UHGV virus genome: UHGV-0123627 | Length of the DNA: 38,813 bases | Reading direction: 5' to 3' (one strand) | Source of the DNA: a virus | In this document: piece after piece, positions 1-38,813 of the stretch | Position numbering within the stretch: the first letter of the stretch is position 1 | How the letters are laid out: each line of letters opens with the position of its first letter | The notes under the pieces: generated by a model | The model's input: the letters and a program-made list of their open reading frames with translations, nothing else | The model's database searches: none | What the model was told of the DNA's origin: nothing | Program-made: the position numbers and the translations under genes

Positions 1-49
1 TTATCAATTTGTTGCAACGAACAGGTCACTATCAGTCAAAATAAAATCA
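1..49. other. P' arm of lambda-type attachment site (prophage attL side) with Int arm-type sites
   Basis: Sequence directly downstream of the int stop contains CAGGTCACTAT, AGTCAAAAT and AATCATTAT-type motifs, matching the lambda attP P' arm as remembered. The core itself would lie just upstream of position 1. Confidence 0.6.
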
Positions 50-1120
50 TTATTTGATTTCAATTTTGTCCCACTCCCTGCCTCTGTCATCACGATACTG
101 TGATGCCATGGTGTCCGACTTATGCCCGAGAAGATGTTGAGCAAACTTATCGCTTATCTGCTTCTCATAGAGTCTTGCAGACAAACTGCGCAACTCGTGA
201 AAGGTAGGCGGATCCCCTTCGAAGGAAAGACCTGATGCTTTTCGTGCGCGCATAAAATACCTTGATACTGTGCCGGATGAAAGCGGTTCGCGACGAGTAG
301 ATGCAATTATGGTTTCTCCGCCAAGAATCTCTTTGCATTTATCAAGTGTTTCCTTCATTGATATTCCGAGAGCATCAACATGCAATGCTGTTGGGATGGC
401 AATTTTTACGCCTGTTTTGCTTTGCTCGACATAAAGATATCCATCTACGATATCAGACCACTTCATTTCGCATAAATCACCAACTCTCTGCCCGGTAACA
501 ACAGCCAGTTCCATTGCAAGTCTTAGCCAACATGGTGATGATTCTGCTGCTTGATAAATTTTCAGGTATTCGTCAGCCGTAAGCCTTGATCTCCTTACCT
601 CTGATTTTGCTGCGCGAGTGGCAGCGACCGGGTTTGTTGTTATATGGCCTTCAGCTATTGCCTCTCGGAATGCATCGCTCAGTGTTGATCTGATTAACTT
701 GGCTGATGCCGCCTTGCCCTCGTCTATGTATCCATTAAGCATTGCCGCAATTTCTTTTGTGGTGATGTCTTCAAGTGGAGCATCAGGCAGACCCCTCCTT
801 ATTGCTTTAATTTTGCTCATGTAATTTATGAGTGTCTTCTGCTTGATTCCTCTGCTGGCGAGTATTTTTTCGTAGCGATCAAGCCATGAATGTAGCGTAA
901 CAGAATTATCACTGTTGATTCTTGCTGTCAGAGGCTTGTGTTTGTGTCCTGAAAATAACTCAATGTTTGCCTGTATTGCTTCAGTAATTGCTATCCTCCT
1001 GTCTCTGCCTAATCCGAACTCTTTACCCGTCCTTGGGTCCCTGTAGCAGTAATATCCATTGTTTCTTATATAAAGGTTAGGGGGTAAATCCCGGCGCTCA
1101 TGACTTCGCCTTCTTCCCAT
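50..1120 (-). CDS. int: Tyrosine integrase, lambda Int
   Basis: 356-aa ORF; translation MGRRRSHERRDLPPNLYIRNNGYYCYRDPRTGKEF... matches lambda Int essentially end to end from memory. Confidence 0.97.
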   Translation of the reverse strand: MGRRRSHERRDLPPNLYIRNNGYYCYRDPRTGKEFGLGRDRRIAITEAIQANIELFSGHKHKPLTARINSDNSVTLHSWLDRYEKILASRGIKQKTLINYMSKIKAIRRGLPDAPLEDITTKEIAAMLNGYIDEGKAASAKLIRSTLSDAFREAIAEGHITTNPVAATRAAKSEVRRSRLTADEYLKIYQAAESSPCWLRLAMELAVVTGQRVGDLCEMKWSDIVDGYLYVEQSKTGVKIAIPTALHVDALGISMKETLDKCKEILGGETIIASTRREPLSSGTVSRYFMRARKASGLSFEGDPPTFHELRSLSARLYEKQISDKFAQHLLGHKSDTMASQYRDDRGREWDKIEIK

Positions 1121-1316
1121 TTCTGATCCTCTTCAAAAGGCTACCTGTTACTGGTCGATTTAAGTCAACCTTTACCGCTGATTCGTGGAACAGATACTCT
1201 CTTCCATCCTTAACCGGAGGAGGGAATATCTTGCACTCGCGTACCCATCGACGAACTGTTTCAAGGCTTCTTGGACGTCGCTGGCGTGCGTTCCACTCCT
1301 GAAGTGTCAAGTACAT
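1098..1316 (-). CDS. xis: Excisionase, lambda Xis
   Basis: 72-aa ORF MYLTLQEWNARQRRPRSLETVRRWVRECKIFPPPVKDGREYLFHESAVKVDLNRP...; overlaps the int start as in lambda. Confidence 0.95.
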   Translation of the reverse strand: MYLTLQEWNARQRRPRSLETVRRWVRECKIFPPPVKDGREYLFHESAVKVDLNRPVTGSLLKRIRNGKKAKS

Positions 1317-1340
1317 CGCAAAGTCTCCGCAATTACACGC

Positions 1341-1364
1341 AAGAAAAAACCGCCATCAGGCGGC
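1341..1364 (-). terminator. Candidate intrinsic terminator upstream of xis (tL3-like position)
   Basis: On the minus strand a GC hairpin GCCGCC-TGAT-GGCGG is followed by TTTTTTCTT. Confidence 0.45.
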
Positions 1365-1523
1365 TTGGTGTTCTTTCAGTTCTTCAATTCGAATATTGGT
1401 TACGTCTGCATGTGCTATCTGCGCCCATATCATCCAGTGGTCATAGCAGTCATTGATGTTCTCTGCTTCGATAACTCTGTTGAATGGTTCTCCATTCCAT
1501 TCACCTGTAACTCGGAAGTGCAT
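1356..1523 (-). CDS. Small hypothetical protein (55 aa)
   Basis: ATG preceded by GGAG at 7 nt; translation MHFRVTGEWNGEPFNRVIEAENINDCYDHWMIWAQIAHADVTNIRIEELKEHQAA; the stop lies in the loop of the terminator hairpin. Below the 60-aa cutoff of the ORF track. Confidence 0.35.
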   Translation of the reverse strand: MHFRVTGEWNGEPFNRVIEAENINDCYDHWMIWAQIAHADVTNIRIEELKEHQAA

Positions 1524-1595
1524 TTATCATCTCCATAAAACAAAACCCGCCGTAGCGAGTTCAGATAAAAGAAATCCCCGCGAATGCGAGGATTG

Positions 1596-1880
1596 TTATT
1601 CATTGCTGATATTCACCTTTATCGCGTATACCTTTACCGGTTTATCGCCGAAGTGGGGATGTGTGATTGTCTTGATTTCATATCCGTCATACGGGACATC
1701 AATTCTGCGACTGAAGTCGTCGCGCTTCGGATATCCCTTTGTGATAATCAGGCGGTCATACTCCCGGAACATAATTCGCTTATTCCAGTAGTCATTACAC
1801 AAGCGATACTCTTCCGTTTTCTCCCCGCGAATCATGGCGTCGAAGTATTCACCTTTAACGGCAAGTTGCAGGTTAGCCAC
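1596..1880 (-). CDS. Hypothetical protein, ASCH/DUF3850-like
   Basis: 94-aa ORF with GTG start and AGGAGG 6 nt upstream; motif pattern resembles small ASCH (PUA-like) phage proteins. Family assignment from memory only. Confidence 0.55.
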   Translation of the reverse strand: MANLQLAVKGEYFDAMIRGEKTEEYRLCNDYWNKRIMFREYDRLIITKGYPKRDDFSRRIDVPYDGYEIKTITHPHFGDKPVKVYAIKVNISNE

Positions 1881-2379
1881 GGTTTACCTCCTGCGGCGGT
1901 TCCGGTAGCGGTATCCAGTGGGTTACATTGCGGCTCTGCGTTTCGAAGAACTCCTCACCATTGCGGACAACATCAAAAAACTCACCGTCTCGATATTGCG
2001 CATAAAGAACGAATGCGCCATCACATAAAATAATTACGTGCTGACCGTCCTCTGGCATTCGCTCACTACAGCTTATCCAACCATCCGGAATTACCGGCGC
2101 TGACGGCGCTGCGTAAAGCGGTGTTATTTCTGCCCGAAAGTCACCTATTTCATGCAGTCGCACCCAGCGTTCGACTTCTGCTTTGTCAGAATACATAGTG
2201 GTGAACGTATTATATTCATTGTCAATTTGCGTGAAGGTTGCCGTCCACGCCACTGGCTCTGCTTCCAGTGATGCCAGTGCGATCTCATAAGCACGGCGTT
2301 CAATATTGTCTCGAACGTACAGGCTGCCGATGCGCTCTTTGATTTCTTTAATCAGTTCTTTGTCGGTGAACGTTGTCAT
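1873..2379 (-). CDS. DUF551-family phage protein
   Basis: 168-aa ORF; C-terminal region (...VTHWIPLPEPPQ) is typical of DUF551 prophage proteins; AAGGA before the ATG. Confidence 0.65.
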   Translation of the reverse strand: MTTFTDKELIKEIKERIGSLYVRDNIERRAYEIALASLEAEPVAWTATFTQIDNEYNTFTTMYSDKAEVERWVRLHEIGDFRAEITPLYAAPSAPVIPDGWISCSERMPEDGQHVIILCDGAFVLYAQYRDGEFFDVVRNGEEFFETQSRNVTHWIPLPEPPQEVNRG

Positions 2380-2389
2380 GTGTTAGTCC

Positions 2390-2653
2390 TTATCCTGCTG
2401 TGCTTTCAACTGATGAGGGGAACAAAATCTTTTCATCAAATCCGGCATTCATATCATGGACAGCAACACACCAATCCATCGACGAACGATTATCAAGAGC
2501 CTCCATGATTTCATCCATGCGGCGTAGGTCATACAGGTAAATGTTTTTATCACCAATGGTGTAAAAACCAATTTTTTTCGGTGATGGACAGCGATCAAGA
2601 ACGTCCTGTAATTCGTTCAACCATGCCTGTTCTTTTTTTGTCAACGTTGCCAT
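2390..2653 (-). CDS. Hypothetical protein (87 aa)
   Basis: Internal ATG of the 117-aa track ORF preceded by AAGGAAA; begins MATLTKKEQAWLNELQDVLDRC... Confidence 0.5.
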   Translation of the reverse strand: MATLTKKEQAWLNELQDVLDRCPSPKKIGFYTIGDKNIYLYDLRRMDEIMEALDNRSSMDWCVAVHDMNAGFDEKILFPSSVESTAG

Positions 2654-2654
2654 A

Positions 2655-2873
2655 TCAGTTTTCCTTATACGGATTAATTTTATTGTGCAGTGTGTTGAAC
2701 GACGCCCATACCACGTCGTTATACAATTCAATAACTGGCTCAATTATTTTCCCGATTGCCCAGACAAAAATTAGCGGGGATATCGGTATCATCAACACGA
2801 TAAACAGAATGAGAAACAGGAATTCTGTCGTTCTACTCTTTCGCGGATATTCTTTTCTGAATAATGTCGGCAC
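2655..2873 (-). CDS. Small predicted membrane protein (72 aa)
   Basis: GTG start with AGGAG 6-7 nt upstream, overlapping the ea22 stop; hydrophobic stretch FLFLILFIVLMIPISPLIFVWAIG. Confidence 0.45.
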   Translation of the reverse strand: MPTLFRKEYPRKSRTTEFLFLILFIVLMIPISPLIFVWAIGKIIEPVIELYNDVVWASFNTLHNKINPYKEN

Positions 2874-2874
2874 A

Positions 2875-3423
2875 TCACTCTCCTTTGATGCGAATGCCAG
2901 CGTCAGACATCATATGCAGATACTCACCTGCATCCTGAACCCATTGACCTCCAACCCCGTAATAGCGATGCGTAATGATGTCGATAGTTACTAACGGGTC
3001 TTGTTCGATTAACTGCCGCAGAAACTCTTCCTGGTCACCAGTGCAGTGCTTGATAACAGGAGTCTTCCCAGGATGGCGAACAACAAGAAACTGGTTTCCG
3101 TCTTCACGGACTTCGTTGCTTTCCAGTTTAGCAATACGCTTACTCCCATCCGAGATAACACCTTCGTAATACTCACGCTGCTCGTTGAGTTTTGATTTTG
3201 CTGTTTCAAGCTCAACACGCAGTTTCCCTACTGTTAGCGCAATATCCTCGTTCTCCTGGTCGCGGCGTTTGATGTATTGCTGGTTTCTTTCCCGTTCATC
3301 CAGCAGTTCCAGCACAATCGATGGTGTTACCAATTCATGGAAAAGGTCTGCGTCAAATCCCCAGTCGTCATGCATTGCCTGCTCTGCCGCTTCACGCAGT
3401 GCCTGAGAGTTAATTTCGCTCAC
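2875..3423 (-). CDS. ea22: Lambda Ea22-like protein
   Basis: 182-aa ORF, same length as lambda Ea22 and at the same position relative to exo. Confidence 0.8.
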   Translation of the reverse strand: MSEINSQALREAAEQAMHDDWGFDADLFHELVTPSIVLELLDERERNQQYIKRRDQENEDIALTVGKLRVELETAKSKLNEQREYYEGVISDGSKRIAKLESNEVREDGNQFLVVRHPGKTPVIKHCTGDQEEFLRQLIEQDPLVTIDIITHRYYGVGGQWVQDAGEYLHMMSDAGIRIKGE

Positions 3424-3641
3424 TTCGAACCTCTCTGTTTACTGATAAGTTCCAGATCCTCCTGGCAACTTGCACAAGTCCGACAACCCTGAACGGCCAA
3501 GCGTCTTCGTTCATCTATCGGATCGCCACACTCACAACAATGAGTGGCAGATATAGCCTGGTGGTTCAGGCGGCGCATTTTTATTGCTGTGTTGCGCTGT
3601 AATTCTTCAATTTCTGATGCTGAATCAATGATGTCTGCCAT
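3420..3641 (-). CDS. TraR/DksA-family C4 zinc-finger protein (lambda Orf73-like)
   Basis: 73-aa ORF with C-x2-C...C-x2-C (CCECGDPIDERRRLAVQGCRTCASC), typical of TraR-like phage proteins. Confidence 0.8.
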   Translation of the reverse strand: MADIIDSASEIEELQRNTAIKMRRLNHQAISATHCCECGDPIDERRRLAVQGCRTCASCQEDLELISKQRGSK

Positions 3642-3696
3642 CTTTCATTAATCCCTGAATTGTTGGTTAATACGCTTGAGGGTGAATGCGAATAAT

Positions 3697-3717
3697 AAAA
3701 AAGGAGCCTGTAGCTCC
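3697..3717 (-). terminator. Candidate intrinsic terminator (tL2-like position)
   Basis: Minus strand GGAGC-TACAG-GCTCC followed by TTTTTT. Confidence 0.4.
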
Positions 3718-3739
3718 CTGATGATTTTGCTTTTCATGT

Positions 3740-3955
3740 TTACCGTTCCTTAAAGACGCCGTTCAACATGCCGATCGCCAGGCTTAAATGAGTCGGTGTG
3801 AATCCCATCAGCGTTACCGTTTCGCGGTGCTTCTTCAGTACGCTACGGCAAGTGTCATCGACGTTTTTATCCGGAAACTGCTGTCTGGCTTTTTTGATTT
3901 CAGAATTAGCCTGACGGGCAATGCTGCGAAGGGCGTTTTCCTGCTGAGGTGTCAT
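3740..3955 (-). CDS. Hypothetical early-left operon protein (lambda orf63-like position)
   Basis: Track ORF 3740..4021; the internal ATG at 3955 gives the 71-aa MTPQQENALRSIARQANSEIKK... product. The start is uncertain; the 4021 alternative is not excluded. Confidence 0.5.
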   Translation of the reverse strand: MTPQQENALRSIARQANSEIKKARQQFPDKNVDDTCRSVLKKHRETVTLMGFTPTHLSLAIGMLNGVFKER

Positions 3956-4031
3956 TGAACAAGTCCCATGTCGGCAAGCATAAGCACACAGAATATGAAG
4001 CCCGCTGCCAGAAAAATGCATTCAGTGGTTG

Positions 4032-4223
4032 TCATACCTGGTCTCTCTCATCTGCTTCTGCTTTCGCCACCATCATTTCCAGCTTTTGTGAAAGGGATGT
4101 GGCTAACGTATGAAATTCTTCGTCTGTTTCTACTGGTATTGGCACAAACCTGACTCCAATTTGAGCAAGGCTATGTGCCATCTCAATACTCGTTCTTAAC
4201 TCAACAGGAGATGCTTTGTGCAT
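4032..4223 (-). CDS. Hypothetical early-left operon protein (lambda orf60a-like position)
   Basis: 63-aa ORF with GGGAGG 6 nt upstream of the ATG. Confidence 0.55.
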   Translation of the reverse strand: MHKASPVELRTSIEMAHSLAQIGVRFVPIPVETDEEFHTLATSLSQKLEMMVAKAEADERDQV

Positions 4224-4374
4224 ACCGCCTCCCGTTTATTATTTATCTTCTCAGCCAGCCGCTGTGCTTTCAGTGGATTTCTGATAACAGAAAGGCCGGG
4301 AAATACCCAGCCTCGCTTTGTAACGGAGTAGACGAAAGTGATCGCGCCTACCCGGATATTATCGTGAGGATGCG

Positions 4375-5055
4375 TCATCGCCATTGCTCCCCAAATACAA
4401 AACCAATTTCAGCCAGTGCCTCGTCCATTTTTTCGATGAACTCCGGCACCATCTCGTCAAAACTCGCCATGTACTTTTCATTCCGCTCAATCACGACATA
4501 ATGCAGGCCTTCACGCTTCATGCGCGGGTCATAGTTGGCAAAGTACCAGGCATCTTTTCGCGTCACCCACATGCTGTACTGCACCTGGGCCATGTAAGCC
4601 GACTTTATGGCCTCGAAACCACCGAGCCGGAATTTCATGAAATCCCGGGAGGTAAACGGGCATTTCAGCTCAAGGCCATTGCCGTCACTGCATAAACCAT
4701 CGGGAGAGCAGGCGGTGCGCATACTTTCGTCGCGATAGATGATCGGGGATTCAATAACATTTACGCCGGAAGTGAACTCAAACAGGGTTCTGGCGTCGTT
4801 CTCGTACTGTTTTCCCCAGGCCAGCGCTTTAGCGTTAACTTCCGGAGCCACACCGGTGCAAACCTCAGCTAGCAGGGTGTGGAAGTAGGACATTTTCATG
4901 TCAGGCCACTTCTTTCCTGATCGGGGCTTTGCTATCACGTTGTGAACTTCTGAAGCGGTGATGACGCCGAGCCGTAATTTGTGCCATGCATCATCCCCCT
5001 GTTCGACAGCTCTCACGTCGATCCCGGTACGCTGCAGGATAATGTCCGGTGTCAT
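4375..5055 (-). CDS. exo: Lambda exonuclease (Red-alpha)
   Basis: 226-aa [68 protein letters not shown]... matches lambda Exo. Confidence 0.97.
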
Positions 5056-5837
5056 GCTGCCACCTTCTGCTCAGTGGCTTTCTGTTTCAGGAATCCAAGA
5101 GCTTTCACTGCTTCGGCCTGTGTCAGTTCTGACGATGCGCGAATGTCGCGGCGAAATATCTGGGAACAGAGCGGCAATAAGTCGTCATCCCATGTTTTAT
5201 CCAGGGCGATCAGCAGAGTGTTAATCTCCTGCATGGTTTCATCGTTAACCGGAGTGATATCGCGTTCCGGCTGACGTTCTGCAGTGTATGCAGTATTTTC
5301 GACAATGCGCTCGGCTTCATCCTTGTCATAGATACCAGCAAATCCGAAGGCCAGACGGGCACACTGAATCATGGCTTTATGCCGTAACATCCGTTTGGGA
5401 TGCGACTGCCACGGTCCGGTGATTTCTCTGCCTTCGCGGGTTTTGAATGGTTCGCGGCGGCATTCATCCATCCACTCGGTAACGCAGATCGGATGATTAC
5501 GGTCCTTGCGGTAAATCCGGCATGTGCAGGATTCATTGTCCTGCTCAAAGTCCATGCCATCAAACTGCTGGTTTTCATTGATGATGCGGGACCAGCCATC
5601 AACGCCCACCACCGGAACGATGCCGTTCTGCTTATCAGGGAAGGCGTAAATTTCTTTCGTCCACGGATTAAGGCCGTACTGGTTGGCGACGATCAACAAT
5701 GCGATGAACTGCGCATCGCTGGCATCACCTTTAAATGCCGTCTGGCGAAGAGTGGTGATCAGTTCCTGTGGGTCGACAGAATCCATGCCGACTCGTTCAG
5801 CCAGCTTCCCAGCCAGCGTTGCGAGTGCTGTACTCAT
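5052..5837 (-). CDS. bet: Lambda Bet single-strand annealing protein (Red-beta)
   Basis: 261-aa [69 protein letters not shown]... matches lambda Bet. Confidence 0.97.
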
Positions 5838-5842
5838 CCGTT

Positions 5843-6259
5843 TTATACCTCTGAATCAATATCAACCTGGTGGTGAGCAATGGTTTCAACCATGTACTGG
5901 ATGTGTTCTGCCATGCGCTCCTGAAACTCAACATCGTCATCAAACGCACGGGTAATGGCTTTTTTGCTGGCCCCGTGGCGTTGCAAATGATCGATGCATA
6001 GCGATTCAAACAGGTGCTGGGGCAGGCCTTTTTCCATGTCGTCTGCCAGTTCTGCCTCTTTCTCTTCTCGGGCGATCTGCTGGTAGTGACGCGCCCAGCT
6101 CTGAGCCTCAAGACGATCCTGAATGTAATAAGCGTTCATGGCTGAACTCCTGAAATAGCTGTGAAAATATCGCCCGCGAAATGCCGGGCTGATTAGGAAA
6201 ACAGGAAAGGGGGTTAGTGAATGCTTTTGCTTGATCTCAGTTTCAGTATTAATATCCAT
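5843..6259 (-). CDS. gam: Lambda Gam (RecBCD inhibitor)
   Basis: 138-aa [64 protein letters not shown]... matches lambda Gam (long form). Confidence 0.95.
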
Positions 6260-6357
6260 TTTTTATAAGCGTCGACGGCCTCACGAAACATCTTTTCATC
6301 GCCAATAAAAGTGGCGATAGTGAATTTAGTCTGGATAGCCATAAGTGTTTGATCCAT
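6214..6357 (-). CDS. kil: Kil (host killing / FtsZ inhibitor)
   Basis: Internal ATG of the 89-aa track ORF gives the 47-aa [47 protein letters not shown], matching lambda Kil; overlaps gam and cIII as in lambda. Confidence 0.8.
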
Positions 6358-6490
6358 TTTTTGGGACTCCTGGCTGATTAAGTATGTCGATAAGGCGTTT
6401 CCATCCGTCACGTAATTTACGGGTGATTCGTTCAAGTAAAGATTCGGAAGGGCAGCCAGCAACAGGCCACCCTGCAATGGCATATTGCAT
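6326..6490 (-). CDS. cIII: cIII (FtsH inhibitor, stabilises CII)
   Basis: Manual translation gives the 54-aa [54 protein letters not shown], matching lambda CIII. Below the ORF-track size cutoff. Confidence 0.85.
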   Translation of the reverse strand: MQYAIAGWPVAGCPSESLLERITRKLRDGWKRLIDILNQPGVPKNGSNTYGYPD

Positions 6491-6562
6491 GGTGTGCTCC
6501 TTATTTATACATAACGAAAAACGCCTCGAGTGAAGCGTTATTGGTATGCGGTAACGCCGCGC

Positions 6563-6931
6563 TCAGGCGGCTTTGATAGTCATATCATCTGAATCAAATA
6601 TTCCTGATGTATCGATATCGGTAATTCTTATTCCTTCGCTACCATCCATTGGAGGCCATCCTTCCTGACCATTTCCATCATTCCAGTCGAACTCACACAC
6701 AACACCATATGCATTTAAGTCGCTTGAAATTGCTATAAGCAGAGCATGTTGCGCCAGCATGATTAATACAGCATTTAATACAGAGCCGTGTTTATTGAGT
6801 CGGTATTCAGAGTCTGACCAGAAATTATTAATCTGGTGAAGTTTTTCCTCTGTCATTACGTCATGGTCGATTTCAATTTCTATTGATGCTTTCCAGTCGT
6901 AATCAATGATGTATTTTTTGATGTTTGACAT
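6563..6931 (-). CDS. ea10: Lambda Ea10-like protein
   Basis: 122-aa ORF MSNIKKYIIDYDWKASIEIEIDHDVMTEEKLHQINNFW... at the lambda ea10 position and length. Confidence 0.85.
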   Translation of the reverse strand: MSNIKKYIIDYDWKASIEIEIDHDVMTEEKLHQINNFWSDSEYRLNKHGSVLNAVLIMLAQHALLIAISSDLNAYGVVCEFDWNDGNGQEGWPPMDGSEGIRITDIDTSGIFDSDDMTIKAA

Positions 6932-7134
6932 CTGTTCATATCCTCACAGATAAAAAATCGCCCTCACACTGGAGGGCAAAGAAGATTTCCAATAATCAGA
7001 ACAAGTCGACTCCTGTTTAGTTACGAGCGACATTGCTCCGTGTATTCACTCGTTGGAATGAATACACAGTGCAGTGTTTATTCTGTTATTTATGCCAAAA
7101 ATAAAGGCCACTATCAGGCAGCTTTGTTGTTCTG

Positions 7135-7314
7135 TTAACCAAGTTCTCTGGCAATCATTGCCGTCGTTCGTATTGCCCATTTATCGACATATTTCCCATC
7201 TTCCATTACAGGAAACATTTCTTCAGGCTTAACCATGCATTCCGATTGCAGCTTGCATCCATTGCATCGCTTGAATTGTCCACACCATTGATTTTTATCA
7301 ATAGTCGTAGTCAT
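7135..7314 (-). CDS. ral: Ral (restriction alleviation), C-terminally truncated by an ochre codon at position 60
   Basis: Translation MTTTIDKNQWCGQFKRCNGCKLQSECMVKPEEMFPVMEDGKYVDKWAIRTTAMIARELG then TAA. The in-frame continuation CAG AAC AAC AAA GCT GCC TGA encodes QNNKAA, the C-terminus of 66-aa lambda Ral as remembered. No ORF of 60 aa or more appears in the track here, consistent with truncation. Confidence 0.7.
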   Translation of the reverse strand: MTTTIDKNQWCGQFKRCNGCKLQSECMVKPEEMFPVMEDGKYVDKWAIRTTAMIARELG

Positions 7315-7384
7315 ACGGATAGTCCTGGTATTGTTCCATCACATCCTGAGGATGCTCTTCGAACTCTTCAAATTCTTCTTCCAT
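7298..7384 (-). CDS. Small ORF (28 aa), lambda orf28-like
   Basis: ATG with GAGGTGA upstream; acidic peptide MEEEFEEFEEHPQDVMEQYQDYPYDYDY; overlaps the ral start. Confidence 0.4.
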   Translation of the reverse strand: MEEEFEEFEEHPQDVMEQYQDYPYDYDY

Positions 7385-7438
7385 ATATCACCTCAAATAA
7401 GTTGTTTGCTGCGAAAGTAAATACGCTTAAGTTACCTG

Positions 7439-7576
7439 TTATTTATCCCACCAAGTTCCGTATCTATCTATCCAGTTACACCAATCATCGACACTCCATT
7501 TTGTTGTGTCGCATTTTGGCAACTGGCATGAATATCTACCTTCTTTGTAAAGTCGGCGTTTGACTTTCTTGAGCAT
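7439..7576 (-). CDS. Small Cys-containing ORF (45 aa), hypothetical
   Basis: ATG 8 nt after the N stop with GAGGTG upstream; MLKKVKRRLYKEGRYSCQLPKCDTTKWSVDDWCNWIDRYGTWWDK. Sits where lambda carries sieB. Confidence 0.3.
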   Translation of the reverse strand: MLKKVKRRLYKEGRYSCQLPKCDTTKWSVDDWCNWIDRYGTWWDK

Positions 7577-7584
7577 GGCTCACC

Positions 7585-7917
7585 TCAATCGTAATAAGCT
7601 GGAATTGATTTTCCGCGTTGCTTCTGGCGGCCTGAGCAAGTCACACCCATTTCACAGCGTGGCTTGCTGTACCATGTGCGCTGATTCTTGCGCTCAATAC
7701 GTTGCAGGTTGCTTTCAATCTGTTCGTGGTATTCAGCCAGCACCGTAAGGTCTATCGGATTCAGTGCGCTTTCTACTCGTGATTTCGGTTTGCGATTCAG
7801 CGAGAGAATAGGGCGGTTAACTGGTTTTGCGCTTACCCCAACCAACAGGGGATTTGCTGCTTTCCATTGAGCCTGTTTCTCTGCGCGACGTTCGCGGCGG
7901 CGTGCTTGTGCATCCAT
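7585..7917 (-). CDS. N: Antiterminator N (lambda-like variant)
   Basis: Internal ATG of the track ORF gives MDAQARRRERRAEKQAQWKAANPLLVGVSAKPVNRPILSLNRKPKSRVESALNPIDLTVLAEYH..., with the arginine-rich motif; C-terminus differs from lambda N. Confidence 0.9.
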   Translation of the reverse strand: MDAQARRRERRAEKQAQWKAANPLLVGVSAKPVNRPILSLNRKPKSRVESALNPIDLTVLAEYHEQIESNLQRIERKNQRTWYSKPRCEMGVTCSGRQKQRGKSIPAYYD

Positions 7918-8027
7918 CTGGATTCTCCTGTCAGTTAGCTTTGAGTAACGCGCCGTGATGCTTATCTCCACGGTTGCTGTCTTGCAGCTGCATTTCGCGC
8001 TACTCAAAGCCTTCTGCTTTGAATGCT

Positions 8028-8058
8028 GCCCTTCTTCAGGGCTAAATTTTTAAGAGCG
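8028..8058 (-). promoter_or_regulatory. nutL (boxA CGCTCTTA + boxB GCCCTGAAGAAGGGC)
   Basis: Minus-strand reading gives CGCTCTTAAAAATTTAGCCCTGAAGAAGGGC, the lambda nutL boxA and boxB hairpin. Confidence 0.8.
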
Positions 8059-8090
8059 TCACCTTCATGGTGGTCAGTGCGTCCTGCTGA

Positions 8091-8170
8091 TGGCTTAAAA
8101 TTACAAGAAAGATTGTATGTTGTAAACAAGAAATATTGTAAAAATGGGCGTGAAAAACAAACTCCATTGT
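8091..8170 (-). promoter_or_regulatory. pL promoter region with three 434-type OL operators
   Basis: Three 14-bp ACAA-N6-TTGT sites (about 8103-8116, 8126-8139, 8157-8170); the minus-strand leader ATCAGCAGGACGCACTGACCACCATGAAGGTGACGCTCTTA matches the lambda pL transcript start. Confidence 0.75.
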
Positions 8171-8220
8171 TTTTAAACGTAAAATAGTTTGTTTTTTGGT
8201 TGTCGAAATCGAGGTGAGGA

Positions 8221-9573
<1,353 letters not shown>

Positions 9574-9581
9574 GACATTCC

Positions 9582-9613
9582 CGCTCTTACACATCCCAGC
9601 CCTGAAAAAGGGC
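9582..9613 (+). promoter_or_regulatory. nutR (boxA CGCTCTTA + boxB GCCCTGAAAAAGGGC), followed by the lambda-like tR1 region
   Basis: Direct read of the boxA/boxB motifs; downstream ACCACACCTATGGTGTATGCATTTATTTGCATACATTCAATCAATTG matches the lambda tR1 region. Confidence 0.8.
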
Positions 9614-9692
9614 ATCAAATTAAACCACACCTATGGTGTATGCATTTATTTGCATACATTCAATCAATTGTTATCTAAGGAAATACTTACAT

Positions 9693-9986
9693 ATGGTTCG
9701 TGCAAACAAACGCAACGAGGCTCTACGAATCGAGAGTGCGTTGCTTAACAAAATCGCAATGCTTGGAACTGAGAAGACAGCGGAAGCTGTGGGAGTTGAT
9801 AAGTCGCAGATCAGCAGGTGGAAGAGGGATTGGATTCCAAAGTTCTCAATGCTGCTTGCTGTTCTTGAATGGGGTGTCGTTGACGACGACATGGCTCGAT
9901 TGGCACGACAAGTTGCTTCGATTCTCACCAATAAAAAACGCCCGGCGGCAACCGAGCGTTCTGAACAAATCCAGATGGAATTCTGA
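9693..9986 (+). CDS. cII: CII transcriptional activator
   Basis: 97-aa MVRANKRNEALRIESALLNKIAMLGTEKTAEAVGVDKSQISRWKRDWIPKFSMLLAVLEWGVVDDDMARLARQV... matches lambda CII. Confidence 0.95.
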   Translation: MVRANKRNEALRIESALLNKIAMLGTEKTAEAVGVDKSQISRWKRDWIPKFSMLLAVLEWGVVDDDMARLARQVASILTNKKRPAATERSEQIQMEF

Positions 9987-10018
9987 GGTCATTACTGGAT
10001 CAATCCACAGGAGTAATT

Positions 10019-10180
10019 ATGACAAAACGTCGTAAGAAATACCAGGAAAAAGAAGAGATTCGACACCCTGATTCACCTGAGGGATTAGTGGTAGCCGCAG
10101 CAAATAACAGGGCGTTCGCAGAGCGCCTTGTTGGTGTTTACAGACTAGCCAAAGCAGGAGTGAAACATGGGCGTCGTTAA
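10019..10180 (+). CDS. Small basic ORF (53 aa), hypothetical
   Basis: ATG with AGGAG 6 nt upstream; [53 protein letters not shown]; its 3' end overlaps the O-like start by 14 nt. Confidence 0.3.
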   Translation: MTKRRKKYQEKEEIRHPDSPEGLVVAAANNRAFAERLVGVYRLAKAGVKHGRR

Positions 10181-10988
10181 GTTAGTTGATTACAGGCCTC
10201 AACTGGAGGTCGTGGAGCATCGCGTGGCAGATACCGAAGATGGTTTCATGCGCGTTGCTAACGAGATTACCGACGGTCTGCTGATGGCTGATTTAACCGT
10301 CCGGCAGTTGAAGGTGATGCTCGCTATCATGCGCAAGACATACGGATTCAATAAGCCGATGGATCGACTCACAAACACGCAGATAGCAGCCATGACAGGT
10401 ATTCATCACACTCATGTTTGCGCTGCCAAGCGCCAGCTTATTGAGCGTAAATTCCTCATTGCTGATGGCGTGAAAATCGGAGTGAACAAGGTGGTTTCGC
10501 AGTGGATTAGCCAGGACAGCTTAACATTAGCTAAAACAGCTAATAAAACATTAGCCAAGTCGGCTAATGGGTATAAGCCAAGTCAGCTAAACACAAAAGA
10601 CAATATACAAAAGACAATAAATACAAATACCCCCTTACCCCCTAACGGGGGCGGTGATGGGCAGGTTAAACCTGAACGTCGCAAGGCAGAACGAATCGAC
10701 TACGAATCCTTCCTGAACGCCTACAACACCGAAGTCGGTGACAGACTGCCACACGCTGTTGCGGTCAACGAGAAACGCAAACGCCGCCTGAAGAAAATCA
10801 TCCCGCAACTGAAAACGCCAAACGTGGACGGTTTCAGAGCGTATGTCAGGGCGTTTGTGCATCAGGCCAAGCCGTTTTACTTCGGAGACAACGACACGGG
10901 CTGGACGGCCGATTTTGATTACCTGCTGAGGGAAGACTCGTTAACGGGGGTACGGGAAGGGAAGTTTGCAGACAGGGGGATTGCATGA
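10167..10988 (+). CDS. Replication initiator, O-like (P22 gp18 analogue)
   Basis: 273-aa ORF; N-terminal region (...[30 protein letters not shown]) parallels the lambda O N-domain; iterons lie inside the gene; followed by a DnaB-type helicase as in P22. Confidence 0.8.
10506..10630. repeat. Candidate origin: four about 17-bp iterons plus AT-rich tract inside the O-like gene
   Basis: TTAGCCAGGACAGCTTAA, TTAGCTAAAACAGCTAA, TTAGCCAAGTCGGCTAA, TAAGCCAAGTCAGCTAA at about 20-24 bp spacing, then AAACACAAAAGACAATATACAAAAGACAATAAATACAAATA. Confidence 0.55.
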
Positions 10989-12361
10989 AACAGGATATCG
11001 AAGCGAGCGTTATCGGTGGCCTGCTGATTGGTGGATTAACACCAACCGCCAGCGACGTTCTGGCAACGCTGGAGCCGGAAGCGTTTTCAATTCCGCTCTA
11101 CCGGAAAGCCTTCGAGGTTATCCGCAAGCAGGCGAGAAACAGAAACCTAATCGACGCGCTGATGGTTGCTGAGGCGTGCGGAGAGGAGCATTTCACGTCA
11201 ATCCTGATGACCAGTAAGAACTGCCCGAGTGCCGCAAACCTGAAGGGATACGCCGGAATGGTCGCGGATAACTATCACCGCCGTCTGGTGCTGGAAATCA
11301 TGGATGAAATGCGTGAACCAATTCAGAGCGGAACCATCGATACATCGAGTCAGGCGATGGACGAGCTTGTAAAGCGTCTCTCATCCATCAGAAAGCCCCG
11401 TGACGAGGTTAAACCTGTACGGTTAGGGGAAATCATCACTGACTACACTGACACGCTTGACAGGCGTCTGAGGAACGGAGAAGAGTCAGATACCATGAAG
11501 ACCGGAATCGAAGAACTTGACGCCATCACCGGAGGGATGAACGCAGAAGACCTGGTGATAATCGCTGCTCGTCCTGGTATGGGGAAAACCGAGCTGGCGC
11601 TGAAGATTGCCGAAGGCGTTGCAAGCCGCGTTATTCCTGGTTCTGACGTCCGGCGCGGAGTGTTGATTTTCTCGATGGAAATGAGCGCATTGCAGATTGC
11701 AGAGCGAAGCATTGCCAACGCCGGGAGGATGTCGGTTAGCGTGCTGCGAAATCCTGCATCGATGGATGACGAAGGCTGGGCGCGCGTTGCTAACGGCATG
11801 AGTCAGCTTGCAGATTTGGATGTATGGGTAGTCGATGCCTCGCGGTTATCGGTCGAAGAAATACGCTCAATCGCAGAACGGCACAAACAGGAAAATCCAA
11901 ACCTGTCACTCATCATGGTGGATTATCTTGGTCTGATTGAGAAGCCGAAAGCAGACCGCAACGACCTCGCAATTGCTCACATCTCCGGAAGCCTGAAGGC
12001 GATGGCGAAAGACCTGAAAACGCCCGTTATCTCCCTGAGTCAGCTTTCGCGCGATGTTGAGAAGCGACCAAACAAACGCCCGACAAACGCAGATTTGCGT
12101 GATTCAGGAAGCATTGAACAGGACGCAGACTCAATCATCATGCTCTATCGGGAAGCGGTATATGACGAGAACAGTAGCGCCGCGCCATTTGCTGAAATCA
12201 TTGTGACGAAAAACCGTTTTGGCTCGCTTGGTACGGTTTACCAGCGGTTCTGTAACGGACACTTTGTTGCATGTGACCAGGATGAAGCCAGACAGATTTG
12301 CACAGCATCAAATGCACCTGCTGCGCGTGGCAGACGATATGCACAAGGGGCTGACGTATGA
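10985..12361 (+). CDS. Replicative DNA helicase, DnaB family (P22 gp12-like)
   Basis: 458-aa ORF with Walker A ARPGMGKT and DnaB-like C-terminal domain motifs. Confidence 0.9.
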
Positions 12362-12386
12362 CCATCTACATTACTGAGCTAATAAC

Positions 12387-12419
12387 AGGCCTGCTGGTAA
12401 TCGCAGGCCTTTTTATTTG
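12387..12419 (+). terminator. Intrinsic terminator (tR2-like position, upstream of ninB)
   Basis: AGGCCTGC-TGGTAATC-GCAGGCCT followed by TTTTTATTT. Confidence 0.55.
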
Positions 12420-12434
12420 GGGGAGAGGGAAGTC

Positions 12435-12875
12435 ATGAAAAAACTAACCTTTGAAATTCGATCTCCAGCACATCAGCAAAACGCTATTCACGCAGTACAG
12501 CAAATCCTTCCAGACCCAACCAAACCAATCGTAGTAACCATTCAGGAACGCAACCGCAGCTTAGACCAAAACAGGAAGCTATGGGCCTGCTTAGGTGACG
12601 TCTCTCGTCAGGTTGAATGGCATGGTCGCTGGCTGGATGCAGAAAGCTGGAAGTGTGTGTTTACCGCAGCCTTAAAGCAGCAGGACGTTGTTCCTAACCT
12701 TGCCGGGAATGGCTTTGTGGTAATAGGCCAGTCAACCAGCAGGATGCGTGTAGGCGAATTTGCGGAGCTATTAGAGCTTATACAGGCATTCGGTACAGAG
12801 CGTGGCGTTAAGTGGTCAGACGAAGCTCGACTGGCTCTGGAGTGGAAAGCAAGATGGGGAGACAGGGCGGCATGA
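12435..12875 (+). CDS. ninB: NinB (Orf recombination mediator)
   Basis: [66 protein letters not shown]... matches lambda NinB. Confidence 0.9.
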
Positions 12876-13048
12876 GACGACAGCGACGAAGCATCACCGA
12901 CATAATCTGCGAAAACTGCAAATACCTTCCAACGAAACGCTCCAGAAATAAACGCAAGCCAATCCCAAAAGAATCTGACGTAAAAACCTTCAACTACACG
13001 GCTCACCTGTGGGATATCCGGTGGCTAAGACATCGTGCGAGGAAATGA
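12872..13048 (+). CDS. ninE: NinE-family small protein
   Basis: 58-aa [58 protein letters not shown]; start overlaps the ninB stop (ATGA). The ninD versus ninE naming is from memory. Confidence 0.65.
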
Positions 13049-13434
13049 CAATGGATTATTCACAGTTAAGTGATTTTGAAATTAACGTGGCGGTATTCGA
13101 AGCCATTCATAACGGATCACCGGATTACAAAGAAGGTGAGAATGGCGATATGGTGTTTGTCTCATTTGAGGGAGACATTGTAAACGGAGACGCAGTTGAA
13201 GTAGAAGTTGAGCGCGGATCCTTTAACCCATGCGTAAACCCAGCAGACGCATGGCCGATTATCACTGAAAACAACATCAGCATAATTTTAGACAATCCCT
13301 CAATGCCGTGCGCTACAGACAACGCAAGGGACTTGTTTGATGATGCCGGACCGAATGTTGGTGTTGCATATGACAATCCACTCCGTGCTGCCATGATTGT
13401 CTTTCTCATGATGCAGGACGCCAATAATGCTTAG
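13045..13434 (+). CDS. Hypothetical nin-region protein (about 128 aa)
   Basis: ATG overlapping the ninE stop (alternative ATG at 13051 with better SD spacing); acidic protein with no confident family assignment. Confidence 0.5.
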
Positions 13435-13603
13435 CCCATCCCAATCCCTCCAATACCAGAAAGAAAGCGTCGAGCGGGCTTTAACGTGCGCTAAATGCGG
13501 TCAGAAGCTGCATGTGCTGGAAGTTCACGTGTGTGAGCACTGCTGCGCAGAGCTGATGAGCGATCCGAATAGCTCAATGTACGAGGAAGAAGACGATGAG
13601 TGA
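13427..13603 (+). CDS. ninF: NinF-like small Cys-rich protein
   Basis: 58-aa [58 protein letters not shown] from manual translation; resembles lambda NinF. Confidence 0.7.
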   Translation: MLSPSQSLQYQKESVERALTCAKCGQKLHVLEVHVCEHCCAELMSDPNSSMYEEEDDE

Positions 13604-13865
13604 TTTCTCTGAGCTTATTTCCTTCAAAAAAGACAGAGAAGAAATGCGGACTGAATCTGTCTATTACGTTCAACACCGGAATAAACGCTCTGTACTTGAT
13701 CAGGAGCTGGTTATTACCGGAGACCTGGCATTCAGAACATATAAGGCCAGCATGGAAATGAAGGATTTCCCTAAATGTGGTTCTGAAAGAGAAGCCGCGT
13801 TAAAGCTGGCAGAGTGGATGCAGAGAATGGCTGCTGCAATTGAGAATTACTGGAGCGAACCATAA
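13596..13865 (+). CDS. Hypothetical nin-region protein (89 aa)
   Basis: ATG with GAGGAAG upstream, overlapping the ninF end; [36 protein letters not shown]... Confidence 0.5.
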
Positions 13866-14476
13866 TGGCTAAACCAGCGCGAAGACGATGTAAAAACGAT
13901 GAATGTCGGGAATGGTTTCACCCTGCATTCGCTAATCAGTGGTGGTGCTCTCCAGAGTGTGGAACAAAGATAGCACTCGAACGACGAAGCAAAGAACGCG
14001 AAAAAGCGGAAAAAGCAGCAGAGAAGAAACGACGACGAGAGGAGCAGAAACAGAAAGATAAACTGAAGATTCGAAAACTCGCCTTAAAGCCCCGCAGTTA
14101 CTGGATTAAACAAGCCCAGCAAGCCGTAAACGCCTTCATCAGAGAAAGAGACCGCGACTTACCATGTATCTCGTGCGGAACGCTCACGTCTGCTCAGTGG
14201 GATGCCGGACATTACCGGACAACTGCTGCGGCACCTCAACTCCGATTTGATGAACGCAATATTCACAAGCAATGCGTGGTGTGCAACCAGCATAAAAGCG
14301 GAAATCTCGTTCCGTATCGCGTCGAACTGATTAATCGCATAGGGCAGGAAGCAGTAGACGAAATCGAATCAAACCATAGCCGCCATCGCTGGACTATCGA
14401 AGAGTGCAAGGCGATCAAGGCAGAGTACCAACAGAAACTCAAAGACCTGCGAAATAGCAGAAGTGAGGCCGCATGA
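13865..14476 (+). CDS. ninG: NinG (Rap recombination-promoting endonuclease)
   Basis: 203-aa ORF with Cys-rich N-terminus and length and position matching lambda NinG. Confidence 0.9.
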
Positions 14477-14679
14477 CGTTCTCAGTAAAAACCATTCCAG
14501 ACATGCTCGTTGAAGCATACGGAAACCAGACAGAAGTAGCACGCAGACTGAAATGTAGTCGCGGTACGGTCAGAAAATACGTTGATGATAAAGACGGGAA
14601 AATGCACGCCATCGTCAACGACGTTCTCATGGTTCATCGCGGATGGAGTGAAAGAGATGCGCTATTACGAAAAAATTGA
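14473..14679 (+). CDS. ninH: NinH
   Basis: 68-aa [68 protein letters not shown] matches lambda NinH. Confidence 0.85.
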
Positions 14680-15328
14680 TGGCAGCAAATACCGAAATAT
14701 TTGGGTAGTTGGCGATCTGCACGGATGCTACACGAACCTGATGAAAAAACTGGAGACGATGGGATTCGACACCAAAAAAGACCTGCTTATCTCGGTTGGC
14801 GATTTGGTCGATCGCGGTACAGAGAACGTCGAATGTCTGGAATTAATCACATTCCCCTGGTTCCGAGCTGTACGTGGAAACCATGAGCAAATGATGATTG
14901 ATGGCTTATCAGAGCGTGGAAACGTCAATCACTGGCTGTTTAATGGCGGTGGCTGGTTCTTTAATCTCGATTACGACAAAGAAATTCTGGCTAAAGCTCT
15001 TGCCCATAAAGCAGATGAACTTCCGTTAATCATCGAACTGGTGAGCGAAGGTAAAAAATATGTCATCTGCCACGCCGATTATCCTTGTGACGAATACGAA
15101 TTTGGAAAGCCAGTTGATCATCAGCAGGTAATCTGGAACCGCGAACGAATCAGCAACTCACAAGACGGGATCGTGAAAGAAATCAAAGGAGCTGACACGT
15201 TCATCTTTGGTCATACGCCAGCAGTGAAACCACTCAAGTTTGCCAACCAGATGTATATCGATACCGGCGCAGTGTTCTGCGGAAACCTCACATTGATTCA
15301 GGTACAGGGAGAAGGCGCGTGGGCATAA
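14657..15328 (+). CDS. ninI: NinI Ser/Thr protein phosphatase
   Basis: [29 protein letters not shown]...GNHE... metallophosphatase motifs; matches the lambda phosphatase. Confidence 0.9.
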
Positions 15329-15837
15329 GAGAACTAAACCTCACCAAAGAGCAGCACGAGTGGCTGAATGGCTGGCTTGAACTGTGGGGCGCATGGGTTT
15401 ATTCAGGTCGTCTGGAAAAGCGCATGAGCAGCGTAATAGCGAAGTTCATGGAGAGCGTAGAGCCGGGAAGAGTTATGACAAGGCCAATGTGCAATGATGA
15501 TGATGGAATGTTGATTTCTCAGGTCGTCGATTCCGTCATGTACATTGACAAAAAAGCCTTTGGCATCCTCCTCAGCTACTACGCTCATGGTTCATCTAAG
15601 CGAGCAATTGCATCCTACTATCACGCGACTGCAAAGCCACGCAAGATGTGTGGACGTGGTGGCGAGGGATGGAGAAAACCTTCACTGGCAACCTGTAGAA
15701 ACGAAATTGACGACATCCTGAAAGCGTCATTATTTGTTTTGTACCAACCAATGCAAAATGCTTTCAAAATGCGTAAACGTGTTGAGAAAGTTAAGCATGT
15801 TGCTGTTAAAAACCTTGACATGCAATTAGCCATTTAG
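15319..15837 (+). CDS. Late-gene antiterminator Q (non-lambda, QuuD/phage 82-like family)
   Basis: 172-aa ORF directly after ninI; the ...[12 protein letters not shown]... and ...[14 protein letters not shown]...YYAHG... segments resemble the ERWGAW / CDDD motifs of QuuD-type Q proteins as remembered. Not lambda Q. Confidence 0.65.
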
Positions 15838-15844
15838 CTATAAT
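15815..15844 (+). promoter_or_regulatory. Candidate late promoter pR'
   Basis: TTGACA (about 15815-15820), 18-bp spacer, TATAAT (about 15839-15844); the -35 lies in the last codons of Q. Confidence 0.5.
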
Positions 15845-15854
15845 TAGAGGGTAA

Positions 15855-15897
15855 GCTGCCGTTAGTGACTCTTAAGTTGCAACGGTGGCTTTTTTTA
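15855..15897 (+). terminator. Candidate tR' terminator
   Basis: GCTGCCGTT ... AACGGTGGC hairpin (two G-U pairs, long loop) followed by TTTTTTTATTT. Confidence 0.4.
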
Positions 15898-15900
15898 TTT

Positions 15901-15975
15901 GGGTCAGTCGTATAAAGGTCATTACGGAAGGCTGTTAACCTTCTTATCGTGGTTCGAGTCCACGCTGTCCCGCCA
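15901..15975 (+). tRNA. tRNA-like gene, anticodon GTT (Asn) by manual fold
   Basis: Hand-folded cloverleaf: T-arm CGTGG-TTCGAGT-CCACG, anticodon arm GAAGG-CTGTTAA-CCTTC, 3' end GCCA; the acceptor stem has one T-T mismatch and the D stem is 3 bp. Confidence 0.5.
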
Positions 15976-15980
15976 AATAT

Positions 15981-16056
15981 GCTGGTTTAGCTCCAATGGT
16001 AGAGCAGTCGCCTTGTAAGCGAATGGGTAGCGGTTCAAGTCCGTTAACCAGCACCA
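15981..16056 (+). tRNA. tRNA gene, anticodon TGT (Thr) by manual fold
   Basis: Perfect 7-bp acceptor stem GCTGGTT/AACCAGC, D-arm GCTC/GAGC, T-loop TTCAAGT, encoded CCA end; anticodon loop CTTGTAA. Confidence 0.7.
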
Positions 16057-16300
16057 TAACTGAGCCGTAGCCACTGGCTATCCTGAATTCATCAGTGATA
16101 GTTACGCTGCGGCCTTCTACACATGACCTTCGTGAAAGCGGGTGGCATGAGGTTGCGCTAACAACCTCCTGCCGTTTTGCCCGTGCATATCGGTCACGAA
16201 CAAATCTGATTACTAAACACAGTAGCCTGGATTTGTTCTATCAGTAATCGACCTTATTCCTAATTAAATAGAGCAAATCCCCTCAATGAAGGGGTAGAGC

Positions 16301-16504
16301 ATGTACCGTATGGACAAAATCAGAGAATGGTTCAGTTACAGCTTCGGAGGACTGACTGCGATGGGTGGCATTCTCTCCCTGAATGACTGGGCTGTCATCA
16401 TTGGTATTCTTTGTACTGTCGGCACATTTGGCATCAACTGGTACTACAAGCGCAAAGAGCGCGAGGACAGATTGAATGGCAATGTCACCGGCACTACGAA
16501 ATAG
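16301..16504 (+). CDS. Holin (small two-TMD class, likely pinholin) with dual-start motif
   Basis: 67-aa [60 protein letters not shown]...; Met1 and Met4 separated by a basic residue; directly upstream of a SAR endolysin. Confidence 0.8.
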
Positions 16505-16979
16505 CGTAATAGCGGCGATAAGTGGCGGGGCTATTGCTATAGCATCTGTGTTAATCACTGGACCAAGTGGTAACGATGGCCTGGAAGGTGTCAGCTACAT
16601 ACCATACAAAGATATTGTTGGTGTATGGACTGTATGTCACGGGCATACAGGAAAAGACATCATGCTCGGTAAAACGTATACCAAAGCAGAATGCAAAGCC
16701 CTCCTGAATAAAGACCTTGCCACGGTCGCCAGACAAATTAACCCGTACATCAAAGTCGATATACCGGAAACAACGCGCGGCGCTCTTTATTCGTTCGTCT
16801 ATAACGTGGGCGCAGGCAATTTCAGAACATCGACGCTTCTTCGCAAAATCAACCAGGGCGATATCAAGGGCGCATGTGACCAGCTACGTCGCTGGACATA
16901 CGCTGGCGGTAAGCAATGGAAAGGGCTGATGACTCGCCGTGAGATTGAGCGTGAAGTCTGTTTGTGGGGGCAGCAATGA
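16476..16979 (+). CDS. SAR endolysin (lysozyme, phage 21 R / P1 Lyz type)
   Basis: N-terminal Gly/Ala-rich weakly hydrophobic signal-anchor-release segment ([19 protein letters not shown]) followed by a lysozyme-like domain; GAGGA 8 nt before the ATG. Confidence 0.9.
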
Positions 16980-17413
16980 GCAGAGTAACTGCGATTATCT
17001 CCGCTCTGGTTATCTGCATCATCGTCTGCCTGTCATGGGCTGTTAATCATTACCGTGATAACGCAATCGCCTACAAAGAGCAGCGCGATAAGGCCGCATC
17101 CACAATTGCTGACATGCAGAAGCGTCAACGTGATGTAGCAGAACTTGACGCCAGATACACAAAGGAGCTTGCTGATGCTAACGCGACTATCGAAAGTCTC
17201 CGTGCTGATGTTTCTGCTGGTCGTAAGCGCCTGCAAGTCGCCGCCACCTGTGCAAAGTCAACGACCAGAGCCAGCGGCATGGGCGATGGAGAAAGCCCAG
17301 GACTTACAGCAGATGCTGAACTCAATTATTACCGTCTCCGAAGTGGAATCGACAAGATAACCGCGCAGGTTAACTACCTGCAGGAATACATCAGGACGCA
17401 ATGCCTGAAATGA
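16976..17413 (+). CDS. Rz: Rz i-spanin
   Basis: [30 protein letters not shown]... matches the lambda Rz N-terminus; start overlaps the endolysin stop (ATGA). Confidence 0.9.
17175..17360 (+). CDS. Rz1: Rz1 o-spanin (lipoprotein), embedded in the +1 frame of Rz
   Basis: [20 protein letters not shown] then a Pro-rich segment; lipobox LVVSAC; wholly inside Rz. Confidence 0.75.
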
Positions 17414-17449
17414 TCGGGCGATGAAAACCAAAAAAAACAGGAGCAATAC

Positions 17450-17725
17450 ATGACTAAGCTTTATCACCGCATCTCAACTTTTCTCTCTGGTTGCTGGGCG
17501 TTTATCACGTCTATTTCGTTCGCCATCTTTAGTTTCGGTAGCACAGCGTGCTCGCTTAGTCGGGGTCTGTGGCGTGCTATTTCAGCACTAGCGCCGAAAT
17601 TTTTACCTGAAAAGGCTGTTTGGCGAATTGTAGAGCGAATGTGTAGTGAGAGCGTTCGCGAGAAGATTAACGTATTTGGACGTCATCCTCGAAATACAGG
17701 CGCATTGTGCAGTTCGTTACTGTAG
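17450..17725 (+). CDS. Hypothetical protein (91 aa)
   Basis: ATG preceded by CAGGAG; no recognisable family; could be non-coding. Confidence 0.3.
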   Translation: MTKLYHRISTFLSGCWAFITSISFAIFSFGSTACSLSRGLWRAISALAPKFLPEKAVWRIVERMCSESVREKINVFGRHPRNTGALCSSLL

Positions 17726-18019
17726 TCATTACAAAGCCCATCAATGGGTGGGCTTGATAATGAAACCGGAATTTATTCTGGGCAACCAGTTACGGCAGTA
17801 CCGCGAAACAACCCAAGCCAGTAAGTGGGGAAATAACACTGGCAGCCACTGAAAGATGAACCTCCAGCCTTATGGCAAAAAAGATTCTTTGTGGTGGCGG
17901 ACTGATGGAAAGACATCGGTTATTGCAGAGGCCATTCAATGAGTGGTCTCGACAATGGCTTATACCCTACACGGGATAACTTAACTGATATCCCTTTTAA
18001 CGGATAAACGGAGCCAACA

Positions 18020-18262
18020 ATGGCAGAGATTATTCCCATGACTGAAGAACAGAAATTCCAGTTAGAGATTTACAAACTGGTCATGAACCAGAACGCAGCC
18101 GCAGAAGAAGCATTTCAGTTCATTGGCACTGACGAGCTGAAGCTTGAGCTATTCAAAATTCACTTCCAGTCAGGCGGCGCTAATTCAGATATCACGATCC
18201 GCACATTCGAAGCGGTGCGTAAATCGAAGGAAGCGTTAGACCTGTTCACCACCGGAGCATGA
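18020..18262 (+). CDS. Hypothetical small acidic protein (80 aa)
   Basis: ORF with AACGGAG upstream; MAEIIPMTEEQKFQLEIYKLVMNQNAAAEE... Confidence 0.4.
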   Translation: MAEIIPMTEEQKFQLEIYKLVMNQNAAAEEAFQFIGTDELKLELFKIHFQSGGANSDITIRTFEAVRKSKEALDLFTTGA

Positions 18263-18263
18263 T

Positions 18264-18443
18264 GTGAGCTGCGTAATCAATTTGGGTAAGGAAAAGAAAT
18301 TCCCAATTACTCAAGAGCTATACGAGCGGTTGGAAAGCGCCATCCATGATTACGATGGTGAAATCAGTTTATGTGAGGCGATTGGCACACTCGAATTGCT
18401 GAAGCAGTCACTGATTGAAGGCGCGAAAGAGTCCTTAACCTGA
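18264..18443 (+). CDS. Hypothetical small protein (59 aa, GTG start)
   Basis: GTG 6 nt after GGAG, starting right after the upstream stop; ends just before a strong hairpin terminator. Confidence 0.2.
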   Translation: MSCVINLGKEKKFPITQELYERLESAIHDYDGEISLCEAIGTLELLKQSLIEGAKESLT

Positions 18444-18468
18444 AATAACGATTAAGTGAGATGAATAT

Positions 18469-18500
18469 GGCAGCACTCAACATGCTGCCTTTTATCGTTT
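18469..18500 (+). terminator. Intrinsic terminator
   Basis: GGCAGCA-CTCAACA-TGCTGCC followed by TTTTATCGTTTATT. Confidence 0.5.
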
Positions 18501-18506
18501 ATTAGT

Positions 18507-18746
18507 TTAACCGCGAGCTTCACGACCGTTTTCGTCTTCAGGCACACGGAAACGCCAGTACTTATCTGGCTTAACCCAAACAACACTTTCACCGCTATCA
18601 ACCCTGAATTTATTAATCACTTTTGTTGATAGCGCTTGGTTGCCATCCGCATTTTCTTTGAGGTGCTGCTCGTTATGTTGTTTAACGAGATAATCCACAA
18701 CATCCTGCTGATAAAGGCAACCCTCTGTTGATAAAACGGACATCAT
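18507..18746 (-). CDS. Hypothetical protein (79 aa)
   Basis: Minus-strand ORF opposed to the late operon; no clear SD; no family recognised. Confidence 0.4.
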   Translation of the reverse strand: MMSVLSTEGCLYQQDVVDYLVKQHNEQHLKENADGNQALSTKVINKFRVDSGESVVWVKPDKYWRFRVPEDENGREARG

Positions 18747-18790
18747 CCATGATGAAATATCATCAAGAGTTAAGGTTGGTGTGTTTGGGG

Positions 18791-18973
18791 CTATGGCTTT
18801 GGGGTAACGCGCTCAAGAGATTCCGGTTTGAAATATCCTTGCTCAAGCTTCTTGCCAGCAAACCATTGACAAAGAAAAGAGTTACCTTGGGTAGATGAAA
18901 ATAACCTGATAGTCATGTCAGGTCCGCCTGATTTCAGTTTAACAATGTCACCTGCTTTAAAGTCATTGTTCAT
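18791..18973 (-). CDS. Small protein, DUF2158 (YodC-like) family candidate
   Basis: ATG with AGGAG 7 nt upstream; MNNDFKAGDIVKLKSGGPDMTI... resembles YodC-type small proteins. Family from memory. Confidence 0.5.
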   Translation of the reverse strand: MNNDFKAGDIVKLKSGGPDMTIRLFSSTQGNSFLCQWFAGKKLEQGYFKPESLERVTPKP

Positions 18974-18999
18974 AACAATCTCCTTATGGGAAGTAAAAA

Positions 19000-19527
19000 A
19001 TGGCACTCACCGACAAACAAGAAATGTTCTGTCGCGAGTACCTCATCGATTTAAATGCCACGCAAGCGGCTATTCGGGCGGGGTACAGCGCAAAGACAGC
19101 TAACCGTACCGCATCCGAAAACCTGTCAAAACCTGACATCAAGTTAAGAATCTCCGAACTGAAAGCGCAACGCAATGATCTTGTTGGTATTAATGCAGAA
19201 TATGTACTTAATCGCCTTATTGAAATCGACCAGATGGATGTGCTCGACATTCTCCTGCAAAACGGCGAGTTAAAGCCAATTAAAGACTGGCCTAAGGTAT
19301 GGCGCACAACGTTATCAGGAATGGATGTTGTGGAGATGGTATCCGCAGATAGTGCAGCACTCCTGAAGAAAATCAAATGGCCTGATAAGGTTAAAAACCT
19401 CGAACTTCTTGGTAAGCATGTTTCTGTTCAGGCATTTAAAGAACAATCTTCTCACGAGCTAACCGGCAAAGACGGCGGCGCAATCCAGATTGAAACATCA
19501 CCGATGAGCACTCTATTCGGAAAATGA
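19000..19527 (+). CDS. Terminase small subunit
   Basis: 175-aa MALTDKQEMFCREYLIDLNATQAAIRAGYSAKTA... typical N-terminus of the phage terminase small subunit family. Confidence 0.85.
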   Translation: MALTDKQEMFCREYLIDLNATQAAIRAGYSAKTANRTASENLSKPDIKLRISELKAQRNDLVGINAEYVLNRLIEIDQMDVLDILLQNGELKPIKDWPKVWRTTLSGMDVVEMVSADSAALLKKIKWPDKVKNLELLGKHVSVQAFKEQSSHELTGKDGGAIQIETSPMSTLFGK

Positions 19528-20936
19528 CCTCGATTAATCCTATCTTTGAACCGTTCATTGAGGCGCATCGCTACAAAGTCGCCAAAGGCGGTCGAGGTAG
19601 CGGCAAGTCATGGGCAATTGCGAGGCTGCTTGTTGAAGCGGCGCGTCGGCAGCCAGTGCGTATTCTCTGCGCTCGTGAACTGCAAAACAGTATCAGCGAT
19701 TCGGTAATCCGGTTGCTTGAAGATACCATCGAGCGTGAAGGGTATTCGGCTGAGTTTGAAATTCAGCGTTCAATGATCCGTCATCTCGGAACGAATGCTG
19801 AATTCATGTTCTACGGCATAAAAAACAACCCGACGAAGATTAAATCGCTCGAAGGCATTGATATCTGCTGGGTGGAAGAAGCGGAAGCGGTAACGAAGGA
19901 ATCATGGGATATCCTGATACCAACCATCCGTAAGCCGTTCTCTGAAATATGGGTGAGATTTAACCCGAAGAACATACTCGACGATACCTATCAGCGATTC
20001 GTTGTAAATCCTCCCGATGATATTTGCCTGCTGACGGTGAACTACACCGACAACCCGCACTTTCCTGAAGTTCTCCGTCTGGAGATGGAAGAGTGTAAAC
20101 GCAGAAATCCGACACTATATCGTCACATCTGGCTTGGTGAGCCAGTGAGCGCAAGTGATATGGCAATCATCAAACGTGAATGGCTTGAAGCCGCAACCGA
20201 TGCGCACAAGAAACTCGGATGGAAAGCGAAAGGCGCTGTTGTCTCTGCGCATGACCCATCAGATACAGGGCCAGATGCTAAAGGTTATGCATCGCGTCAC
20301 GGTTCGGTAGTTAAGCGCATTGCCGAAGGTCTGCTGATGGACATCAACGAGGGTGCTGACTGGGCTACTTCGCTGGCGATTGAAGACGGCGCTGACCATT
20401 ACCTGTGGGATGGTGATGGCGTCGGTGCGGGGCTACGCAGACAGACAACGGAAGCGTTCTCCGGCAAGAAAATCACCGCCACGATGTTCAAGGGCAGTGA
20501 ATCGCCATTCGATGAAGATGCACCATATCAGGCCGGAGCATGGGCTGATGAAGTCGTACAGGGCGACAACGTTCGCACTATTGGCGATGTGTTCCGCAAT
20601 AAGCGAGCGCAATTCTATTACGCGCTGGCTGACAGGCTGTATCTGACATATCGGGCGGTTGTCCACGGTGAGTATGCAGACCCCGACGACATGCTGAGTT
20701 TCGACAAAGAAGCGATAGGCGAGAAGATGCTGGAGAAGCTGTTTGCAGAACTGACGCAGATTCAGCGCAAATTCAATAATAACGGGAAGCTGGAGCTTAT
20801 GACTAAGGTCGAAATGAAGCAGAAGCTCGGTATTCCATCTCCTAACCTGGCTGATGCGCTGATGATGTGTATGCATTGCCCGGCATTGGTCCGCGAAGAA
20901 ACAGAAATATACGTTCCCTCATCCTCCGGTTGGTAA
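19524..20936 (+). CDS. Terminase large subunit
   Basis: 470-aa ORF with Walker A KGGRGSGKS and a C-terminal nuclease-like region. Confidence 0.95.
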   Translation: MTSINPIFEPFIEAHRYKVAKGGRGSGKSWAIARLLVEAARRQPVRILCARELQNSISDSVIRLLEDTIEREGYSAEFEIQRSMIRHLGTNAEFMFYGIKNNPTKIKSLEGIDICWVEEAEAVTKESWDILIPTIRKPFSEIWVRFNPKNILDDTYQRFVVNPPDDICLLTVNYTDNPHFPEVLRLEMEECKRRNPTLYRHIWLGEPVSASDMAIIKREWLEAATDAHKKLGWKAKGAVVSAHDPSDTGPDAKGYASRHGSVVKRIAEGLLMDINEGADWATSLAIEDGADHYLWDGDGVGAGLRRQTTEAFSGKKITATMFKGSESPFDEDAPYQAGAWADEVVQGDNVRTIGDVFRNKRAQFYYALADRLYLTYRAVVHGEYADPDDMLSFDKEAIGEKMLEKLFAELTQIQRKFNNNGKLELMTKVEMKQKLGIPSPNLADALMMCMHCPALVREETEIYVPSSSGW

Positions 20937-20938
20937 AC

Positions 20939-23065
20939 ATGGCAGAGACATTAGAGAAAAAACATGAGCGGATCATGCTCAGGTTTGACCGCGCCTATTC
21001 TCCACAGAAGGAAGTGCGCGAAAAGTGCATTGAAGCTACGAGGTTTGCTCGTGTCCCCGGAGGTCAATGGGAAGGAGCAACGGCGGCTGGAACTAAGCTT
21101 GATGAGCAGTTAGAGAAGTATCCTAAGTTTGAAATCAATAAGGTAGCAACTGAACTTAACCGCATCATTGCAGAATACCGCAATAACAGAATCACTGTTA
21201 AGTTTCGTCCTGGTGACAGAGAGGCAAGCGAAGAGTTAGCCAATAAATTAAATGGTCTGTTCCGTGCTGACTACGAAGAAACTGATGGCGGTGAGGCTTG
21301 CGATAATGCATTTGACGACGCTGCTACTGGTGGTTTCGGTTGCTTCCGTTTGACGTCGATGCTGGTCAATGAATACGACCCCATGGACGATCGTCAGCGT
21401 ATTGCTATTGAACCAATATACGACCCGTCGCGCTCTGTGTGGTTTGACCCTGACGCTAAGAAGTACGACAAATCTGACGCGTTGTGGGCGTTCTGCATGT
21501 ATTCGTTGTCACCTGAAAAATATGAGGCTGAATACGGAAAGAAACCTCCTGCTTCTCTGGATGTAACGTCTATGACCAGTTGGGAATATGACTGGTTTGA
21601 TGAAGATGTTATTTACATAGCGAAGTATTACGAAGTTCGTAAAGAGTCTGTTGACGTCATCAGTTATCGACATCCAATCACTGGAGAGATTGCAACATAC
21701 GACAGTGATCAGGTTGAAGATATTGAAGATGAACTGGCAATAGCTGGATTTCATGAAGTGGCAAGGCGCTCAGTGAAGCGCCGTCGTGTGTATGTATCCG
21801 TAGTGGATGGTGATGGTTTCCTTGAGAAACCTCGACGTATTCCTGGTGAACATATCCCCCTCATCCCGGTTTATGGAAAACGCTGGTTCATTGATGACAT
21901 TGAGCGTGTCGAAGGGCACATTGCAAAAGCAATGGATCCACAACGTTTGTACAACCTTCAGGTTTCAATGCTGGCTGATACTGCAGCGCAAGACCCCGGT
22001 CAGATCCCTATAGTTGGCATGGAGCAAATTCGTGGACTTGAGAAGCACTGGGAGGCTCGCAACAAGAAACGCCCAGCGTTCTTGCCGTTGCGCGAAGTGA
22101 GAGATAAATCTGGCAACATTATCGCTGGAGCTACCCCTGCAGGATATACACAGCCTGCGGTTATGAATCAGGCATTGGCTGCATTACTACAGCAAACCAG
22201 TGCAGATATTCAGGAGGTTACAGGCGGCAGTCAGGCCATGCAGCAGATGCCAAGTAATATTGCTCAGGAAACGGTTAACAACTTGATGAACAGAGCAGAT
22301 ATGGCTTCGTTTATCTATCTGGACAATATGGCGAAAAGTCTTAAACGCGCTGGTGAAGTATGGCTGTCAATGGCGCGTGAAGTGTACGGTTCAGAACGTG
22401 AAGTGCGCATCGTTAACGAAGATGGAAGTGATGATATCGCTGTCCTGAGCGCACAGGTTGTTGACAGGCAAACAGGGGCTGTTGTTGCGTTAAATGACCT
22501 TTCTGTCGGTCGATACGATGTGACGGTTGATGTTGGACCAAGCTACACAGCACGACGTGATGCAACGGTTTCTGTACTGACAAATGTCCTTAGCTCTATG
22601 CTTCCAACAGACCCAATGCGCCCGGCAATTCAGGGTATTATTCTGGACAATATCGATGGCGAAGGCCTTGATGACTTCAAAGAGTACAACCGAAACCAAC
22701 TGCTGATATCTGGTATTGCAAAACCACGCAATGAGAAAGAGCAGCAGATTGTTCAACAGGCGCAAATGGCAGCACAAAGCCAGCCAAATCCTGAAATGGT
22801 TCTCGCTCAGGCGCAAATGGTAGCAGCGCAGGCAGAAGCGCAAAAAGCAACTAACGAAACTGCTCAAACTCAAATCAAAGCATTTACTGCCCAGCAGGAT
22901 GCGATGGAGAGTCAGGCAAACACTGTCTATAAACTGGCTCAAGCCAGAAACATCGATGACAAAGCAGTGATGGAGGCAATACGCCTTCTGAAAGATGTCG
23001 CCGAGTCACAACAACAGCAATTCCAGTCACCACCACAGTCACCGGCAGACTTAATGCCGAGTTAA
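20939..23065 (+). CDS. Portal protein (P22 gp1-like)
   Basis: About 708 aa from the ATG right after the terminase stop; N-terminus MAETLEKKHERIMLRFDRAY parallels the P22 portal N-terminus; Gln/Ala-rich C-terminal tail. Confidence 0.93.
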   Translation: MAETLEKKHERIMLRFDRAYSPQKEVREKCIEATRFARVPGGQWEGATAAGTKLDEQLEKYPKFEINKVATELNRIIAEYRNNRITVKFRPGDREASEELANKLNGLFRADYEETDGGEACDNAFDDAATGGFGCFRLTSMLVNEYDPMDDRQRIAIEPIYDPSRSVWFDPDAKKYDKSDALWAFCMYSLSPEKYEAEYGKKPPASLDVTSMTSWEYDWFDEDVIYIAKYYEVRKESVDVISYRHPITGEIATYDSDQVEDIEDELAIAGFHEVARRSVKRRRVYVSVVDGDGFLEKPRRIPGEHIPLIPVYGKRWFIDDIERVEGHIAKAMDPQRLYNLQVSMLADTAAQDPGQIPIVGMEQIRGLEKHWEARNKKRPAFLPLREVRDKSGNIIAGATPAGYTQPAVMNQALAALLQQTSADIQEVTGGSQAMQQMPSNIAQETVNNLMNRADMASFIYLDNMAKSLKRAGEVWLSMAREVYGSEREVRIVNEDGSDDIAVLSAQVVDRQTGAVVALNDLSVGRYDVTVDVGPSYTARRDATVSVLTNVLSSMLPTDPMRPAIQGIILDNIDGEGLDDFKEYNRNQLLISGIAKPRNEKEQQIVQQAQMAAQSQPNPEMVLAQAQMVAAQAEAQKATNETAQTQIKAFTAQQDAMESQANTVYKLAQARNIDDKAVMEAIRLLKDVAESQQQQFQSPPQSPADLMPS

Positions 23066-23078
23066 CCAGGAGTAATCA

Positions 23079-23963
23079 ATGGAAAACGAACTGATCATCG
23101 ACGGTCAGGTTATTGACCTGTCTGAAACACAGGAAAATGCAGAAGAAACCATCATCCAAACAGAGTCACAGCCTGAGAATGAAAGCCAGGATGACAACGG
23201 TAAAGAGGTGGCAACTGAGCCTGAAAAAACCGAAGAGACACCAGAAGATTACGCCTTGCGTATTGGTGATGAAGAAATTCAGCTTAACGCTGACGATGAT
23301 GATCACATTGACGGGCAACCTGCACCGCAATGGGTGAAAGATCTTCGCAAAGGCTTCAAAGAAACACAGAAAGAAAACCGTGAGTTGCGCCGCCAGCTTG
23401 AGGAAGCATTAGCCAAGCCAGCGGAACATCAGCAACCACAACCAGACGCTATTCCACCAAAACCGACTCTTGAGTCGTGTGATTATGACGAACAGGCGTT
23501 TGAACAGGCATTGACTGATTGGCATGAGAAAAAAGGCCGTGTCGAACAGCAGCAGCAACAAAAACTACGTCAGCAACAGGAATACCAGCAGCGTTTCCAG
23601 CAAAGGGTAGAAGCGCATAAACAACGGGCAGCCAAACTTCCTGTGAAAGATTATCAGGAAATGGAAGCCATTGTTCTTAGTGAGCTACCACCAATTCAGC
23701 AGGAAATCATCATTCACTGTGCAGACGAAGGCTCTGAACTACTCGCCTATGGCTTAGGTAAGAGCCAGCAATTACGCCAGCGTGTAGCCGCTGAGACAGA
23801 TCCAATTCGCGCAGCATTCCTCTTGGGGCAGATTAGCAAACAGGTAAGCCTTGCTCCAAAACCAAAGAAAGCCATCAAGCCAGAGCCGGAAGTACGTGGT
23901 GGCGGTGCTGATGCGAAACAAGACGAATTCAACAAATTATGCCCCGGCGCAAAAATCGAATAA
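23079..23963 (+). CDS. Scaffolding protein
   Basis: 294-aa acidic, Gln-rich protein between portal and coat, the P22 gp8 position. Confidence 0.8.
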   Translation: MENELIIDGQVIDLSETQENAEETIIQTESQPENESQDDNGKEVATEPEKTEETPEDYALRIGDEEIQLNADDDDHIDGQPAPQWVKDLRKGFKETQKENRELRRQLEEALAKPAEHQQPQPDAIPPKPTLESCDYDEQAFEQALTDWHEKKGRVEQQQQQKLRQQQEYQQRFQQRVEAHKQRAAKLPVKDYQEMEAIVLSELPPIQQEIIIHCADEGSELLAYGLGKSQQLRQRVAAETDPIRAAFLLGQISKQVSLAPKPKKAIKPEPEVRGGGADAKQDEFNKLCPGAKIE

Positions 23964-23974
23964 GGAAAAGATAA

Positions 23975-25246
23975 ATGCCTAACAATCTCGACAGTAACGT
24001 CAGTCAAATCGTTCTGAAAAAATTCCTTCCTGGTTTTATGTCAGATTTAGTTCTGGCGAAAACCGTAGACCGTCAGTTGCTGGCAGGTGAAATCAACCCC
24101 AGCACTGGCGATAGCGTTAGCTTTAAACGTCCGCATCAATTCTCATCCCTCCGTACTCCCACTGGTGATATTTCAGGGCAAAATAAAAACAACCTGATCT
24201 CAGGTAAAGCTACGGGGCGTGTAGGTAACTACATCACTGTTGCTGTTGAATATCAGCAACTGGAGGAAGCGATCAAGCTTAACCAACTGGAAGAAATTCT
24301 CGCGCCGGTTCGCCAGCGAATCGTTACCGACCTTGAAACAGAGCTTGCTCACTTCATGATGAATAACGGTGCGTTGTCACTTGGTAGCCCCAATACTCCA
24401 ATCACCAAATGGTCTGATGTTGCGCAGACGGCATCTTTCCTGAAAGACCTCGGCGTTAATGAAGGTGAAAACTATGCTGTAATGGATCCATGGTCTGCAC
24501 AGCGACTTGCTGATGCGCAGACTGGTTTGCATGCTTCAGAACAATTGGTTCGTACTGCATGGGAGAATGCGCAGATTCCAACCAATTTTGGCGGCATTCG
24601 CGCACTGATGTCTAATGGGCTTGCCTCTCGTACGCAGGGGGCATTTGGCGGAACACTGACAGTCAAAACACAGCCAACTGTTACCTATAACGCAGTTAAA
24701 GACTCATACCAGTTCACTGTAACATTGACCGGAGCGACAGCCAGCGTTACAGGTTTTCTGAAAGCTGGTGATCAGGTTAAATTCACCAATACCTACTGGC
24801 TGCAACAGCAGACCAAACAGGCGTTGTATAACGGAGCCACACCAATTAGCTTCACTGCAACGGTTACTGCTGATGCTAATTCAGACAGCAGTGGCGATGT
24901 GACGGTTACGCTTTCTGGTGTTCCGATTTATGACACTACAAACCCGCAGTACAACTCTGTAAGTCGTCAGGTAGCGGCAGGCGATGCCGTATCTGTAGTA
25001 GGCACTGCTAGCCAGACAATGAAGCCAAACCTGTTCTATAACAAGTTCTTCTGTGGACTTGGCTCTATCCCACTGCCGAAACTGCACAGTATTGATTCTG
25101 CTGTTGCAACATATGAAGGTTTCTCCATCCGCGTACATAAATACGCAGATGGCGATGCCAACGTGCAAAAAATGCGCTTTGACTTACTGCCTGCATATGT
25201 GTGCTTTAACCCTCACATGGGCGGTCAGTTCTTCGGTAATCCGTAA
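23975..25246 (+). CDS. Major coat protein (Sf6/P22-like family)
   Basis: 423-aa MPNNLDSNVSQIVLKKFLPGFMSDLVLAKTVDRQ...; matches the Sf6-type coat protein as remembered. Confidence 0.9.
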   Translation: MPNNLDSNVSQIVLKKFLPGFMSDLVLAKTVDRQLLAGEINPSTGDSVSFKRPHQFSSLRTPTGDISGQNKNNLISGKATGRVGNYITVAVEYQQLEEAIKLNQLEEILAPVRQRIVTDLETELAHFMMNNGALSLGSPNTPITKWSDVAQTASFLKDLGVNEGENYAVMDPWSAQRLADAQTGLHASEQLVRTAWENAQIPTNFGGIRALMSNGLASRTQGAFGGTLTVKTQPTVTYNAVKDSYQFTVTLTGATASVTGFLKAGDQVKFTNTYWLQQQTKQALYNGATPISFTATVTADANSDSSGDVTVTLSGVPIYDTTNPQYNSVSRQVAAGDAVSVVGTASQTMKPNLFYNKFFCGLGSIPLPKLHSIDSAVATYEGFSIRVHKYADGDANVQKMRFDLLPAYVCFNPHMGGQFFGNP

Positions 25247-25252
25247 TAACAA

Positions 25253-25277
25253 GGGGCTTCCGCCCCTTTTATGTTTT
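25253..25277 (+). terminator. Candidate intrinsic terminator after the coat gene
   Basis: GGGGC-TTCC-GCCCC followed by TTTTATGTTTT. Confidence 0.5.
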
Positions 25278-25288
25278 AAGGAAACAAT

Positions 25289-25474
25289 ATGGATCGCATG
25301 AGTGTATTCCTTGCCGCAGATAACGAATCCGGACATGTACAGGCCGTTATCGCAGAAAAAGACTTCCAGTTTTTCGAAAAGTTGGGCTTTGTTGCCTCAG
25401 TTGATGAATTGAAACCGACCAGTAAGCGAGGTCGTAAGGCGGCAGACAATGGCAACAGTACTGACAAAGGGTGA
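25289..25474 (+). CDS. Small hypothetical protein (61 aa)
   Basis: ATG with AAGGAAA upstream, between coat and the gp4 homologue. Confidence 0.4.
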   Translation: MDRMSVFLAADNESGHVQAVIAEKDFQFFEKLGFVASVDELKPTSKRGRKAADNGNSTDKG

Positions 25475-25931
25475 GATCGTCCTTTTTGCGCTTCGTAAGT
25501 TTGCTATTGCTTCTAATGCATCGCTGACTGATGTTGAGCCGCAATCAATTGAAGATGGTGTAAATGATCTGGAAGATATGATGTCCGAGTGGATGATTAA
25601 CCCCGGCGACATTGGTTACGCTTTCGCAACTGGAGATGAGCAGCCATTACCAGATGATGAGTCAGGTCTTCCAAGAAAATACAAACACGCAGTAGGCTAT
25701 CAGTTATTGCTGAGAATGCTATCTGATTACAGCCTTGAACCAACTCCGCAAGTTCTCAGTAACGCCCAACGCTCATATGATGCCTTGATGACCGACACTC
25801 TGGTTGTTCCTTCAATGCGACGACGTGGAGATTTTCCTGTAGGACAGGGTAATAAATATGACGTGTTTACATCTGACCGATATTATCCAGGCGATCTCCC
25901 TCTGATTGATGGCGATATCCCAAACGCATAG
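25449..25931 (+). CDS. Head-to-tail adaptor (P22 gp4-like)
   Basis: 160-aa; ...[28 protein letters not shown]... aligns with the P22 gp4 motif [28 protein letters not shown] as remembered. Confidence 0.85.
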   Translation: [160 protein letters not shown]

Positions 25932-25939
25932 GTGAATAA

Positions 25940-27358
25940 ATGCCGATTCAGCAACTTCCGCTTATGAAAGGTGTCGGCAAAGACTTTCGAAACGCCGACT
26001 ATATCGACTATCTGCCAGTGAATATGCTGGCTACACCCAAAGAAATCCTCAACAGCAGCGGATATCTTCGCTCATTCCCGGGCATTGCCAAACGTTCTGA
26101 TGTGAACGGTGTATCTCGAGGCGTCGAGTACAACATGGCGCAGAATGCTGTCTATCGTGTGTGTGGCGGCAAGCTCTACAAAGGCGAAAGCGAGGTCGGT
26201 GATGTTGCCGGAAGTGGTCGCGTATCAATGGCGCATGGTCGAACATCTCAGGCGGTAGGCGTTAATGGTCAACTGATCGAGTATCGCTATGATGGCACGG
26301 TTAAAACAGTCTCAAACTGGCCTACAGACAGCGGATTCACTCAGTATGAGTTAGGTTCGGTTCGCGACATTACGCGTTTACGTGGGCGTTATGCGTGGTC
26401 AAAAGACGGCACTGATTCATGGTTTATCACTGACCTTGAAGACGAATCGCATCCTGACCGTTACAGCGCACAATATCGTGCCGAGTCTCAGCCGGACGGC
26501 ATCATCGGTATCGGGACATGGCGAGACTTCATCGTCTGCTTTGGTTCATCGACGATTGAATATTTCTCCCTGACTGGCGCAACCACCGTTGGTGCTGCTT
26601 TGTATGTCGCACAGCCATCACTGATGGTGCAAAAAGGCATTGCCGGAACTTACTGCAAAACGCCGTTTGCTGATTCCTATGCGTTCATCAGCAATCCGGC
26701 AACGGGTGCGCCGTCTGTGTATATCATCGGCTCCGGTCAGGTGTCACCAATTGCCAGCGAGAGCATTGAGAAAATCCTCCGCTCCTACACTGCTGATGAA
26801 CTGGCTGATGGTGTGATGGAATCGCTGCGGTTTGATGCTCATGAGTTGCTGATTATCCACCTTCCTCGCCATGTTCTCGTGTACGACGCATCTTCAAGCG
26901 CCAATGGTCCGCAATGGTGTGTACTGAAAACAGGCTTGTATGACGATGTGTACCGCGCTATCGACTTCATTTACGAAGGAAATCAGATAACGTGCGGCGA
27001 TAAGCTGGAATCGGTGACCGGGAAATTGCAGTTCGATATCAGCAGTCAGTATGGGCTTCAACAGGAACACCTGCTGTTTACTCCACTGTTCAAAGCGGAT
27101 AACGCCAGATGCTTCGATCTGGAGGTGGAATCATCCACTGGCGTAGCTCAGTACGCCGACCGCCTGTTCCTCTCTGCAACCACTGACGGCATAAATTATG
27201 GGCGTGAGCAGATGATTGAGCAGAATGAACCGTTCGTTTACGACAAACGCGTTTTGTGGAAACGAGTAGGGCGCATCAGGAAAAACATTGGTTTCAAATT
27301 GCGCGTTATCACGAAGTCACCTGTCACTCTGTCTGGCTGCCAGATAAGGATTGAGTAA
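25940..27358 (+). CDS. Tail hub protein (P22 gp10-like)
   Basis: 472-aa ORF, same length and position as P22 gp10. Confidence 0.8.
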
Positions 27359-28206
27359 TGGCGGATTCGAATCTCAATGTGCCGGTAATCATTCAGGCTA
27401 CACGGCTAGACACATCAGTCCTTCCACGCAATATCTTCTCGCAGTCGTATCTGCTTTACGTTATCGCACAGGGCACTGATGTTGGTAACGTGGCTAACAA
27501 AGCCAACGAGGCCGGACAGGGCGCTTATGATGCACAGGTCAGGAACGATGAGCAGGATGTGATTCTCGCTGACCATGAGCAGCGAATTTCTGCTGCGGAA
27601 GCAACGCTTGTTAATCATGAGGAGCGAATCAGCCAGGCAGAATCAACTCTTCAGGACCATGAAACACGAATAGCTCAGAATGAAAGCGATATTTCGTCGC
27701 TTGACACAAGAGTTCAGTCGCTGGAGTCGCAGGTTTCAGACCATGAAACGCGCATCGATGCTCTGGAGTATGCCACTACTCGCAAGAAGTCGGAGGTTGT
27801 TTACTCTGGCGTATCTGTAACCATCCCGACAGCGCCGACCAACCTTGTTAGCCTACTGAAAACGCTCACGCCGTCATCCGGCACGTTGGCACCATTCTTC
27901 GACACCGTTAACAACAAGATGGTTGTGTTCAACGAGAACAAAACCTTGTTCTTCAAGCTGTCGATCGTCGGGACGTGGCCCAGCGGAACCGCAAACAGGT
28001 CAATGCAGCTAACCTTTTCCGGCTCTGTTCCTGACACACTGGTCAGCAGTCGTAATGCGGCGACAACAACCGACAACATCCTGTTAGCTACGTTCTTCAG
28101 CGTGGATAAAGACGGCTTTCTTGCCACAAATGGCAGTACGTTAACCATTCAGTCAAATGGTGCGGCGTTTACTGCCACAACCATCAAGATAATCGCGGAG
28201 CAGTAA
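27358..28206 (+). CDS. Tail needle (P22 gp26 / Sf6-type with C-terminal knob)
   Basis: 282-aa; heptad-repeat coiled-coil region ([40 protein letters not shown]...) followed by a globular C-terminal domain. Confidence 0.8.
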
Positions 28207-28661
28207 TGATTCAGTTCAAACCAACGCGAAACATCGACCTGATCGAAGCAGTCGGAAATCACCCTGACATTATTGCCGGGAGCAACAACGGTGATGGATA
28301 CGACTATAAACATGATTGCCGTTACTTTGAGGTGAACGTGCACGGGCAGTTCGGCGGCATTGTTTACTATCAGGAGATTCAGCCGCTGACATTCGATTGC
28401 CACGCCATGTACCTGCCAGAGGTTCGTGGATTCAGCAAGGAAATCGGGCTGGCGTTCTGGCGATACATTCTGACTAACACCACCGTTCAGTGCGTAACAT
28501 CGTTCGCTGCACGCAAATTCCGCCACGGTCAGATGTACTGCGCAATGATTGGCCTTAAGCGTGTAGGAACCATCAAGAAATACTTCAAAGGCGTGGATGA
28601 CGTGACTTTTTACAGCGCCACACGCGAAGAACTAATCGACTTCCTGAATCACGGGAGATAG
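28206..28661 (+). CDS. Virion assembly protein (P22 gp14 position)
   Basis: 151-aa ORF; assigned by gene order only. Confidence 0.5.
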   Translation: MIQFKPTRNIDLIEAVGNHPDIIAGSNNGDGYDYKHDCRYFEVNVHGQFGGIVYYQEIQPLTFDCHAMYLPEVRGFSKEIGLAFWRYILTNTTVQCVTSFAARKFRHGQMYCAMIGLKRVGTIKKYFKGVDDVTFYSATREELIDFLNHGR

Positions 28662-28663
28662 CC

Positions 28664-29356
28664 ATGTTATATGCATTTAAGCTGGGCAGAAAACTGCGCG
28701 GCGAGGAACCTTATTGCCCTGAAAAGGGGGGGAAAGGTGGCAGTTCTGATAAAAGCGCAAAGTATGCCGCAGAAGCTCAGAAGTATGCAGCAGACCTGCA
28801 AAATCAGCAGTGGCAGACGATCATGAAAAACCTTGCTCCGTTCACGCCGCTTGCGGAGCAGTATGTTAACCAGCTTCAGAATCTTTCCAGTTTAGAAGGT
28901 CAGGGGCAGGCACTTAATCAGTATTACAATTCTCAGCAGTATAAAGACCTTGCAGGTCAGGCTCGTTACCAGAGTCTTGCTGCTGCGGAAGCGACTGGAG
29001 GACTTGGTTCGACAGCCACAAGCAATCAACTGGCTACGATCGCGCCGACACTCGGTCAGTCTTGGTTATCAAACCAGATGAGCAATTACAACAATCTGGC
29101 AAACGTTGGGCTTGGTGCGCTGCAAGGTCAGGCAAACGCCGGGCAGACGTACGCCAACAACATGAGCAGCATTGCACAGCAAAGCGCAGCACTTGCCGCT
29201 GCTAATGCCAATAAACCATCAAGTCTTCAGACTGCAATTAGCGGTGGCACGTCTGGTGCGATTGCCGGTGCAGGTCTTGCCAGCCTTTTGGGAACATCAA
29301 CGCCTTGGGGCGCTGGCATTGGTGCTGGTATCGGATTGCTTGGCTCGTTGTTTTAA
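28664..29356 (+). CDS. Ejection/internal protein (P22 gp7 position)
   Basis: 230-aa Gln/Ala/Gly-rich low-complexity protein. Confidence 0.7.
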   Translation: MLYAFKLGRKLRGEEPYCPEKGGKGGSSDKSAKYAAEAQKYAADLQNQQWQTIMKNLAPFTPLAEQYVNQLQNLSSLEGQGQALNQYYNSQQYKDLAGQARYQSLAAAEATGGLGSTATSNQLATIAPTLGQSWLSNQMSNYNNLANVGLGALQGQANAGQTYANNMSSIAQQSAALAAANANKPSSLQTAISGGTSGAIAGAGLASLLGTSTPWGAGIGAGIGLLGSLF

Positions 29357-29365
29357 GGGGTAATC

Positions 29366-30697
29366 ATGGCTACTTGGCAAGGAACAAACGGCGGATTGTT
29401 GGCTGGTATCGGCGGCGTCAACTCAAACGCTCCGAGCGTAAATGACATCGGCAATACGCTTCAGCTTATCAGGCAGAACAATGATATTGAGCGTTCAGGC
29501 GCTAACAATGTTGGGCTGACTGCTTTGCAAGGTCTTTCAGGTATTGCGGGTGTTTTTCAGCAGGAAAAGCAGGCTCAGCGGCAGAAAGAATTTCAGCAGG
29601 CGTACGCTAATGCTTATGCGTCTGGTGATCGCGGTGCTTTGCGTCAGTTGGCTACTCAATATCCAGACCAGATTGAATCCGTTCGTAAAGGCATGGGATT
29701 CATTGATGAAGAGCAGCGTAATTCTATCGGCACCTTAGCGGCTGGCGCACGCCTTGCGTCATCGTCTCCAGAAGCAATGCAATCATGGCTGCAAAACAAC
29801 GCCGGTGAGTTAGCTCGTGTTGGCGTTAATCCTCATGACGTCGCTCAGATGTACCAACAGAACCCGCGGCAGTTCGGCGAATTTGTCGATCACCTGGGGA
29901 TGAACAGTCTCGGGCCCGAAAAATACTTTGACCTACAGGATAAAATGCAGGGTCGCCAGGTTACCATGCGCGGTCAGGATCTGGATTCGCAAACCGCCGC
30001 TCGGAATCAGGCAATCACAATGCGCGGACAAGATATCCAGGCGAATTTAGGTCAGCAGCGCATTAATCTGGACGCAGAAACAAACCGCATTAACAACGAA
30101 AATAAGCGCCTTGACCGGATGCTATCAGCAGAAACTAACGACCTGAAGCGCCAGGAAATACAGAGCCGCATAGCAGCCAACAACCAGCAGTTGCAGCAGA
30201 AGCAGCAAGCGCTAAATGATGGCTACAAAGACGGCATCAACACCCTCACAACCAGCATGTTCACTCTGAACGATATCGTTAGTTCTCCTTCACTTAAGAG
30301 CATTACAGGCTTACGTGGAGTAATCCCCAACGTTCCAGGCTCACAGGCTGCAGACACTCAGGCACGACTTGATACCTTTAAATCCCAAGCATACCTGACA
30401 GCGGTTCAGGCCATGCGAGGCATGGGCGCACTTTCTGATGCCGAGGGCAAAAAGCTCGACCAGGCTGTTGGTTCGCTGCAGAACTCACAGAGCGAGGAGT
30501 CCTTTCGTCGCAACGCTGGCGTCATCCTGAACACGCTCAACCAGAAGCGTAATGAGGCGGTTGGTAAGTACGTTCAGCAAAACGGTATCAAGCGAGTGGA
30601 AGCGCCTCAGGCTTCTATAGATTACCTGAAGCAGCACCCCGAGCTGTCAATCGACTTCATTAATCGCTACGGATATCTTCCATCTTTGGGGCAGTAA
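29366..30697 (+). CDS. Ejection/internal protein (P22 gp20 position)
   Basis: 443-aa Gln-rich protein; assigned by gene order. Confidence 0.7.
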   Translation: MATWQGTNGGLLAGIGGVNSNAPSVNDIGNTLQLIRQNNDIERSGANNVGLTALQGLSGIAGVFQQEKQAQRQKEFQQAYANAYASGDRGALRQLATQYPDQIESVRKGMGFIDEEQRNSIGTLAAGARLASSSPEAMQSWLQNNAGELARVGVNPHDVAQMYQQNPRQFGEFVDHLGMNSLGPEKYFDLQDKMQGRQVTMRGQDLDSQTAARNQAITMRGQDIQANLGQQRINLDAETNRINNENKRLDRMLSAETNDLKRQEIQSRIAANNQQLQQKQQALNDGYKDGINTLTTSMFTLNDIVSSPSLKSITGLRGVIPNVPGSQAADTQARLDTFKSQAYLTAVQAMRGMGALSDAEGKKLDQAVGSLQNSQSEESFRRNAGVILNTLNQKRNEAVGKYVQQNGIKRVEAPQASIDYLKQHPELSIDFINRYGYLPSLGQ

Positions 30698-33091
30698 ATG
30701 GCTAATTACCGTGATTTGTTAGAGCAGGCTGGCGCACGTTACGGTGTGCCAGAAGGGTTGATGACTGCACTGGGTGCCAAGGAGTCTTCTTACAACCCTG
30801 CCGCAGTAAGCTCCGCCGGGGCTGTAGGATTGACTCAGGTCATGCCTGGGACATGGCGTGATATGGGTTATACCGATGAGCAAATGCAAAACCCCGAATA
30901 TCAGGCTGACGCTGGCGCGCGCTATCTGGCAAAGATGTACCAGCAGTTTGGTAACTGGCGTGACGCTCTTCAGGCTTATCACGACGGTCCCGGCAACGTT
31001 ATGAAGGCAAAGCGTGGTGAATATACGCCAGGACCTGAAGGCCGCGGTTACGTTGATGATCGCTTTGCTCAATGGGCTGGTGACCCGGTGACAGACTCAA
31101 CAGTCGAACAGCGCGCCACCTCTGCAAAGGTACATCCTCAGCAAGACCCTAACAACCCGTTTGCACAACTGGAAGTACAGTCATCCGAACAAGTATCGGC
31201 ATCAGGTGTGCAGTCAGACCCAAATAATCCATTTGCTCAGATTGAGCAGCAGGCAGCCAGTCAGCAGCCACCTCAACCCGTAAGTTCTGTCGCACCGAAA
31301 CCTGTTCAGCAGCAAGGCGGAATAATGTCTGACCTTGGTAATGGACTTGCTGAAACCGGGCGCGGCTTACTACAGGCAGGAATCAACGTAGCGAACATAC
31401 CTGCTGAACTCACTGATGCTGTAACAAGCGCGGCGGCTTGGGCTGGCGGTAAACTCGGCATTGGCGATGGTACATATCAACCAGCGCCACGAGTAACAAC
31501 GCAGGGATTAGAGCAGGACTTTGGCCTTCAGCAAGGCGCGCTGACTCCACAAACGACAGAGGGAAGGGTATTTGCTGAAGCATTGCCTTACCTCACTCCT
31601 GCTGGCATTGAGAGAGCGGCAACACAGGCACCAACACTCGCTGGTAGAATCGCTCAGGGTGCAACTCGCCTTCTCGCTGAAAACGCAGTCGGGTCACTTG
31701 CTGCAAATAGTGCGAAAGATGATGCGGAAGCACTCGCTACCGATTTAGGTGTTGGCGTTCTGGCTGGCGGCGCTATTAACGCTGCCGGACGTGGATTAGG
31801 TGCTGCTTATCGTGGTGTTCGTGGTTCGATAGCACCAGAAGCGCAGCAGGCTATCAGATTTGCAGAGCGTGAAGGAGTTCCTCTGCACACCACAGACCTG
31901 TTACAACCAACCTCCCGCATCGGAAAAATGGCGCAGACTACAGCAGAAAATATCCCTCTGGCTGGCACAAGCGGAATGAGAGCAACGCAACAGGAAGCGA
32001 GAAGCCAGTTGGTGCAGAGATTTGCCGATAAATTCGGTGAGTATGATCCAGCGGTTGTTATTGACAGCCTTAAAGCGAAAACATCAGGAATTCGTCGTGC
32101 CGCCGGTAATCGACTGGAGCAGGTTCAGAATGCTATGGCTGGAGTAAACATTCAGCCTGCGCGAGCAATTCAGCAGATTGATACAGAAATATCTAACCTG
32201 CAGAAGCTTGGTAAGGTTGCTGATAACGAGACAATTTCAAAACTTCAGTCATATCGTGATGAGCTTGTTCGCAATGCTGGCCCTGATGGCCCGGTAAATC
32301 TGGATTTGAAGCAATTAAGCGATCTGCGCAGCCAGTTCAGAATGGACGTGAAGGGTGAGCGACCAGTGTTACCAAACCGTTCCGATGCCGCCATACAGCG
32401 CGTTTACAAGGCGATGACCGACGATATCAATGGTGCCATTGGTCAGAATCTTGGCAATGATACTCTTCGTAAATATCAGCAGGCCAATTCCGTCTACGCT
32501 GACGAAGCGGCGAAACTAAAGAATACCAGGCTGAAGAATGTTCTCATGAAAGGCGACCTGACGCCGGAAGTTGTCAACAACATGCTATTCAGCAAGAACA
32601 AATCTGAAATTAAGACGCTGTATAACTCAGTTGGTCGTGTTGGCAGGGCGCAAATGCGCAATGGCATCATTGGAAAGGCGATGGAGAAATCTGGCGGATC
32701 CCCTGACCAGTTCCTTCGGCAGCTTAACATCCTGCAAAACCAGACTGGCATCACATTTAAGGGGCAGGATGCTGATTATCTGAAAGGATTGAAAAATTAC
32801 CTTCAGTCCACTCAGCAGGCAGCAAAAGCGGCAGTAACAACACCAACAGGGCAGCAAACCATCCCGTTCATTATCGGGTATGGGACGGCAATGAACCCGG
32901 CGACAACTGGCGCAGCGGTAAGCTACGGACTTCTTACTCGCGCCTATGAGAGCGAACCATTCAGAAATGCAATGCTCCGAATGGCAAACACCCCACGCGG
33001 ATCGACAGCGTTTGAGAAAGCCATGCAGCAAGCGCAAAAAGCGATTAATGCACTGACGCAGGGTGCGAAGTCTGATTCGTTATCAGAATAG
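30698..33091 (+). CDS. Ejection/internal protein (P22 gp16 position) with N-terminal lytic transglycosylase domain
   Basis: 797-aa; N-terminal about 130 aa carry an SLT-like motif (AKESSYNPAAVSSAGAVGLTQVMPGTW ... AYHDGPGN); the remainder is Ala/Gly/Gln-rich. Confidence 0.75.
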   Translation: MANYRDLLEQAGARYGVPEGLMTALGAKESSYNPAAVSSAGAVGLTQVMPGTWRDMGYTDEQMQNPEYQADAGARYLAKMYQQFGNWRDALQAYHDGPGNVMKAKRGEYTPGPEGRGYVDDRFAQWAGDPVTDSTVEQRATSAKVHPQQDPNNPFAQLEVQSSEQVSASGVQSDPNNPFAQIEQQAASQQPPQPVSSVAPKPVQQQGGIMSDLGNGLAETGRGLLQAGINVANIPAELTDAVTSAAAWAGGKLGIGDGTYQPAPRVTTQGLEQDFGLQQGALTPQTTEGRVFAEALPYLTPAGIERAATQAPTLAGRIAQGATRLLAENAVGSLAANSAKDDAEALATDLGVGVLAGGAINAAGRGLGAAYRGVRGSIAPEAQQAIRFAEREGVPLHTTDLLQPTSRIGKMAQTTAENIPLAGTSGMRATQQEARSQLVQRFADKFGEYDPAVVIDSLKAKTSGIRRAAGNRLEQVQNAMAGVNIQPARAIQQIDTEISNLQKLGKVADNETISKLQSYRDELVRNAGPDGPVNLDLKQLSDLRSQFRMDVKGERPVLPNRSDAAIQRVYKAMTDDINGAIGQNLGNDTLRKYQQANSVYADEAAKLKNTRLKNVLMKGDLTPEVVNNMLFSKNKSEIKTLYNSVGRVGRAQMRNGIIGKAMEKSGGSPDQFLRQLNILQNQTGITFKGQDADYLKGLKNYLQSTQQAAKAAVTTPTGQQTIPFIIGYGTAMNPATTGAAVSYGLLTRAYESEPFRNAMLRMANTPRGSTAFEKAMQQAQKAINALTQGAKSDSLSE

Positions 33092-33181
33092 CCTTTCAAA
33101 CACCAGGAACGTGCAAAAACCAAATATGTAGAACGCGAGGTTTATCGTATCCCTCTGCATAGGCGATACCTTTGCTGATTG

Positions 33182-33667
33182 TTATCTGATGCTACTGCTA
33201 CTGTTGCATGTTACCGTGTTTCCAAATCCTGAATTGCAGTTTGTATATGTGTCAACGCGTGTTGGGTAAGGTTGAGTTATAACAGGCTGGCGCGCTTTTT
33301 GCTCGATCGCTTGCATTGTGTTTACAGCCTGATAATTCAATAAAGCCTGCTGGAATGCTTGGCTTTGTGCTATTTGTTGGGCTTGTTCTTGGCTTTGTAA
33401 TTGAACATAAAGATTCTGAAGCTCAAGTCTTGCCTGTGCGTCACTTATCTTGCCTTCATCGACGCCTTGCCCGAGCATCTTTGCAGCAAGGACATACAGC
33501 TTAGGTGTTGGTGCTGATGCCATGCGTGAGTCGTTCTTCACACTGGCATCAAGGCAATTAGCCATATCGCTAAGCTTTTGATAGCGTTGTTCGCAACTTG
33601 CTTGATAGTCACTTACTTTTGCGCATCCAACCAGCAGAAGCGGGATAATTAACAGTGATTTTTTCAT
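33182..33667 (-). CDS. Predicted lipoprotein (161 aa), hypothetical
   Basis: MKKSLLIIPLLLVGCAK with lipobox LLVGC; Gln-rich C-terminal part; AAGGAG upstream. Confidence 0.7.
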   Translation of the reverse strand: MKKSLLIIPLLLVGCAKVSDYQASCEQRYQKLSDMANCLDASVKNDSRMASAPTPKLYVLAAKMLGQGVDEGKISDAQARLELQNLYVQLQSQEQAQQIAQSQAFQQALLNYQAVNTMQAIEQKARQPVITQPYPTRVDTYTNCNSGFGNTVTCNSSSSIR

Positions 33668-33737
33668 ATGGTTAACTCTCCTTAGTTTTTCACAGGATAT
33701 CATGAAGGCAATGCCATTTTAGCCGGAAACTAGATTT

Positions 33738-34004
33738 CTATGTTTCCTTTTTATTATTGCTATACATGGTCTTAAGCGTTTCAAAAACCATTTTCTTAAC
33801 CATATCAGATTGTTGCTCTGCCATACGCTCTGCATCGTCAATGTAAACGGATGCAGAGCTTTGTTTAGCCAATGATTCTTCAATCGCTGCAATTATCTCT
33901 GAGTTCAGCGATCTGTTATTCATCTTCGCACGCTGTTTAATTTTCGCGTGGAGTTCATGCGGAAGTCTCAAGTGAAACTGCGCCTCGTCGTATTTGCTGT
34001 ACAT
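33738..34004 (-). CDS. mnt: Mnt-like ribbon-helix-helix repressor
   Basis: ...SLNSEIIAAIEESLAKQSSASVYIDDAERMAEQQSDMVKKMVFETLKTMY... parallels P22 Mnt (RSMNSELLQIVQDAL...NDAERLADEQSELVKKMVFDTLKDLYKK) as remembered. Confidence 0.8.
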   Translation of the reverse strand: MYSKYDEAQFHLRLPHELHAKIKQRAKMNNRSLNSEIIAAIEESLAKQSSASVYIDDAERMAEQQSDMVKKMVFETLKTMYSNNKKET

Positions 34005-34125
34005 CCTTGATGCCTCACCAGTTGGGTGGAATGGCATCGTAACCTACTGGATAAATACTCAATAGTACCATTTCGGTATGCAATCAAATCATGGTTGCAT
34101 CATATCATTCGTCTGGAGCAATGAA

Positions 34126-35931
34126 ATGTCAGATATCACCGCAAATGTTGTGGTAAGCATGCCTTCTCAACTCTTCACTATGGCTCGTTCTTTTAAAGCT
34201 GTAGCCAATGGCAAAATTTATATCGGTAAAATTGACACTGACCCGGTAAATCCTGAAAACCAGATTCAGGTTTATATAGAGAACGAAGACGGTTCTCACG
34301 TTCCTGTTTCGCAACCAATCATCATTAATGCTGCTGGTTACCCCGTATATAACGGACAGATTACCAAGTTCGTAACTGTACAGAATCACTCCATGGCTGT
34401 ATATGATGCGTATGGCGCACAACAATTCTATTATCCTGATCTACTGAAATATTCTCCAGATCAGTTAAGGGCTGAGCTTTCTGGCCCTGATGGCGCATCT
34501 CTGGTTGGTTATGGAGATGAAACTGTCAAAGATGCTCTTGACAATAATGCCCATAAAATAGATACGTTGAGAAGTGACTTGGCTGCTGATGATGGCTTTC
34601 GCCACATAGGCAACTTTCTCAATTTAGATGCGCTGAGGGATTCAATACCATTAGTTGCTGGAGAAATTGTCTATGTAGCTTCAGCAGCAAGTGCTACAGC
34701 AACTGAAAAACATTATGGCGGTGGTTACTTCCAGTCTTTCGACAATAGCACATCACAGATTGCCGATGATGGAGGGATTGTTATTGTTCCAAGTTCAGGT
34801 AAATTTGCTTGGAGGAGGGTTGTTGATGGTGAGATATGGGTAGAGTATTTTGGAGCAAAACCGATAAATGATTTTGACAACGCCTCTGCAATATCAAAGG
34901 CTTTATCATATGGATATGATAATAATACCCCTATTCATTTTATGTCAGGTGAATATCTAACCTCCGAAAGTCCTGTTGTAAAGTCATGGTCTGGAATCAT
35001 AGGTCAAGGTCAAAATAAGACGATTATCTCTAAAACAACAAATAACGCGAACACCATAATTTCTGGAGTCTCAGTGGATGCACTGCTGATTATTCTTCCA
35101 AAAAAATTCGTTGTAGATGGTGTTGAGAGTGATAACTATGCTACAGGCGTAGAGATACAAGGTGTTACTTTAAGACGTCATGAAATTATAGATAGAAATA
35201 ATCAACCAACATATGGAATATACTCTCCTTACATGGCTTCAAGTTTGTTAAGAGACTTGCGTGTAGAATGTGGGTATTATGGTTTTTGGGGTGAAGATTG
35301 CTTCTCAAATATATTTGAACGGTGCGGTTTTTTAGGTTTGGCTATTGGGCAGTTTACTGGTTTTTATTTAGGTAAAGTGAGGGATGGTATATATAACCTT
35401 TCTGGAACAAGTAATCTTCTAGACCAGGTGGGAGTTGTTAATTATCAAATTGGTTTTGAAATTGACGCTCAACAGTACACAACACTAAATTGTTGTACTG
35501 CTGATTCTATATTTCCTATGTCTGGTACTACTGAGACAATATCAAGAGCTTATCTTTTCAATAACCCTCATGGAATAACAATGAATAGTTGTGGAAGTGA
35601 GAATGTAAAGGGGGAAAGAATAGCAGTAGTCCAAGCTTCGCCATCTATTTATGACGGTACAATGGTGATAAATGGATGTCAATTTCAGGTTGTCCCAGCA
35701 AATCCACCAATTTCTTTGCCAATATTTAGGTTTGAGAACAATGGCACAAATTCATTTAATTTGTACATAACAGTAAATTCATCTAACTTTCGTCGAGATT
35801 CTTCTACAACACCAAACCTAATTCAAGGATATGTTTATGGTGGTACTGGCGCTGTCACAGTCGTAAGATTCATAGCATCTGTTCTTGAAGATCCGATAAC
35901 GGCAGGAAATGTAGATGTTAAACTAATTTAG
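34126..35931 (+). CDS. Tailspike protein (P22 gp9-like head-binding domain, divergent receptor-binding domain)
   Basis: [79 protein letters not shown]... matches the P22 tailspike N-terminal domain; the rest is dissimilar; GGAG 7 nt upstream. Confidence 0.9.
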
Positions 35932-35938
35932 CTATAAG

Positions 35939-36012
35939 AAAGCCGTTAATTTTTATATTCAACGGCTTTAATTGTTTCTGCAAAAGACCATATCTTTAGG
36001 AGATGGTCTTTT
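35939..36012. terminator. Two hairpins between convergent tailspike and gtr genes (bidirectional terminators)
   Basis: AAAGCCGTT-loop-AACGGCTTT and AAAAGACCAT-loop-ATGGTCTTTT, both perfect stems flanked by A/T runs. Confidence 0.55.
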
Positions 36013-36027
36013 GCTTAATTGTGGTGT

Positions 36028-37488
36028 TTATTTACATAAAGAATCATCAAAACTCACCATTACATTCTCATTATCACGATAAATTTTAATATCATTAGAT
36101 GAATAAATTAGTGTTGATTTACAATAGTCCTTCATGAACATAGATACTTCTTTACTGGAAAAATCAGGATAATTTTGATTTACTCCTCTAATCTTGAGGT
36201 ATACATGAGAGCCATACCAGTTATAGAAGTAGTCGAGTACTATTGTTTTGAATAGTGGATAATTTAATTCTGAATTAAGTAGTATAGGGGATTTTGGTGA
36301 ACTACCATTAAACATAACATTAACACTATTTTCGGGTATGTTTTTTAACGCTAGCCCAATAATTTCAGCAATGTATTTATTTTTATCATCTTGTGCTCGC
36401 AAAGCATTTCCATATGAATAAAAAAGAGTAATTATATAAAAAAGGAATATTAAAAATATACCGTTGACAATTCTTGTGTTATTTATTCCCAAATATAAAA
36501 GGGTGAAGATGAATAAAAAAAGACCATTAAACCCAATATAAACCCTTGCAAAAGTTGTTAGAGTGTTTTCAAGGAGAAGTAATGAAATCATTGATGATAT
36601 AAAAGTCAAAGGTAATGATAACACTGCCATCAAAGATAAAAAAACAGCAGCATTACACTTGTGTTTTTTAATGTAAACAAAAACCAATTTAATGGCAAAT
36701 GCAAATGATACAATAAAACTACCAATTAATAATTCACTCCCATGCTCAGGGATTATATTTCTAGTGTAGAAATCATAATACGCAATAAAGTTCTTATGAA
36801 TTACATCTATAATATTTGTGGCAACTCCTGGGTGATTTTGACTATTGTCATTAACATGAGTTAACGGCAGTACAACCCTCATATAGATAACAGCGCCAAC
36901 CAATACTTCGATAATTCGAAATGCAATTGACTTTATTATGTGTGTTGGCTCTTTATTATTCTTTATGTTAACAAACATTTCTATAGAGATTAATATAAAA
37001 ACTATATTAATAGATGCTTGGTAAAATGAAAATAAGATAACTATAAAGCTAGAATGTAAAATAAATGAAATTACCGTGTTTTTATAGTTTAGACAAATAA
37101 ATGCAAATGCAAAAAATATCGAAGCTGAGATGGTTAAGCTATCAAACCTGTATGATAGAGGTTCGATTATAAATGGACTTAATAAAAATGACAACGGTAA
37201 AAAAAGATAATGATTATCTGAATTAAATAATTTAATGTGAAATAGATAAAATGAAATAGACAATAGCAAACATGCTATTATTAGAGGCAATGGAGCCAAG
37301 TCAGTTAGATGATTGTTAAAATTAAGAATAATCATTAATCTATCTGATAATGGTCTACCATCAATTCCCCAATAAGTTACGCCGCTCATTGCTCTGCTCA
37401 TATCATCGCTGTAGTAAACATTTGCAATTATAATTGGGAGCGCAAGTAAGAATGTGATAAATAAGTAAATCTTAATGTTATTTTTCAT
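36028..37488 (-). CDS. Serotype-specific O-antigen glucosyltransferase (GtrC-type polytopic membrane protein)
   Basis: 486-aa very hydrophobic multi-TM protein in AT-rich DNA, directly downstream of gtrB in the same operon. Confidence 0.75.
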
Positions 37489-38404
37489 TTTTAGAACTCT
37501 TTAAAAGATATTTCGGCCTTTGCTTTGTTTCAATATAAATTCGTCCAATGTACTCACCAAGAACACCAATACCAATGAGTTGGATACCACCAAGGAAAAG
37601 TATAGATACTAGCAGGGATGGATAACCTCTAACCGGGTTTCCAAACGCCAGAGTGTCCAGAATCATCCATGCGCCATATGTAAATGCTAAGCCAGCGACG
37701 AGAAGGCCGATGTAAGTCCACATACGTAGCGGAAAAGTCGAGAAGCTCGTAATTCCCTCAAGAGCAAGATTCCACAACTTCCATCCGTTGAACTTGGTAC
37801 TGCCAGCAACACGTTCTGCGCGGGCATAATCAACGATATCAGTGCGACCACCAACCCAACTCAAAACACCCTTCATGAAAAGGTTGCGTTCTGGCATGAG
37901 CTTAATGTTCTCTACGACTTCACGAGACATCAGACGGAAATCACCAACATTTTCCTCGATCTGCGGATTGCTGATTTTATTGTGAAGCTTATAGAACCAC
38001 TCGGCGGTTTTCCTCTTCAGTCTGCCATCCGTTGAGCGGTCAGATCGTTTAGCAAGCACCATATCAGCACCTGCCTGCCACTTTTCAATAAGATGAGGAA
38101 TAACCTCAATCGGGTCTTGCAGGTCAACATCAATTGGAATCACGGCATCGCCAGTTGCATGGTCTAACCCTGCAAACAATGCTGGTTCTTTACCAAAGTT
38201 GCGTGTAAATGACAGCGGAACAACTAGCGGATCATAAACAGCCAGAGCGTTAATGATTGACTCCGTAGAGTCTTTGCTACCATCATTTATAAAAACAATT
38301 TCTACTTCATATGGCTTCAACTCTTCGAATTCACGTACCGTTTTATAAAAAATTGGTATCGCTTCTTCTTCATTGAAGACAGGAACTACAAGAGATATCT
38401 TCAT
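37478..38404 (-). CDS. gtrB: Bactoprenol glucosyltransferase GtrB (GT2 family)
   Basis: 308-aa [47 protein letters not shown]... with two C-terminal TM segments. Confidence 0.95.
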
Positions 38405-38763
38405 TTCGCATCCCTAAAGACAATGAACTTTGAATAGACGAAACCGCACACCAGGCTGATGGCGGAGAAAGTGATAAGGGTGACCATCGGGGGAAGGGCG
38501 CATCTATCAGCAGCCCACCCGACGACAACACTCAATGTTCCCATGAATCCCACGTATAACAAGTAACGCATCGTTGTAGTCGATGCCTTGAATGTGAATT
38601 TTGCATTCGCGAAGAAGCTAAAACTCACAGCCACAACGAAACCTGCGAAGTTTGCAAGAGCTTGGTTTGTATGCGCGGCATAGATACAAACACCAAAAAC
38701 CACCCAGTGTATAAGGGTGTTCAGCACACCAATCGAGGTGTACTTTGCAAATAGCTTTAACAT
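38401..38763 (-). CDS. gtrA: GtrA flippase-like small membrane protein
   Basis: 120-aa four-TM protein [31 protein letters not shown]... ending in ...FIVFRDAK; first gene of the gtr operon. Confidence 0.9.
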
Positions 38764-38813
38764 TTATTTAATCAATGAGTTCTGAAAGGCATGAAGTCTA
38801 TCATCCAAGTCTC

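Follow-up and report, generated by a model that had tools for sequence, protein, structure and literature searches.

What has taken the place of ea8.5 in an otherwise lambda-like early operon, and what might it do for the phage? The question is raised by virus genome UHGV-0123627, analysed here over a window of 38,813 nucleotides (the whole stretch of DNA available). In blastn comparisons, positions 1-1599 of the window correspond to lambda (NC_001416) 27763-29361 at 97.8% identity and positions 2875-6500 to lambda 29847-33473 at 98.2% identity; the right-hand match reaches position 7409, with 2875-7409 being ~98% identical. Since lambda matches lie on both sides, the intervening 1,275 bp (1600-2874, coding on the minus strand and delimited by the blastn breakpoints) replace the 485 bp of lambda 29362-29846, which comprise ea8.5 (lambda 29374-29655) plus spacer. 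The replacement of ea8.5 by a four-gene block, proposed in an earlier sequence-only reading of this DNA, is thus borne out. The left breakpoint coincides with the stop codon of the last cassette gene (gene A, 1596-1598), and the right one with the stop codon of ea22 (2875-2877).

The surroundings are those of the exo-xis, or 'ea', accessory region of lambdoid phages. Upstream lies a lambda-type ea22 gene (2875-3423, minus strand, 182 aa; PF13935, 101 bits; 98% identical to lambda), followed by an orf73-like DksA/TraR gene (3420-3641), and exo, orf60a, orf63, orf61 and ea22 all fall in flanks 98% identical to lambda. Of the two flanks named in the sequence-only reading, ea22 is correct, but the other is not xis directly: a lambda-type orf55 gene (1356-1523, minus strand, 55 aa; phrog_676, E 7e-40) comes first and xis after it. 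The cassette thus sits between exo and xis, downstream of the orf60a-orf63-orf61-orf73-ea22 block. We interpret it as a recombinational cassette of this region swapped exactly between two stop codons, an interpretation that belongs to an overall explanation to which we give an even chance.

Four minus-strand open reading frames with good ribosome-binding sites are packed closely into the cassette, read in the order D, C, B and A, and their earlier description as a membrane protein, an 87-aa protein, a DUF551 protein and an ASCH protein was essentially right. The strong SD sequences reported for them are AGGAG, AAGGA, AAGGA and AGGAGG, respectively. The genes had also been called tightly packed and overlapping; the packing is real, but the only true overlap is that of B with A, the ea22-D, D-C, C-B and B-A junctions measuring 1, 1, 10 and -8 nt. 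All four genes are under purifying selection. Because the median dN/dS against other alleles is 0.05-0.26 over the four (0.15 for D and 0.05-0.07 for A and C), they are real genes and not chance open reading frames.

Gene D (2655-2873, minus strand, 72 aa) starts with GTG 1 nt past the ea22 stop codon. It belongs to the DUF4014 family, matching PF13198 over its full length (89.8 bits, E 1.5e-25, cut-off 23.2), and it also matches phrog_1832. The protein has one transmembrane helix at about residues 17-41 (top 19-residue Kyte-Doolittle window 2.96) and, as its N-terminus is basic (5 K/R), it is predicted to lie N-in. The DUF4014 gene follows ead/ea22 in epsilon15 and 933W as well, and is found two genes after it in g341c. 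An old annotation of the homologue epsilon15 gp46, quoted in the c341 record, calls it an 'acetyltransferase inhibitor', a label absent from the current RefSeq epsilon15 record. Neither for this label nor for the phrase 'released from the phage upon host infection' could an experimental basis in DUF4014 proteins be traced in the literature, and both are treated here as unsupported.

Gene C (2390-2653, minus strand, ATG start) encodes an acidic (pI 4.7) alpha/beta protein of 87 aa that falls in no Pfam family. It matches phrog_1714 (E 7e-51), and RCPSPxKxGFYT and FPSxVESTAG are conserved motifs of the family. When HMMER was run exhaustively with this family to look for fusions to a known domain, a few longer proteins came up, none with a Pfam domain. 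A homologue with 72% identity is present in a virulent Chivirus, and virulent Chi-like phages have C on its own; this speaks against a role restricted to lysogeny.

Gene B (1873-2379, minus strand, ATG start) encodes an acidic, EaA-like protein of 168 aa (pI 4.6) with an N-terminal half (residues 1-95) and a C-terminal DUF551 domain; residues 100-163 span the whole 68-position model of PF04448 (76 bits, E 4e-21, cut-off 22). B is itself recombinant, with a junction near window positions 2028-2105: its N-terminal half is 100% identical to the allele of plasmid pAPEC201603, and its DUF551 half is 97% identical to the allele of a chromosomal prophage in the same strain. Indeed, alleles of the DUF551 protein are highly mosaic (>7,772 clusters, among them many singletons), and their alignment contains conserved junction peptides on both sides of the variable segments. 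Phage JD01 has a decayed DUF551 open reading frame.

Gene A (1596-1880, minus strand) encodes a basic protein of 94 aa (pI 8.6). Its GTG start codon lies inside the end of B, and its SD sequence (AGGAGGT) lies within the codons for the conserved PPQEV of B. A matches phrog_625 (E 2e-50); its match to the Pfam ASCH model PF04266 (14.4 bits, residues 6-28 only) stays below the cut-off of 21.2, and a PDB profile search with the A family found no ASCH chain. The fold is nevertheless the PUA-like beta-barrel of about 100-110 residues that defines the ASCH superfamily. The octapeptide of that superfamily, G-x-K-x-x-[ETS]-x-R (PMC9599836), is present as G19-E-K21-T-E-E24-Y-R26, with G19, K21, E24 and R26 invariant in 40 homologues. 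The octapeptide and the PUA-like fold are common to A and the ASCH structures 3iuw, 2z0t, YqfB and ZmASCH, although there is no significant sequence similarity to any of these, and with 94 aa A stands at the small end of the family. Two more specific assignments fail. The DUF3850-like character attributed to A in the sequence-only reading has to be dropped, as no such Pfam match appears at E <= 0.1. The N4-acetylcytidine amidohydrolase YqfB has the catalytic residues Lys21, Thr24 and Glu74 (PMC9599836); A keeps Lys21 but has Glu24 at the position of the nucleophile Thr24, and hhalign of the A family against YqfB gives a probability of 0.1%.

In searches against Pfam, PHROGs, NCBIfam and PADLOC, none of the four fell into a family of virion, replication or known defence proteins: NCBIfam returned nothing usable, and the PADLOC models gave only a chance-level match to JetA (E 0.018, 11.7 bits). 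Sequences in PDB gave no more than chance matches, whether the query was one of the proteins or a profile of the A or B family. Virion or replication roles, which would have spoken against the view of the block as accessory cargo, are rejected because family support is absent and the position is wrong; a defence system or a toxin-antitoxin pair is likewise rejected, no model being matched.

The closest known arrangement is in Stx phage 933W, whose genes L0064-L0067 (ST933Wp04-p07) occupy the same position between ea22 and xis in the exo-xis region and show the same family order of DUF4014, a small gene, a DUF551 protein and ASCH. The earlier placement of the block at a variable cargo position of the pL operon is upheld. 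The 933W homologues of A and D are 95% and 94% identical to the proteins here; however, its gene between DUF4014 and DUF551 is not homologous to C, its DUF551 protein is only 40% identical overall to B, and its ea22 differs at the C-terminus and is followed by an additional gene. Lambda, whose operon is otherwise 98% identical, has one gene in this slot between ea22 and orf55 instead of four unrelated ones, with no sequence similarity between them; going by the title of Kwan et al. 2013 (cited in PMC10834534), Ea8.5 has a hybrid homeodomain/zinc-finger fold. Further afield, epsilon15 and g341c have Ead/Ea22, DUF4014 and an EaA-like or DUF551 gene in the same order (gp46 and gp47 being the latter two in epsilon15), interrupted in g341c by an HNH gene, while Salmonella phage P6 has DUF4014 then EaA with no detectable ead/ea22. 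The P22-like and epsilon15 homologues of D are about 51% identical to it. Unlike here, the epsilon15 'ea' genes lie downstream of replication genes and not in a pL-type operon, and no homologue of C or ASCH was seen in epsilon15. Finally, the DUF551 domain of B is shared by YfdS, from an accessory gene cluster of the E. coli prophage CPS-53 (PMC4776307), although the neighbours of yfdS are different (yfdQ, yfdR and yfdT); H2O2 sensitivity is among the phenotypes reported for YfdS.

The DNA of the cassette is mobile. At >=98% identity, contiguous pieces of it turn up in four or more further backbones of phages or phage-plasmids: one of the Rad52/SSB/Abc2 type (L326), one with another integrase type (L323), one with replication genes on one side of it and terminase on the other (L329), and a plasmid that also bears phd/doc (L003). 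L326 and L323 share the segment corresponding to window positions 1344-2671/3197, and orf55 travels with C-B-A in other backbones. The suggestion that the four genes travel as a unit is nonetheless not upheld by a broader sample. Among 4 x 80 IMG/VR loci, all four families were found within 2.5 kb in 0/22, 0/54, 1/48 and 1/43 cases, that is, together in only about 1% of the sampled loci. Recent spread, and not selection for linkage, could explain why the block is nearly identical from one backbone to the next. In the same sample, C was downstream of D at 30 of 61 loci and a DUF551 gene was upstream of ASCH at 49 of 77. The block is best described, within the evenly balanced explanation introduced above, as three separable units, namely D, C and the B+A pair. 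Independent scattering among phages with unrelated known functions had been named as grounds for doubting a cargo block; homologues of C and A do occur separately in virulent phages.

The steadiest link in the block is that of DUF551 with ASCH. In the virulent Jerseyvirus ER1, an ASCH gene overlaps by 4 nt with the DUF551 gene (69 aa) that follows it, the reverse of the order in the cassette, and 95 phage records, most of them from virulent Jersey-like Salmonella phages, contain this ASCH-then-DUF551 pair with a coverage of >=80%. ASCH homologues with no DUF551 neighbour were seen in one Klebsiella phage and one Ralstonia P2-like phage.

When would these genes be expressed? A simple consensus scan of the minus strand between positions 1000 and 4200 found no sigma-70-like site, a negative that is no proof against prophage expression. 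As no promoter of their own was found, pL is probably the promoter of the four genes, which would then be delayed-early and most likely part of the N-antiterminated transcript; their start and stop signals adjoin closely or overlap. On this view, the proteins would be made during infection or after induction, and not in the quiescent lysogen; this timing is deduced from position and from the lack of a promoter-like site. Two terminator-like hairpins lie just past gene A (1543-1594, minus strand; consensus scan, pattern match only) in lambda-shared DNA, and so did not arrive with the insert. A moron is an autonomous promoter-gene-terminator insert; with no promoter-like site on the coding strand and the hairpins in lambda-shared DNA, the cassette is not one. 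[quoted passage not shown]

Our best guess is that the block supplies non-essential early factors acting on the host during lytic growth. The acidic EaA-like DUF551 protein B would be translationally coupled to the basic ASCH protein A. Acting jointly with the DUF551 domain of B, A would take up RNA or a modified nucleotide in its conserved GxKxxExR pocket and might also process it; the small N-in protein D would act at the inner membrane. Taken as a whole, this explanation, a pL-read cassette of three separable units encoding early host-directed factors, is one that we consider to have equal chances of being right or wrong. None of the four proteins can be linked to a target by homology to a characterised factor.

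The strongest competitor, tentative at about half that strength, is that the block includes at least one early inhibitor of a host immune system, comparable to ral and gam; the acidic B and C, or B together with A, would be the likeliest candidates. The operon is common to ral, gam and kil, the block adjoins the anti-RecBCD gene abc2 in other backbones, B and C are small and acidic, homologues of A and C occur in strictly virulent phages, and the mosaicism of DUF551 alleles is extreme. However, A and C are under strong purifying selection (dN/dS 0.05-0.07), which is unlike an arms race, and searches of Pfam, PHROGs, NCBIfam, PDB and BFVD found no similarity to a characterised anti-defence protein. 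Further, the four sequences were not found in the searched portions of the supplementary files of an accessory-gene screen (PMC12373910), where only DUF551 annotations in genome tables came up.

Somewhat less probable is a role in tuning the developmental decision or prophage induction in the manner of Ea22, orf61 and orf63. The block directly follows ea22 in the exo-xis region, genes of which are reported to shift lysogenisation and induction (PMC3824215, PMC7093339, PMC8614690). The Ea22_V2 variant ends in a DUF551 domain, and L0065 of 933W has been described as the detached C-terminal part of phi24B Ea22 (PMC10834534, PMC8614690). In addition, the DUF551 protein YfdS, when over-supplied, contributes to inhibiting DnaA-dependent initiation (PMC4776307). 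Against such a role, A (with a DUF551 partner) and C are found in virulent Jerseyvirus and Chivirus, which have no lysogeny decision.

Expression from the prophage, with D altering the envelope or blocking superinfection of the lysogen, is improbable. In its favour, D spans the membrane once, O-antigen alteration by small phage proteins has precedents (PMC12373910), and there is the old label of epsilon15 gp46; but that label, now gone from RefSeq, has no traceable experimental basis, the coding strand has no promoter-like site, and D is translationally packed behind ea22 in the repressed pL operon. That the block is functionless DNA, decaying remnants carried along by recombination, is largely refuted by the selection data and very improbable: despite the mosaic structure, the junction inside B and the decayed open reading frame of JD01, all four reading frames are intact with SD sequences, dN/dS is low over many alleles, and the families are conserved across genera.

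Taken alone, the block adds little, being one more combination of alleles in a region already described as variable, made up of gene families already on record from hundreds of phage genomes. It does offer a clean, base-resolved case of exchange at stop codons, with 1.3-1.9 kb of the same DNA in at least four other backbones and one recombination joint inside a gene. The one new lead is that ASCH and DUF551 genes are neighbours even in unrelated virulent phages. A bolder reading, which we think doubtful, is that the two form a conserved phage module, adjacent and coupled in either order in temperate lambdoid and virulent Jersey-like phages, that would target either a host RNA or a pathway of modified nucleotides and might represent a new type of counter-defence or translation-takeover factor, with the hypervariable DUF551 core setting target specificity. 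Regardless, the pairing in temperate and virulent phages provides a handle on two widespread families annotated without function, and it argues that these exo-xis genes serve lytic growth and not lysogeny.

In the blastn comparison with lambda, window positions 1-1599 correspond to lambda 27763-29361 (97.8%) and positions 2875-7409 to lambda 29847-34381 (98.3%). The 1,275 bp between them (1600-2874) have no lambda counterpart and displace the 485 bp of lambda 29362-29846, which hold ea8.5 together with the spacer that precedes ea22; the sequence-only reading, which had ea8.5 replaced between lambda-like flanks, is thereby borne out. Both breakpoints fall on stop codons, on the left that of A (1596-1598), the inserted gene transcribed last, and on the right that of ea22 (2875-2877); the segment is a cassette swap at gene boundaries.

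The lambda-like stretch carries, all on the minus strand, int (50-1120), xis (1098-1316), orf55 (1356-1523), ea22 (2875-3423), an orf73-like DksA/TraR C4 zinc-finger gene (3420-3641), orf61, orf63, orf60a, exo, bet, gam, kil and cIII. The orf73-like gene and the start of ea22 share 4 nt; NC_001416 annotates no CDS in the corresponding lambda DNA. An Rfam lambda cIII thermoregulator element (6445-6503, minus strand, 88.5 bits) is expected in lambda-type DNA. The whole window is a lambda hybrid with continuous likeness only over 1-7409 (int to ral); further on, lambda matches are short patches (portions of N, of cro-cII and of the nin region), and none was found past ~17.2 kb, so that the late genes are not those of lambda. 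A 172-aa ORF (15319-15837) starts where lambda similarity stops, at the start of lambda Q, and is taken from its position to be a non-lambda Q-like gene. Just downstream of it, before the lysis region, lie tRNA-Asn(GTT) and tRNA-Thr(TGT) (15901-16056, plus strand), at a position where lambda has no tRNAs.

The cassette comprises four minus-strand genes, in transcription order D (2655-2873; GTG start, 72 aa, SD AGGAG), C (2390-2653; ATG, 87 aa, SD AAGGA), B (1873-2379; ATG, 168 aa, SD AAGGA) and A (1596-1880; GTG, 94 aa, SD AGGAGG). A longer, TTG-start version of C (117 aa) was discarded because the homologues have 87 aa. Single nucleotides separate ea22 from D and D from C, 10 nt separate C from B, and B overlaps A by 8 nt; the earlier description of four packed, overlapping genes with SD sequences thus stands for packing, strand and SD, with true overlap confined to the B/A pair. 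D matches PF13198 DUF4014 (E 1.5e-25) and phrog_1832, C matches phrog_1714 (E 7e-51) and no Pfam family, B matches PF04448 DUF551 over residues 100-163 (E 4e-21) and phrog_60, and A matches phrog_625 (E 2e-50). All four families are already in Pfam or PHROGs and annotated in many genomes. Against distinct alleles from related loci, median dN/dS is 0.07 for A, 0.05 for C and 0.15 for D, and within B it is 0.16 for the DUF551 half and 0.26 for the N-terminal half. None of the region's antisense ORFs has comparable family or selection support, and the four minus-strand ORFs are real genes. The G+C content of D and C is 39-41%, compared with 46.6% for the whole window.

A consensus scan of the coding strand between 1000 and 4200 found no sigma-70-like site, and it placed two terminator-like hairpins directly after A, one from 1594 to 1573 and one from 1562 to 1543. 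The DNA that holds them is shared with lambda, and hence they were not brought in with the insert; with no promoter-like site of its own either, a moron-type insert was rejected. A third terminator-like hairpin (1347-1366, minus strand; AAGCCGCCTGATGGCGGTTT then TTTTCTTG) overlaps the end of orf55, ahead of xis, also in lambda-shared DNA. [quoted passage not shown] At the translational level, PPQEV, the nearly invariant C-terminus of DUF551 proteins, is encoded by CCGCCGCAGGAGGTA (1873-1900, minus strand), with a perfect AGGAGGT 5 nt ahead of A's GTG; the B codons CAG GAG GTA (PQEV) hold this ribosome-binding site. The 3' end of B would act as coding sequence and translation signal of A at once, and we infer that this double duty may explain part of the PPQEV conservation.

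Whether D, C, B and A travel together depends on scale, the answer for near-identical DNA differing from that for the wider families. The exact B protein occurs in 116 blocks of the assembly collection, and the window's prophage (99.5% over 7 kb) is already present in public assemblies, adjoining a pectinesterase gene in four loci (L325, L327, L328 and L330); this gene is presumably ybhC, at the lambda attachment site. At ≥98% identity, pieces of the block recur in quite different backbones. Locus L323 shares window 1344-3197 (orf55, A, B, C, D and the end of ea22) beside other recombination genes and another integrase, L326 shares 1344-2671 (orf55, A, B and C, without D and ea22) in a Rad52/SSB/Abc2-type backbone, and in L329 the shared stretch 1609-3424, from A to ea22, is flanked by lambda-P-type replication genes on one side and a small terminase gene on the other. 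The ea22-D-C-B-A run of L329 (3956-5771, GCA_022983675.1) is 98.7% identical to the window and occupies a different operon position. The 93.8-kb plasmid pAPEC201603 (L003 2501-4472, NZ_CP127300.1), which carries phd/doc and an S24 peptidase, has 1,286 bp in common with window 2028-3313 at 98.9% identity (half of B, C, D and most of ea22, including the lambda-type ea22 C-terminal domain), which indicates that integrated lambdoid prophages and extrachromosomal phage-plasmids exchange DNA. A chromosomal prophage of the same strain (L002) holds two separate pieces, window 1336-2105 and 2629-3315. As the plasmid piece begins at 2028 and the first prophage piece runs to 2105, B is itself a recombinant, with a joint just ahead of the DUF551 domain. 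Window 1300-3500 is covered to 80% by none of the complete E. coli genomes and phage records. C was also seen at 95-98% identity on short contigs (L332, L333 and L340) binned with gut anaerobes (MAG labels Segatella copri and Collinsella sp.); these contigs are most likely E. coli phage DNA placed in the wrong bin.

For the wider families, IMG/VR loci were sampled in four sets of 80, each set anchored on a different one of the four genes. The families of A, B, C and D lay jointly within 2.5 kb in 0/22, 0/54, 1/48 and 1/43 of the loci with enough flank (A, B, C and D anchors), fractions that are rough because the samples are the 80 closest matches per anchor and redundant; the suggestion that the four genes might travel as a unit is not upheld. 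From the same best 80 per anchor, a DUF551 gene was upstream of ASCH in 49 of 77 loci, and downstream of D were C in 30 of 61 and a DUF551 gene in 28 of 61. The order is D, an unrelated small gene, DUF551 and ASCH in phage 933W; Ead, DUF4014 and DUF551 in epsilon15; and Ead, an HNH gene, DUF4014 and a truncated EaA in g341c. In P6, EaA comes after DUF4014, and DUF551 was detected only in the gene that follows EaA. An EaA-like gene follows C in 4/6 distant genera. The re-assorting families and the variable gene set already described after ea22 (PMC8614690) agree with the proposed variable cargo position.

A is basic (pI 8.6) and contains the ASCH octapeptide G-x-K-x-x-[ETS]-x-R (PMC9599836) as G19-E-K21-T-E-E24-Y-R26, with G19, K21, E24 and R26 invariant in 40 homologues. 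The top structural matches to its AlphaFold model (pLDDT 83.6) are ASCH structures, followed by EVE and YTH domains. Sequence methods do not connect A to the ASCH family: Pfam ASCH scored 14.4 bits, below the cut-off of 21.2, and a PDB profile search with the A family and hhalign of that family against YqfB were negative. A YqfB-type amidohydrolase was rejected for A, since the YqfB nucleophile Thr24 is replaced by Glu. Among the initial protein descriptions, the membrane protein, the 87-aa protein, DUF551 and the ASCH fold held, and DUF3850 gave no match to A. The acidic B (pI 4.6) comes from a very large family (>7,772 clusters), whose alignment has short, nearly invariant peptides (IALASLEAEPVAW, PDGWISCSERMP and VTHWMPLPEPPQE) flanking highly variable segments, the DUF551 core among them. 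DUF551 is also the C-terminal domain of the Ea22_V2 variant, and 933W L0065 is described as the detached C-terminal part of phi24B Ea22 (PMC10834534, PMC8614690).

Virulent Jersey-like Salmonella phages (Guernseyvirinae) carry homologues of A with ~75% identity. One of them, ER1, encodes a stand-alone 69-aa DUF551 protein (PF04448, E 1e-17) whose gene comes after the ASCH gene and overlaps it by 4 nt; this ASCH-then-DUF551 pair is present, at 80% length coverage or more, in 95 phage records. Although the order is reversed relative to the window, adjacency and coupling are retained, which points to ASCH and DUF551 being functional partners. The pairing is not found everywhere: in one Klebsiella phage and one P2-like phage of Ralstonia, no DUF551 gene neighbours the ASCH homologue. 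In Salmonella phage JD01 (L343 2770-2980, MW715619.1), the unannotated DUF551 ORF after the ASCH gene has two in-frame stop codons, through either decay of the copy or a sequencing error; the ORF of the related ER1 is intact. Virulent Chi-like phages carry C at 72% identity, surrounded by nucleotide-metabolism genes and with none of D, B and A. With such homologues of A and C retained by phages that never lysogenise, service to lysogeny alone is unlikely.

We give about an even chance to the block being ordinary exo-xis accessory cargo of three separable units, D, C and B+A, which would be expressed early from pL and whose products would act on the host during lytic growth, A binding or processing RNA or a modified nucleotide jointly with the DUF551 domain. 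An anti-defence role, which fits the location, the mosaicism and the occurrence in virulent phages, is without homology support and rather unlikely. Somewhat more doubtful is an Ea22-like part in the lysis-lysogeny decision, suited to the position and the DUF551-Ea22 link but weakened by the virulent-phage homologues.

D has a single strongly hydrophobic stretch (best 19-residue window from residue 19, Kyte-Doolittle 2.96) and five K/R residues at its N-terminus, and is thus predicted to span the inner membrane once, in N-in orientation, with ~30 residues lying outside it. Its family is small (197 clusters at 50% identity among 1.84 billion representatives), restricted to Enterobacterales and their phages, and made up almost entirely of stand-alone proteins of 80-90 aa. 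PHROGs labels it 'released from the phage upon host infection' and the homologue epsilon15 gp46 bore the old label 'acetyltransferase inhibitor'; no experiment behind either label was traced in database records and literature. That D is expressed from the prophage for conversion or exclusion is improbable, no promoter having been found. Junk DNA is scarcely credible, being contradicted by the selection data. The block is of value mainly for the ASCH-DUF551 pairing and for its clean recombination anatomy.

Follow-up and report, generated by a model that had tools for sequence, protein, structure and literature searches.

The 38,813-nt stretch of viral DNA analyzed here (UHGV virus genome UHGV-0123627, hereafter the window) carries a ral gene that ends seven codons earlier than its phage lambda counterpart, and it raises the question of whether this early stop is an error, a sign of decay or a natural allele whose short product is still active. 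Ral acts on the EcoKI family of type IA enzymes, whose methyltransferase it switches from maintenance to de novo activity, and unmodified phage DNA is then methylated and not cut (PMC3874165; PMC12707154; bioRxiv 10.1101/2023.04.06.535777). Alleviation of type IA (EcoKI/EcoBI) restriction is known for the 66-aa lambda Ral (PMC3874165), and the ral gene is non-essential (Zabeau 1980, cited in PMC12707154).

The gene occupies positions 7135..7314 of the window on the minus strand, with its ATG at 7314..7312 and its TAA at 7137..7135. Read from 7314 to 7135, the sequence runs from ATG to GGT TAA and encodes residues 1-59 of lambda Ral; the 59-aa product, MTTTIDKNQWCGQFKRCNGCKLQSECMVKPEEMFPVMEDGKYVDKWAIRTTAMIARELG, belongs to the Pfam family PF11058 (Ral) and ends in ...ARELG. 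Behind the TAA, the codons CAG AAC AAC AAA GCT GCC TGA follow in frame (7134..7114, minus strand). These are the orphaned 3' end of the gene, QNNKAA and the ancestral TGA, which is the same as in lambda and is now untranslated. The lambda reference gene (NC_001416 34087-34287) has 201 nt and encodes 66 aa. In a six-way DNA alignment of ral from the window, lambda, phage 21, Sf6, SfI and phi458, the sole intragenic change relative to lambda and phage 21 is an A to T at the first base of codon 60, window position 7137, and codon 60 is AAA (Lys60) in lambda, phage 21 and Sf6. The initial annotation had described a lambda-type ral with an ochre at codon 60, had given lambda Ral as a 66-aa protein with AAA at that codon and had proposed that one A-to-T change would suffice for the stop. 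The open reading frame and the alignment with lambda bear out the first statement, NC_001416 the second, and the third agrees with this change being the only intragenic difference from lambda. The same annotation allowed that lambda itself might have TAA at this codon, which it does not.

The A-to-T change also creates the palindrome GTTAAC, a HpaI/HincII site, at window positions 7134-7139, where lambda has no such site. It is a usable restriction marker to type the TAA allele, and its biological meaning is not apparent. No EcoKI (AAC N6 GTGC) or EcoBI (TGA N8 TGCT) site newly made by the change was seen by eye.

The genes around ral are those of a leftward early (pL) operon. The antiterminator N gene (7585..7917, minus strand), which encodes a 110-aa protein of the Sf6/SfI type, and an ea10 homologue (DUF2528; 6563..6931, minus strand) lie on the same strand as ral with ral between them, and the order N-ral-ea10 is common to the window, lambda, 21, Sf6 and SfI. 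The slot between N and ral that is held by sieB in lambda is filled in the window by a gene for a 45-aa DUF5484 protein like Sf6 gene 36 (7439..7576, minus strand), and a 28-codon homologue of lambda orf28 (lambdap47) without a family match (7298..7384, minus strand) overlaps the ral start. Polarity or a loss of translational coupling was considered as a consequence of the TAA and was ruled out by inspection: the stop should have no polar effect because only 21 nt are lost from translation and ea10, the next gene downstream, starts 183 nt beyond the old TGA.

The window as a whole, judged from its gene content, is an intact-looking P22/Sf6-type temperate phage genome in prophage order. It has a lambda-type integrase gene (50-1120), a LexA-like repressor and Sf6/P22-type replication and morphogenesis genes, and its full-length open reading frames include exo (226 aa), bet (261 aa), gam (138 aa), int, the repressor, terminase, portal, coat and tailspike. 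The P22-type tailspike gene (34078-35931, plus strand), which has a head-binding domain and a weak pectate-lyase-like match, adjoins a gtr cassette for O-antigen modification (36028-38763, minus strand) that consists of gtrA (120 aa), gtrB (308 aa) and a gene for a GtrII-type glucosyltransferase (486 aa); this is probably a serotype-converting element, as SfI and Sf6 are. The genome is a mosaic. The int-to-nin region (1 to about 17088) is about 98% identical, in patches, to lambda/434 and the morphogenesis genes are Sf6/Gally/IME10-like (94-98%), and the best phage record covers at most 52-55% of either window part searched. The end of the repressor gene is overlapped by a 158-codon open reading frame (8221-8697, minus strand) that follows directly downstream, in the slot of lambda rexA/rexB, and that may encode an exclusion or defence function of the prophage. 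The 134-aa gene just downstream of a 210-aa repressor gene in a related locus (L009) gave no hit in Pfam.

The TAA allele is not confined to the window. Among isolated phages, SfI and phi458 carry it with the same 201 nt, and the phage collection has no other carriers; in the SfI record the gene appears as a 180-nt 'restriction alleviation ral', with a 59-aa Ral as its product. Complete E. coli genomes were counted with allele-specific 32-mers, designed so that no 28-base megablast seed word could miss the variant base. In these 5,426 genomes, TAA is present in 64 (66 places) and AAA in 744 (776 places), and the corresponding numbers of IMG/VR contigs are 28 and at least 120. At least 1,000 contigs carry the exact 59-aa protein, and it is present in 5,191 index blocks. 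Its record is named 'MULTISPECIES: antirestriction Ral family protein [Enterobacteriaceae]', and PGAP calls the 59-aa form as a normal CDS, WP_000213971.1. An exact-pattern scan of the GTDB species-representative genomes, which hold one genome per species, gave 0 hits for the allele. The stop had at first been taken as a peculiarity of this sequence, but it is a common allele that was already known, since it is annotated in the published SfI genome and its protein has a separate RefSeq entry. Full-text searches of the literature turned up no paper that deals with the C-terminus of Ral, with truncated Ral proteins or with the allele of SfI. The early stop is real and a natural variant; it is an ordinary polymorphism and not an error, and it does not indicate prophage decay.

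To follow the history of the allele, ral was extracted from the window and from every fetched locus with a match to a fixed 21-nt intragenic anchor. This gave 161 copies, and in 41 TAA and 106 AAA copies the 5' part is colinear with the reference. Downstream of the stop, the lambda-type pair C186/A192 is present in all 41 TAA copies and in 45 of the 106 AAA copies (Fisher p=2e-12); the remaining AAA copies have T186 and/or G192. This linkage points to one origin for the TAA alleles, namely a single mutation on a lambda-type 3' end. The 5' part of the gene displays a more complicated pattern. The TAA copies have 5' haplotypes that include A21G, C78T, A21G+G111A and A20C+G45A+A114G, among others, and most of these variants also occur with AAA, as would be expected if recombination had reshuffled ral.

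The surroundings of the allele are varied as well. In ten TAA carriers with 6-kb flanks, the repressor/Cro types differ, N has 90, 107 or 110 aa, sieB is present or absent, two kinds of integrase are found, and the chromosomal neighbours and insertion sites vary. The carriers match the window over the xis-to-ral module (about 3446-7409, 97-99% identity), and the homology ends at mosaic junctions that lie some 100 nt upstream of ral. We suggest that the change of AAA (Lys60) to TAA arose once, on a lambda-type ral, and that homologous recombination would then have carried the TAA ral into many lambdoid and P22-like prophages in E. coli and in Shigella.

What the truncation removes can be judged from the family. 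The 59-aa form matches PF11058 with 148.3 bits (cut-off 25; E=4.4e-44), compared to 162.5 bits for the full 66-aa Ral; the match covers profile positions 1-59 of 66, and the last seven, which make up the non-conserved tail, are absent. No NCBIfam model matches either form. Across 32 aligned Ral proteins (65-100% identity), invariance is seen at C11, C17, C20, L22, C26, M27, P30, D44, W46, A47, R49, T50, T51, M53, I54, R56 and L58; the near-invariant columns end with E57. Checked against these columns, the 59-aa protein has C11, C17, C20, C26, P30, D44, W46, A47, R49, T50, T51, M53, I54, R56 and L58. Beyond L58, the homologues have tails of 3-9 residues with no conserved sequence; the Pantoea and Erwinia proteins stop three residues past L58, with ...RELAAM or ...RELAAK. 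As the conserved columns stop at L58, the ochre costs just the variable tail. The window Ral has a single residue after L58, and this is the shortest tail, the minimum among the aligned homologues being three.

The four invariant cysteines are spaced CX5CX2CX5C (C11, C17, C20, C26), a pattern that is seemingly undiscussed in the papers found and that suggests a small metal-binding knuckle. One 59-aa variant (protein P0007), which is present on 19 contigs, has K7T together with C26Y and so has lost an invariant cysteine. The PDB holds no solved Ral structure. An AlphaFold2 model built on the 32-sequence alignment is of low confidence (mean pLDDT 67.5, pTM 0.38) and has a C-terminal helix over residues 45-65, with a confidence of 78 over residues 51-60 that drops to 64 over residues 61-66.

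Taking these observations together, we predict, with a probability of roughly 60%, that the TAA allele is a natural nonsense polymorphism of single origin that was spread by recombination and that its product, Ral59, is active, possibly in an altered manner. The 59-residue protein has kept the four invariant cysteines and the invariant W46-L58 stretch and has lost the variable C-terminal tail alone. Because every family-conserved residue is present, the short Ral would presumably still do the job of Ral, perhaps with altered potency or stability.

The main competitor, which is possible although we consider it the less probable reading, is that the ochre is a loss-of-function allele or a strong hypomorph that persists or hitch-hikes because ral is dispensable and rarely selected in a resident prophage. 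This reading gains from a second ral allele, a frameshifting internal deletion of 103 nt (ral nt ~38-140) between short direct repeats TGG(A/G)CAAT. The deletion allele is certainly null, and it is comparably frequent, with 34 of the 5,426 complete E. coli genomes against 64 for TAA; it is also present in 13 of 119 AAA-pattern IMG/VR loci among the matches listed (L055, L078, L080, L090, L103, L112, L119 and six other loci). Since a certainly null deletion is nearly as common as TAA, allele frequency is no proof of function, and we dropped it as evidence of function.

Other observations also lean toward a null or weakened protein. In codons 61-66 of the 66-aa alleles, synonymous variants occur in 83 copies and non-synonymous ones in 9, which hints that the tail amino acids are maintained in the 66-aa lineage, although the copies are not independent. 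Residues 60-65 lie within the helix of the weak AlphaFold2 model, and the truncation would shorten it; the one-residue tail is unmatched by any natural homologue aligned. A further stop (G19*) is present in one of the TAA copies, and the C26Y change described above sits in a 59-aa protein. However, C26Y is found in AAA alleles too, and secondary lesions are not in excess: 40 of the 41 TAA copies and 102 of the 106 AAA copies are otherwise intact, which leaves 1/41 against 4/106 with a lesion. Furthermore, the invariant residues are all kept, no part of the family is less conserved than the lost segment, and the allele rides on isolated phages and on intact-looking prophages.

Similar evidence bears on the suggestion of the initial annotation that ral is a decaying gene in a prophage. 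The window looks like an intact P22/Sf6-type prophage, and so a decay reading is unsupported; the phage open reading frames are full-length, SfI and phi458 carry the allele, and all TAA copies but one are free of a further lesion. Lost conserved sequence, additional lesions and a degraded element, which would mark a pseudogene, do not describe the TAA ral. PGAP makes the same distinction, as it leaves the TAA allele unflagged and flags the 103-nt deletion allele as frameshifted; an example of the latter is E. coli NZ_CP021175.1 2965307-2965404 (L165 680-777), which PGAP annotates as a frameshifted pseudogene.

The opposite idea, that the truncation is advantageous, we regard as improbable. It supposes that the short protein has lost an ...AA turnover signal, which would stabilize Ral, or that the loss shifts the host enzymes or sensors that Ral meets. 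The C-terminus is AA, or AA plus one residue, in 20 of 31 Ral homologues, an observation that is seemingly undiscussed in the papers found. Such ends resemble the C-terminal degrons of the ssrA type. The spread of the allele on to many backgrounds would also fit an advantage. However, the argument is purely inferential, a frequency of about 8% and a single origin give no sign of a sweep, the null allele is about as frequent, and Ral set off no cell-death system in a screen of the ECOR strains (bioRxiv 10.1101/2023.04.06.535777). It is equally improbable, in our opinion, that the tail is a proteolytic turnover or regulatory signal and that the TAA form, longer-lived or differently regulated, has been selected in a minority of lambdoid prophages. 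Finally, a sequencing or assembly error at about position 7137, which the initial annotation had raised and which would need just a single wrong base, has a negligible chance of being correct, because independent records have the identical allele (the phages SfI and phi458, 64 complete E. coli genomes, 28 IMG/VR contigs and thousands of index blocks) and the TAA base is found on at least four nucleotide haplotypes.

The TAA ral is then a genuine, catalogued polymorphism that matters little in itself. The 66-aa and 59-aa proteins are nevertheless a natural pair, one base apart, for asking whether the C-terminal tail matters. Annotations should retain the 59-aa form as a CDS; the true ral pseudogene is the form with the 103-nt deletion.

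The closest known system is SfI. Its Ral (YP_009147488.1, 59 aa) is identical to WP_000213971.1, and all 201 nt are the same as in the window, the TAA and the orphaned tail included. Upstream of ral, SfI also has the same genes as the window, the orf28 homologue, the DUF5484 gene and an Sf6-type N. However, SfI departs from the window elsewhere in the genome, and so the window is not SfI itself. Lambda Ral (P03702 / NP_040622.1, 66 aa) is the same as the window protein over residues 1-59, and the pL position and the downstream DNA are the same as well; it differs in that it goes on from AAA (Lys60) with KQNNKAA, the seven residues missing from the window protein. Phage 21 Ral has the same protein sequence as lambda Ral.

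Short Ral homologues are also known from other hosts, including those of Pantoea agglomerans (P0066) and Erwinia (P0073), which have 59 aa, and Salmonella/P22-type proteins (P0051, P0057 and P0067), which have 64 aa. Over the alignment, their identity to lambda Ral is 66-72%. They have the W46-L58 block as well as the four-cysteine motif, and their tails are evidence that both a short length and another sequence are allowed there. However, their length comes partly from N-terminal gaps, and they have 3-6 residues after L58 compared to one in the window. A more distant case is Lar/RalR of the Rac prophage, which is reported to provide Ral-like restriction alleviation and enhanced modification (King and Murray 1995, cited in PMC4041452). 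It is only 24% identical to Ral, is considered unrelated and was later described as the toxin, a DNase, in a type I toxin-antitoxin pair (PMC4041452). Lar/RalR is outside PF11058.

Follow-up and report, generated by a model that had tools for sequence, protein, structure and literature searches.

The question raised by this locus was whether the short interval between the antiterminator gene N and ral encodes a protein and, if so, what that protein might do. The window (the whole stretch analysed, 38,813 nucleotides of virus genome UHGV-0123627) is a mosaic lambdoid sequence with an early-left region like those of lambda and 434 and an immunity region like those of 434 and Sf6; its remaining genes, structural genes included, are Sf6-like. 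An initial annotation had placed a co-directional 45-codon ORF in an N-ral interval of about 200 bp, noted the absence of sieB and proposed a small zinc-binding protein co-expressed with N. The described layout was confirmed. Gene order on the minus strand is N, the 45-codon ORF, orf28 and ral (Table 1), the distance from the N stop to the orf28 start is 200 bp (7385-7584), and the quoted translation of the ATG-initiated ORF is exact. The N stop is a TGA (7585-7587), with the ORF beginning 8 nt further on, and the Shine-Dalgarno (SD) sequence said to lie just after this stop is a strong one that even overlaps it, its GAGG sitting 6 nt ahead of the ATG. The reported composition of four Cys and several Trp was right for Trp, of which there are five, but direct reading of the sequence gave three Cys (C17, C22 and C33); there is no His. 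Counting ORFs of 25 aa or longer, 62 overlap the 4 kb around it. A length of 45 codons alone is not beyond chance, and the case for a gene therefore rests on homology.

Table 1. Features of the N-ral interval and their positions in the window
Feature	Position	Strand	Remarks
45-codon CDS, DUF5484 / T4 gp55.4 family, same gene as Sf6 gene 36	7439..7576	-	ATG 7576-7574, TAA 7441-7439
SD GAGGTGA of the 45-codon ORF	7580..7586	-	Overlaps last two bases of N stop
Antiterminator gene N, lambda-N type	7585..7917	-	Translation; Sf6p37 and SfI N at equivalent place
orf28 homologue, 28 aa, acidic, next gene downstream	7298..7384	-	Lambda orf28, SfI gp43 annotation
SD GAGGTGA of orf28	7388..7394	-	Stop-SD architecture as at the junction of N and the 45-codon ORF
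ral, restriction alleviation	7135..7314	-	Annotation of equivalent genes in Sf6, SfI, lambda
Relic of HK544-type N 3' end, GCAGCAAACAACTTATTTGA, cf. GSKPLI and stop	7393..7412	-	Non-coding, 20 nt; alignment with HK544

Profile searches placed the 45-aa protein in a catalogued family. The match to Pfam DUF5484 (PF17583) scored 46.7 bits against a cut-off of 27 (E = 2.6e-12) and aligned protein residues 5-42 with model positions 3-41 of 43, while a full-length match to PHROG 1871 (phrog_1871; E = 1.4e-22) aligned residues 1-43 with profile positions 1-44 of 45. At the DNA level, Shigella phage Sf6 (gene 36) and SfI (gp44) carry this stretch with 99-100% identity; the Sf6 protein is identical in sequence to the window protein and SfI gp44 differs from it by one residue (D44N). 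The Sf6 product is annotated as 'gene 36 protein, similar to phage T4 gene Orf55.4' (NP_958212). As this annotation already holds both the gene and its T4 relationship, and as a Pfam family exists, the ORF was already known. A tblastn search detected the protein in 1,037 phage records, at about 45-54% identity for the T4-like bulk. Only ~10 of these records were lambdoid or P22-like, the rest being overwhelmingly T4-like phages with Escherichia, Klebsiella, Shigella, Yersinia and other hosts. Full-length identity to T4-type gp55.4 (T4: UniProt P07080) was ~50%, with the conserved motif in common (the RB32 gp55.4 sequence is MNIKRMLFKQGLYTLNVTPKGDTTKWSVNDWIKFIDENGNWEI). Two differences separate the lambdoid branch from the T4 type: the lambdoid protein has three Cys and a WW doublet near the C terminus, and its gene lies directly after N in the pL operon, whereas the T4 copy lies in the nrd-55 cluster.

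The breadth of the family was visible only through an exhaustive HMMER profile search, which covered 1.84 billion representatives and yielded 55 clusters at 50% identity, nearly all of them stand-alone proteins of 40-75 aa. Word-indexed searches, whether started from the window protein, a T4-type gp55.4 or a 51-sequence alignment, gave close relatives only and no multidomain architectures. Two profile matches, P0054 (1,118 aa, 21 stretches) and P0067 (828 aa), were judged to be repeat or low-complexity artefacts. All 12 residues of the family motif (K6, G13, Y15, P20, T24, W27, D31, W32, I36, D37, G40 and W42) are present in the window protein. In a 48-member alignment, the frequencies of these columns ranged from 32/48 for D31 to 48/48 for the invariant W32, and K6, G13, P20, W27, I36, D37, G40 and W42 were likewise conserved in at least 90% of members. 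These comparisons showed that the frame and the 12-residue motif are conserved across lambdoid prophages and phages of the T-even, T7-like and N4-like groups. A search of the literature on DUF5484, gp55.4 and PF17583 returned no functional study and a single passing mention, in a preprint that classes gp55.4 among 'late transcription regulators', apparently only by gene number.

Within E. coli, 146 of 5,426 complete genomes were carriers, and the exact protein was indexed in 2,279 blocks of an assembly collection; neither lambda nor HK544 has the gene. A DNA search located E. coli prophage copies with the substitutions K4T, V5I, R8L, Q18H, T25A, Y39C and D44N, all in variable columns, and the ratio of non-synonymous to synonymous changes within this recent lineage was ~7 to 3, which from such small numbers is not strikingly low. 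A chance or decaying frame, in an interval that is mainly a tL1-like terminator or spacer, would be compatible with some features of these sequences. One prophage copy has a 4-bp insertion that shifts the frame at codon 39, truncated or recombinant C termini of the protein are present in the protein database, and PGAP left the ORF unannotated in 6/6 RefSeq E. coli genomes inspected. This last omission fits with the fact that no NCBIfam model matches the 45-aa protein. Against these points stands the retention of the frame and its motif, at ~50% protein identity, in phages beyond the reach of a megablast DNA search, which indicates that the ORF is a gene and answers the objection that its frame might not be conserved in relatives. 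In addition, the T4 homologue has been detected as a protein. The homology data effectively refute the reading as a non-gene, to which we attach negligible probability. In every respect open to testing, the ORF was found to belong with DUF5484 and gp55.4, and as judged by homology it is a genuine protein-coding gene of this family.

The alternative of a non-coding terminator region of the tL1 type was also at odds with the interval itself. In a scan covering intrinsic sites (Rho-dependent termination is not judgeable from sequence), no terminator-like site was detected in 7385-7585 or between N and ral, and the first terminator-like hairpins on the minus strand lay after ral, at 7122-7107 and then at 6979-6958. 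RNA folding of the downstream spacer was no better than that of shuffles (z = +1.0). An Rfam search of 6900-8300 gave only a sub-threshold, RyhB-like chance match, located at a terminator hairpin outside the interval. Co-expression with N, as originally supposed, is very likely by position, given the 8-nt gap, the ORF's own SD and the lack of an intrinsic terminator between the two genes. The ORF would be transcribed from pL on the N mRNA and translated from the SD that overlaps the N stop, and its product would appear among the earliest proteins following infection or induction, independently of N antitermination. For T4 gene 55.4 (P07080), early RNA and early protein have been recorded by RNA-seq and LC-MS (Tables S2 and S4 of PMC9697503); early expression is thus measured for T4 gp55.4 and positional for the window copy.

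The surroundings of the gene were examined in ten independent prophage loci that encode a protein identical to that of the window. The sequence immediately upstream of the ORF encodes an end in ...GRQKQRGKSIP(A/T)YYD, followed by a stop codon, in 10/10 loci. In 9/10, the predicted N-type gene stops 8 nt short of the ORF. The junction reads ...GATTGAGGTGAGCC-ATG in 9/10, with GAGGTAGTC in the remaining locus (L008). The C terminus of N in the window is ...GRQKQRGKSIPAYYD, as compared with ...KSIPLI in lambda N. Upstream partners were of two kinds, the lambda-N type (Pfam N36) and a different 101-aa type with ...ESKQNRIYYRKPR... in its sequence. Downstream genes varied and comprised orf28/ral, Nmad5, DUF7446 followed by Gad1, HNH, P22 GP17 and a 156-aa protein. 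As read from these loci, the ORF always travels with N, while the downstream genes vary.

In 7/10 loci and in the window, GCAGCAAAC(C/A)ACTTATTTGAG was found ~30 nt beyond the ORF stop, and GCAGCAAACCACTTATTTGAG was kept in 7/10 loci despite the differing genes downstream. The former sequence corresponds to the 3' end of an HK544-type N gene (…GSKPLI and stop), followed by an SD. HK544 N itself ends ...GGCAGCAAACCACTTATTTGA, directly ahead of the orf28 SD, and in both HK544 and Sf101 N runs into this SD with no gene between. In the window, the relic forms the downstream boundary of the inserted segment and runs into the orf28 SD. The ORF is thus marked as a cassette at the N/orf28 junction by the 20-nt remnant of a different N 3' end that follows it. 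The alignments showed a cassette of ~190 bp between two diverged copies of a junction made up of an N 3' end, TGA and GGTGA. The upstream copy is the working end of N, in which 6 additional nucleotides have turned PLI into PAYYD. A repeat search within the window did not report the flanking junction repeat, the exact part of which is 9 nt (TTGAGGTGA) and the copies of which differ by an indel; the case for a junction duplication comes from comparing the window with HK544 and with the prophage loci, not from an intra-window repeat statistic.

Absence of sieB, as noted in the initial annotation, was borne out, the best match in a tblastn search of lambda SieB against the whole window having an E value of 0.53. 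The placement of sieB in lambda was also correctly described, RefSeq lambda having the gene opposite the strand of N, between N and orf28. Lambda sieB therefore shares its insertion site with the ORF, between the N 3' end and the orf28 SD, but lies on the opposite strand, encodes 184 aa and is unrelated in sequence. As lambda retains a degenerate copy of the N-end/SD relic just before orf28, sieB and the ORF look like alternative inserts at a recombination-prone junction. No promoter-like or terminator-like site was found flanking 7439-7576. Lacking a promoter or terminator of its own, and having only an SD and a distance of 8 nt from the N stop, the ORF is an operon-embedded cassette and not a classical, autonomous 'moron'.

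The strict adjacency of the gene to two families of N-type genes, always with the altered N C terminus, suggested that its product might act together with N or with RNA polymerase, perhaps by stabilising the AYYD-ended N or by modulating elongation or termination. In favour of such a role, the T4 gene lies four genes upstream of gene 55, which encodes the late sigma factor. This reading is nevertheless quite improbable. The domain also occurs in T-even, T7-like and N4-like phages, which lack N, and insertion of a cassette inside the junction of the N 3' end and SD is a simpler explanation for the linkage to the N C terminus. Furthermore, a fusion of the domain to a polymerase, described below, suggests DNA and not RNA synthesis.

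The proposal of a small zinc-binding protein was not sustained. The Cys residues of the window protein are spaced C-x4-C-x10-C, a pattern different from the four Cys/His ligands, typically in two CxxC/CxxH knuckles, of zinc ribbons and zinc fingers, and they occupy variable columns of the 48-member alignment. Column 17 holds Cys in 21/48 members and otherwise L, F, V, M, I or Y; column 22 holds Cys in 2/48 and otherwise mostly V or G; column 33 holds Cys in 2/48 and otherwise I, V, L or M. No Cys at all is present in 13/48 members, among them the T4-type proteins at 50% identity. As the Cys residues fall at non-conserved positions, of which 17 and 33 are otherwise hydrophobic, the fold is likely to be independent of metal. 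Pfam, which gave DUF5484 only, and fold and profile searches of the PDB detected no zinc-ribbon or zinc-finger family or fold. Coordination of a metal, or formation of a disulphide, by the Cys of the lambdoid lineage would draw on the presence of three Cys within 45 residues, on a distant relative (P0069) in which three Cys are placed almost alike (columns 17, 23 and 33) and on nearby Asp residues that could act as a fourth ligand. Since the protein has three Cys and not four, lacks His and contains neither CxxC nor CxxH pairs, this proposal is very improbable. A lineage-specific metal site or disulphide retains a small residual chance, since only P0069 has the three-Cys pattern. A paired Cys site was also considered and rejected: Cys22/23 occurred with Cys17 in 6/12 cases, compared with a frequency of 21/48 for Cys17 overall, giving no support for covariation.

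Structure prediction was in agreement with a metal-free domain. A metal-free AlphaFold2 model, for which the family alignment was supplied, had a mean pLDDT of 92.1 and consisted of a helix (residues 3-12), a strand (15-17), a second helix (29-39) and a second strand (40-42), with P20 and T24-W27 carried on the loop between the first strand and the second helix. The high-confidence prediction is thus that the 45-aa protein folds by itself as a helix-strand-loop-helix-strand domain of ~40 residues. The many conserved aromatic residues would most simply form the core of this very small domain. Foldseek matches in BFVD were to family members only (TM 0.84-0.89; rmsd 0.5-1.1 Å); against the PDB, Foldseek gave nothing below E = 6, and a sequence-profile search gave nothing significant (TRIM9 as a chance match, E 0.84). 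A candidate beta-clamp-binding motif at Q18-L19-P20 was rejected, as its columns are not conserved.

An indication of function came from a fusion of the domain to a replication protein. The DNA polymerase A of Cbunavirus (N4-like) phages, a protein of 903 aa, carries an in-frame DUF5484 domain at its C terminus, within the last ~45 residues (17 records). Carriers include the Pectobacterium phages Possum, Nepra, CB1 and phiA41, Kosakonia phage Kc283 and Escherichia phage EK8. One such C terminus reads ...KIKWAEAGAYKCPKPAEDTSKWKPKDWVKYVDAHGTWTGA, and in the Possum polymerase (YP_010658737) the domain spans residues about 856-901. With a profile built without Cbunavirus sequences, the fused domains scored 42-44 bits, with E ~1e-6 even at Z = 1.8e9; Pfam's own DUF5484 model gave the polymerase domain 17.9 bits, which is under its cut-off of 27. 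The residues G13, Y15, C17, P20, T24, W27, D31-W32, D37, G40 and W42 are kept in the fused domain, which differs from the free-standing window protein in being joined to a polymerase of ~900 aa. The fusion was limited to one genus-level group.

Several stand-alone copies also had neighbours that act on DNA or nucleotides. The copy in Alteromonas phage H4/4 lies between primase and DnaB helicase, and those on two metagenomic contigs lie upstream of helicase and Pol A and upstream of primase and helicase, respectively. The RB32 copy is located beside nrdH, nrdG and nrdD. The copy in Erwinia phage phiEt88 is unannotated and adjoins the repressor in the early-left operon, and copies on other contigs had uninformative neighbours with no relation to replication (SprT-like, RusA and DUF3310). 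The association with replication genes is confounded, because the gene sits in early regions, which also hold replication genes.

The lambda pL operon encodes a set of small host-modulating proteins: Ral, cIII, Kil and Gam. In T4, the small proteins gp55.1 (FolD, UvrA) and gp55.2 (a topoisomerase I inhibitor) modulate host proteins and are dispensable (PMC4396842). The 45-aa protein has no sequence or fold similarity to any of these, but like them it is short and encoded in the same operon or cluster, and it would likewise be dispensable and expressed early; the characterised ones bind a host protein. By analogy, the ORF most probably works like the small host modulators of the pL operon and T4. 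On the most likely reading, the 45-aa protein acts early and independently of metal by binding a protein of the host or of the replisome. Like its pL and T4 neighbours, the 45-aa protein would be a small, stoichiometric binder that modifies another protein, its partner would most likely be tied to DNA replication or DNA metabolism, and the gene would serve as a dispensable fitness factor. The preference for replication or DNA metabolism as the target class derives from the polymerase fusion. For the combination of a real gp55.4-family gene, co-expression with N, action as a small binder and a partner in replication or DNA metabolism, we consider the balance to be about even.

Neighbouring genes in the variable accessory segment of pL suggested a different role. 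The genes flanking the ORF there include ral, Gad1, Nmad5, DUF7446 and P22 GP17, and the variable genes at this position in lambdoid prophages are mostly concerned with defence or anti-defence (Ral and Gad1). The ORF takes the place of sieB, itself an exclusion gene, is patchy among lambdoid prophages, and is expected to be expressed before anything else, its T4 homologues being early proteins. The 45-aa protein might therefore bind and inhibit a component of host immunity, such as a restriction, abortive-infection or nucleotide-signalling system, and be made right after DNA entry like Ral and Gad1. However, the gene is linked to N and not to the variable defence-related genes, and a permanent fusion to a DNA polymerase would be unexpected of a dedicated inhibitor of immunity. 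Presence in ~1,000 T4-like records is also a very wide retention, unlike that of most narrow-spectrum anti-defence genes. No catalogued family beyond DUF5484 was matched, and PADLOC, the library of which covers defence and not anti-defence, was negative. An anti-defence role is thus considered unlikely.

The preferred reading, an early binder with a partner in replication or DNA metabolism, can be extended to the family as a whole. DUF5484 might be a portable docking module for the replisome or DNA metabolism, fused to the polymerase in Cbunavirus and acting as a free, immediate-early capturer of partners in T-even, T7-like and lambdoid phages. This extension is speculative and, in our estimation, has a rather low probability. 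If it were true, the free and fused forms would engage one shared partner, conserved in enterobacteria (a clamp, SSB, a topoisomerase or a repair protein, for instance), and the lambdoid copy would be an unrecognised first-wave factor of host takeover, co-translated with N.

The finding of the gene itself matters little, as this is a catalogued conserved hypothetical gene for which the zinc idea fails. As far as our searches show, three side observations appear to be new: the N-end junction is duplicated, the ORF stays strictly linked to N while the genes downstream vary, and the domain is fused to a polymerase in Cbunavirus. Their weight is modest. The duplicated N-end/SD junction illustrates how cassettes may be swapped at N/orf28 via short stop-SD boundaries. 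The fusion provides a concrete, testable lead to the function of T4 gp55.4, a protein uncharacterised for decades. The ORF encodes one of the very first expected products of the lambdoid phages that carry it, yet it is routinely omitted from RefSeq E. coli annotation. Members of the family occur in T-even, N4-like, T7-like and lambdoid phages, and their fold of ~40 residues is confidently predicted and unmatched in the PDB, which makes the family a tractable target for structural and interaction studies. The tryptic peptides WSVDDWCNWIDR and YGTWWDK lie within the 45-aa protein.

The junction between the N stop codon and the SD of orf28 looks, on sequence comparison, like a recurrent site of cassette exchange, at which the occupant may be absent, sieB or the DUF5484 gene (the 45-codon gene of the T4 gp55.4 family). 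This reading follows from a relic of 20 nt, derived from the 3' end of an HK544-type N gene (GSKPLI-stop) and situated between the 45-codon ORF and the orf28 SD, and from a degenerate copy of the same relic before orf28 in lambda. The N protein itself has a variant C terminus, ending in KSIPAYYD-stop in the window versus KSIPLI-stop in lambda. This altered terminus was present together with the DUF5484 gene in 10 of the 10 prophage loci examined, even where the N gene belonged to a second type that differs from lambda N and encodes 101 aa.

Positions and context of features in the window and in compared loci (L-numbers)
Feature	Position	Strand	Context
N 3'-end relic	7393-7412	-	compared with L003 (HK544) and lambda (L004:540-600)
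Variant N C terminus	7585-7602	-	
158-aa ORF	8221-8697	-	between pL/N and 434-type cI (8622-9254)
Terminator-like hairpin with U-run	7122-7107	-	just after ral
Terminator-like hairpin with U-run	6979-6958	-	before 122-aa Ea10-like gene (6563-6931)
DUF7446 protein and Gad1 homologue	L010:3195-4580		directly after DUF5484 gene, one prophage
DUF5484 member MNKRDMYKRGLYSCPTPTRDTSSWAVAKWIEWIDSHGKWSECDYDNAE	L019:2474-2620	+	Erwinia phage phiEt88, NC_015295
Polymerase A with C-terminal DUF5484	L016:391-3102		Pectobacterium phage Possum
Polymerase A with C-terminal DUF5484	L018:675-3386		Escherichia phage EK8

The genes that follow the cassette differ between prophages, with a DUF7446 protein and a homologue of Gad1 (anti-Gabija) in one and Nmad5, HNH or P22 GP17 in the same place in others; this variable content indicates that the segment would be an accessory or anti-defence hot spot. 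Within the DUF5484 gene, a 4-bp insertion in the E. coli PSS-11 prophage copy (NZ_AP027694.1, about 1412716-1412935) produced a frameshift at codon 39, and three protein-database variants (P0003, P0005 and P0006) had C termini replaced after residues 34 to 37. These changes suggest that the gene has occasionally decayed or recombined internally.

Among complete E. coli genomes, about 2.7% carry the 45-codon gene. The gene was left unannotated by PGAP in all six RefSeq E. coli chromosomes inspected (L023-L028), and no NCBIfam model covers the family. The phiEt88 member, which sits close to the repressor in the early-left operon, is absent from the annotation of its record, which instead contains gp44, an overlapping opposite-strand ORF that is probably spurious. 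A DUF5484 domain also forms the last ∼45 residues of DNA polymerase A in N4-like Cbunavirus phages (17 records). The Pfam model failed to call this polymerase domain (17.9 bits versus a cut-off of 27), and a broader family profile scored 42 to 44 bits.

Both hairpins on the pL-transcript strand are probably tL2-type terminators. A sub-threshold Rfam match to RyhB at the hairpin preceding the Ea10-like gene was taken as chance. The place of rexAB is occupied by the 158-aa ORF, which as listed overlaps the 3' end of cI and which, counted from an internal Met, has 134 aa; the N terminus of this shorter form resembles a signal or lipoprotein leader. In Sf6, gene 38, also of 134 aa, sits between N and the Sf6 repressor.

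Follow-up and report, generated by a model that had tools for sequence, protein, structure and literature searches.

A routine accessory-region variant in the nin region of a lambdoid prophage, with a predicted ninX and a phage N15 gp44-like gene flanking ninF

The nin region of lambdoid phages is a delayed-early, non-essential region bounded by the replication genes and Q, past a tR2-type terminator and on the strand of the PR operon. Its genes are drawn from a pool of 30 to 50; a single phage has about 10 of them, and under laboratory conditions they are non-essential (PMC5630979). In P22 the region reads ninA-B-D-E-X-F-G-Y-H-Z; ninX is one of these ten genes, and nin genes are known to be packed with ATGA overlaps (PMC8022706). 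The order ninE-ninX-ninF-ninG is also found in the gene table of the P22-type phage UAB_Phi20 (PMC4837284).

The window analysed in this study is the whole 38,813-nt stretch of UHGV-0123627. It contains a complete lambdoid prophage, and positions 12872-13865 lie inside the delayed-early right operon of this prophage. Its early genes are lambda/434-like and its virion genes Sf6/P22-like, which makes it a hybrid; the full virion set is present, including a P22-type tailspike head-binding domain, and the prophage is intact and probably inducible. The segment of interest has the position of a nin region, between the replication genes and Q, past a tR2-type terminator and on the strand of the PR operon (Table 1). 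The terminator falls within a block that matches lambda (12358-12875, 98.8% identity), and the DNA around it is 98.7% identical to an Sf6 segment annotated as tR2. The gene order is ninB-ninE-ninX-ninF-orf89-ninG-ninH-ninI-Q, and downstream of Q follow tRNA-Asn and tRNA-Thr and then the lysis genes. The start listed for the ninI-type phosphatase agrees with the PGAP coordinates mapped from the E. coli genome CP182378.

Table 1. Features of the prophage in and around the nin region (window coordinates)
Feature	Position	Strand	Basis or remark
Lambda-type integrase	50-1120	minus	Pfam
DnaB-type helicase ORF	10985-12361		ORF list
tR2-like intrinsic terminator, upstream of ninB	12387-12410	+	Stem-loop and T run
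ninB (Orf recombination mediator family)	12435-12875	+	Pfam NinB 2e-54; phrog_72
ninE, 58 aa	12872-13048	+	Pfam NinE 7e-44, end-to-end model match
Predicted ninX, 127 aa (129 aa from alternative start 13045)	13051-13434	+	PF10765; phrog_444
Hypervariable central segment of ninX, residues 76-108	13276-13374	+	Pairwise identity, 21 homologues
ninF, 58 aa, Cys-rich	13427-13603	+	Pfam NinF 2.1e-11; phrog_672 7.6e-37
orf89, N15 gp44-like hypothetical early protein	13596-13865	+	phrog_1258 4.7e-38
ninG (Rap junction endonuclease family), intact	13865-14476	+	Pfam NinG 9.4e-92
ninH	14473-14679	+	Pfam Phage_NinH 2.4e-44
ninI-type Ser/Thr phosphatase	14657-15328	+	Pfam Metallophos 2.1e-16
Q antiterminator, closes the nin region	15319-15837	+	Pfam Phage_antitermQ 1.1e-25
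Consensus promoter, 12/12, phage-21-type PR'	15815-15844		After Q
gtrA-gtrB-gtr(type-specific) O-antigen glucosylation cluster	36028-38763		

The genes are tightly packed with stop/start overlaps of the ATGA type, as is usual for nin regions. An ATGA joins ninB and ninE at 12872, and a second ATGA is present in the raw sequence at 13045. Overlaps of 8 nt were found between ninX and ninF (at 13427) and between ninF and orf89 (at 13596), and orf89 and ninG meet in a TAATG at 13863-13867. Two antisense ORFs (12608-13006 and 13125-13424) lie within conserved nin genes and are regarded as chance frames. Rfam and repeat scans of 12872-13865 returned no RNA elements and no meaningful repeat.

The nin DNA was compared by BLASTN with a fetched lambda segment (locus L006). 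Besides the block that holds the terminator, three further blocks match lambda, 12879-13045 with 97.6% identity, 13461-13598 with 95.7% and 13862-14800 with 98.1%. Lambda ninC and ninD, together 1012 bp at positions 1977-2988 of the lambda segment, find no match here, and with the stop codon of ninB overlapping the start codon of ninE there is no room for either gene. The interval 13046-13460, comprising ninX and the first 34 nt of ninF, stands in place of 33 bp of lambda. The interval 13599-13861, which corresponds to orf89, has no lambda counterpart and is inserted precisely where ninF and ninG overlap; at the protein level, a search through all phage records likewise revealed no lambda homologue of orf89. 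The original prediction, which had ninB followed directly by ninE without a ninC-like ORF and two ORFs around ninF for which lambda has no equivalent, is borne out on both points, with the addition that ninD, which it did not mention, is missing as well. Whether ninC and ninD are present is a variable feature of nin regions and not a defining one.

It is highly improbable that ninC and ninD were lost through recent deletion as this one prophage decayed, and that their absence was not inherited as a cassette arrangement. Prophages often decay, and the flanks are 98-99% identical to those of lambda, which has ninC-ninD. On the other hand, the ATGA junction is clean, NinE is intact with a match to the full Pfam model, the other genes of the region are all intact and the window holds the full set of virion genes. 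In the viable phages mEp235 and HK225, too, ninB joins ninE directly and ninC is absent. In sister phages a methylase gene is located between ninB and ninE.

The 127-aa ORF is assigned to NinX by sequence, and every family feature that could be tested was found. It scores 60.8 bits against PF10765 (Phage_P22_NinX, formerly DUF2591), for which the gathering cut-off is 22.6, with residues 4-124 aligned to profile positions 1-114 of 114, and it matches phrog_444 end to end (1.7e-43). A tblastn search aligned 100% of the query to P22 NinX, an annotated ninX gene (AB362338), with an E value of 2e-16. The nearest alleles are those of coliphages JEP4 (99.2% identity, adjoining NinF) and HK446 (98%). 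NinX occurs in 633 phage records, P22 among them; the members from Vibrio and Klebsiella phages have 33-43% identity. Its homologues form 2236 clusters at 90%, many of them named NinX or DUF2591. The same ORF in E. coli CP182378 carries the PGAP annotation 'phage protein NinX family protein'. The position between ninE and ninF matches the P22 slot, and SPN9CC has the same arrangement. A GAGGAA motif lies 6 nt upstream of the ATG at 13051, a spacing that favours this start over 13045.

The predicted NinX protein is very acidic, with 23 Asp/Glu against 4 Lys/Arg and a pI of 4.05. Among 21 homologues picked by hand, residues 76-108 have a mean pairwise identity of 0.30, whereas the flanks on either side reach 0.91 and 0.94. 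An AlphaFold2 model calculated from a 21-sequence alignment was unusable (pLDDT 45.7), and sequence and profile searches of the PDB gave no significant solved relative. For NinX/DUF2591 the literature search retrieved genome descriptions only and no functional work.

The 89-aa ORF is by sequence a member of phrog_1258, a family of mEp235 gp51 / N15 gp44-like hypothetical early proteins, with residues 2-89 aligned to profile positions 9-97 of 97. Identical proteins are encoded by mEp235 (gp51, mEp235_051), ECP1 and phiv205-1, and proteins with 98-99% identity by vB_EcoP-611R6, SPN9CC (SPN9CC_0035, 98%) and a group of P22-like phages of Salmonella. The regions of mEp235 and SPN9CC were read, and in both the homologue comes right after ninF; in ECP1, phiv205-1 and vB_EcoP-611R6 the match to the 99-100% identical copy overlaps the annotated ninF. 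The more distant relatives, at 35-44% identity, include N15 gp44 (35%), phiKO2 gp43, HK225_059 and genes of P1-like phage-plasmids. The ORF is found in 148 of 5426 complete E. coli genomes, where its annotation is always 'hypothetical protein'. A search for its locus tags and accessions in the literature led to genome descriptions only and to no functional work.

The AlphaFold2 model of the orf89 protein (pLDDT 79.6) has four antiparallel beta strands followed by a C-terminal helix at residues 64-87. Conservation within the family is strongest in the motif that maps to this helix, FP...S-E-x-E-A-A-L-K-L-A-E/D-W-x-x-R-L/M, which is invariant in close homologues. Among 53 distant members Trp-74 is invariant, and Gln-36, Phe-58, Lys-70, Leu-71 and Arg-77 are conserved in at least 90%. 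Pfam, NCBIfam and PADLOC gave no significant match for orf89 itself; the NCBIfam model NF008256 was rejected with an E value of 0.016 and 15 bits against a cut-off of 236. When the 53 family members were scanned against Pfam, 52 distant relatives had no domain. The Rv2179c-like exonuclease match in one longer relative has nothing to do with the orf89 domain and most likely represents a fused or mis-called neighbour gene. Foldseek found no match to the model in the PDB at E<=0.001, the best being generic NTF2/cystatin-like sheets with E>=0.2, and sequence and profile searches of the PDB gave no significant solved relative. In BFVD the sole significant Foldseek match is an unnamed 92-residue viral protein, 30% identical, which most likely belongs to the same family.

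The description of both ORFs as unassigned in the original prediction, where the first was given as about 128 aa, is an overstatement, since the longer one corresponds to NinX of PF10765 in the P22 slot and the shorter one to the catalogued phrog_1258. The two checks that it had proposed were carried out. Profile searches placed NinX in PF10765 and phrog_444 and orf89 in phrog_1258, with no Pfam family for the latter, and the comparison with nin regions of other lambdoid phages located the ninX slot in the P22 type and the orf89 slot in mEp235 and SPN9CC. The prediction had further named a match of both proteins to well-known nin-region families with established roles as the outcome that would speak against it; the family matches were found, the established roles were not.

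Both ORFs are short and orf89 lacks a Pfam family, which could be taken to mean that one or both are open frames that arose by chance. This reading has next to no probability and is already refuted by the conservation pattern. The orf89 DNA differs from that of mEp235 at 5 nt, 4 of them third positions, and the protein is unchanged; relative to SPN9CC there are six nt differences and two conservative amino-acid changes. Searched exhaustively by profile, the orf89 family yielded 67 representative clusters, and NinX has the 2236 clusters given above. The orf89 model is confident, and the GAGGAA ribosome-binding (Shine-Dalgarno) motif is found upstream of orf89 as it is upstream of ninX. On the evidence of their sequences, ninX and orf89 are real protein-coding genes.

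The recurrence of the arrangement was assessed with a 1151-bp block. E. coli CP182378 has the whole block with 99.9% identity, ten genomes cover at least 80% of it, and fragments of it are present in 2229 of 5426 complete E. coli genomes. The phage collection contained no isolated phage with the exact combination ninE-ninX(allele)-ninF-orf89-ninG over at least 80% of the length, and this exact combination was seen only in E. coli prophages. The same cassettes recur in other phages beside different neighbours. Because the differences between lambda and the window start and end, by BLASTN, no more than a few bases from start or stop codons, and because the cassettes recur with other neighbours, the set probably arose by recombination between lambdoid phages and prophages at conserved gene-boundary sequences and not by a local rearrangement. 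Cassette mosaicism of this kind is usual in lambdoid nin regions.

The locus is very probably a standard cassette variant of the delayed-early, non-essential nin region of lambdoid prophages. The arrangement was already known and is a routine accessory-region variant, not a remodelled or new locus. The layout that the original prediction called remodelled is as it was described, but the reading was overstated, as the cassettes and the ninB-ninE junction occur in known phages.

In 12872-13865 only weak 9/12 promoter matches at background frequency were obtained and no terminator-like sites, and in the whole interval between the tR2-like terminator and Q there was no internal promoter above background and no terminator. 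Both ninX and orf89 lie on the same strand as the neighbouring nin genes. Established lambda biology together with the sequence suggests that the two genes would be transcribed from PR after N-mediated antitermination, with their translation coupled to that of the nin genes on either side.

Stx phages are known to carry cargo in the nin region downstream of Q. The mention of a known cargo site in the original prediction implies that ninX and orf89 could be moron-type cargo, genes for lysogenic conversion or defence that are expressed from the prophage to the benefit of the host. Their GC content (0.45 for ninX and 0.43 for orf89) is slightly below that of the adjacent nin genes (0.47-0.52; ninB 0.51, ninG 0.49), but the difference is small. 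Neither gene is flanked by a terminator or by a promoter above background, and both overlap the stop and start codons of their neighbours on the same strand. The proteins are too small and free of domains, and PADLOC had no matches for NinE, NinX or orf89. For NinF, PADLOC gave only weak zinc-ribbon-type matches to Cas12 C-termini (E ~0.01). Such cargo is very unlikely, and the locus does not behave like moron or defence cargo.

No catalytic signature was detected in NinX or orf89. Because of their size, composition and genomic company, the most likely reading, held with low confidence, is that the two products are small binding proteins and not enzymes. Like many genes of the region they might be dispensable and modulate DNA metabolism, the takeover of the host or counter-defence. 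No conserved partner gene was found near the distant orf89 homologues, the neighbours being Dam, NinB, NUDIX and unannotated genes (N15 gp43 and gp45); since these neighbours vary, guilt by association fails.

Of the roles just named, counter-defence was considered separately. As cargo of this kind, NinX and/or orf89 would bind and neutralise a host immunity protein, in the manner of anti-restriction or anti-abortive-infection factors, and their patchy distribution would reflect an arms race. The region is an accessory hotspot in which sister phages carry Dam-type methylase and HNH genes, NinX is strongly acidic, and its 33-residue hypervariable core sits between near-invariant ends. Furthermore, the nin regions of Sf101 and HK544 are identical except for a divergent ninX (PMC4159516), and unrelated temperate phages (N15, phiKO2, P1-like phage-plasmids and HK225) have scattered relatives of orf89 in their early regions. 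However, acidity and variability are not specific, the orf89 model has no structural likeness to known anti-defence proteins in the PDB or BFVD, and the literature search found no link, experimental or other. A counter-defence cargo is unlikely. A version of it that covers the families of one or both proteins is slightly less likely still; in it NinX would be an acidic scaffold whose 33-residue core is swapped to track variable host immunity proteins, and orf89 a beta-meander-plus-helix binder that has spread through early regions of lambdoid, N15-like and P1-like temperate phages.

With the preferred reading of a standard cassette variant, the arrangement is one more combination from the well-documented lambdoid nin gene pool and has little weight as a discovery. 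The NinX family, with its 633 phage records, and the N15 gp44-like family are nevertheless widespread, and an intact, probably inducible prophage carries both. The cassette-like hypervariable core of NinX offers a lead for screens of nin genes for counter-defence or host takeover.

Of the known systems, lambda shares with the locus ninB, ninE, ninF, ninG and ninH at 96-99% DNA identity, the tR2-like terminator upstream, the tight ATGA packing and Q downstream. In contrast to the window, lambda has ninC, which is PAPS-reductase-like, and ninD, whereas ninX and orf89 are present here and not in lambda, and Q is here of the phage 21/Sf6 type and is followed by the two tRNA genes. With P22 the locus shares ninX between ninE and ninF, its start overlapping or abutting ninE and its end overlapping ninF. 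The P22 protein has 112 aa and the one studied here 127 aa, with 44.5% identity in a full-length alignment. Of the P22 nin genes, ninA, ninD, ninY and ninZ are absent from the window phage, which has a ninI phosphatase, as do lambda and Sf6.

The orf89 slot has its counterpart in mEp235 and SPN9CC, where the homologue adjoins ninF with the same 8-nt overlap geometry. There the next genes are HK97 gp66-like and rusA, whereas here ninG follows, and mEp235 is without ninX. N15 gp44, phiKO2 gp43 and HK225_059 share 35-40% identity with orf89 over about 93% of its length and are likewise unannotated genes in early operons of temperate enterobacterial phages. Their surroundings differ, with gp44 of N15 located between gp43 and gp45, downstream of the late activator gp40, and HK225_059 located upstream of ninB.

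NinX, the 127-residue product of the gene between ninE and ninF, combines near-invariant ends with a hypervariable centre. Across 21 homologues, residues 1-75 have a mean pairwise identity of 0.91 and residues 109-122 one of 0.94, whereas the value for residues 76-108 (window 13276-13374) is 0.30; because these homologues were hand-picked for diversity, the contrast between ends and centre is not an unbiased estimate. Judged by eye, the central segment occurs in the 21 homologues as about six sequence types that are dissimilar to one another. An independent comparison of the Sf101 and HK544 nin regions found them to be identical except for ninX, the sole divergent gene (43%) (PMC4159516). The variable centre could have been caused by intragenic cassette exchange or by diversifying selection.

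The family of orf89, the 89-residue reading frame between ninF and ninG, is common to lambdoid nin regions, linear-plasmid prophages, and P1-like phage-plasmids. Besides the relatives in N15 and HK225 (see table), members are present in the linear-plasmid prophage phiKO2 (gp43) and in the P1-like phage-plasmids RCS47 and SJ46. The neighbours of the gene are different in each phage type compared, and the family therefore moves among very different temperate phage types as a single-gene cassette. One database homologue of orf89, P0021, starts with an N-terminal peptide derived from an overlapping +1-frame ORF and then continues in the orf89 frame. The most likely explanation of this switch is a frameshift caused by a sequencing error in a contig assembled from reads, rather than a genuine variant.

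Coordinates of the features in the window and of orf89 relatives in the fetched loci
Feature	Location	Strand	Length	Remark
cIII thermoregulator RNA (lambda)	6445-6503	-		in lambda/434-like part
+1-frame ORF within orf89	13600-13761			overlaps orf89
Sigma-70 promoter	15815-15844			12/12 consensus; overlaps Q end
tRNA-Asn(GTT)	15901-15975			after promoter
tRNA-Thr(TGT)	15981-16056			after tRNA-Asn(GTT)
GtrA	within 36028-38763	-	120 aa	
GtrB	within 36028-38763	-	308 aa	family-2 glycosyltransferase
GtrII-type glucosyltransferase	within 36028-38763	-	486 aa	
orf89 relative in N15	L003, 3447-3755			gp44, linear-plasmid prophage
orf89 relative in HK225	L004, 3432-3767			

As a whole, the window (1-38813) has the appearance of a complete prophage of hybrid make-up. 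Its integrase, early left arm, nin region, and part of its lysis region form a lambda/434-like portion, to which a DnaB-type helicase and virion genes like those of Sf6 are joined. Of the first 25 kb, about 38-44% matches lambda or 434 at 98% identity. At the prophage end, a cluster of three genes for O-antigen glucosylation (serotype conversion) adjoins the tailspike. The region that starts within the end of the Q antiterminator gene (15815-16056) is a late leader of the phage-21/Sf6 type with two tRNAs. Homology to Sf6 breaks inside ninG, at 13963-13965. In Sf6, ninG is interrupted by IS911 at the matching point, whereas the ninG of the window is uninterrupted and encodes 203 residues.

Follow-up and report, generated by a model that had tools for sequence, protein, structure and literature searches.

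A probable phage 21-type late control region in a temperate phage similar to P22 and Sf6, with two apparently functional tRNA genes at the start of the late transcript

It is likely that the region described here governs late transcription in a temperate coliphage similar to P22 and Sf6; its layout is that of phage 21, and two probably functional tRNA genes stand at the head of the late transcript. It lies within a stretch of 38.8 kb of viral DNA, referred to below as the window. Positions 15852–16056 are phage 21 sequence with a difference of one base, located in the 5-nt spacer between the two tRNA genes. All elements follow one another in the phage 21 order and at the phage 21 spacing, and the pause element, the terminator and both tRNAs are identical. 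The phage 21 record (OL657228) is annotated, in this order, with −35, Q-binding element (QBE), −10, start site, sigma-dependent pause element (SDPE), tR′, tRNA-Asn and tRNA-Thr; the Sf6 record (AF547987) likewise has a promoter, then the qut site, the terminator and the two tRNAs. The whole unit has already been described in phage 21, Sf6, SfI, L and BTP1, and there is no new biology in it here. The features of the region and its context are as follows.

50–1120, minus strand: int, 15 kb away from the tRNA pair
5843–6259, minus strand: lambda-type gam, encoding a RecBCD inhibitor (Pfam Gam, E 6.5e-64)
15319–15837, plus strand: Q antiterminator, 172 aa, Q21 family, Sf6 gp59/phage L gp23 subtype (Pfam, homology)
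15815–15820, plus strand: −35 hexamer of pR′, TTGACA (aligned with the annotated phage 21 −35)
15824–15839, plus strand: putative Q-binding element, tandem 8-bp repeats AATTAGCC/ATTTAGCT with the Q stop codon inside (alignment)
15839–15844, plus strand: −10 hexamer of pR′, TATAAT (aligned with the annotated phage 21 −10)
15851, plus strand: predicted late transcription start, corresponding to the start annotated for phage 21 (OL657228, 39541)
15852–15858, plus strand: sigma-dependent pause element TAAGCTG, identical to the annotated phage 21 SDPE
15853–15896, plus strand: tR′ intrinsic terminator, an 11 + 6 bp hairpin and U7 (folding; 100% match with that of phage 21)
15901–15975, plus strand: tRNA-Asn (GUU), CCA encoded, U4·U69 and U13·U22 (ARAGORN; Rfam 55.3 bits)
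15981–16056, plus strand: tRNA-Thr (UGU), CCA encoded, G27·A43 and C14 (ARAGORN; Rfam 61.5 bits)
16058–16296, plus strand: untranslated late-operon segment, 95.4% identical to lambda 44945–45181, just upstream of lambda gene S
16301–16504, plus strand: class II holin (Pfam Phage_holin_2_3)
16476–16979, plus strand: SAR-type lysozyme (Pfam Phage_lysozyme)
16964–17413, plus strand: Rz (Pfam Phage_lysis)
17145–17360, plus strand: Rz1 frame embedded in Rz (list of open reading frames)

The first-pass annotation had taken the open reading frame in front of the tRNA genes to be Q, and this was borne out by a match to Pfam PF06530 (Phage_antitermQ, E 1.1e-25), by 86% identity to phage 21 Q and by matches to the Q21 chains of PDB entries 6P18 and 6JNX (E about 1e-92). 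Identity with Sf6 gp59 amounts to 99%. Residues 1–94 are identical to those of phage 21 Q, whereas the C-terminal third is divergent and the window protein is 10 residues longer. A consensus-like promoter overlapping the end of Q had also been proposed. It is present as TTGACA-18 nt-TATAAT at 15815–15844, with 12 of 12 hexamer bases matching, and the Q stop codon (TAG, 15835–15837) falls within its spacer. Such a consensus promoter is unique in the window and was not produced by any of 100 shuffles. The phage 21 promoter has AACACT at −10 and a spacer of 17 bp, in contrast to TATAAT and 18 bp here, and Sf6, BTP1 and L have CATAAT at −10.

The tandem repeats in the window occupy the same alignment columns as the annotated QBE of phage 21, ATTGAGCA/AATGAGCA, though the sequence differs. 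The structure of Q21 and its QBE are established in the literature, and for the latter the phage 21 record cites Yin et al. 2019 (PMID 31455742). Repeats of the same type as those of the window, AATTATCC/ATTTAGCC, have been put forward as the QBE of phage L (PMC8022706). The DNA-contacting region of Q differs from that of Q21 in step with the differences in the repeats; because the repeats are not those of phage 21, we infer Q binding here from this covariation with the C-terminal region of Q. The type of putative QBE, the terminator and the tRNA-Asn/tRNA-Thr pair are shared with Sf6, BTP1, L/ST64T and SfI.

The hairpin at 15853–15891 has a folding energy of −20.2 kcal/mol (z = −5.4), and none of 200 shuffled sequences folded equally well. 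It is followed by a run of seven T at 15890–15896. Hairpin and U-run had been noticed before behind the promoter, and they align base for base with tR′ of phage 21, for which the record OL657228 cites Guo, Kainz and Roberts 1991 (PMID 1704887). A simple terminator scan, which demands a single uninterrupted stem, for that reason gave no call for tR′, and the terminator was confirmed by folding. The U-run of Sf6 is one T shorter. As promoter and terminator both align with the annotated pR′ and tR′ of phage 21, the candidate pR′-tR′ unit can be retained.

According to this scheme, RNA polymerase would initiate at pR′ near 15851 and pause at 15852–15858. In the absence of Q the polymerase would halt at tR′ and release a leader transcript roughly 45 nt long. 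Once accumulated, Q would bind the tandem repeats in the spacer and load onto the paused polymerase, which would then ignore tR′. No other promoter at consensus level was seen near the tRNA genes. Since tRNA-Asn starts 4 nt past the U-run and leaves no room for a promoter, a separate tRNA promoter was rejected, and the tRNAs would arise mainly from Q-modified read-through; leakage through the terminator or N-modified transcription from pR may add some. Position and homology thus suggest that both tRNAs are Q-dependent, and host tRNA-processing enzymes would presumably excise them from the head of the late mRNA. This differs from the situation in an Stx2a phage, where the tRNAs appear to have a promoter of their own, located between tR′ and stx (PMC7547250).

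ARAGORN found exactly two tRNA genes in the window, both on the plus strand, both ending in an encoded CCA and with the anticodons that had previously been read from a manual fold. The scores of both exceed the Rfam RF00005 gathering score of 29 bits, and the minimum-free-energy folds are cloverleaves. An Rfam search of 15000–17000 at permissive thresholds gave no further RNA except a chance snoRNA match (E 0.23). The acceptor-stem T-T mismatch and 3-bp D stem noted earlier for tRNA-Asn correspond, in the Rfam alignment, to U·U at 4:69 and U·U at 13:22, respectively. These two pairs could lower the activity of tRNA-Asn. The tRNA-Thr is near canonical, as had been stated, save for the G27·A43 mismatch and the C at position 14. 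The identity elements known from E. coli, namely G34, U35, U36 and G73 for AsnRS and G1-C72, C2-G71, G35 and U36 for ThrRS, are all present in the respective tRNAs.

The tRNA-Asn is identical base for base in phage 21, Sf6, BTP1, L and the window, and the tRNA-Thr is identical to that of phage 21. In Klebsiella phages (Mulock and 2b; the comparison comprises only 3–4 distinct sequences), six of seven substitutions in tRNA-Asn affect stems, where they make up three compensatory pairs (6:67, 7:66 and 28:42), while the odd pairs 4:69 and 13:22 are retained. The tRNA-Thr of Mulock shows compensatory changes at 3:70 and 6:67. In view of these compensatory stem changes, both genes look functional as tRNAs, judging by their sequences. 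The opposite view would be that one or both, and tRNA-Asn especially, have lost their function and are decaying relics that came with the leader/terminator module of phage 21. The two non-standard pairs of tRNA-Asn would fit such a view, and decay does occur at this site: the second tRNA of phage L, annotated as Leu(TAA), is degenerate, with a 4-nt deletion and no ARAGORN call, and an STEC prophage keeps only a 24-nt stub of tRNA-Asn. Relics are, moreover, hard to reconcile with the identity of tRNA-Asn across these phages, with compensatory changes that leave its odd pairs in place, with a score of 55 bits where 29 would suffice, and with the presence of G73 and GUU. In addition, the tRNA-Thr of phage 21 (tRNA-Thr21) works in vivo (PMC12445682), and we regard decay of the window genes as very improbable.

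Between tRNA-Thr and the holin start lie 244 nt (16057–16300), whose sole ORF has 50 codons (16095–16247). This ORF lies within sequence that is 95% identical to an unannotated stretch of lambda, and a cargo gene in the interval was rejected, in agreement with the first-pass annotation, which had seen none there. Only the first 61 nt of the untranslated segment (16058–16118) are shared with phage 21; beyond 16118 the window follows lambda. A lambda-like segment also precedes the holin gene in Sf6, but there the holin and endolysin are lambda-type, unlike those of the window. The window holin belongs to the HP1 family, whereas that of phage 21 is S21. Protein-coding genes of the late operon begin with the lysis cassette (16301–17413, plus strand).

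This arrangement also bears on an integration-related origin, in which the tRNA genes would be attP-type fragments or targets instead of expressed genes. Segments resembling tRNAs are common at attP in temperate phages, and P22-like phages rebuild thrW on integrating. However, the window contains two complete tRNAs with CCA, 15 kb from int, between Q and the holin gene and on the strand of the late operon; P22-like phages have their attP fragment next to int, and its origin is thrW, whose anticodon is CGU and not UGU. Position and completeness effectively refute a role in integration.

The likeness to the layout of Stx phages, pointed out previously, is apt. In these, too, tRNA genes are situated between a Q-controlled terminator and the lysis genes, and the STEC prophage mentioned above has the same Q21 leader and tR′, joined via its tRNA-Asn stub to tRNA genes for Ile, Arg and Arg, an array such as Stx phages have upstream of stx. 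In 933W-type phages the array consists of ileZ-argN-argO. The tRNAs of Stx phages (Ile, Arg, Arg) are accompanied by a toxin, whereas the Asn and Thr tRNAs of the window come with neither toxin nor other cargo.

The anticodons UGU and GUU are those of host tRNAs destroyed by the nucleases Old (PMC12445682) and AriB (PMC12409363). For tRNA-Thr, a function in evading Old has been reported in phage 21. P2 Old is triggered by lambda Gam, and the phage 21 tRNA-Thr(UGU) protects cells from Old, rescues its toxicity and remains uncut at Site 1 (PMC12445682). Resistance was explained by two features that are needed together, a shorter anticodon stem and changes to the CNG motif (C28U/G42A), while an additional host tRNA-ThrU gave no protection (PMC12445682). 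The tRNA-Thr of the window can be equated with tRNA-Thr21 on the grounds that phage 21 has one tRNA-Thr only and the match is 100%. It contains U28, A42 and G27·A43 in place of the CUG/CAG and the full stem of E. coli thrU. The G27·A43 mismatch, and hence the shortened stem, is kept in Oslo and Mulock. The altered and shortened anticodon stem of tRNA-Thr(UGU) would confer resistance to Old, a Toprim nuclease of prophage P2 that the phage's own Gam would activate.

[quoted passage not shown] Position 39 differs in the Thr, Asn and Lys tRNAs of T5, and likewise in both window tRNAs. While E. coli asnT has a paired CNG motif and U36AAUC, the tRNA-Asn of the window has neither (AAG/CUU and U39C). 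In the cleavage-motif region, tRNA-Thr reads UCG/CGA, with UAAGC followed by G, and tRNA-Asn reads AAG/CUU, with UAACC followed by U; in the host's thrU and asnT, both strands carry CNG and the sequence UAAUC is present. Nuclease-resistant phage tRNAs show the same pattern: loss of CNG, and substitutions at position 39 and its neighbours on the 3′ side of the anticodon stem. The anticodon stem of tRNA-Asn consists of five standard pairs and is not shortened. Its homologue in Mulock has a paired CNG motif, so that the loss of CNG is not a conserved trait of the tRNA-Asn lineage.

By parallel with tRNA-Thr, an anti-nuclease role is plausible for tRNA-Asn(GUU), which would stand in for another tRNA attacked by Old and by PARIS AriB. 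The tRNA-Lys, tRNA-Thr and tRNA-Asn with which T5 counters PARIS AriB (PMC11464382, PMC12409363) carry host-target anticodons, as do the tRNAs of the window. There are differences: T5-type phages are virulent and have large tRNA arrays, whereas here a two-tRNA cassette stands under late control in a temperate phage, and tRNA-Lys(UUU), the main AriB target, is not among its members. [quoted passage not shown]

The tRNAs might instead serve codon supplementation purely, raising decoding capacity in the late burst without a part in nuclease evasion, and tRNA-Thr(UGU) would in any event replace and supplement the single host ACA-reading tRNA, tRNA-ThrU. The codon-usage comparison proposed in the first-pass annotation was made against 42 MG1655 genes. 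Per 1000 codons, ACA occurs 19.3 times in late and 15.1 times in early genes but 5.4 times in the E. coli sample; its frequency in the phage is about 3.5 times that in the sample. Its share of Thr codons is 33% in late genes, 30% in early genes and 10% in the sample (Fisher p = 5e-19, late genes versus sample). Asn codons as a whole are also more frequent in late genes (51.5 versus 37.6 per 1000), but AAC is not enriched, accounting for 52% of Asn codons in the phage and 63% in the sample. The host has four gene copies for its tRNA-Asn (asnT, asnU, asnV and asnW).

The ACA and Asn frequencies speak for supplementation, as does placement at the head of the late operon, which suits supply, and this is the explanation offered in the SfI and phage L genome papers. 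SfI has the same tRNA pair and, according to its authors, the same ACA bias. On the other hand, ACA is enriched alike in early and late genes, AAC shows no excess here, and the SfI paper reports no bias for Asn. Furthermore, the identical tRNA-Thr rescues Old toxicity through nuclease resistance, which an extra host tRNA-ThrU could not replace, and the anticodon-stem changes fall exactly at the known cleavage motifs. Supplementation as the whole explanation consequently appears unlikely to us. For tRNA-Asn, a supply role and a defence role are both tentative.

The Asn-Thr pair is found in at least 60 phage records and in 355 of 5426 complete E. coli genomes (about 6.5%). A contig scan matched the exact inter-tRNA junction in four species representatives, a number that says little because the collection keeps one genome per species. 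P22 is not among the carriers, having no tRNA genes according to the phage L genome paper. For the first 25 kb of the window, no phage or E. coli record was found with coverage above 60%. The unit was annotated before in Sf6, whose genome paper dates from 2004, and in the phage 21 record OL657228 of 2022.

For annotation, the value of the analysis is that the start of the late operon is fixed and that Q is typed as a member of the Q21 family, Sf6/L subtype. The window can also be flagged as a Gam-encoding phage with the very tRNA-Thr reported to blunt P2 Old. Should the counter-defence cassette prove true, lambdoid phages with Gam or another trigger would keep nuclease-proof copies of precisely this pair at the front of the late operon, and the tRNAs would appear just when late proteins need to be translated. 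The conserved oddities of tRNA-Asn (U4·U69, U13·U22 and the altered positions 39–42) would then be adaptations to nuclease evasion and not defects, and a nuclease-resistant tRNA-Asn would explain why these two tRNAs travel together.

The Q antiterminator gene, a late promoter-like site overlapping its end and two tRNA genes lie in succession on the + strand.

Features of the Q-tRNA region
15319–15837, + strand: Q antiterminator ORF (Pfam Phage_antitermQ, 1.1e-25)
15815–15844, + strand: promoter-like site TTGACA-18 nt-TATAAT (hexamer match 12/12)
15824–15839, + strand: two tandem 8-mers, AATTAGCC/ATTTAGCT, occupying the columns of the phage 21 Q-binding element (QBE); putative QBE
15901–15975, + strand: tRNA-Asn, anticodon gtt (ARAGORN; Rfam tRNA model, 55.3 bits)
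15981–16056, + strand: tRNA-Thr, anticodon tgt (ARAGORN; Rfam tRNA model, 61.5 bits)

ARAGORN called exactly two tRNA genes in the whole 38,813-base window, both on the + strand, and the Rfam tRNA model, with a gathering score of 29, agreed. Both anticodons are those read in the first-pass annotation, as are the CCA ends encoded at the 3' end of each gene; a 5-nt spacer, AAATA, separates the two. The cloverleaf is the minimum-energy structure for each upon folding. Both the alignment to the Rfam model and a count taken pair by pair reproduce the earlier manual fold of tRNA-Asn, with a U4.U69 mismatch in the acceptor stem and a D stem reduced to 3 bp by U13.U22. tRNA-Thr is near-canonical except for a G27.A43 mismatch, the uppermost pair of its anticodon stem, and a C at position 14. 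Position 14 of tRNAs is almost always A, the partner of U8; copies from phage 21, Oslo and Mulock share the C14 (window 15994), yet the tRNA is reported to be functional.

The consensus-like promoter and the hairpin with a U-run that had been noted ahead of the tRNAs were likewise found. The Q stop codon (15835–15837) lies inside the spacer of the promoter, the sole TTGACA-18 nt-TATAAT site in the window, and none of 100 shuffles yielded one. The segment 15853–15891 folds into a hairpin of 11+6 bp (dG −20.2 kcal/mol, z = −5.4) followed by a T7 run at 15890–15896, with tRNA-Asn starting 4 nt beyond the run. By homology, the late start site is predicted at 15851, and the terminated leader would thus measure about 45 nt.

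By sequence, this region is a copy of an already described module, and 15780–16300 matched 181 phage records in megablast. In the annotation of the Sf6 record (AF547987), gene 59, described as similar to Q of phage 21, is followed by a promoter almost the same as the late promoter of that phage, then by a qut site, the late leader terminator, tRNA-Asn, tRNA-Thr and holin. The complete phage 21 genome (OL657228) annotates the pR' −35, the QBE (ATTGAGCA/AATGAGCA), the −10, the start site, the sigma-dependent pause element, the terminator (citing PMID 1704887), tRNA-Asn, tRNA-Thr and S21. In a four-way alignment, the window equals phage 21 from TAAGCTG, the pause element at 15852, through the end of tRNA-Thr, with only one differing base, in the inter-tRNA spacer. 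The promoter core differs, its spacer being 18 bp in the window and 17 bp in phage 21, and its −10 TATAAT as against AACACT. Q follows the same pattern: residues 1–94 are identical to those of Q21 (86% identity overall), whereas in the C-terminal third the two proteins diverge, window Q having 10 more residues there, alongside the changed QBE-like repeats. Window Q shares 99% identity with Sf6 gp59 and 97% with its L and BTP1 counterparts, and solved Q21 chains match it at E about 1e-92. The phage L protein also differs from Q21 mainly past residue 94, in the QBE-contacting part, and phage L has AATTATCC/ATTTAGCC where phage 21 has its QBE (PMC8022706). The perfect −10 (window 15839) is peculiar to the window: Sf6, BTP1 and L have CATAAT, and a full TTGACA-N16–18-TATAAT was absent from all 18 comparison loci. 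The same C-to-T change falls on the final base of the second QBE-like repeat, turning ATTTAGCC into ATTTAGCT.

Since the tRNAs lie directly behind the terminator tR' with no space for a promoter of their own, and a promoter scan of the window found no other consensus promoter near them, their transcription must come from polymerases passing tR'. These would be polymerases that started at pR' and were modified by Q, along with any that leak through the terminator; judging from lambda biology, N-modified transcription from pR possibly adds to tRNA synthesis. In the Stx2a phage, by contrast, the tRNAs appear to be driven by their own promoter, situated between tR' and stx (PMC7547250), an arrangement ruled out here for lack of space.

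The odd pairs in the tRNAs might suggest decay. Yet tRNA-Asn is 100% identical in the window, phage 21, Sf6, BTP1 and L, and tRNA-Thr in the window, phage 21, Sf6 and BTP1. Diverged copies occur at the same genomic position in the Klebsiella phages Mulock and 2b LV-2017, where the substitutions are almost all in stems and compensatory (tRNA-Asn 6:67 A-U to G-C, 7:66 G-C to A-U and 28:42 A-U to C-G; tRNA-Thr 3:70 and 6:67, each U-A to C-G). U13.U22 is kept in every tRNA-Asn copy compared, U4.U69 in all except that of phage Oslo (U.G), and G27.A43 in every tRNA-Thr copy. The window tRNAs carry synthetase identity elements known for E. coli: in tRNA-Asn these are G34, U35, U36 and G73, in tRNA-Thr G1-C72, C2-G71, G35 and U36. 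Together these features argue against decaying relics.

Decay does occur at the tRNA site. One STEC prophage retains, behind the same leader, no more of tRNA-Asn than its first 24 nt. The second tRNA of phage L, annotated as Leu(TAA) (L006 781–852), carries a 4-nt deletion relative to tRNA-Thr around positions 26–29, has no long variable arm and was not called by ARAGORN; it looks like a degenerate tRNA-Thr derivative rather than a leucine tRNA.

The site varies in other ways. In that STEC prophage, of E. coli 2015C-4498 (L010 2501–3015), an antiterminator of the Q21 type precedes the same leader, the same terminator, the 24-nt tRNA-Asn start and then unrelated sequence, beyond which lie tRNA-Ile, tRNA-Arg and tRNA-Arg; a recombination joint inside tRNA-Asn therefore links the phage 21 module to an Stx-phage-type Ile-Arg-Arg array. 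The Klebsiella phages carry expanded arrays in the slot between the antiterminator-region gene and holin: Asn-Phe-Thr-Arg(TCT) in Mulock (L007 1201–1520) and, in 2b (L008 1201–2252), a tRNA-Asn copy ending GACA, another tRNA-Asn, this one carrying U4.C69, and finally Arg(TCT). Their upstream proteins, compared by length only, have 214 and 224 aa, respectively, versus 172 for window Q.

The 244 nt between tRNA-Thr and holin contain no cargo gene, as the first-pass annotation had stated, and are 95.4% identical to lambda 44945–45181, an unannotated stretch directly upstream of gene S. Because this lambda homology starts one base past the tRNA-Thr CCA and phage 21 shares its first 61 nt only, three mosaic parts meet in one joint at the right edge of the tRNA cassette (16057–16118). 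Immediately before this joint, lambda (L012 1118–1210) has AGCACAACCC, which resembles the tRNA 3' end AGCACCA and may be the remnant of a lost tRNA. Directly upstream of the holin start codon is a 6-bp G+C hairpin (16279–16294; CCCCTCAATGAAGGGG), and lambda has the structure CCCCTTATTGGGGG at the same place before gene S. The lambda homology stops at 16296, yet the window holin belongs to another family than lambda's, being a class II holin of the HP1 family, and is followed by a lysozyme with a hydrophobic, SAR-like N-terminal segment and Rz with an embedded Rz1 frame.

The window is a P22/Sf6-like temperate phage, encoding a P22-type coat protein, a head-binding tailspike and, at its right end, a gtrA/gtrB/glucosyltransferase cluster (GtrII-type), with a lambda-type left arm (int, exo, bet, gam, N) and a 434-like repressor. 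The combination of these lambda-type and 434-like genes with Sf6/P22-type virion genes, tailspike and gtr cluster is unusual (window 1–9600 and 34078–38763). Coverage of the first 25 kb stayed at or below 60% for every record in the phage and E. coli collections; the window is therefore a new mosaic of known modules.

The tRNA feature itself is already known and widely annotated. Of 5426 complete E. coli genomes, 355 have the leader and both tRNAs at ≥80% coverage and 828 have some part of the unit; the pair is present in at least 60 records of phages whose hosts are Escherichia, Shigella, Salmonella and Klebsiella. The exact enterobacterial tRNA-Asn/tRNA-Thr junction also occurs on short contigs (L016, L018) binned as the gut MAGs Segatella copri and Collinsella sp., probably mis-binned coliphage contigs. 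The first-pass observation is confirmed in every detail and its interpretation supported.

Codon supplementation has been proposed for these tRNAs in the SfI and phage L genome papers.

Codon usage in phage and host genes
Late genes: ACA 19.3/1000 codons, 33% of Thr; Asn 51.5/1000, AAC 52% of Asn
Early genes: ACA 15.1/1000 codons, 30% of Thr; Asn 41.1/1000, AAC 56% of Asn
42 MG1655 genes: ACA 5.4/1000 codons, 10% of Thr; Asn 37.6/1000, AAC 63% of Asn

The first-pass annotation had proposed comparing late genes with the host for AAC/AAU and ACA codons. ACA is enriched over the host sample; Asn codons are moderately commoner in the phage, but AAC is without enrichment among them. Usage supports codon supplementation for Thr only.

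A more specific role has since been documented, against a nuclease that cuts a host tRNA. P2 Old kills by cutting through the anticodon stem of the host's tRNA-ThrU, where CNG occurs as a paired motif (28–30/40–42), and phage tRNA-Thr(UGU) genes rescue cells from it; that of phage 21 is protective and resistant at Site 1, which was put down to C28U/G42A together with a shortened anticodon stem (Govande et al., 2025; PMC12445682). The window tRNA-Thr has the phage 21 sequence (U28, A42, G27.A43), as compared with CUG/CAG and a full anticodon stem in E. coli thrU. Old is triggered by RecBCD inhibition by Gam (PMC12445682), and lambda Gam is encoded in the window (Pfam, 6.5e-64). A second Toprim nuclease, PARIS AriB, cuts between positions 40 and 41, beside a UAAU motif, in E. 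coli tRNA-Lys(UUU) and Thr(UGU) and more weakly in Asn(GUU); full rescue needs the T5 variants of all three (PMC12409363). tRNA-Asn(GUU) is also cut by Old (PMC12445682). Where E. coli asnT reads CGG/CCG and UAAUC, the window tRNA-Asn reads AAG/CUU and UAACC, and position 39, altered in T5 Thr, Asn and Lys, is likewise altered in both window tRNAs. Because Old and AriB cut host tRNA-Asn and the window copy is altered at the motif and at position 39, a role for tRNA-Asn as a replacement of the cut host tRNA appears plausible; against it, its anticodon stem is not shortened and the Mulock homologue has CAG/CUG. A point of some value is that tRNA-Asn may be the partner of tRNA-Thr in an anti-nuclease cassette of two tRNAs.

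Follow-up and report, generated by a model that had tools for sequence, protein, structure and literature searches.

A probable sdi-type stem-loop at the dual start of a class II holin gene in a mosaic lambdoid phage genome

Results

Organization of the lysis region

The stretch of DNA analysed here, hereafter the window, is 38,813 nucleotides of viral origin (UHGV-0123627). It is a mosaic lambdoid genome, with an early region like that of lambda imm434/phage 434 and a late region like that of Sf6/P22-like phages. The Q antiterminator gene, the late promoter, tRNA-Asn and tRNA-Thr are located upstream of the lysis genes, an organization that matches the annotated late region of phage 21 (Table 1). 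An earlier note made on this DNA had called the gene that opens the lysis cassette a holin gene, and this assignment was confirmed both by its position within the cassette and by profile searches: its product matches PF16080 (HP1 holin family) with 75.1 bits, for a cutoff of 28.8. Its score against PF04971 (S21) is 19.5 bits, below the cutoff of 26, and an NCBIfam profile search of the holin returned no match. At the distal end of the cassette, the probable Rz1 likely starts at an internal Met near 17175. The holin region is found at 96–99% identity in numerous P22-like phages of Salmonella and E. coli, among them SEN22, Oslo, SPN9CC, ST104, SE1, BTP1, PS34 and PS119.

Several joints with phage 21 were apparent around the cassette. 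Positions 15853–16125, which comprise a terminator-like hairpin downstream of the promoter, both tRNAs and the ~60 nt that follow them, show near-identity to phage 21; the promoter/Q-binding region and the Q gene differ from it, and beyond ~16125 the sequence becomes a lambda-like leader. The 3' joint of the holin cassette (16420–16530) lies inside the endolysin gene. As DNA identity with phage 21 resumes at ~16529, the first ~17 endolysin codons (compared with MPPSLRKAVAAAIGG in phage 21) are part of the holin module. The endolysin opens with Met-Ala-Met (16476–16484), and that of a relative (L249) with Met-Gly-Met, in each case a close in-frame AUG pair with no basic residue in it.

Table 1. 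Features of the late region of the window, with positions counted from its first nucleotide
Feature	Position	Strand	Remarks
Late promoter pR' (TTGACA-18-TATAAT)	15815-15844	+	perfect sigma-70 promoter; coincides in position with the pR' annotated in phage 21; drives the hairpin-bearing transcript
tRNA-Asn	15901-15975		
tRNA-Thr	15981-16056		
Conserved structured late-mRNA leader	16057-16278	+	~97% identical to lambda; first ~60 nt common with phage 21
Segment A (near-repeat GAACAAAUCU)	16198-16207	+	
Segment B (GGAUUUGUUC)	16229-16238	+	
A/U-rich single-stranded stretch	16246-16270	+	precedes the hairpin
Segment C (GAGCAAAUCC)	16271-16280	+	overlaps the first two C's of the hairpin 5' arm
Hairpin 5' arm CCCCU (CCCCT)	16279-16283	+	end of the leader homology to lambda; identical to the lambda sdi 5' arm
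Hairpin loop CAAUGA (CAATGA)	16284-16289	+	lambda identity stops here
Hairpin 3' arm AGGGG, SD for ATG1	16290-16294	+	6 nt to ATG1
Single-stranded spacer UAGAGC (TAGAGC)	16295-16300	+	contains weak SD-like UAGAG, 10 nt before ATG4
Holin gene, long form (67 aa) from ATG1	16301-16504	+	HP1-family class II holin, two TMDs; putative antiholin
ATG1	16301-16303	+	
Holin gene, short form (64 aa) from ATG4 (MDKIREW...)	16310-16504	+	putative active pinholin; precedent in the S21 annotation
ATG4	16310-16312	+	
SAR-type endolysin	16476-16979	+	95% aa identical to phage 21 R21, including the N-terminal 13-residue segment; 29-nt overlap with the holin 3' end
Rz i-spanin	16964-17413	+	
Probable Rz1 o-spanin, +1-frame ORF inside Rz	17145-17360	+	lipobox-like LVVSAC, then a Pro-rich segment

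The holin gene carries two conserved in-frame starts

The holin gene begins with the codons ATG TAC CGT ATG, i.e., Met-Tyr-Arg-Met. The earlier note had described this opening, MYRMDK, as two in-frame starts separated by a basic residue. The two in-frame methionines and the basic residue between them are indeed present, but the separation consists of Tyr-Arg and not of a single basic residue. Relatives of the holin start with MYRM, MQRM, MHRM, MRM, MKM or MIRM, and members of a related group with MTRM, MTKM, MARM or MKRM. No change at Met1, the basic residue or the second Met is seen across 16 aligned relatives, and the residue that precedes the basic one is free to vary. Across the relatives the basic residue is encoded by five different codons (CGT, CGC, CGA, AGA and AAA); its conservation at the protein level therefore provides evidence that the N-terminal extension from Met1 is likely translated and under selection. 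Judged from composition only, TMD1 (50% Gly/Ala/Ser/Thr, KD 1.0) is less hydrophobic than TMD2 (KD 1.5), as in S21, and the tail has a net charge of +3. HP1 hol, the founding member of PF16080, is reported to have no dual start (PMC7312051), and the motif therefore belongs to the enterobacterial branch and not to the PF16080 family as a whole.

In the MRMDK subgroup of relatives, found in Yersinia, Serratia and Pectobacterium prophages (L205, L214, L216, L217), the first 20 nt of the holin genes hold a hairpin of their own, GAAUGGACAAAUAUUC, which would place the second AUG inside its stem. This hairpin is absent from the window; from its predicted fold, it may possibly add a further layer of start-site control in that subgroup.

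A predicted hairpin sequesters the Shine-Dalgarno sequence of the first start

Immediately upstream of ATG1, the earlier note had placed a hairpin CCCCU/CAAUGA/AGGGG, whose 3' arm would contain the SD sequence AGGGG 6 nt before the first start codon. Both letters and coordinates proved exact to the base (the sequence around the hairpin and the starts is AAAUCCCCUCAAUGAAGGGGUAGAGCAUGUACCGUAUGGAC). The note had also proposed that the 16270–16320 segment be folded, and the hairpin was recovered as the element of the MFE structure of that segment (MFE -12.4 kcal/mol; z = -2.2 relative to shuffles, with 6 of 200 shuffles folding equally well). It was present in both the MFE and centroid structures of 51-, 81- and 121-nt contexts, and in the MFE folds of 177- and 244-nt contexts as well. 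The 17-nt hairpin alone folds with about -7.4 kcal/mol (-7.4/-7.5), and the pairing probability of the SD in the window is 0.82. A frequent natural variant of the MYRM cassette, with one extra G, yields a hairpin of -10.2 kcal/mol.

We then compared the candidate ribosome-binding sequences by their anti-SD duplex energies. AAGGGG gave ~-6.3 kcal/mol and the spacer motif UAGAG ~-1.7 kcal/mol, for 0 to -1.2 kcal/mol in the case of UAAG in lambda; AGGGG itself lies 15 nt from AUG4. By this measure no proper SD for the second AUG was found in the window, nor in lambda or phage 21. A search against Rfam returned no family match except the two tRNAs. A terminator reading of the stem was rejected: a terminator-like match exists on the minus strand, where there is neither a proper T-run nor a converging gene, and a U-run is missing from the plus strand.

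Stems as stable as this one are not rare: 1.4% of all 22-nt segments of the window fold at -7.4 kcal/mol or below, corresponding to 136 loci, or ~1 per 285 nt. Taken as a single sequence, the hairpin is thus only weakly above chance, and it is homology and comparison, rather than the fold itself, that lift it further. When the 31 nt upstream were shuffled and pairing was scored over -14 to -5, neither the window (0.51 vs 0.66) nor lambda showed an excess. This shuffle is uninformative because it retains the C-run, and it was replaced by a comparison with other gene starts (see below). When pairs were counted on a MAFFT alignment of 12 types of lambda-leader hairpins, 85% were paired against 82% in shuffles, a non-significant difference, since a C-run can pair with a G-run in any register; in addition, MAFFT had placed the CCUCC/GGAGG types one column off register. 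Covariation of the stem was also sought in close relatives, ~100 copies at 97–100% identity, which are too alike for it to appear: variation was confined to the loop and the spacer. A change that breaks the stem was found in 1 of ~96 lambda-type copies.

The 5' arm of the stem is that of lambda sdi

Positions 16068–16283 of the window are ~97% identical to the lambda S leader over ~216 nt, and this identity runs through CCCCU. Past that point, lambda reads UAUUGGGGGUAAGACAUGAAGAUG and the window reads CAAUGAAGGGGUAGAGCAUGUACCGUAUG. This places the mosaic break within the loop and identifies the 5' arm as the sdi arm of lambda itself. The likeness to lambda sdi, presented as an analogy in the earlier note, is hence borne out as homology, the leader and the 5' arm being lambda's own. 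The 3' arm and the spacer resemble both lambda and the relatives of the holin cassette itself, and the loop is hypervariable among relatives (CUAUGA, CAAUAA, CGAUUUUGA and others).

The arrangement can be superimposed on the lambda map, which was defined by experiment. In lambda, a stem-loop at -21 to -7 governs access to GGGGG (-12 to -7), which serves Met1, the antiholin start, and an unusual weak SD, UAAG (-6 to -3), is used for Met3, the holin start; there is a further contribution from a downstream stem-loop, and antiholin and holin are initiated in a 1:2 ratio, in favour of the holin (bioRxiv 10.1101/2025.05.14.654169). In the window, the stem-loop spans -22 to -7, AGGGG -11 to -7 and UAGAG -6 to -2, which makes UAGAG the positional counterpart of the unusual SD of lambda. 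A counterpart of the lambda intragenic stem-loop (nt +31 to +47) was looked for within +1 to +75, where the predicted hairpins are not conserved among relatives.

One leader precedes several types of dual-start holins

Viral contigs were scanned for the conserved leader motifs, and the element and gene that follow were tabulated. Downstream of the leader (GGATTTGTTC...CAAATCC), a stem with an unrelated loop was found at the same position every time, followed 4–7 nt further by a dual-start holin. At least four holin types occur behind this leader: PF05106 holins (lambda S, MKM; P22 gp13, MKKM), PF16080 holins (that of the window, MYRMDK, and another, MKNMADK), a PF16083 holin (MNKMPYK) and a holin with no Pfam match (MFRMNT). 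The stems include CCCC/GGGG, CCUCAC/GUGAGG (P22), CCUCAC/GUGGGG and CCUCC/GGAGG, and the loops, of 3 to 9 nt, are unrelated in sequence. Among 12 types, C-G occupies the third stem position in 8, U-A in 3 and U.G in 1. The 3' arm and spacer GGGGUAGAGCAUG are common to the MYRM and MFRM cassettes, and GGGGUAAGACAUG represents the 3' arm and spacer of the S-type genes of lambda and P22. This distribution indicates that the two arms move separately, the 5' one together with the leader and the 3' one together with the holin gene. As judged from these comparisons, the stem is a chimera to which the lambda leader and the new holin cassette contribute one half each, and joints of this kind are found ahead of several holin families.

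The SD sequence is also buried in unrelated leaders

More distant relatives of the holin (50–82% identity) are present in Citrobacter, Raoultella, Yersinia, Photorhabdus, Serratia, Pectobacterium, Erwinia, Kluyvera and others. Their leaders are unrelated to that of lambda, and nearly all fold as a two-tier hairpin, consensus GCGCCAUCCGAnnnnUCGGAGGUGAGGCUAUG, which buries GGAGGUG. The S21 leader of phage 21 has the same two-tier design (ACGCAAUCCGUUACUGGCGGAGGCGUUGCUAUG). On an alignment made from sequence only, 81% of cells are paired; sliding the partners reduces this to 38–51%. Changes of orientation include a pair that is G-C in 16 sequences but C-G in 7, and another that is A-U in 14 but U-A in 2, and the covariation score of this alignment was matched by 5 of 500 shuffles.

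To place these figures against other genes, the SD core was compared between dual-start holin leaders (35 distinct ones) and 174 control starts belonging to other genes of these loci. Its predicted pairing probability averages 0.86 in the holin set and 0.50 among the controls (0.47 for control starts with strong SDs), and it is at least 0.7 in 83% of the holin leaders vs 17% of the controls. The holin leaders compared are phylogenetically related, so that p-values overstate their independence and the effective sample is ~10–13 stem types; all of these types lie above the control median for SD pairing.

A possible alternative fold of the upstream leader

The leader that precedes the hairpin is very strongly structured: 16057–16245 folds with -87.9 kcal/mol, for -59.7 +/- 4.8 in shuffles (z = -5.9; 0 of 200). 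The main helices are kept in the P22, ES18 and g341c versions, which are 73–80% identical and show a few compensatory changes (GC/AU, UA/CG, CG/UA). No Rfam family was found for 16057–16245; one idea is that this part of the leader may protect the new 5' end after tRNA excision. A long-range helix UUACY:GGUAR proposed by RNAalifold was dropped, as it is missing from four other leader types. Within the leader, the near-repeats GAACAAAUCU and GAGCAAAUCC are each able to pair with GGAUUUGUUC (segments A, C and B of Table 1, respectively).

This raises another reading of the hairpin, as the last helix of a four-segment leader fold that would adopt either A:B together with the SD hairpin, or B:C, so that the fold of the whole leader would set the exposure of the SD. 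Segments B and C stand out as conserved islands against leaders otherwise ~73% identical, and they are perfect 10-bp complements in 8 of 10 leader types, lambda and the window having one G.U. The ensemble free energies of A:B and B:C are within ~1 kcal/mol in 5 of the 10 types, including the window, where P(B:C) is 0.51–0.59 (0.2–0.6 in P22-type leaders), and forcing B:C lowers SD pairing in all 10 (0.47–0.91 vs 0.64–1.00). However, B and C are invariant and B:C hence displays no covariation; in lambda A:B is strongly preferred and P(B:C) is ~0.01; and in the window the hairpin under B:C slips to CCUC/GGGG, with the SD still 0.91 paired. Moreover, phage 21 and other S21-type leaders have neither B nor C, yet possess the dual start and the hairpin, and structure predictions on segments of 200 nt are error-prone. 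We therefore regard this four-segment reading as doubtful.

In its broadest form, it would make the SD hairpin a plug-compatible joint and at the same time the terminal helix of a conserved structured late leader of ~240 nt, acting as an attenuator-like switch through which the folding of the leader, or its processing once the tRNAs are excised, would be coupled to the choice between holin and antiholin. As a plug-compatible joint, the 5' arm would move with the leader and the 3' arm, bearing the SD, with the recombined holin cassette (at least 4 types), the loop being the crossover zone; as an attenuator-like switch, pairing of GGAUUUGUUC with GAGCAAAUCC would remove part of the 5' arm. To this composite proposal, too, we give only a small chance.

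Discussion

Among the traits that determine phage fitness, lysis timing is a major one, and the ratio between holin and antiholin is among the factors that set it. We consider it likely that the element described here serves translation initiation on a dual-start class II holin gene of the pinholin type and is controlled by an sdi-type stem-loop. Its most likely function, by analogy with lambda and phage 21, would be to partition initiation between a 67-aa antiholin and a 64-aa pinholin. Following these precedents, both starts of the window gene would be used and the stem would affect their ratio, and the window holin would display both antiholin activity and pinhole formation.

The late mRNA initiated at pR' would carry, in order, the two tRNAs, the structured leader, the A/U-rich unpaired stretch and the CCCCU/AGGGG hairpin. 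When closed, the hairpin would mask the only good SD, AGGGG, located 6 nt before AUG1. Six unpaired nucleotides would then remain before AUG1, for 15 before AUG4, including the weak UAGAG; with this geometry, initiation should occur mainly at AUG4 and yield the 64-aa holin. Breathing of the hairpin would expose the SD and let the 30S subunit initiate at AUG1, giving the 67-aa form, whose additional Met-Tyr-Arg would add positive charge at the N-terminus. In S107 and S21-71, extra N-terminal charge alters the topology of TMD1 and the long form is inhibitory (PMC9636201, PMC6116005). By analogy with S21 71, the added charge would slow the release of the weakly hydrophobic TMD1 and make the long form an antiholin. 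The stability of the hairpin would in this way set the holin:antiholin ratio and, through it, the timing of membrane depolarization and of SAR endolysin activation.

Besides the leader-wide fold considered above, the hairpin could be a general translational throttle: it would mask the only real SD, which both AUGs would use once it is open, and would set the holin dose and the lysis time rather than the choice of the start codon. There is no credible second SD, UAGAG giving ~-1.7 kcal/mol at 10 nt and AGGGG lying 15 nt from AUG4, and in lambda S changes in translation efficiency alone shift the lysis time (bioRxiv 10.1101/2025.05.14.654169). However, the lambda element, which has the same layout and a homologous 5' arm, gates the SD of Met1 and partitions initiation 1:2 (bioRxiv 10.1101/2025.05.14.654169); the closed stem is asymmetric with respect to the two starts, with 6 unpaired nucleotides before AUG1 vs 15 before AUG4; and the conserved Met1 and basic residue argue that two products matter. 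A pure throttle is in our opinion improbable. That the stem is a neutral by-product of recombination, lambda's C-run and the G-rich SD of the incoming cassette being complementary by chance and the stem having no regulatory role, is very unlikely: the mosaic joint does fall in the loop, any G-rich SD placed after a C-run pairs, composition-keeping shuffles pair equally well and equally stable hairpins are frequent in the window, but the stem is repeatedly retained across unrelated loops, leaders and holins, since at least 10 independent leader/holin combinations keep it with unrelated loops and U-A replaces C-G in three, the SD is also buried in unrelated leaders of the same holin family and in S21, neighbouring genes with equally strong SDs pair 0.47 on average vs 0.86, and only 1 of ~96 lambda-type copies has a stem-breaking change.

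Partition between two starts by an sdi-type stem thus remains the preferred reading, and the window element is a further case of the control device known from lambda, P22 and phage 21. The MYRM cassette, which is common in P22-like phages of Salmonella and E. coli, appears to use the RNA device of these three phages, and its annotation should for this reason list both a 67-aa and a 64-aa product. When the MYRM holin is transferred in engineering work, the stem should be carried along or altered deliberately. The findings are also of some interest for the mosaic joints of lambdoid phages, as one leader and one stem position serve unrelated dual-start holins with breakpoints in the loop. They do not overturn current understanding.

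Comparison with known systems

Among the closest known counterparts of the RNA element is that of lambda S. Both have a G-run SD for the first AUG in the 3' arm with a spacing of 5–6 nt, a weak SD-like sequence between the stem and AUG1, and two in-frame AUGs with an intervening basic residue. They differ in the loop, which is longer in the window (CAAUGA) than in lambda (UUAUU), in the stem (5 bp and about -7.4 kcal/mol in the window, 6 bp and -9.7 kcal/mol for lambda sdi) and in the starts, which are Met1/Met4 in the window and Met1/Met3 (Met-Lys-Met) in lambda. The holins themselves are unrelated, the window encoding a 67-aa class II protein of PF16080 and lambda the 107-aa class I S protein of PF05106. 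Gene 13 of P22 shares with the window the leader family (~73% identical), the position of the stem and the SD in the 3' arm; it opens with MKKM, its stem is CCUCAC/GUGAGG with loop GGUC (-8.7 kcal/mol), and its holin is lambda S-like and class I, whereas that of the window is class II. Conservation of the dual-start motif in P22 is said to have been described by Nam et al. in 1990 in J Bacteriol.

At the protein level, HP1 hol has in common with the window holin the PF16080 family and a SAR endolysin partner, and experimentally it is pinholin-like (PMC7312051). It differs by its length, 78 aa instead of 67, and by reportedly having neither a dual-start motif nor an antiholin (PMC7312051), whereas the window holin has a dual start.

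Phage 21 S21 is, like the window holin, a class II holin with two TMDs, starts at Met1 and Met4 and the MxxMDKI motif, and its Met-Lys-Ser-Met is nearer to the Met-Tyr-Arg-Met of the window than is the Met-Lys-Met of lambda. The DNA of ATGGACAAAATC, encoding Met-Asp-Lys-Ile, is identical in the window (16310–16321) and in phage 21 S21 (L242, 410–421), and beyond it the two proteins are barely alignable (BLASTP E = 0.27). In both phages the interval from pR' to the lysis genes contains tRNA-Asn and tRNA-Thr, and in both the SD is buried in a hairpin, which in phage 21 belongs to a different leader and has two tiers (UCCGUU/GGCGGA and ACGC/GCGU). The phage 21 annotation records S21-71, the antiholin, and S21-68, the holin, as the products of the dual start, and Barenboim et al. 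reportedly showed by experiment in 1999 that the S21 stem-loop controls the ratio between them. The closest functional parallel to the window gene is S21 71/68, a class II pinholin, rather than lambda S107/S105.

Follow-up and report, generated by a model that had tools for sequence, protein, structure and literature searches.

Exchangeable small genes and a predicted, conserved RNA stem-loop between the lysis and packaging modules of a P22-like lambdoid phage

Introduction

What occupies the 1.1 kb that follow the Rz gene in this phage, and does the stretch close with a terminator of its own? The window, that is, the whole 38.8-kb stretch of DNA that was analyzed, is by its gene identities a P22-like (Lederbergvirus) lambdoid phage genome, with a Q antiterminator gene (PF06530) at 15319-15837, upstream of the region. 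We consider it likely that 17414-18500 forms an optional end piece of the lysis module, within the Q-dependent late operon, and that it is a mosaic whose units can be exchanged independently. The region is ordinary late-operon cargo made up of modules known from the annotations of P22, HK620 and HK140, to which one modestly new cis element is added.

Results and Discussion

Setting of the region

As a sequence-only reading of the region had remarked, lambda bor has no counterpart here: a Bor-family lipoprotein gene on the opposite strand after Rz is absent from the window, the content being different, and no conserved minus-strand ORF occurs inside 17414-18500. The minus-strand genes beyond the region belong to DUF6953 and DUF2158/YodC (Pfam). 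A crude consensus scan of 17414-18500, which may miss a weak promoter, detected no promoter-like site on either strand; the P22 pid promoter (Ppid), whose -10 element is eroded, is of the kind that such a scan could miss (PMC8835761). Since no internal promoter is predicted, the three small plus-strand ORFs of the region would share a transcript with the lysis and packaging genes, made by Q-modified RNA polymerase. These are:

ORF91, 17450-17725, plus strand: 91 aa, ATG start, GGAG/AGGAG motif 6 nt upstream
ORF80, 18020-18262, plus strand: 80 aa, ATG start, GGAG/AGGAG motif 6 nt upstream
ORF59, 18264-18443, plus strand: 59 aa, GTG start, GGAG/AGGAG motif 6 nt upstream

Three small genes of known families

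The three ORFs, each with its Shine-Dalgarno-type motif, had been proposed from the letters alone, and their coordinates were confirmed. Codon-position and dN/dS comparisons across relatives, in which the reading frames are conserved, indicate purifying selection and thus genuine genes. The description of their content as unassigned holds for the functions of the three proteins but not for their families, which are phrog_34701/HK140 gp68, DUF2560/P22 Orf80 and P22 Orf59c, respectively.

ORF91 matches phrog_34701 (HK140 gp68) over its full length (PHROG E 1.3e-55, positions 1-91 of 91), and the HK140 locus is 98% identical to it in DNA. Fifty homologues with 55-98% identity were recovered, 47 of them 90-91 aa long, and among 1.84 billion representative proteins the family forms 15 clusters, 14 of 87-93 aa plus one 53-aa fragment. 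Variable sites are distributed 23/12/47 over the codon positions and dN/dS is 0.09-0.2 (dS being saturated); these comparisons identify ORF91 as a genuine gene on which purifying selection is strong. It is left unannotated by RefSeq in two near-identical prophages (L005 and L006), so that annotation stands to gain a selected gene skipped by that pipeline. Its homologues always lie directly after spanin genes, across four unrelated types of lysis cassette. The predicted product is basic (pI 10.2), with a near-invariant C-terminal domain of 39 aa and a Kyte-Doolittle maximum (19-residue) of 1.69 near residue 20; this single N-terminal hydrophobic segment is probably membrane-spanning, and the protein membrane-anchored. 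The ORFs of 83 aa and 67/72 aa that follow ORF91 homologues in Enterobacter prophages are not homologous to ORF80 and ORF59.

ORF80 belongs to Pfam DUF2560 (PF10834; 143.3 bits against a cut-off of 25, E 2.6e-42, profile positions 1-72 of 72) and corresponds to P22 Orf80 and HK620 HkbM, with which it is colinear at DNA identities of 94% and 97%, respectively. Its variable sites per codon position are 24/12/47, and its diversity is uneven: the middle of the gene varies strongly and the two ends little, a pattern that recombination between alleles would produce. The product is acidic (pI 4.7), with four predicted helices in an AF2 model of moderate quality (pLDDT 69). A resemblance of MTEEQKF...NAAAEEAF to the TerS N-terminus had raised the idea of a stand-alone TerS-like helix-turn-helix protein, which was dropped after comparison with the TerS of the window by hhalign (probability 0.2% over 7 columns). 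No functional study of DUF2560/orf80 was found in the literature; the "ORF80" of PMC5155283 is an unrelated gene of Sp5.

ORF59 corresponds to P22 Orf59c and HK620 HkbN (phrog_3546, E 1.4e-41, positions 1-59 of 59) and has 64 homologues. Because its GTG start lies 1 nt past the ORF80 stop, a layout repeated at P22 41256/41258, its translation is probably coupled to that of ORF80; together they would yield two small acidic helical proteins as a coupled pair. The ORF59 product has a pI of 4.6, and its AF2 monomer (pLDDT 71, moderate) consists of coil at residues 1-16 followed by two helices. A ribbon-helix-helix fold was considered and found unsupported, given coil in place of a strand, Foldseek matches without any such fold, and empty Pfam, NCBIfam and PDB sequence searches. 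To judge from the clean absence of 18265-18433 in E. coli 573 and phage IME10, ORF59 is dispensable.

Structure prediction of the 80-aa and 59-aa products, which had been put forward as a check, produced no significant PDB fold match for either (best Foldseek E for ORF59, 7), and the structure and fold searches suggested no function for the small proteins. A PDB sequence search with profiles of ORF91, ORF80 and ORF59 yielded no match with an E below 0.2, NCBIfam returned no matches for the small proteins, and a PADLOC HMM search with five small proteins gave a best E no better than 0.014. Because the same slot of a relative carries a Tad2-like anti-Thoeris gene, the most likely class for the three proteins, by analogy, is that of non-essential accessory or counter-defence proteins.

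A spacer without coding capacity

Between ORF91 and ORF80 lies a spacer of 294 bp (17726-18019), previously described as some 290 bp devoid of a convincing ORF. It contains no ORF that is kept in relatives, nor is it a known gene with frameshifts. Codon periodicity or third-position excess was not detected in it, and the ten longest of its 14 stop-to-stop six-frame pieces of at least 20 aa had no match in a PHROG search. Several short candidates were tried and rejected. The start of a 28-aa ORF at ATG 17856 is ATA in HK140 and mEp235; that of a 35-aa ORF at ATG 17872 is AAG in one relative (L116), and a +1 frameshift follows just downstream in another (L076); ORFs of 22 aa (17939) and 30 aa (17760), and minus-strand ORFs of 47 and 49 aa, have starts lost or frames shifted in relatives and no PHROG match. 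The gap is not a 3' remnant of rha either, P22 rha ending exactly at the start of homology to the window. By these comparisons, the gap does not encode protein. The seemingly empty 290 bp are also the most structured part of the region, as follows:

Stem-loop copy 1, 17725-17765, plus strand: lower stem CAUUA/UAAUG, 2x2 internal loop (CA/GA), 9-bp upper stem
Spacer core between the stem-loops, 17766-17918, plus strand: conserved, non-coding (alignments A2 and A3)
Stem-loop copy 2, 17919-17960, plus strand: diverged direct repeat of copy 1, upper stem GAGGCCA/UGGUCUC with one G.U pair
ORF80 leader, 17961-18019, plus strand: weak hairpin, ORF80 Shine-Dalgarno and P22 pid insertion point (between 17978 and 18006)

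Lambdoid phages show almost no variation at 17800-17920, and 17763-17799 occur in two haplotypes. Measured in the same loci, nucleotide diversity is 0.019-0.024 for the core and 0.11-0.17 for the third codon positions of ORF80; this ratio was abandoned as proof of constraint, since ORF80 diversity is itself patchy, and the low diversity of the core could reflect recombinational homogenization rather than selection. The plus-strand fold of the spacer has a z-score of -5.8. In the leader, a weak hairpin (GGGAUA...UAUCCC, then UUUU; about 17972-17997) has a folding energy of -9.4 kcal/mol. The spacer is likewise present, and unannotated, in HK97, HK620, mEp235 and N7; parts of it occur in 2552 of 5426 complete E. 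coli genomes, almost always unannotated, the sub-piece 17941-18008 being the most widespread.

A stem-loop conserved in pairing

A covariance search for structured RNA, which had been suggested for 17726-18019 and here covered the whole window, returned the two stem-loop copies, which the earlier reading had missed. Copy 1 begins at the final base of the ORF91 stop codon and scores 61.6 bits (E 1.2e-13) with covariance model R1, its minus-strand reading reaching 19 bits; its folding energy is -20.4 kcal/mol and it has no U-tract. Copy 2 scores 58.9 bits (E 6.3e-13) and folds at -22.6 kcal/mol. Both lie on the plus strand and they are the only strong R1 matches in the 38.8-kb window; 168 lambdoid loci contain 231 matches. 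An Rfam cmscan of 15500-19500 at E <= 1 returned two tRNAs only.

Compensatory variants were found for copy 1 in two Enterobacter loci (L012 and L016) and for copy 2 in HK140, P22, 611R6 and mEpX1. In the stem-loop alignment 98.2% of the cells are paired and 10 of the 14 pairs have changed on both sides, values that none of 500 shuffles reached. The first set of loci had been gathered by searching for a pattern that lies in the 3' arm of copy 1, and this set is biased, which a second set, gathered by a core pattern, corrects; for the same reason a comparison of G.U with A.C pairs on the first set was discarded and redone on copies not so selected. In these 35 copies G.U pairs outnumber A.C pairs by 77 to 11, many of the G.U pairs being inherited and not independent, and mean folding energy is -20.4 kcal/mol on the plus strand versus -13.8 on the minus strand. 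On the evidence of the compensatory changes, the predicted stem-loop is a conserved RNA hairpin of the late-mRNA strand.

A plus-strand ORF precedes 100 of 129 copies, 55 of which start at the stop codon itself. By C-terminal sequence the upstream genes fall into some 40 families, five of them named by Pfam/PHROG. Lacking a U-tract, the stem-loops are not classical terminators. Many accessory genes of the region that are otherwise unrelated share the element as their 3' end. Two roles can be envisaged: as RNA, the element may act as a 3'-end, stability or processing signal for the upstream cistron, and its conserved outer sequences may serve as homology patches by which lambdoid phages swap or delete cargo. 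We tentatively propose that the 41-nt stem-loop (CAUUA-CA-9 bp-loop-9 bp-GA-UAAUG) is a possible, so far undescribed cis RNA element of lambdoid late operons, whose invariant lower stem and CA/GA loop might be read by a host or phage factor, e.g. a nuclease that segments and differentially stabilizes the late mRNA, and which might also mark the ends of exchangeable accessory or anti-defence cassettes.

Mosaicism and the cargo slot

Joints of the mosaic were located at 17414, 17722-17727, 17762, 17775, 17792, 17917/19, 17971-78/18006, 18101, 18260/64, 18433 and 18471-76. The suggestion that this is a recurrent cargo site was borne out, since the occupant of the interval from the Rz stop (17413) to 17726 varies from phage to phage. 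The window shares ORF91 with HK140 and N7; P22 has Rha there, HK620 and HK97 have KilA-N plus hkbL, and E. coli A15 has a GIY-YIG nuclease. Further inserts in the gap are pid (P22) and genes of the Sf6 gene 66 type (mEpX1, 611R6 and IME10), the latter at 17917/17919, that is, at copy 2. In Stx2 phage 1717, copy 1 and copy 2 are fused into a hybrid with all in between deleted, sequence evidence of recombination between stem-loop copies.

In P22 (BK000583/NC_002371) the series rha-orf25-pid-orf80-orf59c-gene 3 holds the same place, between Rz/Rz1 and terS. There, orf80 plus orf59c are 94% identical in DNA to the window, and the stretch around orf25 is homologous to 17792-17978. P22 differs, however, in having Rha in place of ORF91, a minus-strand pid moron between 17978 and 18006 that is absent here, and gene 3 directly after orf59c, where the window has an inverted DUF6953 plus YodC pair and a Terminase_2 terS. 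According to published work, pid is inserted between orf25 and orf80, and relatives have either nothing or other content at this site (PMC3573128). In the HK620 series hkbK-hkbL-hkbM-hkbN, hkbM and hkbN are the ORF80 and ORF59 of the window (97% DNA identity), but the cargo slot of HK620 and HK97 carries KilA-N plus hkbL instead of ORF91; in phages of the HK97 type ORF80 is reduced to its first 27 codons, which run into an HNH module at 18101. HK140, between Rz and the HNH endonuclease gp74, carries ORF91 as gp68 (98%).

Lambdoid morons such as lambda bor and P22 pid are likewise optional, lying between essential late modules in some relatives only. Presence/absence polymorphism was observed here as well, in the varying ORF91 slot and in the ORF59 that E. 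coli 573 and IME10 lack; a sigma-70 promoter of their own was not detected in the crude scan of 17414-18500. Morons typically are promoter-gene-terminator units, whereas ORF91, ORF80 and ORF59 have the orientation of the operon, with no predicted promoter and with a 3' hairpin that has no U-tract.

Alternative explanations

A decayed gene in the gap is highly improbable. The candidate would be "orf118" of ST64T/L, starting at the ATG equivalent to 17872, and a 118-aa ORF is indeed annotated from the homologous ATG in phages L, SF11 and 103203_sal4. This ORF, however, extends a divergent DUF2560 gene upstream in frame, and that gene's own GGAG-CCAACA-ATG signal is kept further downstream; moreover, L116 lacks the ATG equivalent to 17872 and L076 has a frameshift behind it, and codon periodicity and PHROG family matches of the six-frame pieces are both lacking. 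If the spacer encoded a separate small RNA or micro-protein, driven by a promoter of its own, with a transcript that ends at about 17972-17997 and acts in trans in lysogens like some prophage small RNAs, this would account for the near-invariance of 17800-17920, the z-score of the plus-strand fold and the frequent, mostly unannotated occurrence in E. coli genomes, and the P22 pid promoter illustrates that weak non-consensus promoters occur in the region. We nevertheless regard it as quite improbable: the crude scan found no promoter-like site, Rfam gave no match for the spacer at E <= 1, every small spacer ORF is broken in some relative, and many phages retain a stem-loop without the core.

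The stem-loops might also have no function as RNA and be merely boundary (linker) sequences kept by phage homologous recombination, the low diversity of the spacer then reflecting recent spread and not constraint. Breakpoints do cluster at the stem-loop edges, the hybrid of phage 1717 joins two copies, the diversity of ORF80 is similarly low at both gene ends, and boundary sequences are an established idea for lambdoid phages, to go by a passage of PMC3029335 that cites it. Neutral linkers, however, would not keep pairing through two-sided changes, would not give a 7:1 excess of G.U over A.C or a plus-strand advantage of 6 kcal/mol, and would not retain the structure while the upper stem varies; an explanation by linkers without RNA function thus appears unlikely.

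Comparison with known elements and implications

Intercistronic hairpins that shape polycistronic mRNAs include the RNase III sites of phage T7 and bacterial REP elements. The element described here resembles these in being a stable sense-strand stem-loop with an internal loop and without a U-tract, placed directly 3' of a cistron in a long operon. It differs from them in its unrelated sequence, in the sequence conservation of its lower stem and internal loop and in its coincidence with recombination joints. As a short conserved cassette-end sequence, with outer parts conserved in sequence and an inner stem conserved in pairing, it also resembles lambdoid boundary (linker) sequences and, loosely, integron attC sites. 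It differs in that no dedicated recombinase accompanies it, exchange at the stem-loop presumably proceeding by general or Red-type homologous recombination, and in a strand asymmetry that suggests RNA rather than folded single-stranded DNA.

The lysis-packaging interval is one of the main sites of optional genes in lambdoid phages and prophages, and it houses both P22 pid, which reprogrammes host dgo expression, and, in one relative's slot, the Tad2-like anti-defence gene. If the proposal holds, the stem-loop would be a functional cassette-end signal of this cargo hot spot, parts of which occur in about half of the complete E. coli genomes; as a processing or stability signal, it would add a post-transcriptional layer to the classical single late transcript. 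The shared 3' stem-loop offers a practical handle for finding cargo genes here, and the "empty" spacer can be annotated as a conserved, structured, non-coding element.

The terminator-like hairpin at the terS joint

The region had been described as ending in a strong terminator. Two overlapping features lie at its end:

Intrinsic-terminator-like hairpin with T-run, 18469-18499, plus strand: 7 bp (5 G-C) and 7-nt loop, the stem-loop part at 18469-18489
Relic of a P22-type terS start (ATGGCAGCAC...), 18467-18505, plus strand: now a 12-codon ORF, MAALNMLPFIVY plus stop, running through the hairpin

A 7-bp hairpin with a T-run is indeed present (GGCAGCA-CTCAACA-TGCTGCC, then TTTTATCGTT; -11.7 kcal/mol), with five G-C pairs of seven, and its G+C-rich stem and U-tract fit a predicted rho-independent terminator. 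It is placed within the 63-nt gap between the convergent ORF59 and DUF6953 genes; its minus-strand tail, AUAUUCAUC, is a poor U-tract. The stem-loop after ORF91 has no U-tract; only the hairpin at 18469-18489 has a T-run. Terminator-like sites as such are not rare in the region, numbering 7 against 2.4 +/- 2.2 in shuffles.

The part of the description that did not stand is that of a designed island end. Relatives without the inverted moron start terS 23 nt past ORF59 and have no hairpin, and the hairpin sits at the recombination joint of the terS replacement, which together argue against such a design. Homology to P22 and HK620 stops at 18471-18476, and the relic aligns with the start of P22 gene 3, ATGGCGGCAC (MAAPKG...). 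A P22-type terS would have been replaced by the inverted DUF6953 plus YodC moron together with the Terminase_2 terS, and the hairpin would be a by-product of that swap, with the relic terS start as its left arm. In a lysogen, it could stop non-antiterminated plus-strand transcription from running antisense into the moron, and it could also provide the moron transcript with a 3' hairpin; during lytic growth, Q-modified polymerase would read through it. The hairpin is identical in three relatives that have the same joint (L005, L087 and L007), and L007 and the window are 100% identical over 18400-19050.

Gene content and identity of the small genes

The window represents a P22-like lambdoid phage and is closest to records of the Lederbergvirus phages N7, Kapi1, HK620, Sf6 and P22; HK97-like siphoviruses are also among the closest records over part of the region. 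The segment studied is found downstream of the lysis genes.

Features of the segment and its surroundings
15319-15837, Q antiterminator gene (PF06530), upstream of the segment
15901-16056, tRNA-Asn (GTT) and tRNA-Thr (TGT), between the Q gene and the holin gene
to 17413, holin, lysozyme and Rz with embedded Rz1
17414-18500, segment studied
17450-17725, plus strand, ORF91 (91 aa)
17725-17765, plus strand, stem-loop copy 1 (-20.4 kcal/mol)
17919-17960, plus strand, stem-loop copy 2 (-22.6 kcal/mol)
18020-18262, plus strand, ORF80 (80 aa)
18264-18443, plus strand, ORF59 (59 aa)
18469-18489, plus strand, hairpin GGCAGCA-N7-TGCTGCC, then TTTTATCGTT (-11.7 kcal/mol)
18507-18746, minus strand, DUF6953 gene
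18791-18973, minus strand, DUF2158/YodC gene
19000-19527, Terminase_2 small terminase gene (terS), then the large terminase gene

The sequence-only reading had described three small ORFs with Shine-Dalgarno sequences, a gap and a hairpin, and this description is accurate. GGAG or AGGAG lies 6 nt ahead of all three starts, and each ORF is a real gene from a family that is annotated but uncharacterised. Its term "unassigned content" holds for function and fails for the families, already annotated in P22, HK620 and HK140.

ORF80 is a full-length DUF2560 protein (143 bits, cut-off 25), with counterparts in P22 (Orf80) and HK620 (HkbM) that share its position and 94-97% DNA identity. ORF59 corresponds to P22 Orf59c and HkbN (phrog_3546, E 1.4e-41). 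Its GTG start is only one base past the ORF80 stop, an arrangement identical in P22, and the two genes are therefore probably translationally coupled. ORF59 is dispensable, being cleanly absent from E. coli 573 and phage IME10.

ORF91, whose reality as a gene is new here, matches HK140 gp68 (phrog_34701, E 1.3e-55). Variable sites at the three codon positions number 23/12/47 in ORF91 and 24/12/47 in ORF80; those of ORF59 (5/3/8) are too few to decide. Against Enterobacter homologues with 55-70% protein identity, dN/dS of ORF91 is 0.09-0.2 with saturated synonymous sites, and over the 39 codons of the C-terminus changes have affected 21 of 27 synonymous but only 4 of 90 non-synonymous sites. 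A search of 1.84 billion representative proteins showed a small family of 15 clusters (50% identity), 14 of them with lengths of 87-93 aa and one a 53-aa fragment. Its members always lie directly 3' of spanin genes, behind several unrelated lysis cassettes (Rz, DUF2570/LysC, Glyco_hydro_108). The protein is basic (pI 10.2), has a single hydrophobic segment (Kyte-Doolittle maximum 1.69 near residue 20) and carries invariant W58, E62, T83, G84 and L86 in its C-terminal domain. At position 89 (codon 17714-17716) the window has Ser and is the sole exception to Pro, found in 16 of 17 and 13 of 14 aligned sequences.

ORF91 is missing from the RefSeq annotation of two prophages 98-99% identical to the window (L005 and L006), in which it falls between the lysis protein and DUF2560. 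In L006, an HK620-type small terminase (3668-4090) is also named "ubiquitin carboxyl-hydrolase".

Predicted function and expression

Sequence searches of Pfam, NCBIfam, PADLOC and PDB gave no function for the small proteins of the segment. AlphaFold2 models, obtained for ORF80 (four helices, pLDDT 69) and ORF59 (an N-terminal coil followed by two helices, pLDDT 71), had no significant Foldseek match in PDB, so that structure prediction suggested no function either. A TerS-like DNA-binding domain in ORF80 was rejected (hhalign probability only 0.2%), and a ribbon-helix-helix fold for ORF59 was dropped, as neither the model nor Foldseek supported it. Going by the neighbourhood, which supplies a prior and not a finding, the likeliest roles of the three proteins would be non-essential accessory or counter-defence ones.

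Since no promoter-like site occurs within 17414-18500 and Q lies upstream, the three ORFs are probably late genes, which Q-modified polymerase would transcribe along with the lysis and packaging genes. The two tRNA genes also sit within the late transcription unit.

A structured, non-coding spacer

The 294-bp spacer between ORF91 and ORF80 (17726-18019) had been described as lacking a convincing ORF, and indeed none outlasts comparison with relatives. Every small ORF is disrupted in at least one relative: HK140 and mEp235 have ATA in place of the ATG at 17856; the ATG at 17872 is AAG in one related locus (L116) and is followed just past it by a +1 frameshift in another (L076); and the 30-aa ORF from 17760 is shortened to 9 aa in the second haplotype. 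The spacer shows no third-position excess, and its six-frame pieces have no PHROG match. Of 5426 complete E. coli genomes, 2552 carry pieces of it, nearly always without annotation. Between copy 1 and the invariant core (17763-17799), two sharply different haplotypes occur in otherwise near-identical phages.

A 118-aa ORF beginning at the ATG equivalent to 17872 is annotated in phage L and ST64T (orf118; L009, 1447-1803) and in two further loci (L011, L021). It was rejected as a spacer gene, being an in-frame upstream extension of a divergent DUF2560 gene that retains its own GGAG-CCAACA-ATG signal; its start appears to be set about 38 codons too far upstream, within the non-coding spacer.

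The spacer is non-coding but structured, and the stem-loop pair in this supposed gap is new here. Its plus strand folds at -104.7 kcal/mol, against -77.4 for shuffled sequences (z = -5.8). Copies 1 and 2 are diverged direct repeats of one stem-loop, each with a lower stem CAUUA/UAAUG separated by a 2x2 internal loop (CA vs GA) from a 9-bp upper stem, which is capped by a loop of 4-8 nt, and both are stabler than the terminator hairpin. A covariance model built on ten hand-picked variants matched only these two copies within the whole window, scoring 59-62 bits in the forward and 19 bits in the reverse reading, and recovered 231 copies in 168 lambdoid loci. An Rfam scan at E <= 1 matched no family to the spacer or its stem-loops. 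Among 73 distinct copies, 98.2% of cells pair, and both sides have changed in 10 of the 14 pairs; none of 500 shuffles attains these values. More than 20 sequence versions of the upper stem exist, against a nearly fixed lower stem and internal loop.

Because the pattern used to gather the first locus set lay inside the 3' arm of copy 1, the strand test was redone on 35 distinct copies gathered otherwise. G.U pairs outnumbered A.C pairs (77 vs 11), and mean folding energy was -20.4 kcal/mol on the plus and -13.8 on the minus strand. This places the stem-loop on the sense strand of the late mRNA.

Nucleotide diversity of the core (17800-17920) is 0.019-0.024; in the same loci, third positions of ORF80 have 0.11-0.17. 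This is not proof of constraint, since the patchy diversity of ORF80 itself, high in the middle and low at both ends, fits recombination of alleles via conserved flanks.

The stem-loop is associated with the ends of genes and with recombination. Of 129 copies, 100 have a plus-strand ORF of at least 40 aa ending within 45 nt upstream, and 55 start right at the stop codon. By C-terminal sequence the upstream genes form about 40 families, five of them named through Pfam or PHROG, including ORF91, hkbL-like, Rha, Gp49/Sf6 gene 66 and Tad2-like Thoeris anti-defence proteins. Stem-loop edges are the commonest breakpoints, and Stx2 phage 1717 carries a copy 1/copy 2 hybrid with the whole intervening stretch deleted. 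Most plausibly, the stem-loops would act as 3' stability or processing signals of the upstream cistron; their conserved outer sequences may also serve as homology patches in cargo exchange.

Cargo site and mosaic joints

The suggestion of a recurrent cargo position was right: the region is densely mosaic and does serve as a cargo site, and the slot from the Rz stop to 17726 differs in gene content between phages.

Content of the cargo slot
ORF91: window, HK140, N7
Rha: P22
KilA-N and hkbL: HK620, HK97, Stx2 phage 1717
GIY-YIG nuclease: E. coli A15

In some relatives the slot holds, upstream of the stem-loop, a gene with a Tad2-like Thoeris anti-defence domain (PF11195, E 6.4e-22; L037 at about 1657, minus strand, and related loci).

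Mosaic joints
17762
17775/17779, insert of about 60 bp in HK620 and IME10
17792, right end of P22 rha
17917/17919, Sf6-type gene 66 insert
17971
17978/18006, P22 pid insert
18101, HNH module junction in HK97-type phages
18260/18264
18433
18471-18476

Cenens et al. (PMC3573128) described the pid gene as a moron located between orf25 and orf80; relatives have nothing at this site (PS34) or fill it otherwise. The window shows the empty state of the site. A relic of a Terminase_2-type terS 5' end lies antisense to the "exceptionally long" 5' UTR of P22 pid (P22 locus L008, 2161-2246). It is 92% identical to the terS start of the window (18996-19081), with its ATG changed to GTG; this relic suggests that the pid moron probably came from a phage with a minus-strand moron directly upstream of such a terS, as in the window. 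In the phage P6 record the relic is annotated as a 62-aa "terminase small subunit".

The terminator as a recombination joint

The island was thought to close with a strong terminator. The hairpin and its T-run are present, yet they mark a recombination joint and no designed operon end. In P22 and HK620, terS begins 23 nt past ORF59 without a hairpin, whereas the window has the hairpin there. Homology of the window to these phages spans the terS ribosome-binding site and first three codons and ends at 18471-18476 (terS start ATGGCAGCAC in the window, ATGGCGGCAC in P22, MAAPKG...). The left arm is the retained GGCAGCA of the P22-type terS start, the right arm and T-run come from the incoming block, composed of the inverted DUF6953 and YodC pair and the Terminase_2 terS, and a 12-codon relic ORF (MAALNMLPFIVY and stop) traverses the hairpin. 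From this alignment we read the terminator as a joint that arose by recombination, which is a new point here.

Q-modified polymerase would ignore this terminator. In the lysogen, it may block stray plus-strand transcription antisense to the moron and supply a 3' hairpin to the moron transcript. The minus-strand tail of the hairpin is poor; two remoter DUF6953 carriers (L013, L118) have a different hairpin with its T-run on the minus strand, unlike the plus-strand T-run of the window. A promoter for the inverted unit would need to fall in the terS coding sequence, where none was predicted.

The inverted unit (18507-18973, minus strand; DUF6953, 79 aa, and DUF2158/YodC, 60 aa), placed between ORF59 and terS, occurs in none of the 50,697 phage records searched, and occupies the same position in E. 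coli and Enterobacter prophages.

Follow-up and report, generated by a model that had tools for sequence, protein, structure and literature searches.

In phage T7, the largest ejected protein, gp16, carries a lytic transglycosylase (SLT) domain with a catalytic Glu-Ser pair at its N-terminus, and the extended segment that follows acts as a 'molecular tape' binding the periplasmic-tube protein gp15 (PMC8954989). This transglycosylase is needed for genome entry when the murein is highly cross-linked, whereas P22-like phages, which do without the T7-style core stack, are described in the same 2022 review of ejection proteins as lacking an SLT domain (PMC8954989). In P22 and Sf6, the corresponding gene position is taken by gp16 and gp13, respectively. 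P22 hybrids carrying either gene 16 or gene 20 of Sf6 alone are dead, while hybrids carrying both together are viable (PMC10461980).

The window, i.e., the whole stretch of 38,813 nucleotides analysed here (virus genome UHGV-0123627), contains a P22-like prophage (Lederbergvirus, Sf6-type virion module), and the largest of its three ejection proteins is a three-part fusion of an SLT domain, a flexible Q/P-rich linker and an ordinary Sf6-gp13-type gp16 body.

Gene Position and Identity

The gene of the gp16-position ejection (DNA transfer) protein extends over positions 30698..33091 of the plus strand and comprises 797 codons plus stop according to the ORF list. Its ATG start codon directly follows the TAA stop of the gp20 homologue. 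Pfam matches reveal the gene order gp14 (DUF2824), gp7 (P22_gp7), gp20 (Inj_translocase) and 797-aa ORF, which places the latter in the gp16 position, and a tailspike gene lies downstream. The neighbouring virion genes are all intact in the ORF list.

Residues 108-797 match PHROG 770 'DNA transfer protein' (E=8.5e-240). Sf6 gp13 is 89% identical in a whole-protein alignment, with the match lying within aa 209-797, and P22 gp16 is 35% identical. Homology and position thus assign the protein to the P22 gp16-type ejection proteins (PF26808/PHROG 770). The earlier note had described it as much longer than P22 gp16 (about 609 aa); P22 gp16 indeed comprises 609 aa and lacks an SLT domain.

The N-Terminal Transglycosylase Domain

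The SLT domain (family-1 lytic transglycosylase, GH23; PF01464) occupies aa 1-125 (30698..31072, plus strand). Over aa 7-110, the Pfam match (E=3e-25) scores 88.5 bits, the cut-off being 21.3. Such a value far exceeds chance, and the catalytic residues have been preserved. An SLT-type motif within the first about 130 residues, as proposed from the sequence, is therefore borne out by the profile search, and the motifs then quoted are all present: GAKES (ES at 29-30) followed by SYNP, GLTQVMPGTW (44-53) and AYHDGPGN (93-100). Family-1 lytic transglycosylases share a GLMQ-like motif, an AYNxG-like motif and a conserved Tyr, and these correspond here to GLTQ (44-47), AYHDG (93-97) and Y118. The pair E29-S30 aligns with E478-S479 of Slt70 (PDB 1QSA), which marks the codon at 30782-30784 of the plus strand as that of the putative catalytic Glu. 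In an alignment including T7 gp16 and proteins of sister genera, E29, S30, G44, A93, Y94, G97 and Y118 are invariant.

Among the homologues, the mean pairwise identity is highest in the SLT domain (89%), compared to 80% in the body and 65% in the linker, and every catalytic SLT motif is kept in homologues from four genera. The domain thus appears to be under purifying selection. A full-length AF2 model, based on a shallow alignment of 16 sequences, reached a mean pLDDT of 45 and a pTM of 0.26; pLDDT was ~50-73 over most of aa 1-100 and ~30 for aa 31-50. Since the model is of low confidence, the support for the SLT fold comes from the sequence. A hydrophobic signal-like segment was looked for at the N-terminus of the protein, and none was found. 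Taken by its motifs, the N-terminus forms an intact lytic transglycosylase domain that looks competent for catalysis and would be expected to be enzymatically active. A literature search retrieved no enzymatic, virion-proteomic or genetic study of the SLT-bearing gp16 subfamily.

Linker and Body

The Q/P/S-rich linker (Q 19%, P 13%, S 12%) comprises aa 126-208 (31073..31321, plus strand) and has pLDDT values of less than 50 in the overall low-confidence AF2 model. It is variable outside two motif copies, DPNNPFAQLE at aa 150-159 (31145..31174, plus strand) and DPNNPFAQIE at aa 174-183 (31217..31246, plus strand). A six-frame regex scan found the motif DPNNPFAQ(L/I)E confined to the gp16-position gene. 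Despite the divergence of the linker, both copies are kept in all SLT-bearing homologues of E. coli, Cronobacter, Klebsiella aerogenes and Kosakonia.

At about aa 205-210, the linker passes into the Sf6-type body (PF26808 Phage_P22_gp16; aa 209-797; 31322..33088, plus strand), which is predicted to be mostly helical. Sf6 gene 13 shows ~94% nucleotide identity from query position 676 onward, and 571 of the 589 body residues are identical to those of a 665-aa SLT-less cluster (P0119). PF26808, a family with 1131 representatives at 50% identity, is precomputed on 99%-identical proteins. A PDB sequence search with aa 130-797 matched no solved structure.

Comparison with Known Ejection Proteins

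The resemblance to T7 gp16 consists in an SLT domain with the same catalytic Glu-Ser, which forms the N-terminus of the largest ejected protein and precedes an extended segment. Nevertheless, only the SLT region can be aligned (24% identity, with aa 1-240 of T7 gp16 used), and the match to the T7-type family phrog_342 is confined to aa 3-190. The other ~670 aa belong to the P22 gp16 type and are unlike T7 gp16, whose ~1100-aa C-terminal region for inner-membrane insertion and the cytoplasmic hub has no homology in this protein. By analogy, the protein would work like the N-terminal part of T7 gp16, and it is not a member of the T7 gp16 family.

With Sf6 gp13 and P22 gp16, the protein shares the gene position and the body, which shows 89% identity to the former and homology to the latter. 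However, Sf6 gp13 (665 aa) and P22 gp16 (609 aa) have neither an SLT domain nor NPFAQ motifs; they begin with ~75 aa of different types, which go with different gp20 tails. Likewise, the domain is absent from gp16 of HK620, CUS-3 and VSe13, which means that the arrangement is not canonical, as the earlier note had suspected for P22, and not standard in the close relatives Sf6, HK620 and CUS-3.

Murrayvirus and Skarprettervirus, the sister genera, normally have an SLT domain on the gp16-position protein. Skarpretter gp17 and IME_EC2 gp26 carry SLT domains 55-63% identical to the one described here, and their motif copies, N(V/I)FDQF, align with those of the linker and are paired with a gp20 C-terminal tail of the form ...YG(Y/F)LPEG. 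In these proteins of ~980-1010 aa, one motif copy stands before and one after the SLT domain.

Distribution of the SLT Module

Among P22-like phage records, ~7% (10/145) feature an SLT domain on gp16. The SLT module was found in 70 of 5426 complete E. coli genomes, or in 70 of the roughly 820-1245 that possess a gp7 homologue, and 52 complete E. coli genomes contain the full-length SLT-gp16 architecture. One SLT-gp16 cluster comprises 1295 member sequences, and diverged forms occur in Cronobacter, Klebsiella and Kosakonia. The SLT-plus-linker module is further present in phages IME10, Sf101, Huey, Dewey, APC_JM3.2 and phiKp_30. It is identical (99.4-100% at the nucleotide level) in IME10, Sf101, Huey, Dewey and the E. 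coli prophage proteins. IME10 and phiKp_30 have the whole gene in common with the prophage (94-96% nucleotide identity), whereas Sf101, Huey, Dewey and APC_JM3.2 bear the module on a different, longer body (911 aa) with a start resembling P22 gp16. At least two gp16 bodies that are unrelated to each other have thus acquired the module.

Databases already hold this arrangement: Pfam records the architecture SLT plus Phage_P22_gp16, PGAP names 99%-identical proteins "lytic transglycosylase domain-containing protein", and GenBank calls Sf101 gp13 'transglycosylase'; the Huey and Dewey proteins go by the name 'DNA transfer protein'. SLT-on-gp16 is therefore a minority variant which is not canonical and, being catalogued, not new. 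VSe13 gp16 and the 665-aa cluster P0119 were considered as a second SLT type and rejected; both bear such a name without an SLT domain, which is an annotation carry-over.

A Mosaic Block Shared with gp20

Upstream, the gp20 homologue (443 aa; 29366..30697, plus strand), a periplasmic tube/translocase ejection protein, matches Pfam Inj_translocase at aa 10-225 (E=1e-67) and PHROG 2534. Its C-terminal tail, EAPQASIDYLKQHPELSIDFINRYGYLPSLGQ (aa 412-443; 30599..30694, plus strand), is the proposed partner of the linker motifs. Sliding-window identity against IME10, Sf101 and Sf6 delimits a mosaic block at approximately 29800..31320 (plus strand), which comprises the C-terminal half of gp20 together with the SLT domain and linker of gp16. 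Of the E. coli genomes, 69 contain the gp20 C-terminal type and 70 the SLT module; genomes common to both sets have the two next to each other, and the same six phages carry both. The SLT-plus-linker module is thus a mobile cassette inherited with the C-terminal half of gp20.

The tail occurs in every gp20 adjoining a gp16 with the motif pair and is absent from P22, Sf6, VSe13, HK620 and CUS-3. In IMG/VR, tail-selected loci featured two downstream motif copies in 45 of 47 cases and one copy in the other 2, motif-selected loci featured the tail in 86 of 88, and in over 130 diverse viral contigs the linker motifs and the tail (...YLxxNPxxxxFxxKYG...) are paired almost perfectly, all these counts being raw and without correction for shared ancestry. 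A co-occurrence of the tail with the SLT domain itself was considered and rejected, since Aeromonas phage 4_4512 and Shewanella phage ZP9 have tail and motifs without SLT, and none of 84 motif-bearing IMG/VR proteins contains the domain. The tail accordingly tracks the motifs and not the enzyme.

It is conceivable, and here proposed only tentatively, that the linker motifs and the gp20 tail (...IDYLxxxPxxxxxFxxRYGYLP...) are the two halves of a widespread, hitherto undescribed gp20-gp16 docking code which is exchanged as a cassette. Through it, the large ejected protein would be coupled to the one that forms the periplasmic tube, and cargo domains may be inserted ahead of, between or behind the motif copies. 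Such cargo would include the SLT domain of the present protein, a ~95-aa unknown module of Aeromonas phage 4_4512 and, within one 2335-aa polyvalent protein, ADP-ribosyltransferase, ParB and GNAT domains. A PDB sequence search with the ~95-aa 'GNIDIHNRP' module returned nothing, and the same applies to Pfam searches with nine tail-bearing upstream proteins and most of the large downstream proteins from metagenomes. Likewise, a literature search on the motif strings yielded nothing relevant.

P22-like phages may possess at least three types of gp20-gp16 pairs. One combines the YGYLP tail with NPFxQ motifs; another, in Sf6, HK620, CUS-3 and VSe13, joins an SSLWGD tail to a MAKAWKDV... N-terminus although the gp16 bodies are unrelated; the P22 type is the third. 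If tail and motifs do form a docking code, this would account for the need, shown by the P22 hybrids, to match gp16 and gp20 for infectivity. Physical linkage and shared ancestry of adjacent segments could partly explain both the co-occurrence and the co-inheritance.

Proposed Role and Alternative Explanations

With a probability of roughly three in four, the observations are best explained as a whole by a three-part ejected fusion that cuts murein locally at entry and is inherited as a cassette with its gp20 partner. Judging by its homologues, the protein would be packaged in the capsid. Devoid of a signal peptide, it would enter the periplasm solely at infection, when it is expelled via the tail before the DNA. 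Once in the periplasm, its SLT domain would cleave glycan strands locally, allowing the gp20 tube and the gp16 inner-membrane conduit to pass the murein layer, a principle that T7 gp16, with its N-terminal transglycosylase, would share. The C-terminal tail of gp20 is probably the docking site of the linker motifs. The domain cannot be essential to the P22-type mechanism, for P22, Sf6, HK620 and CUS-3 manage infection with a gp16 devoid of SLT. A further point against the proposed role is that P22 already possesses gp4, a protein reported to be muralytic, whose homologue is encoded here as well.

That close relatives manage without such a domain might also be understood if it had been retained without catalysis and served only as an anchor that binds peptidoglycan or as a structural 'wing' of the conduit across the periplasm; in T7, the N-terminal domain of gp16 is structural as well and provides the gp15 tunnel with its wings (PMC8954989). 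An inert domain would, however, be expected to lose its motifs, and the Glu-Ser pair and all family-1 motifs are strictly kept in homologues of 72-99% identity and in sister-genus proteins of 47% identity, which makes this explanation improbable. Even less credence is given to an action of the domain late in infection, helping with lysis or release, or in the lysogen. SLT domains do occur in some endolysins, and the PHROG matches include families labelled 'endolysin', but the phage has its own endolysin (16476-16979; PHROG 7, E=6e-69) and Rz-like spanin (16964-17413; PHROG 13, E=9e-72) in a canonical lysis cassette (16476..17413, plus strand), so that the SLT domain of gp16 is not its lysis enzyme. 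Moreover, the domain forms one polypeptide with a late structural protein encoded between gp20 and the tailspike, has neither a signal peptide nor a feature of holin-dependent export, and resides in an architecture that parallels T7 gp16.

Fusions of the gp16 body that arose by deletion exist in databases, namely gp26-gp16 (P0111), gp7-gp16 (P0114) and NinG-gp16 (P0120), and prophage decay or misassembly could in the same manner have joined an unrelated transglycosylase gene to gp16. Against such an origin, the same full-length architecture is present in the plaque-forming phages IME10 and phiKp_30, and Sf101, Huey and Dewey carry the module on another body. The 52 complete E. coli genomes, the 1295-member cluster and the diverged forms in Cronobacter, Klebsiella and Kosakonia likewise speak against it, and the adjoining virion genes are all intact. 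By this distribution, an artefact is effectively refuted.

The SLT domain on gp16 shows that an ejected, putatively muralytic activity is not lacking throughout the P22-like phages, and the contrary statement in the review (PMC8954989) needs correcting. It also draws the ejectosome designs of P22 and T7 closer together. Natural versions with and without SLT of an otherwise ~89% identical protein, here the present gene and Sf6 gp13, offer a clean system for determining the contribution of a virion-borne transglycosylase to entry. Should the gp20 tail and the gp16 motifs prove to be a docking interface, they would provide the first sequence-level handle on the assembly of the P22-type conduit and explain why mismatched gp16 and gp20 are known to be incompatible.

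Besides gp16, another candidate for a murein-degrading virion component is P22 gp4, which is listed as a virion-associated lysin (review PMC5380687). It differs in being a neck/adaptor protein that has no SLT fold and is not ejected. The window encodes a homologue (P22_Tail-4; PF11650, E=3e-74) at 25449..25931 of the plus strand.

SLT Domain of the gp16-Position Protein

The window holds a P22-like (Lederbergvirus) prophage in which the early region is lambda-like, the virion genes are Sf6-like and a gtrABC cassette is present. Its 797-aa ORF (ATG start, 30698-33091, plus strand) is directly abutted by the TAA stop of the preceding gene and is assigned to the gp16 position because the three genes upstream match DUF2824 (gp14), P22_gp7 and Inj_translocase (gp20) in Pfam. 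PHROG 770 (DNA transfer protein) matches aa 108-797 of the protein (E=8.5e-240) and phrog_21143 aa 1-207. The SLT motifs quoted in an earlier note are present as written, and the Pfam search proposed there gave a significant match of SLT (PF01464) over aa 7-110 (E=3e-25; 88.5 bits vs a gathering score of 21.3) within the domain of aa 1-125. In a phmmer search against the PDB, aa 4-102 aligned to the catalytic domain of E. coli Slt70 (1QSA), with E29-S30 falling on the catalytic E478-S479. E29, S30, G44, A93, Y94, G97, and Y118 were invariant in an alignment with K. aerogenes and metagenomic homologues, IME_EC2 gp26, Skarpretter gp17 and T7 gp16. Moreover, the SLT domain is the best-conserved segment among the homologues (mean pairwise identity 89% vs 80% for the body). 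By its sequence, this P22-type ejection protein carries a genuine transglycosylase domain that is probably functional, and the cell-wall-degrading activity suggested in the earlier note can be predicted from the SLT match and the catalytic residues.

The Q/P/S-rich linker (aa 126-208) is the least conserved part (mean pairwise identity 65%), yet DPxNPFAQ(L/I)E occurs in it twice, at aa 150-159 and aa 174-183 (31145-31174 and 31217-31246), and both copies are strictly conserved. The body (aa 209-797; Pfam PF26808, Phage_P22_gp16) is 89% identical to Sf6 gp13, with recognizable homology to P22 gp16, and its family comprises 1131 representatives at 50% identity. The PDB search returned no solved relative of the body, and the AF2 model of the protein (mean pLDDT 45) was too poor to use. 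Besides, three deletion fusions related to 31322-33088 of the window (P0111, P0114, and P0120) combine the gp16 body with the N-terminal portion of another protein, namely gp26 (tail needle), gp7 or NinG; in each case the fusion point is at or near a QQ(Q)G(G/F)(M/I)SDLG junction. The fusions probably derive from decayed prophages, and the junction is suggestive of a recombination hot spot.

Distribution and Mosaic Structure

Pfam finds no SLT match in P22 gp16 (609 aa), Sf6 gp13 (665 aa) or VSe13 gp16, and an HMM built from the SLT alignment finds none in the gp16 proteins of HK620 (722 aa) and CUS-3 (719 aa). Thus, the domain is not standard in relatives, and the arrangement is non-canonical with respect to P22, as the earlier note had held. 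Within the phage collection, in which 145 records have a gp7 homologue, the SLT module (domain plus linker) occurs at at least 99% identity in 10 records representing seven phages (IME10, phiKp_30, ECO26.1 3-1, Sf101, APC_JM3.2, Huey, and Dewey). It is present in 70 of 5426 complete E. coli genomes, in 68 of them at at least 99% nt identity, and the whole 797-aa gene in 52, compared with 819-1245 genomes with a gp7 homologue. Among the best 150 of the 1131 body representatives, only about six carry an N-terminal SLT. The architecture was kept and co-diverged in Cronobacter, Klebsiella aerogenes, Kosakonia, and Enterobacter. SLT-bearing gp16 is neither a rarity nor an artefact; it is a minority cassette within Lederbergvirus. 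Likewise, the gp16-position proteins of two sister genera, IME_EC2 gp26 of Murrayvirus (1007 aa) and gp17 of Skarprettervirus (977 aa), have SLT domains, which are 55-63% identical to that of the window.

Sliding-window DNA identity was determined against IME10, Sf101, and Sf6. Between about nt 29800, within gp20, and about 31320, where the gp16 linker ends, identity is 97-100% to IME10 and Sf101 but only about 60% to Sf6. Past position 31400, the window shows about 94% identity to Sf6 and IME10 and is unrelated to Sf101. Accordingly, a cassette of gp20 C-terminal half, SLT domain, and linker was combined with two different gp16 bodies. The gp20 C-terminal type was found in 69 E. coli genomes and the SLT module in 70, both adjoining wherever one genome is on both lists, and both occur in the same six phages.

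Co-Occurrence of the gp20 Tail with the gp16 Motifs

An alignment of gp20 proteins revealed a C-terminal tail, APQxxIDYLxxxPxxxxxFxxxYG(Y/F)LP (30599-30694 in the window), that every partner of an SLT-bearing gp16 shares; even Skarpretter gp18, at 31% identity, and the IME_EC2 gp20, which is split, have it. In this comparison it was absent from P22, Sf6, VSe13, HK620, and CUS-3. An association of the tail with the SLT enzyme was rejected, as Aeromonas phage 4_4512 and Shewanella phage ZP9 possess the tail without an SLT domain, while their gp16-position proteins start with MANPFDQFD and feature a second NPFDQFD copy. Thus, the tail tracks the motif and not the enzyme. At 87 loci (80 by gp20 homology plus named phages), tail and motif occurred together in 46 and were both absent in 41, with no discordant case; this and the following counts are raw loci, uncorrected for shared ancestry, of two physically adjacent segments. 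A scan of IMG/VR for KYGYLPEG gave 53 matches including 47 true ORF C-termini, followed within 100 codons by two motif copies in 45 and by one copy in two. The reciprocal scan for MANPFDQF gave 90 matches, and in 86 of the 88 assessable ones the upstream ORF ends with L..NP....F..KYG, then YLPEG or AGAAAKILG.

None of the downstream motif proteins from IMG/VR (432 to 2335 aa) contains an SLT domain. The longest (L174:6170-13174, IMG/VR 3300037502_000383) begins with the MANPFDQFD motif pair. It is a polyvalent protein that combines ddrB-ParB, ART-PolyVal, GNAT, and LPD38 domains, and it shows that ejected proteins laden with effectors likewise start with this motif pair. Most of the upstream, tail-bearing proteins are beyond recognition by Pfam, some matching the C-terminal half of the gp20 HMM; tail and motifs are therefore better conserved than the remainder of the two proteins. 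Altogether, a tandem N-x-F-(D/A)-Q-(F/L/I) motif near the N-terminus of a large ejected protein is matched, almost without exception, by a C-terminal ...YLxxNPxxxxFxxKYG... tail on the preceding gp20-like protein, in P22-like phages as well as in more than 130 diverse IMG/VR contigs (L093-L225). A literature search found no description of this pairing, which represents a more novel lead than the SLT domain itself. In addition, some SLT-bearing gp16 proteins (P0099, aa ~185-285; P0107) feature an unannotated module of ~95 aa after the motifs (GLIxxGNIDIHNRPxVxNxDGSISTVRS...GKHLGxF...A..YAExLH), without a sequence match in Pfam or PDB. In gp32 of Aeromonas phage 4_4512 (L011:4593-7091, aa ~25-120), it lies between the motif copies and replaces the SLT domain.

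A second matched pair, a gp20 tail ending ...SSLWGD and a gp16 N-terminus MAKAWKDV(I/V)ASPQYQAL..., occurs in Sf6 (L002), VSe13 (L005), HK620 (L226, 29795-33312), and CUS-3 (L227, 928-4436), the gp16 bodies of which are reportedly only 22-26% identical (PMC10461980). P22 hybrids with Sf6 gene 16 alone or gene 20 alone are non-infectious and those with both are viable (PMC10461980), and in T7 gp16 a "molecular tape" that binds gp15 follows the SLT domain (PMC8954989). Together with the pairing itself, these observations suggest that gp20 tail and gp16 N-terminal motifs may be the two sides of a docking interface, around which several cargo domains, SLT among them, would be placed. The pairing is equally compatible with a common third partner, i.e., portal, scaffold or a host protein.

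Proposed Role

With an endolysin and a spanin encoded separately (16476-17413), lysis does not fall to the SLT domain. Neither an export signal nor an N-terminal hydrophobic segment was found in the 797-aa protein, and in P22 the homologues of this protein are packaged and later leave the particle ahead of the DNA (PMC10461980). For a non-lysis enzyme fused to an ejection protein and devoid of an export signal, the best-supported reading is that the domain would be delivered into the periplasm by ejection and there open the murein locally for the gp20/gp16 conduit. This proposed role would be mechanistically analogous to that of the N-terminal transglycosylase of T7 gp16, which T7 requires at high levels of murein cross-linking (PMC8954989). 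Since close relatives infect without SLT and a homologue of gp4, the reported muralytic protein of P22, is also encoded in the window, the domain is probably not essential but an accessory that broadens the range of conditions or hosts in which entry succeeds.

Annotation Status

An SLT domain on P22-type gp16 is already known at the annotation level: 99%-identical proteins are named "lytic transglycosylase domain-containing protein" by PGAP, Sf101 gp13 is labeled "transglycosylase" in GenBank KJ832078, and a precomputed Pfam architecture lists SLT and Phage_P22_gp16. A literature search, which did not take in the survey of Casjens and Thuman-Commike (2011), found no paper discussing or testing an SLT-bearing gp16; the paper on phage E212 merely lists a "transglycosylase". 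The protein of the window is uncharacterized. Of what a review says on this point (PMC8954989), the first statement is correct, but the generalization that P22-like phages lack this domain is not, and SLT-bearing gp16 corrects it. Natural SLT-plus and SLT-minus pairs are usable for experiments.

The SLT-less, Sf6-type gp16 proteins of VSe13 (L005:2722-4719) and cluster P0119 (665 aa, 2252 members) also bear the name "lytic transglycosylase domain-containing protein" in GenBank/PGAP. A second SLT type was rejected, as Pfam finds no SLT domain in them, and the name is an annotation carry-over from SLT-bearing relatives. The intact gp16 ORF of IME10 (797 aa; L001:6001-8394, i.e., NC_019501 31064-33457), with 96% nt and 99% protein identity to the window gene, is unannotated in the RefSeq and GenBank records.

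Neighboring Genes

Just downstream of gp16 and antisense to it, at the position of sieA in P22, a 173-aa ORF (33182-33703, minus strand) features a lipoprotein-type signal (LLLVGC) and matches phrog_6067 (function unassigned); by its position it may be a superinfection-exclusion or moron gene. Beyond it lies an Arc/Mnt-like repressor (33738-34037, minus strand). The gtrA/gtrB/gtrC-like O-antigen modification cassette (36028-38763, minus strand) has a very low G+C content (29-36%, compared with about 48% in the prophage), as is typical of serotype-conversion modules acquired horizontally. The tailspike ORF as listed (34078-35931, plus strand) starts 16 codons ahead of the conserved head-binding N-terminus. 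In the PHROG alignments, aa 17 (MSDITANVV...) is the first residue covered, so that the ATG at 34126 is probably the true start.
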